Assembly (NCBI GenBank): GCA_964599875.1
Contig: CAZRHE010000008.1
Coordinates: forward strand, 9,781 to 73,780
Reading direction: 5' to 3'
Length of the DNA stretch: 64,000 nt
From: an uncultured Bacteroidaceae bacterium
GTDB lineage: Bacteria > Bacillota > Clostridia > Christensenellales > CAG-917
Shown: piece after piece, positions 1-64,000 of the stretch
How positions within the stretch are numbered: the first letter of the stretch is position 1
How the letters are laid out: every line of letters starts with the position of its first letter
Notes under the pieces: model-generated
The model's database searches: none
Told to the model about the DNA's origin: nothing
What the model saw: the letters and a program-made list of their open reading frames with translations, nothing else
Translations under genes and position numbers: made by a program

Positions 1-65
1 TTCCTCCAAAAAAGTTATCCGAGAATTATTATAACATTCCTATGCGATTATTTCAAGAGAGTTGA

Positions 66-1109
66 TTACAATTTTATGGACACCAACAACATTAATATGG
101 GTATCGTGATTATTGAAAACAGCGTGGATAGCAATATTGAATTAGCGGCAGTCTTCTGATCCGCCCCGTAAAGTTCGGCAAGATTGAGATTGACGGACGC
201 GGACGGCATTCCGCAAAGTATGACGAGGGTTGCGAAAAGCAAGGGTTCGAGATCGAAAGGATAAAGCACCGCAAACACCAAAATCGGGAAAATCAAGGTT
301 TTGATGAGAGTGGATACGTAAATCTTCCAATCCGTGAACAACTCGTGAATGGGCGCGACCGCAAAACGCATTCCGAGCACTATCATACATAACGGCGTCG
401 TCATATCCGCAAGGTAGCCTATGACCCTGACCACGACGTCGGGAAGGTCGCCGAGCGTCACTCCGCAAAAATACAGCGGCAACGCGACGACGAGAGTGAG
501 CACGGGCGGATTGAGCACCGCCTTTTTCAAGGACATATACTTCCTGTCCCCCGTGAGCACGTACGCACCGACAGACCAGCACATAACGTTCATCGTAACG
601 ATCATGATTGCGGAATAAATGACCGCTTCGGGATGATCGGGGAACAAAAATTGCAAAATGGGCACGCCGAAAAAGCCTACGTTGCCAAAGGTGGACACGC
701 AAACCATAACGCGATATGCCCTGCCCCTTTTCGTGGACGCAATTTGAAGTTTCAGTCCTTCGTCCGTGGTGTAAGTGCCGCCGTCGAGAAGACCTTCTTC
801 CTGCAAATGCGCAGTAATTGCAGGCTCGTCGAATTTCTTGTTGAGGATGAGCCACAACACGCCGAAAATCAATCCCTGCGCTATCGTGGAAAATCCGAAG
901 ACTATCCCTATATTTGCGAGCATATCGCTCGAATATTGCACTTTTAGGAAAGATTGCAGGGATAGAAACGGTTGGCTGACGTATAGCAAAACGGCAGAAA
1001 AAAACGCCATGGCAGTCGGTTTGACGAGTTTGACTTTCATCAAAATAAACCCGGGGATTGCCATTGCGACGAGAAGTAATACGTTTATAGCCGTTGTTGC
1101 AAAATTCAT
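66..1109 (-). CDS. AEC (auxin efflux carrier / malate-permease-like) family transporter
   Basis: 347-aa ORF starting at ATG 1107-1109. It is hydrophobic throughout, with two blocks of predicted helices split by a polar loop (KKFDEPAITAHLQEEGLLDGGTYTTDEGLK). The N-terminus AINVLLLVAMAIPGFILMK is typical of AEC permeases. Confidence 0.75.
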   Translation of the reverse strand: MNFATTAINVLLLVAMAIPGFILMKVKLVKPTAMAFFSAVLLYVSQPFLSLQSFLKVQYSSDMLANIGIVFGFSTIAQGLIFGVLWLILNKKFDEPAITAHLQEEGLLDGGTYTTDEGLKLQIASTKRGRAYRVMVCVSTFGNVGFFGVPILQFLFPDHPEAVIYSAIMIVTMNVMCWSVGAYVLTGDRKYMSLKKAVLNPPVLTLVVALPLYFCGVTLGDLPDVVVRVIGYLADMTTPLCMIVLGMRFAVAPIHELFTDWKIYVSTLIKTLIFPILVFAVLYPFDLEPLLFATLVILCGMPSASVNLNLAELYGADQKTAANSILLSTLFSIITIPILMLLVSIKL

Positions 1110-1136
1110 ATCGCCGTAAATTATCTTACGTTATAG

Positions 1137-1168
1137 ACAAGTGAAGACGCGCGAGCGTCTTCACTTGT
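1137..1168 (-). terminator. Perfect 14-bp stem-loop between the giant gene and the AEC gene (possible terminator or 3' stabiliser)
   Basis: acaagtgaagacgc / gcga / gcgtcttcacttgt. On the minus strand no U-tract follows it, and the AEC ATG lies 28 nt downstream. It is therefore not a canonical intrinsic terminator. Confidence 0.35.
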
Positions 1169-1186
1169 TTATTCAGTTGTTTTTCA

Positions 1187-4100
1187 TCAACCGTTGATGG
1201 TGATGGTGTACAAGCCTTTGACCGCTTGTCCGACGGGGATTTCTTGTCCCGCGCTTACCGCGTAAATCGTTTCTCCGTTCACGGTCAAGCCCGTCGATCC
1301 GCTGTTGGCGGTTGCGACCGTGGTGTCGCCCACTCTGGACACGCTGTCAACGGACGCGCCGACGCATGCGTACAAGTAGTAGACGACCTTTCTGCCGCTG
1401 GGTGCGGAGAGGACGTATTCACCCGTATCGGATGCAAGCATTACGGAGTGGTGCGAGAGAGGGGTGCCGCCGATGCCGTAGGATACCGCGACGCCGTACC
1501 AAACGACGGGCACTCCGCCGACTTTGGTGTTGAGTTTATTGCCGCTGTACGAAGGCGTTTGACCGCTGACGTCCTTTCCGGTGACGGTGAACGGAATTGT
1601 AATACGTTCGCCGTTGCCGAGTTGGATAGTTGCGTTCTTCGCATCGCTCATGCCGTTCTTGAGGATGTCCGCAGTGAGGGAGAATCCGCCGGGCATGGAG
1701 AGCATCACGTAAGTGAATATCTTGGTGTCGTGCGTGCTGCCGGTCTTGTGGCTATCCCACTTCGTACCTTCGGTGGTGGTCGTCCAACCCGTCACCTTGC
1801 CGTTGGTCACGACGGGGTTCGAGATGTCGAACGTCACTTTGTACGCTTGAGGAATCGCGTAACTTGCGGTGTTGCCTGCGTCGATCGTGTAGGCGGACGC
1901 CGTATGGTTGGATACCGTCGCAGTGTACGGTGCGGAAGAGTAACGCGCGCTCGTAATCGTGCCGTTCGCCACTCTTTCTTCGTCGAGTTTGAACACGGTG
2001 GTGATGGACTTCGCGTACATTCTCTGGACGAGGAACGGAATCTCGAATTCTTGTGCGGTTCCGTCAGGACCGGTGAGGACTGCGATGAGGTAAATCATGC
2101 CGCCTTCATAGGTCGGGTTGAACTTGCTGAAGTTCCATGCAAGGGTGTAACCGTCGCTATTTCCGAAGGTCTTGACCTCGGTATCCGTCGAGCCGTTGCC
2201 CTTCGTCACGTTGACGTTGAGGGTATCGGGAAGCACGACGTCCTTGGAGAGGTATTCGTACGGGTTGATATAGGTTTGATTGCTTGCGCCGTAGAAACCG
2301 GTGTTCTTGGTCAAATCATCGTTTCCGCTTGCAAGGCCGGTGACCGTTCTGGGATTGACGACGAGGTTTGCGACCACGACTTGATCCTTGACGCCGTCGC
2401 CCTTGACGGTCGCTCTGATGAGGAAGGTGCCGCCTTCGTAGGTGACCTTGCTTGCGCCGAAGTTCCAAGTGACTTCCTTATTGACTCTGGTTCCGTTTTC
2501 GGTGACGATAGTCATGGAGTTCGGGAAGTACTTGTAGCCGATAGGTGCATAGAGCGTTCCGCTGTATTCGACGCGTTCCTTATCCGAGAGTTCGACGTAC
2601 TTGCCGTCTTTGAGTGCATATCTACCCTCGTTGTTCGCCTCGAAGATTTGTTCGAAGACGTCGGGAGTGGTGTACGGATCGAAGGTGAACACATACGTGT
2701 CGCCGTTCTTGCTCATATGCGACTTATCCGCACCCGCGACGAAGTCGCTGTCCGCGATGCTGACGGAGTTGACGATTGCACTGTTGACTTCGATAGGTAC
2801 GCGTACGGTTGCGTTTGCGTTGTTGACGACGCCCGCGGTAATGGTGACGGGGCTGGACAAGACCGCTTCGACGTAGGACGTTCCGCCGTTTACGCTGACG
2901 GTGGTATCTTTGGTGACCCACTCTGCGTTCAAGGTTTGACGTACCGTGAAGACGAAGACGTAAGTGCTTGCGCTATCGATGAAGTCGTCGTCGGAAAGGA
3001 CGGTGTAAGTTCTGCCCTTCGCGTTGTAGTGATAGTAGTACGGAGTTCCGACGCGTGCGCCGTCCTTGAGTGCTACTTCGCCGTTTGCCGCGACGGTGCC
3101 GTTGCCGAGGACCTTATAGATGTACTTGGAGGAATCGCCGAGCCACTTGACGTTTTCATAACCGTTCGCGTTCCATTCGTCGACGGTGATGAACTTGCCG
3201 TCGGGATAGAAGGTGACGGTATTGCTGTAATTTGCCGTGTTGTACGCGCTCTTTGCATCCGTATCCTTGGTGTAGACTTCGAATCCGGTGTAGTTGAGGT
3301 TGTCGGTGGAGAGTTTGGAGGACGCGACGTCACTGTTGAATCTGGTTACGTCGGTCTTCTTAATCGTGACCTTGACCTCGAGTGCGGACTTGCCGTTGAG
3401 GAAGATTTCGAATTCCTTCGCCTCGGTGGGATAGACGTGGAGTTTGACTTTGTGAGTGGTATTCTCGGTCACGTCGACTTTGCCGAAGAATTGTTCGAAG
3501 CCCTCGGTTTCGAGATAGTAGCGTCTTACTTCGCCCGCGCCGTTGAACTTGACGTCGAGATATTTCGGGAGCGAAGGATTGCCGAAGGAGTATGCGTTGT
3601 AGAAGACGACTTCTTCGGGAAGGTTGGTATCGCTGTCGTAGACGACGTCGATGACGTTGCCGAGATTTGCGTCCTTGCTACCGTAGGTAATCGCGTAAGA
3701 CGAGTAGCTATACTTGAGGTTTTCGGATTGTTTTTCGAATCCGTCGAAGACGAAGTTCGCTTCCTCTGCCGCTCTGGTGAGGACGGTGAGAGGTACGGTT
3801 ACGTATTGCGACGCGCCCATGGAGTAGCGGCTGCCGCTGTATCCGCCCTCGATATCCGCTATCTTGACGTAGCGAGGATTATCGATTCCGTCGTCGGTGA
3901 TATCCGCGATGCCGTATTCGCCGTCTGCGGATTCATAGTAGAACGTGAACTTAACCTTGTTGTTTGCGTTGAAGTAACCCTTGCTCGTAATGATGCTGTC
4001 GTCGGGCCATTCGGGTACGAAGTCGTACACGGTGCCGTCCTTGAGGGTTGCTTTGACGGTGAGAGGCAGGTTGAGTCCGCCTTCTCTGAAGGTGTCGTTG

Positions 4101-7100
4101 AAGAACGGATCGAGGATAATCGAGCGATATGCAGGATTGGTTATCTTCTTGATCGTTCTGTCGAGGATTTCGACGGAGATGGTTTGTTTCTCACTGCCGC
4201 CCGGATAGGTGAGGGTGACTTCGAGGTCGATAGTCTTGCCGAAGTACGCCGCGGTGTTGGTGTAGTAGTCTGCGGGCAGTTCGTACGTACCGATTACGGT
4301 TGCCGTACCGCCGGAGGCGGTTTCGATGGTGATTTCATCACCCGAGGCAAACAAAGTGGTATATACGTTGAACGGGTCGAGGAGCGAGCCGTTCAGCATC
4401 ACCGAGGTGATGCTGTCGCCCTCTACCGCGAGTTTGACGGCGACGTCCGCTATCTTCTCATCATGTAGTCTTATCTCGACGTTGACCGTTCCGTCTTCGT
4501 TGAGACCGCTCGTGATATTGCCGTTCTTGTCGTACGTAACTTTCCAGTTGAGGGATACGTCGTATCTGTTCGTACCTTCGGTTCCTACGACTGCGACTGC
4601 CTTGGTGGGCAGACCTTCGTAGAACTTATCCGCGGTGAGCACGTATCCGTCGGTCACGAGGTTTTCGATTTCGCCGACTTCGAGTCTGTAGTTGGTGTAC
4701 ACGACGAAGGTTACGTTGATTTCGCCGAGGTCGGAGCCGATATACGCCGTACGGACGAAGGAGCCTGCCGCGATTTCCGCATCGGTGGGTTTAGCATAAC
4801 TGTTCCACACAACGGGCACTTCCATTGCGGGAGTATTGTCCTTGAAGGTTACGGTTGCAGTATTGTACTTGCCTGCGAGATCCCAGTTGCCGAACGGCGA
4901 GTAGTAGTGCGTTTCGTCCTTGTTGAAGTTCGTTATCGTGCACTTGCTGACGTTCGCTTTGAGGTCTGCGACGGGTCTGTTATCTCCGACGAGATAAATC
5001 TTCGTTCTGAACGTGCCGTTGGTGGGATACGCAAATCCATCCACGTTGTAGAGCGTGAATTCACGATACACGTAAGTGCCGTTTTCGTCCGTGCGATAGA
5101 CTTTGTTGCCTTCCGCGTCGGTGACGAAGTCGGAGTCGAGTTCACCGGGTGCGCTGTAGTCCGCCCACGTAATCGCGCCGACTGCGGACACGGAGTTGAT
5201 TCCGAGTGCGTTGCCGAGGGTTGCGTAGATAGGCAATCTCCATGCGTCTTTGACGTTGTATTCGAACGAGTGCGAAATCATTTCGCCGTTTTGGAACTTG
5301 ATATCGGATGCAGAAACTTGTCCGCCGACGAATCTCAAGGTGCCGCCGTTTGCGTTGTTAAGGTCGAGGTCGATCTTGTTGACCGCGGTGGTGGGTACGT
5401 TGAGGGTGACGGTTTGTTTTTGATTACCGACTTTGAGGGTTACGTTTCTCTTTCCGCCTTGTGCGGTGAACGCGAGTGCGCTGACGTCCCATTCGTTGAC
5501 GAACGCGATTTCGCTGAAGGATTCTCCGCCGACGGTGTAAGTAATCTTAACCGCGGTGCCGTTTCTGTAATCGCCCCACGCGCCGACCTTGAAGTATGCG
5601 GAAGGATCGGTCACGTATGCGTAAGGCATGACGTTGTATTCAACGGTTCCGTTGCCGTCCGCCGCAGGAACGATGGTTTGTGCCGCGTAGCCGTCCGCAA
5701 CGTACTTGCTGATATCTTTGAGTGCGGATTCGCTCATCGTATTGATAAGTCCGCTGCCGTAGATATCCTTGCCGTTTTGGATGCTCTCGTCGTAGAAGAA
5801 CTTGACTTCGGAAATCTTCTTGACGGGTACGGAGAGTTTGAGGCGGATGGTTTGCGCGACGCTCTTGCCGTTTTCGTCGACGTAGTTGCCGATAGGATCG
5901 CCGTTTGCATCTCTACATTCCGCTTCAACGGTTGCATAGTACGTTCCGCCGTCGAAGATATTGTCTACCGCTTTGGTGTAAGTGGAGTTTGCGTAGTACT
6001 TAATCGTGCTCCAATCGGGGTACATGGTCTTGTCGACGGTGTTCTTCTCGCTGAATCTGACGTTGAGTGCGGTGTATGCATCCTCGTTGTACCATTCAGG
6101 ATTGAAGACGTCTTCTCTTGCAACCTTAACCGCTGTTTGAATTGCGGTCATGGAAGTCATGTTAATCTTGACGTAGACGGTTTGCGTGCCGCTGACGGAG
6201 TTGCCCAAAGTGAACTTGCCGTAGAGGTCTTTGCCGTCGTAACCCTTGTAGGAGTACGCAGTGTGTACGAGGTCGGTCGCCTTGACGTAATTATCGCCGT
6301 CCTTGTAGTAAGGCACGTCGAGGGACAAGAGGTTGCCGTCGAGTTGTACGTTGACTGCTTTGTCAACGCCCTTGAACTTGACCTTGAACGCGTTGCCGAA
6401 GACGGTGTTGTCGATTTCGTCGTTTGCGTAGACGTCGAAGGTGAGTTCTTTCTCAAGACCTTCGAATTCACGACCCGTGATTGCGATTCTGACGGGCACC
6501 GCTTGCGCGATATAGCCTGCGGACGCAAACTTATCCGAAGTCGAGCCGCTGCCGACGAAGCCGTAATTTGCATTGCCTTCATCGTCGTAACCGGTGACGT
6601 ACTTGAATTCGTTGCCGCCGACGTATGCGGTGACGGTGACGTCTATGCCCTTATAGTAATCGTAGCCGGTGATATTGCCGTTTTCATCCGTGACTGCGAT
6701 TTCTTTGAGTCTTGCTTCGAGTGCGGAGAGATCCCACTTGACCGAGAAGTCTTTGAAGCTCGAAGAACTGCTGCCCGCGGTGTACTTGCCGTTGACCTTG
6801 GTGAAGCCCTTGACGTACTCTGCGATGCTGTAGCCGTTGCCTTCGTTCAAGAAGGAATCGAGGCTGAACGCGTCGAGAGTGGTAAGAGTCTTCGTGGTGT
6901 GGCCGTTATCGCGAGTGAATGCGGTGAGCGAACTGATTTCGTTACCCGCGAGGGTGACGGAAACGGTGTCTTCGATTTCGTTCGAATAACCCCATTGATA
7001 GGTGAATCCGACGTCGATCGTACCGCTGGACCAGTTGTAAGTGAAGTCGCTCGTATCCCAGGTTATCCAGCCTGCGGGGAACGCCTTGCCCTTGGGCAGA

Positions 7101-10100
7101 TTGTTGTAGTTGAGTTTGACGTAAGTCGTTTGGGTATCGCCGGAAGAAACGGTTTCGGTCTTGACCTTATAGTAGGTGACTTTGCCGTCCGTACTTGCGT
7201 TGCCGCTGACTTTAACGTATCTGTCGCCGTCCTTGGTGAAGAGCGGGAATACGCCCGTTGCGGAGTTGTATTCGTTGATATCCGCAGTGGATGCGACTTC
7301 GTAATCCACGCCCGCCAGGTATGCGGGGATGAGTTTGTAGTTGTTGCCGTCACTGTTGGTGATTGCTTCGCCCGCGCTGTTGTTGCCGAGAGTCACTCTG
7401 TTGTTTCCGCTGTAAGAGATTGCGTAGAGCATATCTCCGTTCTTATCGGTGAGAGGTACGCCGAAGGTGAGATTGCCGTTGACGAAACTGAGTCGAGCAA
7501 GGTCGGGAAGATCCACGTTTTGCTTCTTCTTGGAGTCCGTCATATCGATGGAGAGCGCCTTATTGCTGAAGGAGCCGTCGCTGTTCTTGACGTATCCCTT
7601 GACGTCGGTGAGTGCGTATCCCGAAGTGACGTAGACGGGGATTGCATAGAGCACTACGTTGAGCGCGTAGCCGTATACGTAACCCGCAAGATATCTGCCG
7701 TCGCTTTCAAGGGTTGCCGCGGTGAAATCGACCGAACTTGCGTCCCAAGTGATGAACGTACCGCCGAGGTAGTCTTTGTCGCCGGTGTCGGTGACGCCTG
7801 CCGTGGAAGTGGTGCCGTTGAGCGTCCAAGTGACGTCCGCCTTTTGCGGGAAGATATTCTTATTCTCGAGGTAGGTTTCGTTGAGAATAATGTTGTGGTT
7901 GCCCGCCGTACCCTCTCTGGTTGCAGGGTCGGTGATGATGATTTCGGTAGGCGCTTCCACTTCTCCGTCCATAACGGTTGCGGTTTCGCCTTCGAGGAAT
8001 CCGAGCATACCCGTCTTGGTCGAGGACTTCGAGTTGGAGAGCGGCGTTATGCGGAGCACCGTCCAATCCCAACCGCCGAGCACGTTATCTCCGCTGACGT
8101 TGCCGAGAGCGTCGGTCATAGTGTTGGTGCCGGTAGAGGTTTGTCCGTAAACTTGACCGGTCTTGACTCCGTCCGTGTTTCTGTTGTAAGTTCTGACGGT
8201 AGAGCCTGCGCCGACCTTATCCGCGTTGACGTAGAGTTCGATTGCTTGGATGCCTCTGAACATCGTGACGTCGTTGCCGAGGTTGTAATCCGCATTCTTC
8301 GGCGCAAGGTCGATATAGATATTCGCGGTAGGATCGCTTGCGAATTCGTTCACGAAAGGCAACGGCAATATCGTTGCGATCAAGTGGCCGATATTTTCAA
8401 GCGTATCCAGTGCCATTGCAAGACCCGCGAGGGTGTTGATGTTATCGACGCCGAGGTCGGGAATGATATCCTTTATGAGCCATTGATAGAGATAGACGGG
8501 GATACTACGCGCATAAGGTTCGATGAGCGCTACTCTCTTCACGGTCTTCTCGTGTGCGGAAATGTTTTCTTTTCCTATCGCTTCGAGTTGCTTGAAGAGT
8601 TCGATAAGCATGTTTTGACCGTTACCGCCGATGTTGTAATTGTCCATCGATTGTCCTCTGTCGTGGTTCAAGCCGAGTTTATTGATATCCGCGAAGTAGT
8701 ATGCCTCGTGCTTGTTGGCGTCGATGACGTCTTGGAACAAGGTGAGGACGAGGACGTTGATCATGACCATCAATTCATTGAAGGCGTCTTTGCCGAAGGT
8801 GATCTTGATGGAGATATATCTCGTGTCGTCGGATGCGGACGGATTGAGGTCGGTCATGCCCGAATAGTACGGGATATATCCGTTGCTGTTGAAGAGGTTG
8901 ACCTCGAGTTTTTGGATGAGACCGGTGAGGTCTGCGGAGTACGAGTAATCTGCGTAGTTAATTTCGCCCGAGGATGCCGCTTCGCTTGCAGGATATGCGT
9001 AAGTGCCGTTGTCGCCGTCTTCATGGCTGGTGAAGCTTGCGAACGCGCCGTAGGGGTTATCGTCGGACACACTGCCTGCGACTGCGATACCACCGACGGT
9101 GTCGTTGATGATTCCGTTCAAGAAGTCGGAAGACAAGTCGACGTCTTTGATGATGATGCTGAGGTTGTTTTGGAGGGTCGCGCCTGCAATGAGGTTCGTT
9201 CCGCTACCTGCGTTCTTCTTCGGGTGATCGACGTCTATATAGAGATAGAGTTTGTACGGGTCGTTACCACTGCCCCAGGTCTTGATTTCTCTGCTGAGAT
9301 CGAGTTCCGCGTGGGTGGTGGTGAAATACGACATAAGTTTGGTGCCGTCGCCGTTGAAGATGGTGTTATTGCTAAATCCGGTATCCGCCGTCCACACTTT
9401 CTTATCGATATCGATACGGAGTGCGGGATTGAGGTTGTCGAATATGTTGTTGATGAGCGAACTGAGACCCGCGGTCGTCGAGTAGGTGATGCCCGCGTAG
9501 CCGTAACTGACTTCGCCTATCTTATCCGCGACGTTGATCTTGTTGTTGCCGATTTCGATGCTGAGGTCCTTGATTTCGAGAGCGAGCATGGTGCCGACGC
9601 TGTCGAGGATTGCGGTGACGCCCAGTTTTTCAAGACCGGTCAAGAAGTCGTAGAGCAATTCGACGGATGCAGATTGCAAAGGCATTTCGTCGAGGCTGAT
9701 GCCGAGGGACGAGAGGTCGAGCCCGAGCAAGCCGATAACCGAGTTGATGAAGTTGGTGTCGATATTGAGTGCAATACGACCTTCTTCGATATCAACGTTG
9801 AGTGCGAGTTTATTGCTCGCGCTTGCACTGCTTTCCGCCTCTGTGGAGAGTGCCTCGTTTGCGGACTTCGCATAGTTGGTCACGTAGTTCTCCGCGTATT
9901 TTTGTTTTGCGCCGAGGATACCTGCGAAGCCTTGGAACTTAATCTTGCCGAGACCGAGACCGCTTGCGTCGATATAGAGCGCGTCGTTGATTGCGGTGCC
10001 GACCATTTCGGTAGTCAGTTCGTAAATGGAGCCCGTGTTCTTAAGTCTGGACGAGCCGAGATAGTAGACGGACAAGAATTTTTCGGACATCAATTCGCCG

Positions 10101-13100
10101 ATGGTGATATCGAGTGCGATATCGCTATACAGGATACCCGAGATACCGTACGTGAGGATTGCGCCGAGGTTGATATCCGCGGTGAGCGCGATATCGATCG
10201 TGATAGGACGTTTCGGGAAGTTGAGTTCGATATCCGCGACTACGAACTTGAACTCGCCGTTGTCGTCCGCCTTGTATTCGCCGTCCACGTAGGAGTATTT
10301 TTGTCCGTCGTAGCCCGCTTCCGCTTTTTGGAAGGTGCCGAACATTCCCGTGCCTTCGAAGAGTCCGCCGAGCAAGTCGATGACCCATGCGACGAAGGAG
10401 TTTTCATATCCTGCATCCTCCTTCATAAGTCCCGCGGAGGTTATCGTAAGGCTGATAGTCGTGCTGAGGCTGACGGTGGAAAGACCGATTTCGCCGGTTT
10501 CGACGTTATACGCCTCTGCGTAAGGAATATAGTACTTGCCGTTAAGTGCTTCTTCGAAGTGTTCTTCAACGTACTTGTACGCGCCGTTTTCAGCGGTGAC
10601 GTAAGTGCCGTCCGCACGTTTTGCATAGCGTTGTCCGTCGTAATCGGATTCGGTGATTTCGACGTATGCGCCACTTATCTTGTTGTATCTCTTCGCGTCT
10701 TCCGCAGAACTGACGTATTCTTCGAAGAGGTTGTCGACAGAGTATCCTTTGACTTTGTGGCGGTCAAGACCGAGTTCCACTATGTCGAGGGATGCGTAGA
10801 ATCCTTCGGTGAACTTCGCGGACAAACTCATGACGAAATCTCTGCTATCAGAATGATAGTAGGTCTTGCCGTCTTCGAGTTTCGTGCCGTTGAACACGGT
10901 GTAAGTGTCGCCGTTCTTCACGTAGACGGTGCCCGAGAACTTGCCTTCTGCGAAGAGTTGTCTGTCGTTCGCGCTCATCACCGCGTAGGTGTTGGGCACG
11001 TAACCGTAACTCTCGATGAGGATATCGCCGAGGTTCGGGATGAGGTCGCCGAGTTCTTTGCCTTGACGTTCGTAAATCTTGTTCGCGACTGCGTTGATGA
11101 CTGCGAAGGACAAGCCTATCGAGAAGTATTGAGGATGTATCAACGCTTCGAGATATGCATAGTCGTGGAGATCCATTCCGCCCGCGGTTTGCGCGTTCGC
11201 CGCCATTGCTTCGGAACCGCTTTCCGCAGTGTCGTCGCCAAAGAGTCCGCCGAGTGCGCCTTCGATGAGTTCGGTCAAGCCGAGTCCGCTGAGGGAGAGT
11301 TTCGCAGTGCTGCCGAGCAAGTGGCTTGCATCGATATACACGCTGTCGTTGTAGAGATAGACTGCAAGGATAGGATCGGTGTTGAGATATCCGTTTTCGT
11401 CGTATTGCAAGATTTCGAGCATCACTTGCATCGCGCCGAAGTCGGTGAAGTCGATGAATGCGCTCAAATTGATTCTTGCAGACGGATAATCTCTGCTGCC
11501 GAGGTCGTTGGTTATGTTGATATTGAAGTCGGAGCCTGCGAGGTCGCTTTCGGGATTGATGAGTCCGAGGATGAGGTCGAGGAGTTCGCCGAGTTCGACG
11601 ACGTTCTTCGTGCCGTCCGCAAGCGTTGCACCGCCGTAGTAAGAGAGGTCGATGCCGATGCTTAGGTTCATCGAGGACTTCTTAATATCCGCGTAGTCGG
11701 TTATCGCCATTCCGTCTTCGTCAAGGTAGGTGTAAGAGCCGTCCGCGTTGTATTGGACTTTGTCCGCGCCCACTTGCATGGTGTCTTGGTTTGCCCAAAG
11801 TCCGAGTCCGTGGAGTTTGATTTGGAGACCGAGGTCGCCGATTGCGATATAGTCACCCGCCGTCTTGACGTCGTAGGTGTTGTTCGCAGTCGCGGTGAAC
11901 GCCGTTGCTCCGAGTCTGTTGTAGGTGGAAATCAATACGTATTCGGTGCCCGCGCTGTCTTTGACGATTGCGTCGTTTGCGCTGAGTTTCGCATATGCGC
12001 CGTCGCTATTCGTGATGACCATAAACTTGCCGAGGCCGTATGCGTTCTTTGCAAAGACGTTCTTTTGCGTCGCGTAGTCGAACACTTTCGTGAACTTGAA
12101 GTTGCCGTCCGCGTCGAATCCGTCGAAGTTGTAACGGTCGCCCGTCCAAGAACTAATCCATTCGCCTTCGGTGTAATCGTCGTGTACGGGGGTGCTTGCG
12201 GATGCGTACGCATAGTTTGCGAGCACGTATTCTTCGGTTTGGAGCAACACGTAGTTGCCGTTTGCCGCCTTCGTGTAAGTGCCGTCCGCGTTCTTATTGT
12301 ACTTCGGCAAATTGTCCGCGTTGACTGCGTGTTCGTCACGGAGTACGTCGAGGGTTACCCAAGATTCCATACCTGCGACGAAGCCGAGGTTGACGAGGAT
12401 GCTGGGTGCGCCGCCGCCGAGGTCGATAACAAGACCGCTTGTGTTGATATCAGAAGTTTGAACGAGTCTGGGCAGATATTCGGTGACGTCCGCGAGATCC
12501 GCTACGAGCATTCCGACGAGGTCGCCGATGAGGCTTTCGTTAAGTCCGACAGCGACGATATCGTTTGCCACGAGGATTTGTCCGAGGAGCATTCCGATGA
12601 TATTCCAGACGTCCGCGCCGAGCAAGTCGCCGACAAGACCCATATTCGCTTCTTCGTCCGCGCTTGCTTTCGCACCTGCCGCTTCGTATGCGGAACTATC
12701 CGCACCGAGGAGACCGCTGACGTCGAGTCCTTCGAGTTTGAGTTTGCCGAAGAAGTCGCCCATGCCGACGATATCGTTCATATCTTCGAGGTTGAGATAG
12801 AGATTGATCTTGCCGTCGACGATTTGCGCCCAAAGTTCCGCAACCGCAGTGTTGAATTCACCGCTTGCGTCCGCACCGTGGAAGTTGGTGTCGTATTCGA
12901 TTCTGATATACGCTTCGAGGCCGTTGAGTGCGTCGAACAATTCTCCGCCGTTGACTATGTAATCAACGAGGTTCTTGATATTAAGACGTGCTTTGATATC
13001 GATACCCGCGCCGATAGTGCTTTCGAAGTCGCTGTTTCTCCACTTCATGGAGGAGAGGATGAATTCGAAGTAATCGTAGAGGTCGGTGGAGATGAACTTG

Positions 13101-16100
13101 GTCATCTGCTCGGTCCAGTTGATGATATCGTTGAGTTTGAGGCTGAGGTCGAGGCTGAGGTCGATTTCCGCGCTTTCGAGGTCACCGAGGAGAGATTCGA
13201 TATCGAGGTCCGCTCCGCCGAGCAAGTCGCCGAGGTTGAGGGACATGATCTTCGAATAGTTGGTGAAGTCGGAAACGGGTTTGTAGTATACTCCGCCTTC
13301 TTCGACGTCCGCGCCGTTTACGAGCACGAGGTCTTTGATATCCGCAAATTGTCCTGCGGGTTCGGTGCCGACGTACTTGTAGAGGTCGCCCTTGACGGTG
13401 CTATCCCAAACGTTGCCGTCTTCGTCGTAGAGTTTTTCGTCAAGCACGCGCACGAACTTGGTTTCGCAACGCTTGTACACCCACACGCCCATCGCGACTG
13501 CGTTGTTGAACGCCGCCTCGTTTGCGTATACGGTGGTTGCCTTGACGTAGTACTTATCGTCTACCTTGACGACGTCGATGCCGTTTTCGGACTTCGCGTT
13601 GCCCACTTTGACGTATGCGTCTTCATATGGCGTCTTGTCGTCGCGAGTGAAGTTTGCATAGTAGAAGTGATAGTTGTCCGCCGTGTCGGGATCGGTGTCG
13701 TAGGAGTTTTGATAGGTGTTGTTGCGCTTATTGAAGTCTTCGATCGTACCGAAGTCGATGACTGAACTGTCTTCGGTGCCGTTGAAGAGTTGCAGTTTGA
13801 CGAGCATGTCGAGAACGCCCTTTTCGCCGTCTTTGTCGAAGAGTGCGAGGTCGATGCCGATAGAGTACGGGCTGAGTTTGAGGTCAACGCCGACGGTGAA
13901 GTTCGGGAGGATATCTTCGTCGATATCGACTCCGAGCATGCCGAGGAGCAGGCTGACGAAGCCCTTCGTCACTTTGAGTGCGAGAGTACGAGTGTAGAGG
14001 TTGACGTACAAGCCTGCGAGAGTAGGATCCGCATACTTGCTTGCAACTCTGCCCTGTGCGCGTCCTTCGTCCGCCGCGAGTGCGTCGCTTTCGGATTCGC
14101 CGAAGGAGAGAGAGCCGTCGAGGAGGCTTGCAAGGAGTTCTTCAACCGAGTAATCGCTGAGGTCGATTGCGAGTTTCGCGCCTTCGCCGAGGAGCCATTC
14201 GAGATCGACGTTAAGTCCTGCAAGACCGGTGTCTTCGTCGCGGTTGTAGTACAAACCGAGCATATGGGTGAGAGTGCCGTCCGCACCGTTTGCCGCATCG
14301 TTTTCACGACGCCACACGTCGATTGCGAGATCGAGATCGAAGACGTTCATCTTGAATTCGGGCACGAAGTCCATTCTGAAGGACAAACCGATCTTGATTT
14401 CGAAGAGCACTTCTCCGCTGAAGTCTTCAAGGACTTGGAGTGCGATTCCGTCGAGGTCGCCGAGCAATCCGCCGAGGACTTCCGCTACGTTGGTTTCAAC
14501 GCCCGTGGAGTAAAGCACGTAGTCGTTTTCTTGGAGATCCGCGCCGTCTGCGAGTTGTTTATATCCGCCTTGATACATGGTGTATCTGTCTTCGGGTTTG
14601 ACGTACACGGAAGAGGACGGATTGTTGATATCCGCCAGCGTGTAGGATGCGCCCGTCGCGTTGAGAAGGTCGAGATAGTCGCTTACGGATACGTAATCGT
14701 AATATCCGGTGACGTAGATGCCTCCGCGAATGGTGAGGGAGATATAGAACATATCGTCGGTGTCGACGTAGTTGATTTCATTGCCGCCGTCGTAGAGGGA
14801 CATCGCGACGACTTCCGCTCTCGTTGCGTCGAAATCGTTGGTCCAATCGTCGGAATCGTAGTTGCTTGCAAGATATTCCGCAAGTTTAACGTACGTTCTG
14901 TTCCATTCGTCGTACACGTAGTATTCGATTTGTTCCGCAGTGTAACGAGGCATATTCGCAAGGTTTGCAGCCGCACCCGACGCCTTGACGAATTGATTGT
15001 TCGAGTAATCCCAAACGTAATCGCCGGTGCCGTCGTTTTGAGTGGTCACGTATGCGTTGCTTGCTTTTTCGATAATGTTCTTGCCCGTCGCGCGAACGTA
15101 GAGTTCGTCGTCGGTGAGTTCGCCAAGACCGTATTTCTCGCGATTTTCCGCGGTATTTCTGACGTAAACGTCGCGATATTTCTCTTGTTTGTAGAGGGTG
15201 TCCGCAGTGAGTTTGATACGAGGATAGTATCCGAGGTCTTGGAGTTTGATTTGCAGATAGAAGTTGTATTCCGCCGCCGCTCTTCCGAATTCGTTGCCCG
15301 AAGTGAAGTCGATCATTTGACCCGCTTCGAAATCGACGGTCGTGAAGAAGTCTTTGACTGCAACGTATCTGCCCTCTGCGTAGACGTAGAGGTTTTCTGC
15401 GACGATGGGATAATATTCGCCGTGATAGTACATGTAGCGGACGTTATCCGTGTAATTGTCGTAGATATCGATATCGTGGTCGGTGGTGCCGTTGGGCGTG
15501 CCTTCGATCCACTTATCCGAACTGTTCATATCGCCGACGAAGGTGTAGAGATAATCGTCGATCTTGAAGTATTTCGCGCCTGCGGGTGCCGCTTCGCCGT
15601 ATTGTGCTTCGTATTGGTCGGGAGTTATGTACTCTTGTTCTCTTGCGCCGAATTCGGGGAATCCGATATTAAGACCGACTTCGTATTCCCACAGATAGAG
15701 CATGAGGGACACGAGAGGCTTTCTGACGCCTTCTTCCTTGACGGAAACGAGCATATCGTCGTATGCGATTTGAGTGAATTCGTAATACTTATCCACAGGA
15801 GAATCGGGAGTTACTCTCTCGTATTGACCGTCGCCGACGTGATAGTACACGTTGGTTGCGGAAGTTGCTTCCTGTCTTTCGAAGTATCTGTAATCTCCGG
15901 TTGCTCCGTCTCTTTCGGCGTTCTCTTTCTCGAAAGGAGTCGCCTTGGTGAGGAGTTGATAATAATCCGAACCGCTGTTGACTATCTTGATATACGCTTC
16001 ATAGGTGGAGAGCGTGTAGTAATGCTTGGTGCCTGCCGCTACGCCCGCCTCGTAATTTGCGACTTCTTCTTCGGAGAGTCTGCTTGCCATTTCCGTTCTG

Positions 16101-19100
16101 AGATAGTAAGTAGTCTTGCCGTTGGATTCAACCGCATAGTAGGTGCCGCCGATATCGTCGATTTCGTATGCAAAGCGGAAGTCGGATTGTCTTCTCTCGT
16201 CCGCGTCGGTGCCTGCGTAATCTTTGTACAGATACGTGGAGCGGTCGGTATTGATTTGCAAGTACGGTTGCTTGGTGAAGTTGTAATCGAAGTGCAAACC
16301 GTCCTCACCGAGAAGGAGTTCGAGGAGCGCGTTGATATAATCCGCTTGTACTATCGCGCGGATATAAGTGCTGGTGATTCTGAGTCCCCACACGAACGCG
16401 GTGACGTATGCCGCGATATCGTCGCCGAGGAGCGGGAGTTCCGCCGCGGATGCCGCAGTGGTGGTTTCATCGGATGCGAGTGCTTCGTCGCTTTCGTTAG
16501 CGCCGCCGAAAACGCCGGGAAGGAGGTTGCTTGCGATGTCGCGGAGCGAGTAAGAATTGATATACACGCTGGGAATCGAGAAGTAACTGAGGTCGACGTA
16601 AAGACCGCCCTTCACGCGTTTGTAGGTGCCGTTATCGTTTTGATAGAAGTACGTGGAGTCGTAACTGTATCTCTTGTTGCCGTAGAGCATCAAATCTGTG
16701 GTTACAGTCACGAGTTTGTATTCGCCGTCCGCGGAGTCGTAATAGTAATCTCCGTTCTTGGACTCGAAATAATGGCTGTATCTGTCTTCGGGTGCTACGT
16801 AATCGTCCTTTGCGGGATTGATTTCGTTTGCGGTGAGTTTTTCGAATTCGCCGCTAATCATGTAGATGCCGAGGAGAGTACGGGTTTCGCTCTTCGCAAT
16901 AGAGGAATCGTGATCCTGTTTGTCCATTGCGGTAGAGTTGAGTATGACGGACGCATTGATGAAACTGAGCAAGTCGCCGATGCTGAGTTCTTTGCTCGTG
17001 AATGCGTTCTTGATGATATTGAAGAGGTCGATTATCGACAAGTCTTCGTCGAGGTCGCCGACGTTGATATTGACTTCGTATTGACGGAAGTAGTTGACGA
17101 GTGCCGCGAACTTGATTTCGACGTTGATGATGAGTTCCATCTTTCTGTCGAGGTCGCCGTTCATATCCGAAATTGCCGAGATTTCCGCTTTAAGTTTGTC
17201 GGGATCCGCGTCGGGGAAGAGCATTTCGAGGACTGCGCTCAAATCTATATCCGCATCCTTCTTGAAGGAAGTCGTGATATCGATAACTTCGGTGAGAGTG
17301 ATACGATCGAGTTCGGTGATTTCTTGATATTCGGAGAGTTCTTCCGCCGAGAGAGTGTATTCGTGCTCGGTGGTGAATTCAAGGGACACGTTGCGGACGC
17401 CGACGAGGAGGCTGAGTTCCGCATCGTAGCCGTTGCCGTTTGCGGGATAGCCCGCTTGACGACGATAAACTATCGTGCCGTCTTCTCTTGCCGCGGTGTA
17501 ATCCTTTCTTTCGTATCTTCTTTCTTCGGAAACGCTGTCGTTGGGCGCAAGTTCACGGAAGGAACCGTCGTCAAGACGATAGTAGTTGCCGTTGTTGTTT
17601 TGAGTGAAGACGTAATCTCCTTCGATTCCTTCTTCTTCGTCCTTAACTGCGGGGACTTCTCCGTCCGCGAGTTGTACGTAGCGGTCGCCTTGGATGGATA
17701 CGGTCGCTCCGATTTCCACGTTGACGCCGTCGTTGATATCGAGGTCAACGTCCGCACCGAAGATGAGGTCGTCGGGAATATAATCCGCAAGGTCGAGTCC
17801 GTCGACGAGCATTTCGATAATCGTGCGGAGGAACTTGTTCGCGATATTGATAGAGAGTGCGCGTCTGTTGAGGAGCAACAACACGTCGATATCGTCCGCG
17901 CCTACTTCGCCCGCCGCAAGTGCGTCGCTGGATGCATCGCTGTCGGGAAGTACGTTATCCGAGTACGAGCCGTTGAAGATTTCGCCGAGATATTTCTCGA
18001 TGAATCCCGCGACTACGCTGGAGGTGATGCTGAGTTTGGGAAGATTGAGGAACGGCACGTCGATATAGAAGACGTTTTGCACGTAATATGCACCGAGCCA
18101 GAGATTTTCCGCACCCGTTTCGGAAATGTTGATGAGTTCGACTTTGATTTCCGAATTGAGGATTTGCGAGAAGTCGAGCATGACGCCCGCGTCAAGACGG
18201 AAGTGTGCCGAAGAGTAACCCTTTGCAGTGGAAGGAATGTCAATCTTGACGCCTTCGAGGTTGCCGAGGAGTTTTTCGAAAATCATACCGAAGTCGATTT
18301 CACCTTCGGTGATGCCGAGTTCGAGTTCAACCGAGAGGTTGAGGGACACGCTGGATTCATAGAACGGGCTGAGTGCAACGTAATCCTTTCCGTCCCTGCT
18401 CGTTTCGTTGAGTATGTAGGAAGGAATGAGTGCGTCGCTTGCGCCGAATCCGAGGTCGAGGCCGTTGAGTTTAAGACCGATATCGATTGCGTTTGCAGTG
18501 ATATTAAGACCGATCGCGAATTGTTTGAATTGCGTGTAGTAGTCGGGTTGTCTAAAGTAGGTGCCCTCTTTTTCTTGGACGTAACCGAAGTATCTGTCCA
18601 TGAAGGTATCCACCGCGACGTAACCGCCTGCGAAGATATAGTAAGTTTCGTTTTGGTCGTAACCATTCTTCGCGATTTCGACGGTGTCCGCTTGTTCATA
18701 GTTGACGCCTTCTCTGACGTAGAGCGTGTAACGCTCGGTGTCGAAGTGCTCGTCTCCGTTTGCGGTCGCTACGGTTGCGTATCTGCCGCTTTCCTTATTC
18801 TCTTTCCAAACGATTTCGTCATAGTATGCGTATCTTTCGTCGGTGGGAAGGATGAGGATGAAGCAATCCGCGTTCGCGCCGTCCGCGATATAGGTATCGC
18901 GTCTGTAATACGCGCGTTTCCAATCGTCTGCGGAAGTGGTTTCGTCCGCTTTTGCGAAGGTCACGTCGTATCTGGTCGCGCCTGCGGGGATTTCTTCGTC
19001 TGTTTCCGCGAAGATATAGTAATTTCTGTTGTTTTCCGCGTTTCCGCCGAGGTTGATGCTTTCAAGATAATATCTGCCCGCCTCGTTTTCGGTCGCGGAT

Positions 19101-22100
19101 TCGACGTAATATGCGTCGCCGTCGTTGAGTTCTTTAATCGCCGCTACGGTGTCCGCCGCGAAATCCGTATAGGTATACTTGCCCGTTTCCATTCCGAGAG
19201 AAACTTCGAGTTTGTCGAAGACTTCTTCAAAGGAACCGAGGTCGGGAAGAAGTGCGCTCACAAGAAGGGAGATGACGGATTTGGTGATGACGATTTGAGT
19301 TGCGACGTCGGAGTGGATGAGGCTGATGATTGCGTTTCTTTCAACGTCGTAATCGGTTGCCGCAGAATCCACGTCCGCAGTGTCGATATCTTCTTCCGCC
19401 GCCGCAAGTGCGTCCCCTTGTCCCGCCGCATTGGTGCTGTCGTCGCCGCCGATGAGGCCTGCGAGCAAGTCGACGAAGTTGGGCACGTAGGAGTACACGT
19501 CCGCAACGTCGAAGATTTCAACGCCGTTGAGATAGAGATTGCCGTTATAGAGATAGATTCCGCCCTTTGCAAGGTAGTTGCCGTTGCCGTCGGTGAGAAC
19601 GTTTCCGTCGTCGTCCGTTTCGAGGATTTCGAGTGCGACTTCGAGGGTGTTGAGGTCGCTGTTTTCGAGGAATGCGTTCATATTTCCGCCGATGAGAGAT
19701 GCAAGGTCGAGTGCGTTGAGGTCGAGTTTAAGACCCACTCTGATTGCAAGGCCGTCGTGGAAGGTGGAGCCGGTCTTCGCGGTGAGAACCATATCTCTGA
19801 TATAGTTTTCGAGCAGTCCGCCGAGTTCGAGAGATTCGATGTCGTTGCTGTCGAAATACAGGCTCAAATTGAGTCCGAGATAAATGCTTTGCGTTCCGCT
19901 TTGTTCGGAAGAGGGAGTGCCGTTAATCATTCCCATTATGTTCTCGACGTAGTCGGTTATGTCGACGAAGTCCGCTTTTTCGAGTTCGGACAAAGGCGTG
20001 ACGTAATCTCTATCCGCGAGAGTAATATCGAATCCAAGACCGAGTTTGACCGCGATATTCACGCCCGAAATCGTGTTGAGTCTGATTCCGAGAGAGAGTT
20101 TGTCGTCGAGGTCAGCGTCTTTCCAAGTGAGGAACACGCCGCTTTCCACTTCGTCGAGGTTGAGCATGTCGAGGTCGAGATCTTGACCCGTCAACGCTCC
20201 GACAAGACCGGTGATGAACGTGGAGTTGAACAAGATATCCAGTCTATCCCAGTTGTTGTACCAGTATTCGCCGTTTCTGTAAATTGCGGAGCATCTGAAG
20301 ACGATACGTTTGACGACCATGTTGATATAGTCGATGATGCCGAGTTCGCCGTCTTCCGCCGCAAGCGCCGCGCTTTCGCTCGTTCCGCCGATGAGTCCGA
20401 TGATATAGTCGAGACCGACGGTAAGTCTGGGTCCGCCGAGGTCGCCGAGATCGACGTAGAGGTCGCCGTCGATGAGATAAATGCTAATCTTCGCTTCGTT
20501 CTTCTCGCCTTGATTCATAACGAGTTGCACGCCGACTTGGAGTGCGGACAAGATTGTGTCGAGGTCGAAGTTGAAGTTGTCGAAGTCTGCGTCGAGAATG
20601 GAATCGAATCCGAGTTTTTCGAGGTCGATTGCGCCGAATATCTTGAGGACGATATCGTCGTCGAGAGGATCGTTCAAGTAAATATTGAGTCCCAATCTTT
20701 CGATGAGTGCGGTGATTATGTCTTTGACCGTACCCGCTTCCATTCCGCTGATTGCGTTCTTAATCGCATCGATGCTGAGGATTGCGTCGATGAGATCGTT
20801 GAGATCGATAGGATCTTTGATATACAAGCCGTTGGGATCTTGTACGTATCTGCCGTCCGAAGTGCGTTTGGAGTAGCGTTCATCGTCGGGATAAAGCCCC
20901 GCAACTTCGCTGCCGACGAGAGTAAAGGTCGGGTTCAAACTGTATTCGAGGACGAGTTCGAGGGAGAAGGACACGATTTTGTTTTCGCGATACTTGTTGA
21001 AACGACCGATTCCTTCTTCGCCCGTGTATCTGTAATAAGTGGTGCCTTCGACGTAAGTGCCTTCCGCGTTAATCGCGTACGCGCCATCCTTATATATATA
21101 CGCGTGCGCGGGGTCGAGGTACGCTTCGTTGCCTTCGGTCATCTCCTCTGCCGTCAACGCGACGTAGTTTGCCGCCACTTGATATTGATACAAGGCGTTT
21201 TGGATTCTTTCGCCGACGGAGTCGAACGCTTTACCCGCAGTGATGCAAGGTTGTTTGACGTAAACACCGAGATTGAGGAGAGTGCTTTCGAGGTCGAGTG
21301 CGAGTTCGACGTTTTCGAAGTCGATATCGAGTCCGAGTTCGAGTCCGAGGTCGGGCAAACGATCGAGGGATTCGCCGATATCACCCGTGGTGCCTTCTTC
21401 GGAAACAAGGTCGACGACGAGTGCGATTATCGTGAGAATGACTTTTTGGCTGACGACCAAGGAAATATGTTCGCTTGCGATTCCGAGAACGATTTCGAGC
21501 GCTTCTTCCGCACTGACCTTTCTTTCTTCAGCGGACATTGCTTCGCTTTCGTCGCCGTTTTCTTCACCGAGCAATCCTTTGATTGCTTCGACGAGTTTGT
21601 CGATGAGGAGAGTGTCTTCGATGAGGACGTCTTCATCGGACAAAATGCCCATATCGATCATGATGACGCCGTCGTAGAGATAGACACCGAGAATGTTTTC
21701 GTTCTTGACGAGGTTTCTGATTTCGAGAACGATTTCGGTTTCGGACGAGTTTTCAAGATTGAGGTTTGCACCGAGATAAAGTTCCGCATCGAGGACGATA
21801 TCCTTTTCGATTTCGATACCCGCGGAGAGCAGGAAGTCTGCTATGAACGCGGAAACGAGGTCGTTGACGGGAAGTTCTTTATTCGTTCTGTCTTGAGTGT
21901 CGAGCAATTCGAGTTTGAGTTCAAGAGCAAGTTCGACCGCGATGGTGTCGAAGTTGTCCTTGCCGACGTAATTGTCGGGCTCGATGGGATAATATTTGTT
22001 TTCAACGGTGTTCGCATCCGAGAATCCGATCTTGATTCCGCTGAGGGTAAGACCGACCGCAAACGGATCGATACCGACCATCAAATCGAGTTTGTAAGGA

Positions 22101-25100
22101 TTGAATCCCAAACGGAGATAACTGTTGTCCGTATTGAGAGAGATAAAGTCGGTGGAAAGTCCCGATGAGCCGTAGTTGCCCGTCATGCTTTCGACGTAAG
22201 ACGTGGATTCGTCATCCGCCACTTTCTTTTCAAAGCGAGTGCCGGTGTAAGTGCCTCTTTCTTCACCCGTCAACTTCTTGTATTCGACGTTCTTGAAGTA
22301 CGCACCGTCTTCTCTTTCGACGTATTGACCGTCTACGTATGCGTATCTGACGCCGTCGAAGTCTACCGCCGCTTCTTTGTAGGTCACTTCGGGTTTGTAT
22401 TCGCCCGTGGTGGAGAGATAATATTTGCCGTTTATCTTCTCGTATCTTTCGCCCGTGTAAGTACCGAGTTCCTCTGCGGTGAGTTCACGATACGCCATAT
22501 CGGGGCTGATGAGTTCGATGACGGTTGCGATGAGCGTGCTTGCAAGATAGACGGTGATGCTTTCACTACTTGCGTTAAGTCCGCCGATAAGGCCGCCGAC
22601 GAGTCCGACGATAGTGTCGATGATGCTGTCTTCTTCCTCTTCCGCCGTTTCGTCCGCAGACGCAAGTGCCTCGGAATCCGCACCGGATTCATCAGAAGAA
22701 CCGCCGATGAGTGCGCCGAGGTTGAGGTCCGCTATCGCGATATGTACGTCTTTGAGGAGATCGATTTCACTGTCGATATAAAGGGTTCCGGTCGCAACGC
22801 CTGTGGGTTGAGAAGGATCTTCGCAAAGAAGAGTTATTGCAAGAGATCTCTTCGTCGCACCGTTTGCGATTGCGTTTTCGTCGTACTCTCCGTCGAATAT
22901 CTCTATAGATATATCAGAATGAGAGAGTATATAATTAATATCCGCTATATTATCCGCGTTGAATCTCAACTTCGCGGAGATACGGAATCCGAGGGGTTGA
23001 GATACGTCGTACGGGATATCGAACGCGAGCATGAGTCTTTCGAGAAGTCCCGACACGCTTTCGTTGACGGAGCCTTCGGAAAGGAACATGGAAATCCAGT
23101 CGCCGACGGGCCAGTTATCCGCGTTGCTGAACGCGTCGAGGTGAATGGTGCCCGTGAGTTCGAGGAATACTTGGTCGATGCTGATGGTCATATCACCGTT
23201 TTCATCTTTGCCGAGGAGGCTGATGAGGGTGTATGCGTCGTCCCCGGAAGTCGTAAGACCCGCAAGAGGATCTTCCGCGTTCGCACCGAAAGGTTCAACC
23301 GCTTTTACGGTCTTGCTGATTGCGAGTTCGGGGTGTTTGAGAGAAAGGCTCAAACTGCCGGTTACGTTGTTGTTGGAATCTTTGATTGCGCCTTCGATGG
23401 AAAGAAGGTTATCGCTTGCGAGTTTGCTCCACGCAAGTTCGAGTGCGACGTCCATCATAGGCACGTTGATGCCGACGGTGCTCCAAAGGAGTTCCGCAAG
23501 ACCTTGCAAGAGGTCGACGCGGAGTGCGCCGTCCGAAATCTTGAGTGCGATAAGAAGCGCTATATCGAACTTGGAAGAATCGTAAACCATATCTTCCGCC
23601 GCAGATTGTGCCGCAGAATCGTCGTCGCCGCCTGCGATGAGATCCATGATAAGTCCGAACAAGTCGATATCGACCGCGACTTTTTCAATGCCGAAGTTCT
23701 TCGCGTCGAGATATACTTTGCCGCCCACGTAGTAGACGCCGAGGATAAGTCTGTCTTCTTCGTTCTTATACGCACCGTTCTTGACGAGTTCGATAAGGAT
23801 TTGAGATTCGTTGCCTTCGGTGGAAATCTCTTTCGCGCCGAGCAAGTAATCCATGAGAGGTTTAAGGTCGAGGGACGCTTGGATATTGAGGGTGTAATCC
23901 ATCAAAATCTGCTCTTCGAACACGACGTTGCCGCCGTTGCCGAGAGGAGTGCTACCCGCGTTCATCGTGGATTGAAGTCCGAGTTCAAGACCGAGATACA
24001 CGTTGGGAGTTTCGAACAAATTGACCCACAAATCGTCGTATTCGGAGGGAGGAGTAAGTCTGGACGCCGTGTCGGGAACTTCGTTGAATCCGAGGGTAAG
24101 TTCACCGAGCGACAAGGACAATTCGACGTCGTTGCCTACGCCGAGATACAAGAGGAGTTCGAGTTCGGAGAGGTTCAAACCATCCGCAAGGGTGATACGA
24201 ACGCCGCCGTAAGTGCTTTCGTCGATAAGGTTGCTGGAGATATTCGTTCCGACGAGTTTATAATACTTGTCGCCTGCGGAAAGTTGCGCGCCGTTGAATA
24301 CGCTCACTACCCCGTTTTCGTCCGCAACGTACACGGTTTCACCGAAGTTGCCGTTGTTGTACGCGGCGATTTCATCGGAATCGAGTTCCACGAAGTTTTC
24401 GAGGTCGGTGGTGACGCCGAGGAGTTCGAACACTTTCGCGATGAGGTTGTTGACGAGTGCGACTTCGAGATAGTTGTCGCCGAGGGTTACGCCGGTGATA
24501 AGTCCCGCGATGACGGAGATGATTTGACTGGTATCTCCGCTCTCTTCGGAACCTTCGGTCTCGTCGGACGCAAGTGCTTCGGAATCTCCGTCGCCGCCCG
24601 AAATGAGTCCGATAATGGTGTCTGCGGGTATTGCGATATTAAGTCCGCCGAGAACGTCCTCTCTGGTGTGGAGATAAATCGTGCCGCCCGAGAGCCATAT
24701 ATCTATTCCGTTTTCACTCTTGCCCGTGTCGCCGAGCCCGATATGGAAATCGGATTTGAGGATTCCGAGAATATCGAATTCGCCGTTTTCGTCGAGCAAG
24801 TCCGCCATATTGAGCCCGATATTCGCTTCGATGACGAGTTTGCTGGTTTCGTCGAAGGTCTTTGCAAACGCAACGAACGCTTGAACGAGCACGTTGCTTC
24901 CGCTTGCCACTTCGAGATTGCCGAGTTCGCCTTCGAGCGCATAGAGGTTAATAGTCGTGGTCAAGGACACGTAAACGGTGTCGAGTGCCGCGAGAAGTGC
25001 GTCTACAAGTGCGCCGCCGACGTCGTCCGTGCCGGATATGATTTCGCTGATATCGAAGTTGATATAGTCGGATTTAGACGCGCTGATTGCGCTCAATTTC

Positions 25101-27439: not shown

Positions 27440-28297
27440 TTAATCGAAAGTTTCGGGAGTGTCTATGATTTCGAATTTTTGAATCAAGGTCATATCGTTT
27501 TTCCCGTCGTTACTCTCCCCGAGCCACTCCACTTCGAGGATATGTTCGTTGGTGTACGTTTCGAAATTGCACCCGAAATCGCTGTATCTACCGTCCTCGG
27601 ACGGAGGGGTGACGGTCCACTTCAAAGTCTTATCGCCGACGGTATAATACGCCCTACCTTTCTTTGAATACACGCCCAATTTCAACGCCTCTTTCCTGCT
27701 CGTTTGACGGACTTCGAGGAGGTCGTGAGTGAGTTTTACTCTCTCGTCATGAAGGTCGTTATAAGGCCAAATTACGACGTTTTGAGAGGGATTCAAGTCG
27801 TCCACAAGGTCGTTGAGCGGGACGTGCAAAACGCCGTTTTTTGCGACGACGGTCAACGCCCAAACGAAGAATTTTTGACCATTAAAGCGACTTGAAACGT
27901 CGTTTTTGACGGATAAACCCCCGTTTTCGTCCATTTTGACGGTTAATGCATACGAGAATTTTTTAGACGCCTCTGAGTGGAAAATTCCGCCGAATCCGTC
28001 CTCGTCTATCTCGTGCGGGACGGGATAGTTGTCGGGAGTATAAGTCGCCATATCTTCGGGAGATTTCCAAACGCGGTGTCCACCGTAGAGATACCATTTT
28101 TCACCCGGCTTATATTCCTCGTCGAAGAACGCACCGCCCTTGTTTACGTTGCGGTCGAGGTCCTCGTTCATAAAGTTGAAATCGGGTGTTCCGTAATAGA
28201 TGATGCGCGGGCCTATATCCACCGTCACGAGAGCGATAAGCCCTCCTCTTTCGAACTTCGCGCATTTGCCGTAATTTTTGTAATCTACGTATTGCAT
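27440..28297 (-). CDS. Hypothetical protein, possibly mutarotase-like (DUF4380-like)
   Basis: 285-aa ORF. The motifs GPRIIYYG and GGHRVWKSPED recall aldose-epimerase-like/DUF4380 proteins. It sits next to a GH20 gene. The family assignment is tentative. Confidence 0.45.
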   Translation of the reverse strand: MQYVDYKNYGKCAKFERGGLIALVTVDIGPRIIYYGTPDFNFMNEDLDRNVNKGGAFFDEEYKPGEKWYLYGGHRVWKSPEDMATYTPDNYPVPHEIDEDGFGGIFHSEASKKFSYALTVKMDENGGLSVKNDVSSRFNGQKFFVWALTVVAKNGVLHVPLNDLVDDLNPSQNVVIWPYNDLHDERVKLTHDLLEVRQTSRKEALKLGVYSKKGRAYYTVGDKTLKWTVTPPSEDGRYSDFGCNFETYTNEHILEVEWLGESNDGKNDMTLIQKFEIIDTPETFD

Positions 28298-28391
28298 AAT
28301 ACCACCTTTCGTCGCGGATGCGACGCGTAAAATTCTTGATTATCAAACCGAAAAAGGCGCACCCTTGCGGTAGCAATTTAACTTTTTCGAC

Positions 28392-29924
28392 CTAATTGAG
28401 TTTTCTGCCCTTCTGTGCTTTCTTTGCGTTTATCGCGGAACTTATCGCGACGACGTCGAGAGCGTTAAGTCCGAACTTTATCGTACCTATCGCGCCCTTG
28501 AAAAGGTTAGGATTGCTCTCTTTGAGTTCCGCAAAACTCTTATCGTCCGCCTGCATGATTCCGAGGACGTTAAGCAGTCTTTCTTCGAAGTCCGCGTAGT
28601 CTTTTTCACCGTCGTACCAACCGCTTTCCGCAACCGCTATCACGCGGGGAAACGCCTGAAAATACAACTTCTCTTTCGTAGGCACGTATTCAGTCCAAAG
28701 AGGACATTCGACGCCCACTATATTTCGTTTGGATTCGTCGTCGAAAAGTTCGGCGGGGTTATACTTGTAAGTGTCCTTGACCGAGGTCATGCCGTAGGGA
28801 TAATCGAGATAATACGGCAGGCATTTACTGACTATGACTTTGCGTCCGCCTCTTGCCGCTTTGACCACTCTCTCCGCCCTCTTTCCGTCCGACCAATATT
28901 GGCACGTCGCGGCGTCGTCGAGAGTGCCGGAATAGATTGCCTCGTTCCACACAATCGGGGTTTTACCGTGCGATTTTAGTATGTTAATCACGCGATTTGT
29001 GAAATATCCTTGCAGTTCCTCAAAATTTTTCAAACATTCGGATTTCAGTTTTTCTTTGCATTTTTCGCAGTTTTCCCAGTGCGTTTTCGGCACCTCGTCG
29101 CCACCCAAATGGAAGTATTTCGACGGGAATAATTCAACGACTTCGGACAGTAATTTTTCAAGAAATTCATAGTTTTCTTCTCTGCCCGCGCACATAATTC
29201 TGTCGTCTATTCCGAAGCGTTCGGCGACCTCGTACTGTTCCCCCGTACAGCCGAGTTCGGGCATTGCGGACAGGAGTGCGAGAGTATGCCCCGGGAGGTC
29301 GATTTCGGGTATGATTTCGATATATCTTTCGGCGGCGTATCGCACGATTTCTTTCACGTCGTCCTGCGAGAAATATCCGCCTACGGGGACGCCGTCCCCT
29401 CTCGTGCTTTTGCGCATATTTCCCTTTTCGTTAAGGACGGGAAACGCCTTGCTTTCAAGCCTATATCCCTGATTGTCGCTGAGGTGCAAATGGAACTTAT
29501 TTATTTTGATAAGCGCCAAAGAATCTATAAGTCCCAAAATCACGTCTTTCGGGAAGAAATGGCGGACGACGTCGAGCATAAATCCTCTATACTCGAATCT
29601 CGGCTTATCCTTAATCGCACAATTGTCGATATAGGACTTGCCGTCTTTGTAGCCGTCGAAAATAAGTTGTTTCAAGGTCATCGCGCCGTGGAACAATCCC
29701 TCCTCTGTCGACGAAATAACTTTGACGTTGCCGTCCGCTACGAGTTCGTAATCGTATTCCGTGTCGGCGATTTCAAACGCGACGAAGTTTTCCTCTCCGT
29801 TTTCGAAATCGAGGAACGCGAGTTCTTTTTTGATAAGGTCGCTACTCTCGATTTTAGTGGAAGCGGAAATAACCGTCCGTCCCGCAGATTTCAAAATCGA
29901 ATATGGTTTAGGTACAATTTTCAT
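28392..29924 (-). CDS. Beta-N-acetylhexosaminidase (GH20)
   Basis: 510 aa with RGFMLDVVRHFF, FHLHLSDNQGYR, EIDLPGH and HLGGDEV (catalytic D-E pair context), all typical of GH20. Confidence 0.85.
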   Translation of the reverse strand: MKIVPKPYSILKSAGRTVISASTKIESSDLIKKELAFLDFENGEENFVAFEIADTEYDYELVADGNVKVISSTEEGLFHGAMTLKQLIFDGYKDGKSYIDNCAIKDKPRFEYRGFMLDVVRHFFPKDVILGLIDSLALIKINKFHLHLSDNQGYRLESKAFPVLNEKGNMRKSTRGDGVPVGGYFSQDDVKEIVRYAAERYIEIIPEIDLPGHTLALLSAMPELGCTGEQYEVAERFGIDDRIMCAGREENYEFLEKLLSEVVELFPSKYFHLGGDEVPKTHWENCEKCKEKLKSECLKNFEELQGYFTNRVINILKSHGKTPIVWNEAIYSGTLDDAATCQYWSDGKRAERVVKAARGGRKVIVSKCLPYYLDYPYGMTSVKDTYKYNPAELFDDESKRNIVGVECPLWTEYVPTKEKLYFQAFPRVIAVAESGWYDGEKDYADFEERLLNVLGIMQADDKSFAELKESNPNLFKGAIGTIKFGLNALDVVAISSAINAKKAQKGRKLN

Positions 29925-30007
29925 AATCTTTCTCCTGTTTAGATTTTATCAAAAACGCGGATATAAGTCAATATGCGCCTTTTAACTTTTGCACGCGCGT
30001 GCGAAAA

Positions 30008-30036
30008 TTGACAAGGGCTCCGTTTCGTGTTATTCT
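30008..30036 (+). promoter_or_regulatory. Sigma70-type promoter abutting the 30043 start codon
   Basis: TTGACA (30008-30013), a 17-nt spacer, then TATTCT (30031-30036). The ATG lies only 6 nt after the -10 box. Confidence 0.45.
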
Positions 30037-30042
30037 TTAGGA

Positions 30043-30543
30043 ATGAAAGCGAGCGGATTTCTTCTCGGCAGCACCGCAACAGCCGTCCTCGGGGCGGTCT
30101 GGAAAGGCATCAAATTTCTCGCAGAGCAAGCGGGAAAGGCGATTTACTATTTCGGTTTATACTATCCGCTCCTATACGTAATCTACGGCGTCGTACTCTA
30201 TCTCGTCTTCGGGCTCAACCCCTTCGACCTCACGACGGACGGAAGACTGTATATTTTCGGATTCGCGCTGTCCGCTATCGCGTGCGTGATACAGGCGGTG
30301 AAGAATCTGATAGTGAAACCCTATCGCAAATATTTCAAGAAGACGGATATCGTCGAATACGGCAAGGACGGCAAGTTGTCAAAGCACGCGCCCGAAGCGC
30401 CTAAAATTTACAAGAGCAAAGTCTATCCCGACTTAATCGTGTACGAATACGAAAACCGCTACGACCTGTATGAAGAAACAGAGGACGGCGTGAGATATTC
30501 GTCTACCGAATACAAACCGGGAGTGAAGAGGAAAAGATGGTGA
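30043..30543 (+). CDS. Small membrane protein, unknown function
   Basis: I place the start at ATG 30043 (MKASGFLLGSTATAVLGAVW...). The track's upstream start is a TTG at 29989 with no SD. It has 3 hydrophobic segments and a basic, Tyr-rich tail. Its stop overlaps the next gene's start (ATGGTGA). Confidence 0.55.
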   Translation: MKASGFLLGSTATAVLGAVWKGIKFLAEQAGKAIYYFGLYYPLLYVIYGVVLYLVFGLNPFDLTTDGRLYIFGFALSAIACVIQAVKNLIVKPYRKYFKKTDIVEYGKDGKLSKHAPEAPKIYKSKVYPDLIVYEYENRYDLYEETEDGVRYSSTEYKPGVKRKRW

Positions 30544-31550
30544 CGAAAACCGAAAAAGAAAATATCCTCTCGGAAGAAATCGAAAACGCTCCCGCGACTG
30601 AAACGGAGGACGATAATATCCCAACCGTCGAATCCGAAACGGACGTCGTTCTCACGGAAGAAATCGAAACGGAAGGGATTTTAGCCTATCTCAAAACTCC
30701 CAAAACGAAAAAACGCATTTGGGAAATCGATTTCTTGCGCGGTTTTTGCATATTCCTCATGCTTTTCGACCACGCCGCGCTGATGTTAAGCAGTTATTTC
30801 GGTCCGTCTTGGTACGGCGGATATGCGGCGATGCGCTCCTCTTCCCTTTTCGGCGCGAAACTCTGCACCCTTTGCGAACAATATTACTTTTATAGCGACC
30901 TACGCGCGATAGGACACCCGATAGTGCTGTTCATATTTTTCTCGATTTCGGGAATATCCTGCGCATTCTCTCGTTCGAACTTAAAACGCGGAATACAACT
31001 TGCAATCGTATCCGCCCTGTACACTCTCGTGACGTATATTTTGGACGAAACCATGTCGCTTGGTTGCTATACGACTTTCGGCGTGTTGCACTTCTATGCG
31101 TTTTGCATAATCTTTTGGGCGGTCGTATCCAAACTCTGCAACGACAACGTCATCGCAAAAACCATGATAAGCGGATTTATGGTCATACTTGTCGCAGTGC
31201 TATATTATTGTTACAAAGCGCCCGCGGATACACCCGAATGGTTATTCTTCGTGTTCAGTCCAAAAAACGCGGACGGCACCCCCTCGTTCTATTCTCAAAG
31301 CGCGGTTTCCCCGGGAGATTTATTTCCCCTTATTCCGTGGTCGGCGTTCTTCTTTGCGGGCACGTTTTTGCAACCCTTCCTGTACTCGAAAAAGCGCAGT
31401 CTTCTCCCCGTCCTCGACGGCAAATGGAACAAGCCTATGTGTTTCATCGGAAGACACGCTTTGCTGTTTTATATTTTGCACGTCGTCGTAATCGCTGTCG
31501 TGCTTATGCTTGTCAGTCAAATTTTCTTCGGCACTTGGGGACTTATATAA
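30537..31550 (+). CDS. DUF1624 / heparan-alpha-glucosaminide N-acetyltransferase-like membrane acyltransferase
   Basis: 337 aa. An acidic N-terminal tail precedes RIWEIDFLRGFCIFLMLFDH (the R..D..RG...M..H signature) and multiple TM helices. RBS GAGGAAAAG is present, and the start overlaps the upstream stop. Confidence 0.65.
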   Translation: MVTKTEKENILSEEIENAPATETEDDNIPTVESETDVVLTEEIETEGILAYLKTPKTKKRIWEIDFLRGFCIFLMLFDHAALMLSSYFGPSWYGGYAAMRSSSLFGAKLCTLCEQYYFYSDLRAIGHPIVLFIFFSISGISCAFSRSNLKRGIQLAIVSALYTLVTYILDETMSLGCYTTFGVLHFYAFCIIFWAVVSKLCNDNVIAKTMISGFMVILVAVLYYCYKAPADTPEWLFFVFSPKNADGTPSFYSQSAVSPGDLFPLIPWSAFFFAGTFLQPFLYSKKRSLLPVLDGKWNKPMCFIGRHALLFYILHVVVIAVVLMLVSQIFFGTWGLI

Positions 31551-31582
31551 AAGGACTTCCCCCATGCTAAAACGAGATAAAT

Positions 31583-31610
31583 TCGGCGTGTATTTCGCCG
31601 ATTTTATTTT
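31583..31610 (+). terminator. Intrinsic terminator after the DUF1624 gene
   Basis: Stem tcggcg / cgccga followed by TTTTATTTT. Confidence 0.5.
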
Positions 31611-31634
31611 CGCTAAAATCACTTCAAAATAACA

Positions 31635-31660
31635 AAAACGCCGTTTTATGCGGCGTTTTT
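31635..31660. terminator. Bidirectional hairpin terminator between convergent genes
   Basis: aaaacgccg / ttttatg / cggcgtttt forms a 9-bp stem flanked by an A-run and a T-run. Confidence 0.6.
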
Positions 31661-31698
31661 GATTTGTTTAACTTTTGTTTTTGCGATTTTCTCGGCTT

Positions 31699-32283
31699 TT
31701 AGATTTGCGGACTGCGGTGCTTTCTTCCGCCCGCGGGAGCCAGTTGAATCATAAAGTTTTTTGCGGCGTCAGACTCTCTTCTTGCGACCTGACGAGTGAG
31801 GCATTGAACGAATCTGTTAGGTTGCGTTATGCCCTTTATGACGATAGGATCGGATGCGTCCGTGTAAATTATTACGGTGCCGTATCTGAAAATTCTTTCT
31901 ACGAATTTTTGGGTGTATTTCACGGTTTTGATTTGTTCGAGAGGCATCTGCGCTTCGAACACTCCGAAACGTTTATTAAGCATCCTCACCGCAAATTTTT
32001 TATCCGTAACGATTGCCTCTTTTTCATATCTGAAAACAGCCTCGAAACAGAATATAACAAACACCAACGCCCCCGCGCCTATCATAGCGAATTTGAGGAC
32101 GGCTTCAGTGAAAATCGTCGAGCCCAAAAAGCCGTTTATTTCGTCCGAGAAAATCCAAAGCACGGCGATTATCCCGCCGAGAATCGCGGCAATCAAAATT
32201 TCGCGCCAGAAAATCCAGCAACTGAATTTTGCCTTTGCTACTATGCGTTCTGCTTTGGAATAAGTTCTTTCTAACGTTCTCAT
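31699..32283 (-). CDS. Bacterial PH-domain (bPH_2 / YdbS-YdbT-like) membrane protein
   Basis: 194 aa with two TM helices followed by IVTDKKFAVRMLNKRFGVFEAQMPLEQIKTVKYTQKFVERIFRYGTVIIYT, typical of DUF304/bPH_2. Confidence 0.6.
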   Translation of the reverse strand: MRTLERTYSKAERIVAKAKFSCWIFWREILIAAILGGIIAVLWIFSDEINGFLGSTIFTEAVLKFAMIGAGALVFVIFCFEAVFRYEKEAIVTDKKFAVRMLNKRFGVFEAQMPLEQIKTVKYTQKFVERIFRYGTVIIYTDASDPIVIKGITQPNRFVQCLTRQVARRESDAAKNFMIQLAPAGGRKHRSPQI

Positions 32284-32314
32284 ACTTTTATTCTAAATCT
32301 TAACTTTTGGATTG

Positions 32315-34258
32315 TCAACCTTTGTAGCAAGGCGGGAAGTGGCACATTCTTATATTCGTGCACCCGAAAGGCACGAAAGTGCGCTCTATGCTCTCTTCCG
32401 AGAAAGAGGGCTTATGCGGTATTCCGCAATTTCCCGACACGTCGAAATCCCAATTCACGACGTTTTTGCATCTCACCTTGATTTCAAACGGCGGATTGTC
32501 GTGGTCGTAAGGTATCCCTCTTATTTCGTTGACAAAGGTCTGCTCGTCGTCGTAAAGGCGTCTGACGCCGTTTGTCGAGCGCTTTGCCACGACGGGAGCG
32601 TAATTCCACCTCTTTGCGAAATTCAAGCGATATACGTGTCTGTCCGTGCTTACTCTTGCCTCGCTTGCGATTTTGGATGCAAGCAGGACGTTGCCCTTAT
32701 ACATGGAAAGAGTGCCGTCCCTGTTTTCGAGTACGGAAAGCGGAATGTCGAGTTTGAGCATAAACGTACTTCCGGTTTTGAGCACGCACTTAACGGAAAT
32801 GACGTCGTCACCGCTTGCGACGACCTGTCCGCCGGATATCAGTTGCATTGTCGTATGGCTGGGCACTCTGAAATTAATTTTGATTTCGGGGTCGCCGTCC
32901 GCCTGCTCCACCTTGAATACTATCGCGTTACGGAAAGGATAAGACGTTTCTTCTTTTATGCGGATTTTGTTGCCCGCGACGACGGTATCTATCGTGCAAG
33001 GCGCATACGTGAGGAAATCGAGTTCTTTTTCCCTCGTCATGCACACGGATTTTATGAAAAGCGGATATGCGGATATGAACGCTATCGCACCTCTCGACAG
33101 CAATCCGCCGAAATAAGCGTTGCCGTATTCACATTCTTTGAGGCTTTCTTTCATCTCGACGGACGCCTCGAGTTGATTGGGCACCGCTATATCCTGCACC
33201 GCTCTCACGTCGTCGAATGCGGCGGAAGGAATGAGGTTGAAAGTTATTTTTTCAATCAAATCAGCAACCGCGAAATCTCCCGTTTCGGACAGGACTTCAA
33301 CGAGTGATTCTATGGTTTCCACAGCGGACTCGACGTCTATTCCGCGCGTTGGCGACGTGCCTGCAAGGCGGAAATCCGAAGAAAACGCTCCAGTTGCGTT
33401 GCCGTGATACTTTTCAAGCGCGGAAATCATTTTGAGAGAGAGGTTTTTGAGTTCGGAGTCCCCTATAAATCTTCCGTAAGTGCAGGGGTATTTTATTGCT
33501 TTCGCCACGCTGACGCCGCTCGTTTCGACCGCCGTCCTATGCGCGCGCTTTTTCCACTCCGAATTAGCCTTATCCACGGTCAAAGGTTTCGAGGCGTCGA
33601 GGTTTTCGTACTCCTCGATTTTTTTGCGGAGTTTTTTGAGGTGCAAAGTGTTGAGATATCTGCCCGACGGGTGCTTATATTTAAAATTCGTCGCAAGTTT
33701 GAACCAATCGTTGCTTGCGTCGCGAAGTTTTTCGCCAAGGTCGTGCAGCCATTCGCTGTCCGTTTCCTTGAAAACCGCCTCTATCGCGGGGATTTCCTCA
33801 AGGAGTCTTGCCCTCGACTGGAACCAACAAGGCGTAACCGAAAAGGTGTTGAATTGGCTCTTGAAAAATTTCCGTAGGAAATTGAACGCGCCCTCGTCCC
33901 CCGTGAGTTCGTAATATGAGAGCACTGCTTTGACCGCCTCGATTTTCGGGGATATGAATTTGCCTTCGGGGCCGAAGTTTCCACCCTCCGTCGCGCTTGC
34001 AAATATCGGAGAAAGATAACTCTCCGCCTTTTCGAGCAATGCTTTATCCCCCGTCACGCCCGCGAGCAAAATAAGCCCTCTGACGTAACGCGGAAAGGCT
34101 TCGCCCGTCTTCCAAGCGCCGTCGGTGAGCAATCCGTCCGTGCCGCCGAGGCGTTTTTGCAAGTCGTTTGCAAGGCGCAGTTGACTGTATAGCCAACCGT
34201 CGGGCCTTATCGCCCCTATGGGAAGGATATTCATTTTTTTTACGTCGTTTTTCGCCAA
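32315..34258 (-). CDS. Putative glycoside hydrolase, GH127/DUF1680-like (beta-L-arabinofuranosidase-like)
   Basis: 647 aa with no signal peptide. The N-terminus PIGAIRPDGWLYSQLRLANDLQKRLGG and overall size recall DUF1680-type six-hairpin glycosidases. The family call is tentative. Confidence 0.45.
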   Translation of the reverse strand: MAKNDVKKMNILPIGAIRPDGWLYSQLRLANDLQKRLGGTDGLLTDGAWKTGEAFPRYVRGLILLAGVTGDKALLEKAESYLSPIFASATEGGNFGPEGKFISPKIEAVKAVLSYYELTGDEGAFNFLRKFFKSQFNTFSVTPCWFQSRARLLEEIPAIEAVFKETDSEWLHDLGEKLRDASNDWFKLATNFKYKHPSGRYLNTLHLKKLRKKIEEYENLDASKPLTVDKANSEWKKRAHRTAVETSGVSVAKAIKYPCTYGRFIGDSELKNLSLKMISALEKYHGNATGAFSSDFRLAGTSPTRGIDVESAVETIESLVEVLSETGDFAVADLIEKITFNLIPSAAFDDVRAVQDIAVPNQLEASVEMKESLKECEYGNAYFGGLLSRGAIAFISAYPLFIKSVCMTREKELDFLTYAPCTIDTVVAGNKIRIKEETSYPFRNAIVFKVEQADGDPEIKINFRVPSHTTMQLISGGQVVASGDDVISVKCVLKTGSTFMLKLDIPLSVLENRDGTLSMYKGNVLLASKIASEARVSTDRHVYRLNFAKRWNYAPVVAKRSTNGVRRLYDDEQTFVNEIRGIPYDHDNPPFEIKVRCKNVVNWDFDVSGNCGIPHKPSFSEESIERTFVPFGCTNIRMCHFPPCYKG

Positions 34259-34375
34259 TTTTTAACCTCGCGCGGCGGTACGCGTATCCGCGCCCGTAGT
34301 ATAATAAATCTATCACATAAAATTGACAAATGCAAGAGTATGACTTAAACTTTACACTAACTAACGGAGGTAAGT

Positions 34376-35593
34376 ATGAAATACGTACTGATACTGGGCG
34401 ACGGAATGGCGGATTATCCCATAGACGCCCTCGGCGGAAAAACCCCTATGGCGGTCGCGAATAAGCCTTATATGAACGCGCTGGCAAAACTCGGCAAAGT
34501 CGGCATGGTCAAGACCGTCCCCGACGGAATGAAACCGGGGAGCGACGTTGCAAACCTCGGCGCGCTCGGATACGACGCAAGAAAATGCTATACGGGAAGA
34601 AGTCCCCTCGAGGCGTTGTCCATGAGAATAGACCTATCGGAAGACGACGTTGCCGTCCGCACCAATCTCGTCACCCTCTCGGACGACGAACCGTTTGAGA
34701 ACAAAATTATGCTCGACTATTCGGCAGGAGAAATCTCCACCGAAGAAAGCACCGAACTCATAAATTATATCGAGCAAGAACTCGGTTCCGACACCTTCAA
34801 ATTCTATGCGGGAGTGAGTTATCGTCACTGCCTTATTTTGTCGGGCACGGACCCCGCAAAATCAAACGAAACTATCTTCACACCTCCCCACGACATAAGC
34901 GGGAAACGGATAGGAGAATATCTGCCGAAAGGATATATGAGCGCGGAATTTTTGGTGCTGATGAAGATATCCAACGAACTGCTCAAAAAACATCCAATCA
35001 ACCAAAAACGGGTTTTATCCGGTAAAAAACCAGCAAACAACCTCTGGTTTTGGGGACAAGGCACAAAACCCGCCCTTGACAATTTCAAAGAAAAATACGG
35101 TCTTGACGGTGGTATGATTTCAGCAGTTGACCTGCTCAAAGGCATAGCAATTGGAGCGGGCATGACGAGCGTCGACGTCGAAGATGCGACCGGCACTCTG
35201 AACTCGAATTTCGACGGCAAAGCGGCAAGCGCAATATCCCTTTTGAACAGCGGAAAGGACTTTGTTTTCATCCACCTCGAAGCCCCCGACGAATGCGGTC
35301 ATCAAGGAGATATAGAGGGCAAGATCAAGGCAATCGAAATCATCGACGAAAAGATTTTGAAGCCCGTCTACGAGCATTTGAAATCGAGCGGCGAGGACTT
35401 CGCAATCCTCGTAATGCCCGACCACCGCACGCCGATTGCGCTCAAAACACACTCCTCCGAGCCCGTCCCCTATCTCCTCTATTCCTCGAAAACATCCCTC
35501 GACGGCGCCGACGGCTTCGACGAATTCACCGCCGAAAACGGCGACTACTATCCCTCCCCCGACCTCCTCGTCCGCGACTTCTTCTCGCTGTAA
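34376..35593 (+). CDS. apgM: Cofactor-independent phosphoglycerate mutase, archaeal-type (ApgM family)
   Basis: 405 aa. MKYVLILGDGMADYPIDALGGKTP...NKPYMNALA...KPGSDVANLGALGYD and HLEAPDECGHQGD are hallmark ApgM/metalloenzyme motifs. RBS GGAGG is present. Confidence 0.85.
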   Translation: MKYVLILGDGMADYPIDALGGKTPMAVANKPYMNALAKLGKVGMVKTVPDGMKPGSDVANLGALGYDARKCYTGRSPLEALSMRIDLSEDDVAVRTNLVTLSDDEPFENKIMLDYSAGEISTEESTELINYIEQELGSDTFKFYAGVSYRHCLILSGTDPAKSNETIFTPPHDISGKRIGEYLPKGYMSAEFLVLMKISNELLKKHPINQKRVLSGKKPANNLWFWGQGTKPALDNFKEKYGLDGGMISAVDLLKGIAIGAGMTSVDVEDATGTLNSNFDGKAASAISLLNSGKDFVFIHLEAPDECGHQGDIEGKIKAIEIIDEKILKPVYEHLKSSGEDFAILVMPDHRTPIALKTHSSEPVPYLLYSSKTSLDGADGFDEFTAENGDYYPSPDLLVRDFFSL

Positions 35594-35684
35594 ATAGCAC
35601 ACTGCGAATAGAACGTATATCGCACGCTCGCTTGTCATTCAGAGGAGCATCGCGACGAAGAATCTCACGAAAGCGCACCTTATA

Positions 35685-35718
35685 ATATAGCCCGACAGGT
35701 CATCCCGTCGGGCTATAT
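35685..35718. terminator. 12-bp hairpin between convergent apgM and the LRR gene
   Basis: atatagcccgac / 10-nt loop / gtcgggctatat. The flanks are A/T-rich but lack a clean U-tract. Confidence 0.5.
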
Positions 35719-35756
35719 TCATTCATCTTTATTTCAACTCATACGATTATTAAGTT

Positions 35757-38171
35757 TTATGCAATCGTTCCGTCGGTACAATATACGATATATCCACCGG
35801 AATCCGTGTCACTACCGCATCCCGAATCCCAGTTTTCACCTTTTACAATTGCTCTCCATTGCGCTTTTGTGCCTTCAAAATGAATTTCAGAAAGATAACT
35901 ACATGCCAATGCATATTCGCCTATGCTCGTTACACTGTCTGGAATCGTTATGCTTGTTACGTTAAAATATTGCAAAGCCATATGATTGATTTCAGTTATC
36001 CCGTCAGGCAAAGTCAATCTTTCATCTAAAAGATTATAATCGACACCAATAAAAATCTTATCTTTGCCGTCGGTATAAATGATATATCCGTTTGCATCCG
36101 TTGAAACCTTACTCGTATATGGTGCAGTATACACAGCTTTTGCATACAATCCTACAAATCCGTTATCCCCACTGCCTGCCGTGATTGCCAAAGAAGATTT
36201 ATCGTAGACCTCTACAAGTCTATTACACTCAAAGAAAGCAAATTCACCTATTTCCGTCGCACCTTTGCCAATCGTTACGTTGGTAAGGCTCAAACAGAAG
36301 TAAAAAGCATAATCATCAATGCTCGTCACGTTATCGGGAATAGTTACGCTTTTGAGATTAACACAATAAATGAATGCACCCGCGCCTATTTCCGTCACTC
36401 CGTCACCTATCGTAACGTTTGATAGATTTGCGCAAGTACTAAACGCAAAATTACCTATTCTTGTCACACTGTCGGGAATATTAACGCTTGTTAGGTCCGC
36501 ACAGCCGCAAAATGCATAATCCGGAATTTCCGTCACTCCGTCGGGGATAGACAAATGGCCTTCTACTTTATTTCCTCCAACATGTAGCGTAATTGAATTT
36601 GACACGTATATTCCGTTTCTTGAAATAGCCGTGACGTTTTCGAGTCCACTTATTCCACACCATCCTGCGACGTCGCCCGTATAATAGATATCCGTGAGAT
36701 TTGAACAACCATCAAAGGCTCTCTCCTCTATGCACGTTACGCCTTTGCCTATCGTCACACTTGTGAGCCCAGTGCAATCCATGAACGCCCCAAGTGCTAT
36801 AACCGTTACACTATCGGGAATTTCTACGCTTTCCAACCACGAACAGTTATTAAAAGCACCATTATCTATTCTTGCAACTCCGTCAGGTACCTTTACGTTA
36901 CTGCTCGAGCCATTATATTGATAAATAGTTATACTGCCGTCTTTTTCGACGTAAGCTCTAAATTCTGTATTAAGCGATTGTTCTTTGAACGAAATTTTAC
37001 ACGATACTTCAACGTCACGAGCAGGCATACGAGTGTTTTCGTCCACCAAAACTCCCTCTAAATAATACTTGTAGTCATACAAATCGTTTGAAGATTTCTC
37101 CAATCTGTCAAACAGTTTTTCACCCTCCGCAAGATAAAGTTCATAACTGGTGTTGCCGTGAACTGAAACCCTATATTCTTGTCCATTCCACCAATTTGCA
37201 TAGTAAGTTGCGTCTTCCCAAAGTCTTACTTCCTTGTCATAACGTTTGGAATCGCGATTTAGGTATCCGAAAGGCTCGTCGTACCAACCTTGAAAAACGT
37301 AGCCCTCTCTCGCCGTTTTCGGTGCCTCTCCGCCAATTTGTCCCAACGTCACGTTCATCTGTGAACAAGCGGTTCCGCCGTTTGAGTCGAAAGTTATAGC
37401 TACCGTCTTCTTTGACTTCGGATTGTATTTCGTCACTTGGACGCGCTTAAACAAGGACGTGTCGTCCTTTTCGTCGCCTATGAATATTTCCTTATTGCTC
37501 TTTTTGGAAAAATAATATTCGTCCGTCTGCTTGCCGAAAAAGTCGTCTTTGTAGGACAGATATATTTTGCCGTCTTTCGTCTTCCAAGTGCCCTCGGTGA
37601 CGTACTCTATCCCGTCTAAATCGCCGTAATAAGTGTAATGCGTCGCAGTGAAACTGATAAACTCATTGGGATTGTCTACGTTGTAGTACACGCCGCGCAC
37701 GCCTATGAAGCAAACCATAAGCGTTATTGCGGTTATTAGAACGAGCACGCAGGGTAAACAAACTTTAAGTCCCCACTTTTTGAGCCATTGCCCCACTTTG
37801 GACTCCGCAAATTTCGTGAAAGCCTGCTTTATATCCGCTCCGCCGCGGTTATTGCCCGCCGCTTGCTTTTTCTCCATTTCGGCGATACGCGCTTTCAACG
37901 CCTCGATTTCGTCGTTTTTGTCGTTCGTCGCAGGCTTTTGAACGGGAGCCTCTTCCAGTTTAACGTTCAAAAATTCGTCTTCCTCGTTTTTCACGGGAGC
38001 AACCACGGGCGCAACCGCTCTGTTTACGGGCGGAGAGCCTACGTGCGGTGGCGTTCCGTTCTTTATAGGCGCCGTATCCGAAGTCTTTCTTCTAAAAACC
38101 GCTTTGCAATTCTCGCAAACGAATTGGCTTTCGTATGCTACAAGGTTTCCGCCACATTTCGGGCATTTCAT
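35757..38171 (-). CDS. Zinc-ribbon / TM-anchored surface protein with a Listeria-Bacteroides repeat and BspA-type leucine-rich repeats
   Basis: 804 aa. It starts with MKCPKCGG...CENCK (zinc ribbon), then a TM helix (LKVCLPCVLVLITAITLMVCFIGV). Next come ITFDSNGGTAC...REGYVFQGWYDEP (Flg_new-type repeat) and ~12 repeats of IPDSVT.IG..AF..C..L..V.I (LRR_5/BspA). RBS AGGAGGGG is present. Confidence 0.8.
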   Translation of the reverse strand: MKCPKCGGNLVAYESQFVCENCKAVFRRKTSDTAPIKNGTPPHVGSPPVNRAVAPVVAPVKNEEDEFLNVKLEEAPVQKPATNDKNDEIEALKARIAEMEKKQAAGNNRGGADIKQAFTKFAESKVGQWLKKWGLKVCLPCVLVLITAITLMVCFIGVRGVYYNVDNPNEFISFTATHYTYYGDLDGIEYVTEGTWKTKDGKIYLSYKDDFFGKQTDEYYFSKKSNKEIFIGDEKDDTSLFKRVQVTKYNPKSKKTVAITFDSNGGTACSQMNVTLGQIGGEAPKTAREGYVFQGWYDEPFGYLNRDSKRYDKEVRLWEDATYYANWWNGQEYRVSVHGNTSYELYLAEGEKLFDRLEKSSNDLYDYKYYLEGVLVDENTRMPARDVEVSCKISFKEQSLNTEFRAYVEKDGSITIYQYNGSSSNVKVPDGVARIDNGAFNNCSWLESVEIPDSVTVIALGAFMDCTGLTSVTIGKGVTCIEERAFDGCSNLTDIYYTGDVAGWCGISGLENVTAISRNGIYVSNSITLHVGGNKVEGHLSIPDGVTEIPDYAFCGCADLTSVNIPDSVTRIGNFAFSTCANLSNVTIGDGVTEIGAGAFIYCVNLKSVTIPDNVTSIDDYAFYFCLSLTNVTIGKGATEIGEFAFFECNRLVEVYDKSSLAITAGSGDNGFVGLYAKAVYTAPYTSKVSTDANGYIIYTDGKDKIFIGVDYNLLDERLTLPDGITEINHMALQYFNVTSITIPDSVTSIGEYALACSYLSEIHFEGTKAQWRAIVKGENWDSGCGSDTDSGGYIVYCTDGTIA

Positions 38172-38332
38172 AATTTTCCCCTCCTAAAAAACGTAGAGCG
38201 CAGAGTTTTAACAATCCAGAGCAATATCCTCTCGTTTTGCAATCGAAAAAACCGATAGCAGTTGGAGATTTTTGCCTCTTGATTTTGTCTTTACTCTCCG
38301 TTTATTCGATGAACAAATTGCATAGCAAAACG

Positions 38333-38490
38333 TGCATCGATTATAGTATTCGATGCACAAAATACGTGATTTTGTTCATAAATCAACCTGCACGATGCAC
38401 AAAATGGCGCGAAAAAATCGATTTGTATTGACAATAAATATTTATTAACTTAAAATAAATGCATCGAATACTATATTAGGTGCACAAAAT
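38333..38490. promoter_or_regulatory. Cluster of repeated boxes and a palindrome in the 430-bp intergenic region
   Basis: The palindrome TGCATCGA-n9-TCGATGCA (38333-38357) has a spacer reading TATAGT on plus and TATAAT on minus. There are three direct copies of (A/G)TGCACAAAAT at 38353-38363, 38395-38405 and 38480-38490. A 17-nt inverted copy of TGCATCGAATACTATA lies at 38460-38476. Confidence 0.35.
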
Positions 38491-38515
38491 TACACGGCGG
38501 TTTGCCGTGTTTTTT
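38463..38515 (+). ncRNA. Candidate ~50-nt orphan transcript (promoter + terminator, no ORF)
   Basis: TTGACA (38428-38433), a 17-nt spacer and TAAAAT (38451-38456) precede it. Downstream is the hairpin acacggc/gccgtgt (38492-38510) and T6 (38510-38515). No plus-strand gene follows. Confidence 0.2.
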
Positions 38516-38555
38516 ATTGTCAATAGCCATCATTTTTCACTTTTACTTCTTACTT

Positions 38556-38585
38556 AAAAACACAGCCCGCATAGGCTGTGTTTTT
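38556..38585 (-). terminator. Intrinsic terminator of the 38604-39257 gene (bidirectional hairpin)
   Basis: aaaaacacagcc / cgcata / ggctgtgttttt forms a 12-bp stem including A/T-run pairing. Confidence 0.6.
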
Positions 38586-38603
38586 GTGATTTTGTCGATT
38601 CTT

Positions 38604-39257
38604 TTACTCACGTTCTTTTTCTTCTGCGGTTTCTTGTTTCTTTTCAGGGTGCGAATCGGCGGTTTCCGTACTGTAAATCTTGGATAGCACTTTTCCGCGG
38701 AATTTGTCGTTTTTGCTCTTGCCGTTGACGAATGTGACCGCCTGCACGACCATGTTTTTGCCCCTATGCTTCATAACCGCTTTCATCACGATTAGCGCGA
38801 TTTGCACCGCAAGTTGCACGACGGTTATGATGAGATATACGACCACTATCGCGATTTGTTTCGCCTCTTCAAGTCCGCCGTTTTTCGCAATACCCGCCAT
38901 CGACACAATCGTTATGACGAGGAATAAGATTCCTACAAGGTATTTGAATATCTTAATACTCTTTTTATATATACCGAGAGCCTTCTTCCCGCCTTTTGCG
39001 TCCTTGTTGTCGATTGCGATGCCGATGATGACGACGAATGCCACCACCCAGGCGACGAGCAATATAACAAGTGCAATGCTGAATTCGGACGGCACCCATT
39101 TGCGAGATATGAAATATATCACCATGACTATGGTGTATATGACGCTTATTATAGACCATACGAAAGAGAAAGTTTCCGTCGCCTTATGCGACTTATACAC
39201 TTTCGTGACTTCGAGTGCGTCGTCTGCGGTTGTCTTATCTCGTTTTTTCATACTCAA
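38604..39257 (-). CDS. Four-TM membrane protein with a basic/acidic C-terminal tail, unknown function
   Basis: 217 aa with 4 hydrophobic helices. Its start overlaps the end of the upstream acyltransferase gene by 23 nt. Confidence 0.55.
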   Translation of the reverse strand: MSMKKRDKTTADDALEVTKVYKSHKATETFSFVWSIISVIYTIVMVIYFISRKWVPSEFSIALVILLVAWVVAFVVIIGIAIDNKDAKGGKKALGIYKKSIKIFKYLVGILFLVITIVSMAGIAKNGGLEEAKQIAIVVVYLIITVVQLAVQIALIVMKAVMKHRGKNMVVQAVTFVNGKSKNDKFRGKVLSKIYSTETADSHPEKKQETAEEKERE

Positions 39258-40527
39258 TCAACTCGTCGATATTTCTTTCAAGCATATCGAAAAACTTGTT
39301 TATTACAATATCGTCGTCCGCGTTTCCGCATATCGCTATCGAAAACGTGACCGCGTTTTCAAACGTAATCAAGGCAAGTTGCATATAAGGCTTGCTCTTT
39401 ATCGCACCAGTATACCAGCCGTCGTAAGGGAGCGCGTCCCCCATGCGGTATTGTTCGGGTATTATCGAGCCTATGTTGCTCATGCCTATATACGGATTCG
39501 TGTAGCCGATTTTTATAGCCGCCTCGCTCATGAAATGAGGCAATATCGTATATGCGAGGTTAAGAAGGGGTATGCCGTAAAGCCCCAAAAACTTATCAGA
39601 CTTATTCCCTTTCATCGCCTCCGCAACTCTTTCAAGGGTTTCTTCGACGTTTCCGCCCACGCCGTGCAGAGTGCAGGACATAAATCCCGTATGATTGGTG
39701 AGCCCGGTTTCCGCTCCGCCTTCCTTCAAATGCCGACGAAGGTCAACCATACTTTGTACGGTGAGGTCGTCATTTTCGCCGAGTCCGATGATTTCAAACA
39801 GCGCGCGGAAATAGACCGCAAGCATGACGTCGTTGAGGGTGTATCCCATCCGCTTTCCCGCAAGTCTTAACGCACCGAATTTCTCCCCGTTCAACTTTCG
39901 CCTTACGACGCGATTGACGTCTTCTTTTCTCGGCTCGGTAAGCGGGAAAAGATGTTTGCATTTCACTGCGCTTACGTTCTTGTATAGCCCTCTCGCGACC
40001 TTTTCGTCCTCTTCGTTCATAGACGAATATATCATGCTATAATCGCGAGAACCGTGTTTTATCTGCATGTTTTGGTTGCCTAAAGTCAGTTTTGTGTAGT
40101 TTGCGCACAATGTCGTCACAAAATATTTAAAGTCCCCGCCGTCGAAACACATGTGGTTGGACACCATAATAAAAGCCGTCTTATCTCCGTGATAAAACAA
40201 CGCGATTTGCACTTGCACGTTTTTGTCTATGGGGATTCTTTGGGTGACGAATTCGTCCACTTCCTCATCCAAATCATCAACCTCTTTTGCGGTAATCACG
40301 TCCCATACGTCGTAATCCTCGACCGTCCAATAAGGCTTTATCGGGTCGTTGTGGTACGTGCTGTGCAATACGGGCACGTTGTCCATTTGAAAGCGCAAGG
40401 CCTTTGCAAACAAGTCCTTGTCTATGCGCCCGTCGAAATACAGCACGCAATGCATCATTCTGTCGTAATAGTTGCGGAAGAGATATTGCGTCTTATCCCA
40501 AAGTTCCGCCTTAAGCCTTTCTTTCAT
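39235..40527 (-). CDS. Stand-alone condensation-domain-like HxxxDG acyltransferase (paralogue A)
   Basis: I place the start at ATG 40525-40527 (MKERLKAELWDK...). The track start at 40533 is a GTG. The motif NHMCFDGGD has His at 40153-40155 and Asp at 40141-40143. The late motif IGMSNIG resembles the WS/DGAT-PapA5 C-terminal motif. By eye it is ~50% identical to paralogue B. Confidence 0.7.
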   Translation of the reverse strand: MKERLKAELWDKTQYLFRNYYDRMMHCVLYFDGRIDKDLFAKALRFQMDNVPVLHSTYHNDPIKPYWTVEDYDVWDVITAKEVDDLDEEVDEFVTQRIPIDKNVQVQIALFYHGDKTAFIMVSNHMCFDGGDFKYFVTTLCANYTKLTLGNQNMQIKHGSRDYSMIYSSMNEEDEKVARGLYKNVSAVKCKHLFPLTEPRKEDVNRVVRRKLNGEKFGALRLAGKRMGYTLNDVMLAVYFRALFEIIGLGENDDLTVQSMVDLRRHLKEGGAETGLTNHTGFMSCTLHGVGGNVEETLERVAEAMKGNKSDKFLGLYGIPLLNLAYTILPHFMSEAAIKIGYTNPYIGMSNIGSIIPEQYRMGDALPYDGWYTGAIKSKPYMQLALITFENAVTFSIAICGNADDDIVINKFFDMLERNIDELIEYEKTR

Positions 40528-40658
40528 ATACACTTGATTTCCTTATAAAAATTCTATCACGCCGCTCCCGATATTGCAAACAAAAATCACAATCGCGGAT
40601 AGATAAAGAAACGCGCCCTCGCAAGGGGGACGCGATTCTTTTAATATGGGGGGGGTTA

Positions 40659-41960
40659 TTATTCTGAAATTTTGCTTTCGTTGAGGACGATGAAGTCGTC
40701 GACGTTTTTGAGAAGGATATCGAAAAATTCGTTGACTTTTTCTTCGTCCGCGTCGTTGCCTCTGATTGCGACCGTCATGGTGACTTCGCCGTAAAGCGTC
40801 GTGAGTGCAAGTTGCATGTAGGGTTTATATTTGACCGCACCCGTCATGAAGCCGTCCTCGATATTGCAATCTCCCATTTTGAGCGCTCTGTCGTCGAGAA
40901 GCCCGATATTGCTCATGCCGATAAGCGGATTGAGATAACCGATTTTGATTGCGGTTTCGCTGATGATATAGGGGAAGACCGCGTATGCAAGTTTCAAAAG
41001 GGGTAGGCTGTACAGTCCCATATACGGGTCTTTTTTGGACTTGCGCACCGAGCGGAGCACTTCGACGAGGGTATCGTTTATGGTTTCGCCTTTTTTGTCG
41101 GTGGAGCATTGCATGAATCCCGTATGATTGGTAAGTCCCGTTTCAGCACCGCCCTCGACTATATGACGACGAAGGTCGACCATACAAGGAATGGTGAGTT
41201 TTTCATCGTCCGCAAACATTCCGATTTCATAGAGGGAGCGAATGTAGAACGCAAGCATCATATCGTTGACGGTGACGTCGAGAGCCTTGCCGATTTTTCT
41301 GACTTTGGCAAACTTATCTCTCGTTATCTTGCGACGCACGATTCTCGTCACGTCCTCGTCGGAGGGCTTGGAGAGCGGGAAGTAATGCTCGTCCTTGACT
41401 TGGCTTATGTTCTTGTACAACTTCTTTGCGGTTTCGAGTTCTTCGCCGGAGAGTTTGGAATAAACCGCGTCGTAACTGCGACTGCCCGTTTTTATGGATA
41501 AACTTCTATCCCCTGCAAGCATCTTATTGTAGTTTTCGGCAAGTTTCTTCATGAAGTATTTGAGGTCGCCGCCGTCGCAACACATATGGTTGATTATGAT
41601 TGCGATTGCGTCCTTGCCGTCGTGGTGGAAGACCGCGAAACGAAGTTGCACGTTGCTGTCGACGGGAATACTTTGGCAGATGAACGCGTTTATATCTTTC
41701 TCGACGTCCTCGCTATCCTTTTCAAGATAGAAATCCGAAAGGACGTAGTCCTCGACGGTCCAGTAAGGTTCAACTGCGTTGCCGTGAAACGCGCTGTGCA
41801 AAACGGGTTCTTTTTCAAGCGTCCAGATAAGGACTTGTTTCAATATCGAAACGTTCAACTTGCCGTCGTAATATTGCACGCAGTGCACCATTCTGTCGTA
41901 GTAATTGCGGAATAGATATTGCATCTTATCCCAAAGTTCCGCTTTCAATATTTTTTCCAT
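40659..41960 (-). CDS. Stand-alone condensation-domain-like HxxxDG acyltransferase (paralogue B)
   Basis: 433 aa. It starts MEKILKAELWDKMQYLFRNYYDRMVHCV. The motif NHMCCDGGD has His at 41586-41588 and Asp at 41574-41576. It shares GGAETGLTNHTGFM and KPYMQLAL blocks with paralogue A. Confidence 0.7.
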   Translation of the reverse strand: MEKILKAELWDKMQYLFRNYYDRMVHCVQYYDGKLNVSILKQVLIWTLEKEPVLHSAFHGNAVEPYWTVEDYVLSDFYLEKDSEDVEKDINAFICQSIPVDSNVQLRFAVFHHDGKDAIAIIINHMCCDGGDLKYFMKKLAENYNKMLAGDRSLSIKTGSRSYDAVYSKLSGEELETAKKLYKNISQVKDEHYFPLSKPSDEDVTRIVRRKITRDKFAKVRKIGKALDVTVNDMMLAFYIRSLYEIGMFADDEKLTIPCMVDLRRHIVEGGAETGLTNHTGFMQCSTDKKGETINDTLVEVLRSVRKSKKDPYMGLYSLPLLKLAYAVFPYIISETAIKIGYLNPLIGMSNIGLLDDRALKMGDCNIEDGFMTGAVKYKPYMQLALTTLYGEVTMTVAIRGNDADEEKVNEFFDILLKNVDDFIVLNESKISE

Positions 41961-42022
41961 AACACACCTTTATCGCTACGATTTGCGTTTGTAAACCGTC
42001 GTTTACGTCGATTTTCTATTGA

Positions 42023-42868
42023 TTAGTCTTTCCAAGTCGTGTAGTAGGATTCGTCCTCTTTCACGTGCTTTTTGTTGATTTTTTCGTTTTCTTTTTCTTC
42101 GTTCTTCTTGTTGCGGATTGCGACGAACGCGATGAGTTCGCCGATTGCAAACAACACGCCGACGAGGCAAAGGAGCCAAGTGGGATGCCATGCGTGCGTA
42201 ACTATTCCGAGAATGACGTAGAGCATCACGAAGAAGATTTCGACGAAGATAGGAAGTTCGATGAATTTGAATTTATTCATGGTCACGAACGCTATCGCGG
42301 TGTCCACTCCGAAGAGAAGCGCAACCATTGCAAGGAAGGTCATCCAAGAGCCGGCAAGTCCTACGACGAGTTGCAGAACGAGATACACGAACACGGCGAC
42401 TAAAACTTCGGTCACCGCCGCCATGGCGCGAAGGATTATATATTTTTTGTTTTTGACGAGTTTGGGAACGACGAAGCCCATTGCGGTGATTATGCCTGCG
42501 AATACGCCGCCGACCATGATGAGCCAAGTGGGATGCCATACGTTCGCCGCAAAACCTACGATGAGATAAGTGAGGGTAAGCACTGCCGCAACCGCAACCG
42601 CGATGACTGCGCCGAGGCTGACTTTTCTCTTGACGGAATCCGTCTTGACTTCTCTTTCGTCGAATTCTTTAAGGGTCGCTTGGAAGTCGCCGAGTTCGTC
42701 TATGCAAGTGAGATAAACGAGTTCTTCGTCGTCAATGCCCTTTATTTTGAGTTCTTGCGCTCTGTCCATAAGGTTTTGCAAGGTTTCTTCTCTAAATTGC
42801 ATTGCCGCATAAGTCGGGCGGATGCTTCTGAATTGTTCTTCAAGATACTTTTTGAATTTCTCTTTCAT
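42023..42868 (-). CDS. 'Permease prefix domain 1'/DUF1700-like N-terminal domain fused to a multi-TM region
   Basis: 281 aa. The N-terminus KKYLEEQF...FREETLQNLMDRAQELKIKGIDDEELVYLTCIDELGDFQATLKEF matches the helical prefix domain. The TM region holds an internal repeat (NVWHPTWLIMVGGVFAGI / HAWHPTWLLCLVGVLFAI). Confidence 0.6.
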   Translation of the reverse strand: MKEKFKKYLEEQFRSIRPTYAAMQFREETLQNLMDRAQELKIKGIDDEELVYLTCIDELGDFQATLKEFDEREVKTDSVKRKVSLGAVIAVAVAAVLTLTYLIVGFAANVWHPTWLIMVGGVFAGIITAMGFVVPKLVKNKKYIILRAMAAVTEVLVAVFVYLVLQLVVGLAGSWMTFLAMVALLFGVDTAIAFVTMNKFKFIELPIFVEIFFVMLYVILGIVTHAWHPTWLLCLVGVLFAIGELIAFVAIRNKKNEEKENEKINKKHVKEDESYYTTWKD

Positions 42869-43018
42869 GGTTTTTCATTCCTTTTCGTTGATTTCACTCT
42901 AAAAACGAATAAAGCGGATTTCGGTTACACAATTTTTCAAACTTTTTTCATAGAATGTGTTGGAAAGCGTTTTCACCCTCCTTCAGACCACCGCCGTACA
43001 TATAAAAGGAGGAATGAT

Positions 43019-43720
43019 ATGAGTTGCAATTTCTTTAATTTCAGACCCAATTGTGCTTGCACGAATAATTGCCCGTATAGGCTGATTCCCGGTCCGAGAG
43101 GTCCTATGGGGCCCGCAGGGCCTATGGGAGCGCAAGGCGCGACCGGAGCGACGGGAGCGACGGGAGCAACGGGAGCAACGGGTGCGGCGGCAGGATTCGG
43201 CACTCCGACCGCAACCGCGACCGCATTGTCCGCAGGCTCTACTCCCACCGTCAGCGTAACCGCAAGCGGTCCAGATACTGCGAAGGTGTTTTCATTCGAA
43301 TTCGGAATCCCCGCCGCCGCGACTACTTTCGACGCATTATATGCAAACGGGAACAGTCAGACGGTTGCCGCGGGCGGAATTATCCCCTTGACTCTTTCTG
43401 CCGCCACCGACGGCACTACTATGACGGTTTCTGACAACGCTATTACCCTTGCGGACGCGGGAATCTACGCGATAAGTTTCGGTGCGACGGGGACTTTAAG
43501 CAACACTACGGCGGGAAATTTCTCTATCCGTCTTTACTCTAACGGCACAGGGCTCGACGACGAAATAATTTCAAACGACAGCACGTCCACCGCGACTGCG
43601 AACGTGTCGAAAACCATACTGTTCAGCGCAACTGCGGGCAACACGATTTCGATATATAGCGCGTCTGCGGACGAGATTACGATTGCTTCCGCATATATCA
43701 CCGTCGTCAAGTTGTTCTGA
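43019..43720 (+). CDS. Collagen-like (GXY) repeat protein with a BclA-type C1q/TNF-like C-terminal domain
   Basis: Start ATG 43019 follows AAAGGAGG. The upstream 162 codons of track ORF 42533-43720 are antisense to the neighbouring gene. The order is a Cys-rich N-terminus MSCNFFNFRPNCACTNNCPY, 11 GXY triplets, then a ~175-aa beta-rich domain (...AGIYAISFGATGTL...IRLYSNGTGL...ISIYSASADEITIASAYITVVKLF) like BclA_C. Confidence 0.7.
   Translation: MSCNFFNFRPNCACTNNCPYRLIPGPRGPMGPAGPMGAQGATGATGATGATGATGAAAGFGTPTATATALSAGSTPTVSVTASGPDTAKVFSFEFGIPAAATTFDALYANGNSQTVAAGGIIPLTLSAATDGTTMTVSDNAITLADAGIYAISFGATGTLSNTTAGNFSIRLYSNGTGLDDEIISNDSTSTATANVSKTILFSATAGNTISIYSASADEITIASAYITVVKLF
43091..43189 (+). 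repeat. GXY collagen triplets with a 9-bp tandem DNA repeat
   Basis: The triplets are GPR GPM GPA GPM GAQ GAT GAT GAT GAT GAT GAA. The (GGAGCRACG)n tandem unit spans 43141-43180. Confidence 0.85.
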
Positions 43721-43744
43721 CCGCTCTAAACCGCAAATATGATA

Positions 43745-43773
43745 AAGGGAACGCATTACGTCTGCGTTCCCTT
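43745..43773. terminator. 10-bp hairpin between the convergent collagen-like and PepSY-like genes
   Basis: aagggaacgc / 9-nt loop / gcgttccctt, followed by GATTTCGTCTT on the plus strand. Confidence 0.5.
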
Positions 43774-43802
43774 GATTTCGTCTTATCGCCACCTAATATG
43801 CT

Positions 43803-44123
43803 TTATGCCATTTCTACGTCGACGATTTTAATTTCTCCCGTACGCGAATCGATTTCTATTTCGATTTCGTATCCGCCGGGTTGTTTCACCTCTATTTCGT
43901 ACTTATAGTACGAATGAGCAAGATTGCTCGTATATTCGAGTTCCTTTTCAAAGTCGGTTACTATGACCTTGTCAAGACCGCTTGCCGTGTAGAAATTGTT
44001 TCTGTAATAATTAATCGCAAGTTCCTTTGCTTGCGCCTCGCCGTAGTTAACGCCCTTTTTTGCAGAGCCGACCGCGGTGCCGAATACGCCGTTTGTGCTA
44101 TCTTTATTTAATAATCCACCCAT
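43803..44123 (-). CDS. Small PepSY-like protein
   Basis: 106 aa. The C-terminal YKYEIEVKQPGGYEIEIEIDSRTGEIKIVDVE resembles the PepSY beta-hairpin motif. Its start overlaps the upstream gene by 16 nt. Confidence 0.4.
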   Translation of the reverse strand: MGGLLNKDSTNGVFGTAVGSAKKGVNYGEAQAKELAINYYRNNFYTASGLDKVIVTDFEKELEYTSNLAHSYYKYEIEVKQPGGYEIEIEIDSRTGEIKIVDVEMA

Positions 44124-44386
44124 TCCATTTGTCGTTCCGCCTCTAAAAAGGTTTTGCCTCTAAACAACTTTGTTTCAAGGAAAACGTTGACACATTTTTC
44201 GGGAGTCGATGCAGAGTGTTCCCAAACATATCCGTCGACCGTAGGAGCCCATTGTTGTAAGCCAAGCCAATATTGCTTATCGCTCCACCATCCTTGTATC
44301 ATATATTTGTGGTCTTCATATACAAAAATGTTTTCTGTTCCATAATACAAATCGTCAATGAATTGTTTTACGTCCCCGTTTATCAT
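44108..44386 (-). CDS. Small Trp-rich hypothetical protein
   Basis: 92 aa (MINGDVKQFIDDLYYGTENIFVYEDHKYMIQGWWSDKQYWLGLQQWAP...). I recognise no family. The local DNA is A/T-rich. Confidence 0.4.
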   Translation of the reverse strand: MINGDVKQFIDDLYYGTENIFVYEDHKYMIQGWWSDKQYWLGLQQWAPTVDGYVWEHSASTPEKCVNVFLETKLFRGKTFLEAERQMEWVDY

Positions 44387-44573
44387 CTTTTTGGCACTCC
44401 TATAAAGTATTTATTGTATCTAGCGTACTCTTCATTATTTTAGTACGCCATATTTAACCATTTGATTGTATACAAATATCATGTCATGATTCTTTTTTCT
44501 TGTAAATGATTTTCTCATTTTTTGGGTTAAAAATTTTTAAGTGAATTTTCCAAGTAAAAATGGTCAAAATCGT

Positions 44574-44602
44574 TTGACATTGTCTGCGCGAATGATTATT
44601 AT
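44574..44602 (+). promoter_or_regulatory. Sigma70 promoter of rplJL
   Basis: TTGACA (44574-44579), a 17-nt spacer, then TATTAT (44597-44602). Confidence 0.6.
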
Positions 44603-44608
44603 ATATTC

Positions 44609-44753
44609 GTTTCCAAAGACAGCAAGTGGACTTTGTCCGTAAGCGTGGCGCTTGCCGAGGATGAACTGAATACGTACTTGTATCGTGTGTCATTCCGTCT
44701 TTGGAGTGGCATTTTTAATATCCGACGCGGTCGGAAATAAATAGGAGGTAAAA
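44609..44753 (+). promoter_or_regulatory. Probable ribosomal protein L10 leader (autoregulatory 5' UTR)
   Basis: A ~145-nt leader lies between the promoter and the rplJ ATG. It is relatively GC-rich with hairpins (for example CCGAC gcg GTCGG at 44721-44733) just before AGGAGG. The call rests on position and length fitting the L10 leader; covariance was not checked. Confidence 0.4.
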
Positions 44754-45263
44754 ATGGCATCCAAAGAAATTCTTGAACAAAAGGCTCAACACGTTGAAGA
44801 AATCAAAAGCAAGATTTCCGCGGCAAAAGGTCTTGTGGTCATCGACTATATGGGACTCACCGTCGCAGAAGACACCGCTTTCCGTAAGGATTTGAGAACC
44901 GCAGGCGTGCACTATCAAGTTCTCAAAAACCGCCTCGTCCAACGCGCATTCAACGAACTCGGTTACAACCAATTCGACGAAGCACTCAACGGACCTACGG
45001 CAATCGCATTCTCTGACACCGATGCGACCGTCCCTGCGAAAGTTATCTTCGACAACATCAAAAAGTTCAACAAGATGAAGGCGAAATGCGGTATGGTCGA
45101 AGGCGAATACCTCGACGATAAAGGCATCAAAGAAATCGCATCCATCCCGTCCAGAGAAATCCTTCTCTCCAAGATGCTCGGAAGCATGCAGGCACCCATC
45201 AGCGGACTCGCTCGCGTCCTCAGCAGAATTGCGGAAGCGCAAGAACAACAAGCACAAGGCTAA
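44754..45263 (+). CDS. rplJ: 50S ribosomal protein L10
   Basis: 169 aa; MASKEILEQKAQHVEEIKSKI...GLVVIDYMGLTVAEDTAFRKDLR is canonical L10. Confidence 0.95.
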   Translation: MASKEILEQKAQHVEEIKSKISAAKGLVVIDYMGLTVAEDTAFRKDLRTAGVHYQVLKNRLVQRAFNELGYNQFDEALNGPTAIAFSDTDATVPAKVIFDNIKKFNKMKAKCGMVEGEYLDDKGIKEIASIPSREILLSKMLGSMQAPISGLARVLSRIAEAQEQQAQG

Positions 45264-45323
45264 TAAGCCACTCAAAAATCGGGCATACGCCCACAATAAT
45301 TATTTAATAAGGAGTATATAACA

Positions 45324-45695
45324 ATGGCAGATATCCAAAAACTTATGGAAGAAATCAAAAGCATGACCGTTCTCGAACTCAACAACTTCGTGAAAGCACT
45401 TGAAGAAGAATTCGGCGTCAGCGCAGCAGCACCCGTAGCAGTCGTCGCAGGAGCAGCAGAAGCAGCACCCGCAGAAGAAGAAAAGACCGAATTTGACGTC
45501 GTCCTCAAAGAAATCGGCGCAAACAAAGTCCAAGTCATCAAAGTCGTCAAAGAAGCAACCGGACTCGGCCTCGTCGAAGCAAAAGCAGTCGTCGACGGAG
45601 CACCCAAGACCGTCAAAGAACAACTCCCCAAAGCGGATGCAGAAGCACTCGTCGAGAAGTTCAAAGCAGCAGGCGCAGTCGCAGAACTCAAGTAA
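45324..45695 (+). CDS. rplL: 50S ribosomal protein L7/L12
   Basis: 123 aa; an Ala-rich hinge followed by [28 protein letters not shown]. Confidence 0.95.
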
Positions 45696-45722
45696 TTCAA
45701 CCCTACAAAACCCAACAAAAAA

Positions 45723-45746
45723 CCTCGCATCCCTGCGAGGTTTTTT
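45723..45746 (+). terminator. Intrinsic terminator of rplJL
   Basis: cctcgca / tccc / tgcgagg followed by TTTTTT. Confidence 0.7.
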
Positions 45747-45784
45747 GTTGCTCGTTTTCTTTGTATTGCTCTCTTTTTTATAGA

Positions 45785-45814
45785 AAAAATCCCGACGGTG
45801 AGGTCGGGATTTTT
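45785..45814. terminator. Bidirectional terminator (serves rplKA on the minus strand)
   Basis: aaaaatcccgac / ggtgag / gtcgggattttt forms a 12-bp stem, 16 nt from the rplA stop. Confidence 0.7.
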
Positions 45815-45829
45815 GTTTGGGTGCGGTTA

Positions 45830-46516
45830 TTAGCCGATTTTGCAGTTGATTTTGATGGAGGGACCCATGGTGGAGGCAATGTAGACGGACTTGAAGTAAG
45901 TGCCTTTTGCCGCTGCGGGTTTCGCCTTCAAAAGTGCGTCCATAACGGTGTTGTAGTTTTCCGCGAGTTTTTCGGGGCCGAAAGACTTCTTGCCGATGGG
46001 GACGTGCACGATGGATTGTTTGTCGAGTCTGTATTCGACTTTACCTGCTTTGATGTCGTGGACTGCTTTTGCGACGTCCATGGTGACGGTACCGGACTTG
46101 GGGTTAGGCATCAAGCCTTTAGGTCCGAGGACTCTTGCGATACGACCGACGATACTCATGACGTCGGGGGTTGCGACGACTGCGTCGAATTCAAGCCAGT
46201 TTTCGGTTTGGATCTTTTGGATCATATCTTCTGCACCGACGTAATCTGCGCCTGCCGCGAGTGCTTGGTCTGCTTTCTCGCCCTTTGCGATGACGAGGAC
46301 GCGGACGGTTTTACCGGTTCCGTTGGGGAGGACGCATACGCCACGGACTTGTTGGTCCGCTTTACGACCGTCGACACCGAGTTTGCAGTGAAGTTCTATA
46401 GTTTCATCGAATTTGGATTTTGCAGTTTGGATTGCGAGTTCGATTGCTTCGTTGCTGTCGTACGCCTTGTTTTCGATGAGTTTTTTGCTATCTACGTAAT
46501 TTTTACCGCGTTTCAT
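45830..46516 (-). CDS. rplA: 50S ribosomal protein L1
   Basis: 228 aa; ...[19 protein letters not shown]...[16 protein letters not shown] is canonical L1. Confidence 0.95.
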
Positions 46517-46526
46517 ATCTGCCTCC

Positions 46527-46952
46527 TTATTCTTCGACGAGGATACCCATGCTACGTGCGGTACCTGCGATCATGCTCATTGCAGATTCGACGTTTGCAG
46601 CATTAAGGTCTGCCATTTTGAGTTCCGCGATTTCTTTGCATTGTGCTTTGGTAAGGGTTGCGACTTTGTCCTTGTTGGGACGACCGGACGCAGTTTCGAT
46701 ACCGCAAGCCTTCTTGATAAGAACGGGCGCGGGAGGGGTCTTCATAATGAAGGTGAAGGAACGATCCTGATAGATGGTGATGACTACAGGAATGATAAGG
46801 CCTGCTTGTTTTGCGGTCTTTTCATTGAATTCCTTGGTGAATGCGGGAATATTGATGCCGTGAGGACCGAGGGAAGAACCTACGGGAGGTCCCGGAGTCG
46901 CTTTGCCGGCAGGAAGTTGCAGTTTGACAACTGCGGTGATTTTTTTAGCCAT
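46527..46952 (-). CDS. rplK: 50S ribosomal protein L11
   Basis: 141 aa; [35 protein letters not shown]. Confidence 0.95.
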
Positions 46953-47050
46953 ATATCCTCCTGACTAACGTGGTTTGACGGAAACGGATTGGGATTTGTT
47001 TCCTCCCACTTTGACCGAATGGTCTTTCGTCTTATGCGGGAATCCGCAAC

Positions 47051-47605
47051 TCACAATTTTTCGATTTGCGAGGGGTCAAGTTCGATGGGGGTAGAACGCC
47101 CGAACATCTCGACGATGACTTTGACCTTTTGTTTTTCTGCGCTGATTGAGTCGACGACACCGCTGAAATTTTCAAGTGCGCCGTCAATGATTTTCACGTA
47201 GTCGCCCACTTCGATATCGATTTCGCTCGTGGTAACGACTTCGAGTTTGTTGCGTCTGACTTCGTCGTCCGTAATAGGAAGAGGTCTGCCTTTAGGGCCG
47301 CAAAAACCGGTTACGCCTTCGGTGCTGGTGACGAATTGCCACACTTCGTCCGAATAAATCATTTTGATGAACACGTAGTTCGGCATTTTTTTGCGTTGAA
47401 CGACTTTTCTCTTTCCGTCCTTTTCGACGACTTCGTCTTCATAAAGGATGATGGGAGCGCCAAAGATATAATCCTTGAATTTGGGATTGCGGTCAAGTTT
47501 ATTCGTCATATCGCGCACGACGCTTGCTTCGCAACCGGATTTGGTATGAAGAACGTACCAATAAGGCTTTTTATCATTTTTTATTTCATCACGGTTTTCA
47601 TCCAT
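47051..47605 (-). CDS. nusG: Transcription termination/antitermination factor NusG
   Basis: 184 aa; WYVLHTKSGCE (NGN domain) plus a C-terminal KOW (VGDYVKIIDGALENFSGVV). Confidence 0.93.
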   Translation of the reverse strand: MDENRDEIKNDKKPYWYVLHTKSGCEASVVRDMTNKLDRNPKFKDYIFGAPIILYEDEVVEKDGKRKVVQRKKMPNYVFIKMIYSDEVWQFVTSTEGVTGFCGPKGRPLPITDDEVRRNKLEVVTTSEIDIEVGDYVKIIDGALENFSGVVDSISAEKQKVKVIVEMFGRSTPIELDPSQIEKL

Positions 47606-47616
47606 AATGCGCTCTC

Positions 47617-47976
47617 CTATTTAATAAACATATACGTCCATTCACCGGAAACGATAAGGCCGAAAATACCCGACAATACGTAGTCGATGATGAGTAGCAC
47701 CAAGAAGAATGCGACGACGACGGTCAAAACAACCGCGGTATTTTTGACGACGTCCTTTCCACCCGGCCAAGTAACCTTTTTGAGTTCGGACCAAACGCCT
47801 TTTATACCCTTCCACATTCTTTTGAAAATATTGGGTTTATCGGATTTTGATTTTGCCGTTTTCTTGGACTTCTTTTGAGGGGCTGCTTTATCATCCGCCG
47901 AAATGACCGGAACTTCCAGTTCGGAGTTCATTTTTTTAGAAGTATTCGCTTCATTTTTGGGCGTTTTCTTTGCCAT
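47617..47976 (-). CDS. secE: Preprotein translocase subunit SecE (with a long Lys-rich N-terminal extension)
   Basis: 119 aa. The C-terminal ELKKVTWPGGKDVVKNTAVVLTVVVAFFLVLLIIDYV is the SecE TM signature. It sits between rpmG and nusG. Confidence 0.85.
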   Translation of the reverse strand: MAKKTPKNEANTSKKMNSELEVPVISADDKAAPQKKSKKTAKSKSDKPNIFKRMWKGIKGVWSELKKVTWPGGKDVVKNTAVVLTVVVAFFLVLLIIDYVLSGIFGLIVSGEWTYMFIK

Positions 47977-47989
47977 GTTGCCTCCTGCC

Positions 47990-48154
47990 TTACTTCGTTT
48001 CTCTGTGCAAGGTGTGTTTTTTGCAGAATCTGCAGTATTTCATAAGCTCCATCCTATCGGGATGTTTTTGCTTATTTTTTTTGAGATTGTAGTTACGTTG
48101 TTTGCACTCGGTGCAAGCAAGGGTAACTCTGACTCTTGCGTCTTTTTGAGCCAT
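47990..48154 (-). CDS. rpmG: 50S ribosomal protein L33
   Basis: This gene is not in the ORF track (54 aa). My translation is [54 protein letters not shown]. It has the Zn-ribbon CxxC...CxxC, ATG at 48152-48154 after GGAGGC, and TAA at 47990-47992. Confidence 0.85.
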
Positions 48155-48243
48155 AATAGCCTCCTTGTTGATGCATTCTTTTCATAGGCATACCCTACAC
48201 GGCTATTCGCCGTGCAGGATATATCGCTATTTGGAAAGAACAA

Positions 48244-49449
<1,206 letters not shown>

Positions 49450-49549
49450 ATTTGTTTCCTCCAAATATATTGTTGTTTTTGGCTTTTAGATTTATTTCGG
49501 AAAGATATATTATCCTCTATATATTAATTATTATATATAAGATTCAATA

Positions 49550-51625
49550 TTATCTTCTTCCCGTGACTTTGTCCGCGATGCTCTTCGGCACTTCTGCAAA
49601 GTGGTCGAACAACATCGTGAAGTTTCCTCTCCCTTGAGTGATGCTACGGAGAGTGGTCGCATATCCGAACATTTCGGACAAAGGCGCGGTGCAATCGATG
49701 GATTGTACGCTCCCCTTCGGCTCGATGCCCTGCACGTTTCCTCTTCTGGAGTTAATATTGCTGAGCACGTCCCCGAGGTATTCGTCCGGAACGAGGACTT
49801 CGACCTTCATAATGGGTTCGAGAAGGACGGGCGAGGCTTTTTCTGCGGCTTCTCTGAATGCGAGAGTGCCCGCAATCTTGAACGCCATTTCGCTCGAGTC
49901 GACTTCGTGCATACTGCCGTCGACGAGTCTTGCCTTGAAGTCTACGCATTCGTATCCTGCAAGGACGCCTGCTTTCGCCGCTTCTTTCACGCCTTCGCAA
50001 ACCGCGTTTGCAAATTCTTTGGTGACCACGCCGCCGACCGTTTCGTTGGTGAACTCGAATCCGCCTTCGGGATTGGGTTCGAGAATAATCGTACAATCGC
50101 CGTATTGTCCGTGACCGCCCGTCTGTCTGACGAATTTGCCTTGCGCTTTTGCGGTTTTGGTGATGGTTTCGCGATAACTGACTTGGGGTTTGCCGACGTT
50201 TGCCTCGACCTTGAATTCACGGAACATTCTGTCCACGATGATTTCGAGGTGAAGTTCGCCCATTCCCGCGATGAGGATTTGTCCCGTATCTGCGTCCGTG
50301 TACGCCTTGAAAGTGGGGTCTTCTTCTTGCAACTTAACGATTGCGTTCGTAAGTCTTTCTTGGCTGGCTTTGGACTTGGGCTCGATTGCCATCTTGATGA
50401 CGGGCTCGGGAAATTCCATGTTTTCGAGGACGATCTGATGTCCCTTGTCACAAAGAGTATCTCCCGTCGTGCTTGCCTTCATGCCTACGAGAGCGACTAT
50501 ATCTCCCGCATACGCCTCGGTCATATCCTCTCTTTCGTCCGCGTTCATGCGAAGGATTCTTCCTATGCGTTCGTTGGTGTTCTTAATTGAATTGTACACC
50601 ATCATTCCCGTCTTTATGGAACCCGAATAGATTCTGATGAATTCGAGTTTTCCGACGAAAGGATCGGTGAGAATCTTGAACACGAGCGCGCTGAACGGTT
50701 CGTCGTCGCCGGGGTGTCTGGTTTCTTCTCTATCGACTCTGGGATTGGTGCCCGTGATAGAGTCGACGTCGACGGGGCTCGGCAAAAAGTCGATTATCGC
50801 ATCGAGAAGTTTTTGGATGCCCTTGTTGCGGTAAGAACTGCCGCAAAGCACGGGGGTCATCTTCATCTCGATAGTCCCCTTGCGAATCGCTTGTTTCAAT
50901 TCGTCGAGGGTGATAGAGTCCATTTCGTCCGAAATGCATTTTTCGAAAATGGAATCGCTGAAATCCGAAACTACGTCGAGCAATCTTTGTCTTGCTTCTT
51001 CATACTCGGATTGCATATTCGCGGGGATATCGTCCTCACGAGCGTTCAGCCCGTTGTCGGCGTCGTCGTAATAAAACGCTCTGCCGGTGAGCACGTCCAC
51101 TATTCCGCGGAATTCGTTTTCACTTCCGATAGGCAATTCGATGGGGACGGCGTTGGTGTGAAGTCTTTCGTGCATCATCTTGATGACGTTGCCGAAATTC
51201 GCGCCGTTGATGTCCATCTTATTGACGAATGCGATACGAGGGACTCTATAAGTATCCGCTTGTCGCCATACGTTTTCGGACTGAGGTTCGACTCCGCCCT
51301 TTGCGCAGAAAACGGCGACCGCGCCGTCGAGTACGCGAAGACTGCGTTCGACTTCAACGGTGAAGTCTACGTGTCCCGGCGTATCGATAATGTTGATTTG
51401 ATGGCCTTTCCACGTGGTCGTAGTCGCGGCGGACGTAATGGTTATACCGCGCTCGCGCTCCTGCGCCATGTAATCCATAAAAGCAGAACCGTCGTGCACT
51501 TCACCGACTTTACGTATCATTCCGGTATAGAAAAGCATACGCTCGGTCGTCGTAGTCTTGCCGGCGTCTATGTGTGCCATTACGCCGATATTTCTAACGT
51601 TTTTAAGTGCATAAGTTCTTGCCAT
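49550..51625 (-). CDS. fusA: Elongation factor G
   Basis: 691 aa; [33 protein letters not shown]. Confidence 0.97.
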
Positions 51626-51631
51626 TTTATA

Positions 51632-52102
51632 CTACCATCTATAGTGTGCAAACGCTTTGTTTGCTTCTGCCATACGGTGCATTTCGTCCTTCCTCTTGAC
51701 TGCGCCGCCGGTGCCGTTGAATGCGTCCATGAGTTCGCCTGCAAGACGTTCTTTCATGGTCTTTTCACTGCGCTTACGTGCAAAGTCGACTATCCATCTG
51801 ATTGCGAGGGTTTGTCTTCTTTCGGGACGGATTTCCATAGGAACTTGATAGGTGCTGCCGCCGACTCTTCTTGCTTTGACTTCGAGTTGGGGTTTTGCGT
51901 TTTCAAGTGCTTTGTCGAAAACTTCGATTGCTTCGACATTGAGTTTTTTCGCTGCTATTTCGAGTGCCTCGTAAACGATGGTTTGCGCGGTTCCCTTCTT
52001 GCCGTCGAGCATAACTTGGTTGATAAGTTTTGCAAGCACGACGCTACCGTATACGGGATCGGGCAATACGTCTCTTTTGGGCACGCCACTTCTTCTAGGC
52101 AT
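51632..52102 (-). CDS. rpsG: 30S ribosomal protein S7
   Basis: 156 aa; [20 protein letters not shown]... Confidence 0.97.
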
Positions 52103-52140
52103 AATAAACCTCCTGGGTAATTAATTTACATTCGAATTTG

Positions 52141-52512
52141 TTATTTGGGGCGTTTTGCACCATACTTGGATCTTGCCTGATTGCGTTTTGCAACGCCTGC
52201 AGTATCAAGAGCACCACGAATGATGTGATAACGCACACCGGGCAGGTCCTTGACACGTCCGCCTCTGATAAGAACGACACTGTGTTCTTGCAGATTGTGG
52301 CCGATGCCGGGGATGTAGACAGTACCTTCCATACCGTTCACAAGACGTACTCTTGCGATTTTACGGAGAGCGGAGTTAGGCTTCTTAGGGGAAGTCGTGG
52401 TAACGCTCAGGCAAATACCTCTCTTTTGAGGGCATTGCTCCATGATAGGGGTCATAGATTTCTTGACCTGTCTTTCTCTGCCTTTTCTAATCAACTGATT
52501 AATGGTTGGCAT
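52141..52512 (-). CDS. rpsL: 30S ribosomal protein S12
   Basis: I place the start at ATG 52510-52512 ([12 protein letters not shown]) after AGGAGG. The track's 13-codon extension is rejected. Confidence 0.95.
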
Positions 52513-52784
52513 TATTGTTCCTCCTATTTGATTTTTCGAATGTACCCGCAACCCTACAGGTGCAATTCAAGACTATCCCTCCGACTTCTCTTCCGCGTTG
52601 GAATTTACGCTTCGGATACGTCTTCGGCGCCCTCCGGTTAAGTCACACACCTGACCGCCCCTTCGGACAAGCCCTCGGATTCCCGCCTGCAACCGGCAGT
52701 CCTCTTCAGACTTTTGAGCATGTTCGTCGTTTTCAACCCGCGAAAATTTTCACAAGTTAAAAACTGCTTGCGGATTTTGCAAGC
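52513..52784 (-). promoter_or_regulatory. Long (~270 nt) GC-rich leader upstream of rpsL; candidate structured cis-regulatory RNA
   Basis: There is no ORF. CCGAAG occurs three times plus CCGAGG once within 90 nt, with GGTTGCRGG repeats. An early hairpin gcttgc/gcaagc (52766-52784) is followed by AGUUUUU. Confidence 0.3.
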
Positions 52785-52790
52785 GAGTTA

Positions 52791-52819
52791 AGTTTAGCAA
52801 TTATTTGAAATCGTGTCAA
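52791..52819 (-). promoter_or_regulatory. Candidate sigma70 promoter of the str operon
   Basis: Minus strand reads TTGACA (52814-52819), a 17-nt spacer, then TAAACT (52791-52796). An A/T-rich UP-like tract lies upstream (52825-52870). Confidence 0.4.
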
Positions 52820-52948
52820 ACGAATTGACGGTAAATACAAAAAAATTTTTTATCTTTATATATATAACTATATATAGCGCACAAGGCGGCTCGTCGGACA
52901 CAACGCCACCCCTACAAAAAGGGGAAAATCATATTTCCGCCGCCTATT

Positions 52949-53968
52949 TTATTTCAAAGGCACGGTCGCTTTTGCGTCTATATCGAGATTCTCGTTTGGC
53001 AAAATTCCGCCTTTTACGAGGTTATACGCCTCCGCGCCTATCATGCACGCGTTATCCGTGCAGTAGCGAAGAGAGGGATAATGCACTTCGAATCCGTCCT
53101 TTTTGAGGTCGTCTATTCTTTCGCGCAGGTATGCGTTCGCGGATACGCCGCCCGCTATCGCGACTTTCTTTATTCCCGTCCTTTCGGACGCAAGCGTCAA
53201 CACTCCGATAAGTTGCTCGACCGCATAATGCTGAAAACTCGCCGCAACGTCCGCGCGATTTATTTCCATACCCTTTTGCTCCGCGTTGTGCACGAGATTT
53301 ATGACGAAAGTTTTTAGTCCGCTGTAACTGAAATACGGCTCTTCCCCACCTTTGAAACGGGGGATGGGCATCTCTATGGACGGCTTGCCCTCTTTTGCAA
53401 GTCTTTCTATTTCGGGCCCGCCGGGATAAGGAAGTCCCAACACGCGCGCCACTTTGTCAAACGCCTCTCCCGCCGCGTCGTCGCGAGATTCCGCAATCAA
53501 ATTGAAGTTGAGATAATCCTTGACTTCCAGCACCGCGGTATGTCCTCCGCTTGCAAGCAAGCAAAGATAAGGCGGTTCGAGGTCGGAATCTATGTAATTC
53601 GCCGAAATATGTCCTTTGATATGCGAAACCGCAAACAACGGCTTGTTCCACGCATATGCGAGTCCTTTTGCAAAATTCACGCCGACGAGCAACGCGCCGA
53701 GAAGTCCTGCGCCGTAAGTCACCGCGATCGCGTCTATATCGTCGCGGGTAACTTTCGCCTTTTCAAGCGCCTCTTTCACGACGTTTTCGATTGCGAGAGT
53801 ATGATTTCTCGACGCTATTTCGGGAACGACTCCGCCGAATCTGCGGTGTATCTCTATCTGCGACGCAACGGATGAGCCGAGCACCGTCCTGCCGTCTTTG
53901 ACCACCGCCGCCGCGGTTTCGTCGCAACTGGATTCTATTGCAAGTATTACGTGAATTTCTTTTTCCAT
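52949..53968 (-). CDS. tsaD: tRNA N6-adenosine threonylcarbamoyltransferase TsaD
   Basis: 339 aa; ILAIESSCDETAAAVV, GGVSANAYLRE; Kae1/TsaD family. Confidence 0.9.
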   Translation of the reverse strand: MEKEIHVILAIESSCDETAAAVVKDGRTVLGSSVASQIEIHRRFGGVVPEIASRNHTLAIENVVKEALEKAKVTRDDIDAIAVTYGAGLLGALLVGVNFAKGLAYAWNKPLFAVSHIKGHISANYIDSDLEPPYLCLLASGGHTAVLEVKDYLNFNLIAESRDDAAGEAFDKVARVLGLPYPGGPEIERLAKEGKPSIEMPIPRFKGGEEPYFSYSGLKTFVINLVHNAEQKGMEINRADVAASFQHYAVEQLIGVLTLASERTGIKKVAIAGGVSANAYLRERIDDLKKDGFEVHYPSLRYCTDNACMIGAEAYNLVKGGILPNENLDIDAKATVPLK

Positions 53969-54162
53969 ATCTAAATTATAGCACGTCGACGCGCTTTTGC
54001 AAACACAATCCGCCTATTATCCGCTTAAAATTGCCGATTCGAACTCGATTATTCAAATTCCGAATTCAAATTCCAAAACCGCAATCGGTCGATTTCTTTT
54101 CCGCACGCGAATAAAAATCCGCACTTTAAGCAATAATCTAAAAAACTTGAAAGGAGAATAAT

Positions 54163-55425
54163 ATGGCTTACAATCCCTTTGAACAAAAAACCAAACCCGT
54201 CGAAGAAACTCTCGAAAATTGGAAACAAATCTTCGTCCCGCATTACGACAAGGACGAAACAGACCCTTATACCAAACTCCGTATCATTTTGATGAACGGA
54301 ACGGAATTCGAAGCGAATTGGTTTTCTCATCAATTCTCGCGCCACTGCCCCGACAATGACGTAAGACGTAAAATCGCCCTCGTCAGAAGAGTGGAACAAC
54401 AGCAACAGAAAAAGATATCCTCGCTGAAACCTACCGATGAAAATATTCTCGAAACCACGATAGGATACGAACAACTTGCGGTTGAACTCACCGCCAACCT
54501 CGCCCGCAGAGAAAAGGACGAATACGTGAGAGAAACTCTCAATTTTGCGCTTCTCGAAGATTTCGACCACCTTTATCGGTTTTCTAACCTGCTCAAAATG
54601 GAATACGGCGTCGACGCCGCAGACCTCGTCGCACGCAGAACGGAAATCATTCCCGGACGCCCCACAGTGTCCGAACACCGCTTCCCCTACGACGACGTGC
54701 GCAAGCATATAGACGCAAAAACCGCAAGCCCGATAACCCGCTTAAACGCTTGCATAATCACGGCGGCGGAACAACAAACCATGAACTTCTATATGAACGT
54801 GGGCAACACCTATCCCACCGAAATCGGCAGAAAAACGTACGGCGAAATCGCAATGATCGAAGAACAACACGTCACCGAATACGGTTGCCTTAACGACGTC
54901 AATCGCACTTGGTTTGCAAGTTTCCTCGAGCACGAATACGCCGAGTGTTATCTCTATTGGTCTTGCGTAGGCGACGAAAAAGACGAGCGCATAAGAAGGA
55001 TATGGCAAACTTGCCTCGACCAAGAACTCGCACATCTAAAAGTCGCCGCCGAACTCCTCGAAAAATACGAGGGCAAAAAATATACCGACGTGTTCCCCGA
55101 ACCCGAATTTCCCGAACCAGTCACCTTTGGGCAAGACAATATCGACTACGTCCGCACGATTCTCAAAAAGACCGCCTATTACACCGCGGTCGAAGAAGGC
55201 TACGCCGACGTCAGAGATCTCGACGAAAACTACGAGTTTTTCAAATGGCAGGAAAAATTGAACGGCGACGGCGAAAACAACCCCACCCACAAAGTCATAG
55301 AAACCTATATCGGCAAATACGGCGAAGACTACCGCTACGAAACGGCGAAACACCCCGTCAAAGAACTCCAATCCCGCACCTCCGACAACCTCACCGTCGG
55401 CAGAACCACCGCCCATTCCCACTAA
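54163..55425 (+). CDS. Ferritin-like / di-iron-carboxylate superfamily protein (420 aa), function unknown
   Basis: RBS AAAGGAG is present. Metal-ligand-like motifs sit in helical context: EEQH (MIEEQHVTEY), ELAH (DQELAHLKV), DFDH and LEHE. Confidence 0.5.
   Translation: MAYNPFEQKTKPVEETLENWKQIFVPHYDKDETDPYTKLRIILMNGTEFEANWFSHQFSRHCPDNDVRRKIALVRRVEQQQQKKISSLKPTDENILETTIGYEQLAVELTANLARREKDEYVRETLNFALLEDFDHLYRFSNLLKMEYGVDAADLVARRTEIIPGRPTVSEHRFPYDDVRKHIDAKTASPITRLNACIITAAEQQTMNFYMNVGNTYPTEIGRKTYGEIAMIEEQHVTEYGCLNDVNRTWFASFLEHEYAECYLYWSCVGDEKDERIRRIWQTCLDQELAHLKVAAELLEKYEGKKYTDVFPEPEFPEPVTFGQDNIDYVRTILKKTAYYTAVEEGYADVRDLDENYEFFKWQEKLNGDGENNPTHKVIETYIGKYGEDYRYETAKHPVKELQSRTSDNLTVGRTTAHSH

Positions 55426-64000: not shown

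Follow-up and report, generated by a model that had tools for sequence, protein, structure and literature searches.

One giant open reading frame (ORF) on the minus strand of the 64-kb stretch of DNA analysed here (the window) encodes a protein along which a short peptide signature returns again and again, and this raises the question of what the signature marks and what it is for. An earlier reading of the DNA from its letters (the sequence-only reading) had described three parts, namely a hydrophobic, Gly-rich module end, an acidic linker with an A-x-[AS] core and a restart made of a strand and an amphipathic helix, and had taken them for module boundaries. For the linkers, it had offered cleavage of a polyprotein by type I signal peptidase or, alternatively, a role as flexible acidic hinges or as docking or cation-binding loops. 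In the following, we assess the signature, the modules that it delimits and the possible roles of the linkers.

The junction signature and the protein that carries it

The single ORF houses the whole signature, whose range of nt 9815-25573 corresponds to aa ~519-5772 of the product (Table 1). The motif [SDNEAG][EAD]A[LM][AS] occurs 11 times in the protein (aa 527, 850, 1486, 1862, 2253, 2572, 3068, 3548, 4348, 5306 and 5758), compared to 1.2 +/- 1.1 copies expected and a maximum of 6 upon residue shuffling, and all 11 copies have the same hairpin upstream and the same strand and helix downstream, so that the recurrence described by the sequence-only reading is borne out. Two additional copies, at aa ~1172-1180 and at aa ~4815 (YEAAGAKASADEE), are degenerate; the former reads SAALVAS or DEALAS in relatives. 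When the profile was built from 12 junction windows, it found the 13th each time, with E-values of 1.4e-4 to 3.9e-15 (computed at Z = 1000), and in many of the closest homologues, the equivalent of junction 8 scores highest. The other proteins of the window gave chance matches only to the motif. A 14th element, an N-terminal half-copy with the hairpin and only a minimal linker, is a weak profile match (i-E 0.004), and most of the listed full-length homologues have its equivalent. The intervals between the conserved Ala residues (323, 322, 314, 376, 391, 319, 496, 480, 800, 467, 491 and 452 aa) match the proposed spacing of 314-800 aa. The linkers of the 13 junctions are indeed acidic, with net charges of -3 to -11, and their measured length of 17-45 aa is slightly wider than the 13-27 aa of the sequence-only reading.

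The probable translation start is the ATG at nt 27073 (aa 20), 6 nt upstream of which sits a GGAGG. The segment that follows is the hydropathy peak of the entire protein (19-residue Kyte-Doolittle mean of 2.6) and ends in a lipobox of the type [LVI/F]-x-[AGS]-C (MKKLKIALLMVLVVCLTACFFAC followed by N). In all 17 full-length homologues inspected, the N-terminus is basic and is followed by a hydrophobic stretch and by a small residue-Cys that resembles a lipobox, such as L-V-A-C, I-A-C, V-G-C and L-S-C. Judged by these features, the protein is predicted to be a membrane-anchored lipoprotein with the lipidated Cys at about aa 42, and since no further segments resembling membrane spans follow the lipoprotein signal, we infer that it is located at the cell surface. 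The C-terminus (...TITING) lacks a sorting signal. Compared to the N-terminal part, the C-terminal ~2,250 aa contain more Thr, Val and Lys; they look beta-strand-rich and presumably lie exposed at the distal end of the protein. Searches with this region returned a single sub-threshold match in Pfam (Big_4, E 0.011) and no match among the PDB sequences.

Table 1 Features of the giant ORF in the window. Linker positions are given in aa with nt in brackets; E-values are from the leave-one-out profiles.
Feature	Window nt	Strand	aa	Linker	Core	E	Remarks
Giant ORF	1187..27130	-					8,647 codons
Putative lipoprotein-type signal peptide	27005..27073	-	20-42				MKKLKIALLMVLVVCLTACFFAC; lipobox aligned to L/F-V-A-C of homologues
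N-terminal half-junction	26525..26824	-	103-202	minimal			hairpin MGFYYFDETIVFDV and Gly-rich helices; without acidic motif
Junction 1	25175..25852	-	427-652	519-563 (25442-25576)	SEAMA	1.8e-6	
Junction 2	24314..24907	-	742-939	845-868 (24527-24598)	SEALAS	6.8e-10	linker pLDDT <50
Junction 3	23372..23920	-	1071-1253	1167-1187 (23570-23632)	SAAQSAAED	2.8e-13	core degenerate
Junction 4	22418..23032	-	1367-1571	1477-1502 (22625-22702)	SEALAS	1.7e-12	
Junction 5	21248..21853	-	1760-1961	1855-1877 (21500-21568)	SEAMSA	2.1e-11	
Junction 6	20072..20686	-	2149-2353	2248-2264 (20339-20389)	SAALAA	2.5e-11	
Junction 7	19145..19684	-	2483-2662	2560-2598 (19337-19453)	GDALAA	1.4e-12	
Junction 8	17672..18265	-	2956-3153	3054-3080 (17891-17971)	SDALAA	3.9e-15	
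Junction 9	16205..16690	-	3481-3642	3540-3566 (16433-16513)	DEALAS	1.7e-11	
Junction 10	13823..14461	-	4224-4436	4341-4372 (14015-14110)	SDALAA	3.3e-9	
Junction 11	12401..13033	-	4700-4910	4809-4830 (12641-12706)	YEAAGA	1.4e-4	core degenerate; weakest match
Junction 12	11033..11542	-	5197-5366	5297-5322 (11165-11242)	SEAMAA	5.4e-12	
Junction 13	9623..10246	-	5629-5836	5741-5783 (9782-9910)	NEALST	7e-8	
C-terminal region	1187..7933	-	~6400-8647				~2,250 aa; without junction elements

Ancient modules in a family of giant proteins

A self-BLAST of the whole protein returned the self-match alone, and BLAST of the protein in chunks against itself gave weak pairs only (E 1e-5 to 1e-2), so that profiles were needed to show the repeats. 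With leave-one-out profiles and hhalign, the homology between tandem modules is significant: the linker-to-linker segments m1 and m3 align over 272 columns with a probability of 97.9% (E 6e-13), m4 and m6 over 309 columns and m0 and m1 over 235 columns. Several modules thus appear homologous along most or all of their length, and the protein, as read from these alignments, comprises about 14 anciently duplicated modules of ~300 residues with the signature at their junctions, in agreement with the boundaries proposed by the sequence-only reading. The basic module measures ~270-330 aa, and those that are longer contain insertions rich in Tyr and Gly. At the DNA level, the strings that had been quoted for their differing synonymous codons were all exact (tccgaagcacttgcgtcc at 24566-24583, tccgaggcacttgcgtct at 22658-22675 and gacgaagcactcgcatcc at 16472-16489), and the similarity between junction windows is near nil, being confined to two patches of 28-38 nt. 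Recent DNA duplication was rejected on this ground, and the repeats are therefore old and kept at the peptide level, as the sequence-only reading had proposed.

An initial word-seeded homology search gave only four partial homologues; the family was revealed by an exhaustive search of 1.84 billion representatives with the junction profile, which found 210 proteins at E <= 1e-3, 56 of them at E <= 1e-30. A profile built from the window alone picks up the equivalent junctions in independent homologues with E = 1e-9 to 1e-26. Many members are lipoproteins of 7,000-7,900 aa with 13-17 junctions. Intact collinear orthologues are carried by 39 species-level genomes, named mostly Clostridia, Clostridiales or Christensenella/Christensenellales, and one of them lies on a 1.65-Mb MAG chromosome; every member found comes from an uncultured organism. 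Among close full-length homologues, the order and number of modules within the one ORF are constant. Orthologues have their linkers at equivalent positions.

In their source entries, the members bear the name 'hypothetical protein' or a generic domain label only. The whole protein had no match in Pfam and NCBIfam (none at E <= 0.1 in Pfam), 41 junction sequences gave isolated chance-level Pfam matches at E <= 10, and sequence and profile searches of the PDB with the protein gave no match. The neighbouring 285-aa protein, looked up by exact match, is not on record in public assemblies. Literature searches returned no relevant work on giant proteins of Clostridia or Christensenellales or on bacterial surface polyproteins that signal peptidase processes internally. 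The lipoproteins of 7,000-8,600 residues make up a family not described before, which, by record title, occurs mainly in uncultured gut Clostridia/Christensenellales.

The AlphaFold2 models have a low overall confidence (mean pLDDT 55-65). The strands of the modules reach pLDDT values of 60-87 and include long amphipathic strands with one Leu-rich face, compared to values below 50 for all three modelled linkers. The linkers being the least confident parts, the models suggest that they are disordered; they may be hinges between modules or loops within a domain, either of which is compatible with the models. Foldseek searches of the PDB with both of these low-confidence models gave no match at E < 0.01 and TM-scores of at most 0.3. 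LolA, LolB, LppX, LprF and OspA were among the non-significant matches and were given no weight.

A conserved motif in fast-evolving linkers

Across the family, the linkers have a median length of ~30 aa and a mean net charge of about -5. In some homologues, the same loops contain extra D-x-D-G-D-G-x-C-D-x-C inserts, which resemble calcium-binding repeats. In close relatives of about 70% identity, the linkers are only 53% identical compared to 73% for the rest; together with the low pLDDT values, this is consistent with the flexible acidic hinges of the sequence-only reading. Despite this fast evolution, the close relatives keep SEALA, SAALA or SEAMA. The alignment of 513 junctions shows the linker Ala (A111) to be conserved to 76%, which is comparable to the hairpin positions Y65 (74%), Y72 (83%) and D74 (75%), and to be mostly followed by a hydrophobic residue and then by two positions occupied by A, T or S to 75-79%. 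Among 471 linkers that were not used for profile building, 100 contain [EDQ]-A-hydrophobic-small-small compared to 12.5 +/- 3.9 after shuffling, whereas the generic A-x-[AS], present in 344 compared to 313 after shuffling, is barely above composition. Selection thus appears, on these counts, to act on [E/D/Q]-A-hydrophobic-small-small rather than on A-x-[AS]. In distant members, the A-hydrophobic-small-small core is found in only 25% of the linkers, with the modules kept.

Two other explanations for the conserved residues were considered and rejected. The motif is not an O-glycosylation sequon, as Ser/Thr is dispensable (cf. DALAAAE and SAALAAED). Leader sites for C39 peptidases have a conserved G-G at -2/-1 and hydrophobic residues at -4 and -7, and belong to small peptides processed in the cytoplasm; as for such a double-glycine site at L-x-x-L-I-G-G, Gly occupies just 20-24% of the respective positions, and a predicted Sec-type lipoprotein of 8.6 kaa also does not fit the compartment.

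The polyprotein reading takes the Gly-rich segment plus A-x-A as an internal element resembling a signal peptide, at which type I signal peptidase would release ~13 extracytoplasmic pieces. Ala at -3 in 76% and A, S or T at -1 in about 75% of the 513 junctions do fit such a site, and some junctions have an apolar segment 5-11 residues upstream, a spacing like that of a c-region. The h-region of a signal peptide, however, consists of about 7-15 uninterrupted apolar residues and is followed by a c-region of 3-7 residues, whereas the longest apolar run upstream of the linker Ala measures just 3-8 residues, half of them Gly, is broken by D, E or K and lies 5-27 residues from the Ala (18-27 in 6 of the 13 junctions). 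The maximal 19-residue Kyte-Doolittle mean is 0.7-1.6, compared to 2.6 in the genuine signal peptide, and a basic n-region is replaced by 4-12 charged residues, mostly D or E, in the 30 aa upstream. Thr, unusual at -1 for type I signal peptidase, is found there in about 22%. The enzyme cuts membrane-embedded signals at the surface of the membrane, and the linker sites are hundreds to thousands of residues away from the anchor. With the hardly enriched A-x-[AS] and a motif that becomes rarer in distant relatives, we consider this reading very improbable, and the proposal of the sequence-only reading is not upheld.

Since the motif has small residues at -3 and -1, where the pockets of such an enzyme expect them, cleavage of the linkers by a protease other than signal peptidase is possible. 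A small-residue protease would cut [E]-A-hydrophobic-small↓small in some or all of the loops, and the fragments would stay non-covalently associated or be released. The strong conservation of the motif within loops that otherwise evolve fast, are probably disordered and, by their low confidence in the models, probably exposed speaks for such a nicked or processed fibre. Against it stand the distant members, in which about 75% of the linkers lack the core, the degenerate copies in the window protein itself (aa 1172 and 4815), the single ORF of constant module order and number, and the upstream side of the giant gene, which in three contexts adjoins no conserved protease gene; overall, we regard processing of this kind as unlikely. 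Its fullest form, in which up to 13 loops are cut and the 8,600-residue precursor becomes a non-covalent chain or releases β modules of ~300 residues, seems to us more doubtful still, and we know of no description of such a maturation in Clostridia. A further alternative is a multivalent docking site: the motif would be a short segment with a tendency to form a helix, folding when its partner binds, and the fibre would be a scaffold for up to 13 copies of a partner protein or for a wall component; the loops might also bind divalent cations. Such docking would be in line with the conservation of the motif within a probably disordered region, with its one hydrophobic residue between small residues in acidic surroundings, with the calcium-binding-like inserts of some homologues and with a helix over the motif of the third linker in the 830-aa AlphaFold2 model (model residues 744-754, aa 1485-1495). 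The pLDDT of that helix is about 35, however, no candidate partner was identified, and apart from chance matches the motif is absent from the other proteins of the window. Overall, we regard such a docking scaffold as an unlikely explanation.

A putative surface fibre with flexible, motif-bearing loops

The reading that we favour, and consider fairly probable, is that of a new family of giant surface proteins in which flexible acidic loops between the modules contain a short motif that serves recognition. The N-terminal ~5,800 residues would form a modular stalk of about 14 tandem β-rich modules on a lipid anchor. Each module would end with a β-hairpin (G-φ-Y-[Y/L]-x-x-G-x-L-Y-φ-D, where φ is a hydrophobic residue), another strand and finally a short amphipathic helix rich in Gly (L-x-G-L-I-G-G), followed by the fast-evolving, probably disordered acidic loop, whose sole constrained element is [E/D/Q]-A-hydrophobic-small-small-acidic; the next module would open with another Gly-rich amphipathic helix, after which come a strand and a further amphipathic helix. 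With the loops as negatively charged hinges or surface loops, the chain of rigid β modules may reach out from the membrane and display the β-rich C-terminal region. An Ala conserved to 76% within a predicted disordered loop argues for specific recognition, for which a pure hinge role falls short; the embedded motif would thus be a recognition element, i.e. a docking or limited-proteolysis site, present about 13 times per fibre.

Giant tandem-repeat surface proteins of Gram-positive bacteria, such as Ebh, SasG/Aap and the Bap-type adhesins, and the cellulosomal scaffoldins resemble the protein in their huge size, N-terminal secretion signal, tandem modules with low-complexity linkers, distinct distal region and presumed extended surface fibre. 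They differ in that the anchor here is a lipobox instead of LPXTG or SLH, the ~300-aa module has no match in Pfam, NCBIfam or the PDB, and the linkers are acidic with a conserved motif instead of Pro/Thr-rich spacers. Sites of type I signal peptidase (S26) share the small residues at -3 and -1 and a short apolar segment at variable distance upstream, but not the internal position, the lack of h- and n-regions or the frequent Thr at -1. Among processed surface polyproteins, the P97/P102 adhesins of Mycoplasma hyopneumoniae are cut at S/T-X-F↓X-D/E, and the gingipain polyproteins of Porphyromonas are processed as well; they have in common with the linkers a short motif, acidic and probably disordered inter-domain regions and multiple sites, but the motif is another one, organisms and folds are unrelated, and the present case is known from sequence alone. 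Bridge-like and AsmA-like proteins (TamB, YhdP, VPS13/ATG2) are likewise very long and β-rich, with Leu-faced amphipathic strands and an N-terminal membrane anchor, but the ~300-aa repeats with disordered acidic loops set the present protein apart and no continuous groove is visible. Neither in sequence nor in fold was there a match to AsmA, DUF490, Chorein_N or ATG2 or to a beta-taco structure (ATG2_CAD at E 0.047 in one of 41 sequences, i.e. at chance level), which, given the low-confidence models, is a weak negative.

The junction profile can be used for annotating this family of giant lipoproteins, and a motif that is repeated ~13-fold and selectively maintained in otherwise freely evolving loops provides an experimental handle. 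Assuming the family-typical length of about 22-26 kb, we estimate that the gene takes up ~1.5% of the 1.65-Mb chromosome. The conservation of so large an investment in one gene suggests that the protein has an important role in attachment or in the cell envelope, and the lineage matters to gut-microbiome research.

The giant gene and its surroundings

The interval in which the sequence-only reading had found a recurring signature (9815-25573) lies entirely within a single minus-strand open reading frame of 8,647 codons and, with residues numbered as (27130 - coordinate)/3, spans residues ~519-5772 of the giant protein. The N-terminal segment MKKLKIALLMVLVVCLTACFFAC|N (aa 20-42) is a lipoprotein-type signal; it is the hydropathy maximum of the protein (19-residue Kyte-Doolittle mean 2.6) and aligns with the lipobox-bearing N-termini of homologues. 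The signal peptide begins at the ATG at 27073 and, since GGAGG precedes this codon by 6 nt, it is likely the true start rather than the first ATG at 27130.

The gene shows a strong codon bias, with CTC accounting for 67% of the Leu codons. TTA, CTA and TCA are almost completely avoided (6 of 8,648 codons, or 0.69 per 1000; the rate in 11 other window genes is 8.8 per 1000). Because of this avoidance, the codon-aligned antisense frame is almost free of stops and contains 'ORFs', the longest 2,792 aa, that are shadow ORFs rather than genes.

The surroundings are ordinary bacterial chromosome, with genes for GH20, a GH127-like protein, phosphoglycerate mutase and EF-Tu/EF-G and ORFs whose N-terminal sequences resemble ribosomal protein S7, SecA and MetK. 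The L10 leader and a probable rplJ ORF, likewise on the plus strand, are convergent with the rplA- and nusG-like ORFs, which splits the usual rplKAJL cluster in an unusual way. The two condensation-domain proteins have paralogous N-termini, and no adenylation or carrier domains were detected in them.

Features of the window and of homologous loci (window positions unless a locus is named)
Feature	Position	Strand	Remark
Giant ORF	1187-27130	-	
Tyr/Gly-rich segment in module	~22121-22513	-	aa 1540-1670
Tyr/Gly-rich segment in module	~18491-19213	-	aa 2640-2880
Tyr/Gly-rich segment in module	~14531-16213	-	aa 3640-4200
Antisense ORF	1226-4468	+	opposite giant gene
Antisense ORF	4907-11665	+	opposite giant gene
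Antisense ORF	11753-13765	+	opposite giant gene
Antisense ORF	13790-22168	+	opposite giant gene
Antisense ORF	22325-27052	+	opposite giant gene
Synteny region upstream of giant gene	27440-29924	-	
Synteny region upstream of giant gene	L001 5920-9490		
Synteny region upstream of giant gene	L041 1330-4924		
Giant gene on P0002 contig	L041 5519-27950		called as two ORFs
Two adjacent stand-alone condensation-domain proteins	39235-41960	-	432 and 433 aa
Ribosomal protein L10 leader	44595-44726	+	RF00557, 58.8 bits
ORFs resembling rplA, nusG	45830-47605	-	N-terminal sequences

Modules and junctions

The signature is genuine: the pattern [SDNEAG][EAD]A[LM][AS] matches the giant protein 11 times, each in the identical context, compared to 1.2 ± 1.1 matches in shuffled sequences, and profiles made from 12 of the 13 junction windows recovered the one left out in every case, at E = 1.4e-4 to 3.9e-15 (Z = 1000). 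The series also includes two degenerate copies, at aa ~1172-1180 and ~4815, and a half-copy near the N-terminus (aa 103-202). A profile from the window alone matched equivalent junctions in independent homologues (E = 1e-9 to 1e-26). The proposed spacing of 314-800 aa holds for the distances between the conserved Ala residues, and the DNA strings quoted in the sequence-only reading occur exactly in the window. DNA similarity among the junctions is almost nil; thus, the modules were duplicated long ago and it is the peptide that is conserved, as had been claimed.

When seven proteins were cut at the linkers and the module alignments compared profile against profile, homology extended over whole modules (m1 and m3: 272 aligned columns, probability 97.9%, E = 6e-13; m4 and m6: 309 columns, 95%, 2.6e-8; m0 and m1: 235 columns, 94%, 8.7e-8). 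The basic module comprises ~270-330 aa, and some modules are longer because they contain Tyr/Gly-rich insertions of the pattern …DGxY…GxYxY… (e.g. NGKYYLSTTGEYKPEVTYKE, DGAYFKNVEYKKL). These segments look like stacked beta-hairpin repeats, gave no Pfam match and vary between orthologues, being missing at some positions in the homologue P0003 and longer in P0004.

The AlphaFold2 model of the junction alignment (187 aa, 41 sequences; mean pLDDT 64.8) reached pLDDT 74-87 in the strands before the linker and stayed below 50 in the linker (aa 848-865). In a model of 830 aa over three linkers (11 sequences; mean pLDDT 55), many long strands were predicted at pLDDT 60-81, and all three linkers fell below 50. 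In these strands, Leu/Ile alternate with polar residues, giving them a single hydrophobic face. The predicted order around the linker of hairpin, strand, short Gly-rich helix, loop, Gly-rich helix, two strands and amphipathic helix agrees with the earlier division into module end, linker and restart. Foldseek searches of the PDB with both models gave no significant match for the module fold.

Family, distribution and neighbourhood

A word-seeded search returned just four homologues, all partial and from metagenome bins of Clostridia. When the junction alignment was run exhaustively as a profile against 1.84 billion representative proteins, 210 matched at E <= 1e-3, 56 of them at E <= 1e-30. 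Many are 7,000-7,900 aa long with 13-17 junctions, and all 17 full-length members inspected carry a lipoprotein-type signal at the N-terminus. Their source names are absent, 'hypothetical protein' or, once, 'carboxypeptidase-like regulatory domain-containing protein'. A scan of species-representative genomes gave 39 loci, one on a 1.65-Mb MAG chromosome. By their record titles, most belong to uncultured Clostridia, Clostridiales or Christensenella/Christensenellales living in human and animal guts; the Bacteroidaceae/Bacteroides label borne by the three nearest relatives (identity 69-71%) and by a few further records is probably mistaken.

The giant genes of three lineages, encoding proteins with just ~30% identity, are preceded by genes for GH20 hexosaminidase, then a 277-292-aa protein and then a PIG-L deacetylase, the deacetylase being missing from the window. 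The 277-292-aa protein (51-56% identity between lineages; also given as 285 aa) matched no family, lacks an evident signal peptide and appears to be cytoplasmic. Farther upstream, the window and locus L001 share HGSNAT-like, GH127-like and phosphoglycerate mutase genes. The two ORFs called at L041 (the first of 4,143 aa, the second of at least 3,958 aa) have a 50-nt overlap; P0002 ends in a junk-like C-terminus, which points to a frameshift or an assembly error, not a true split.

The linker motif and its interpretation

Among 513 profile-aligned junctions, where alignment of low-complexity loops may inflate conservation figures, hairpin residues are among the best conserved (Y65 74%, L71 57%, Y72 83%, D74 75%), and a linker Ala (76%) stands out from an otherwise unconserved stretch, preceded by E/D in 54% and followed by a variable, mainly hydrophobic residue (L/V commonest), two A/T/S positions (75-79%) and then Ala or acidic residues. 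Owing to this possible inflation, patterns were counted in 471 linkers outside the profile construction and compared to composition-preserving shuffles. [EDQ]-A-phi-small-small (phi, hydrophobic) occurred in 100 linkers (shuffled 12.5 ± 3.9), A-phi-small-small in 175 (57.7 ± 6.2) and generic A-x-[AS] in 344 (313 ± 9). These counts show that selection acts on a specific short motif, and bare A-x-A/S largely reflects a composition rich in Ala and Ser. Linkers with the A-phi-small-small core make up 59% of those in the closest clade, 56% in a second clade and 25% in the rest. In comparison to the three nearest relatives, identity is 53% in the linkers and 72-74% in the remainder of the protein; the linkers carry indels but retain SEALA/SAALA/SEAMA, and relatives have SAALVAS or SEALSAA in place of the window's degenerate third copy.

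The acidic linkers of the homologues P0002 (…HEHADLDGDGICDGCNEAMP…, …HQHVDEDGNGVCDGCNEPMP…) and P0005 (…THTDADGDGVCDVCG…) contain Cys-containing D-x-D-G-D-G-x-C-D-x-C inserts adjoining the conserved motif. These are absent from the window protein and resemble bacterial TSP3-type calcium-binding repeats, with a single weak TSP3_bac match (E = 0.11).

The A-x-A/S core had been read, speculatively, as a type I signal peptidase site at which a polyprotein is cut into pieces. The -3/-1 positions are indeed small, but Thr occupies ~22% of -1 positions, a basic n-region is absent, and the 30 aa upstream hold 4-12 charged residues and a longest apolar run of only 3-8 residues, half of them Gly, at 5-27 residues from the linker Ala. 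Hydropathy at the sites is 0.7-1.6 compared to 2.6 for the genuine signal peptide, and the sites are remote from the membrane anchor. Given these failed features, the outcome of the composition control and how rarely distant family members have the motif, such processing is very improbable. Cleavage at the conserved motif by another protease is rather unlikely, and a role of the motif as a docking site seems quite doubtful.

The giant protein is broadly similar in type to the giant tandem-repeat surface proteins of Gram-positive bacteria but differs from them in its module, anchor and motif-bearing linkers. The signature is where consecutive modules join in a new giant lipoprotein family. Its acidic loops most likely form exposed, flexible hinges or loops, and would bear a short recognition motif whose putative reader may be a protease or a partner.
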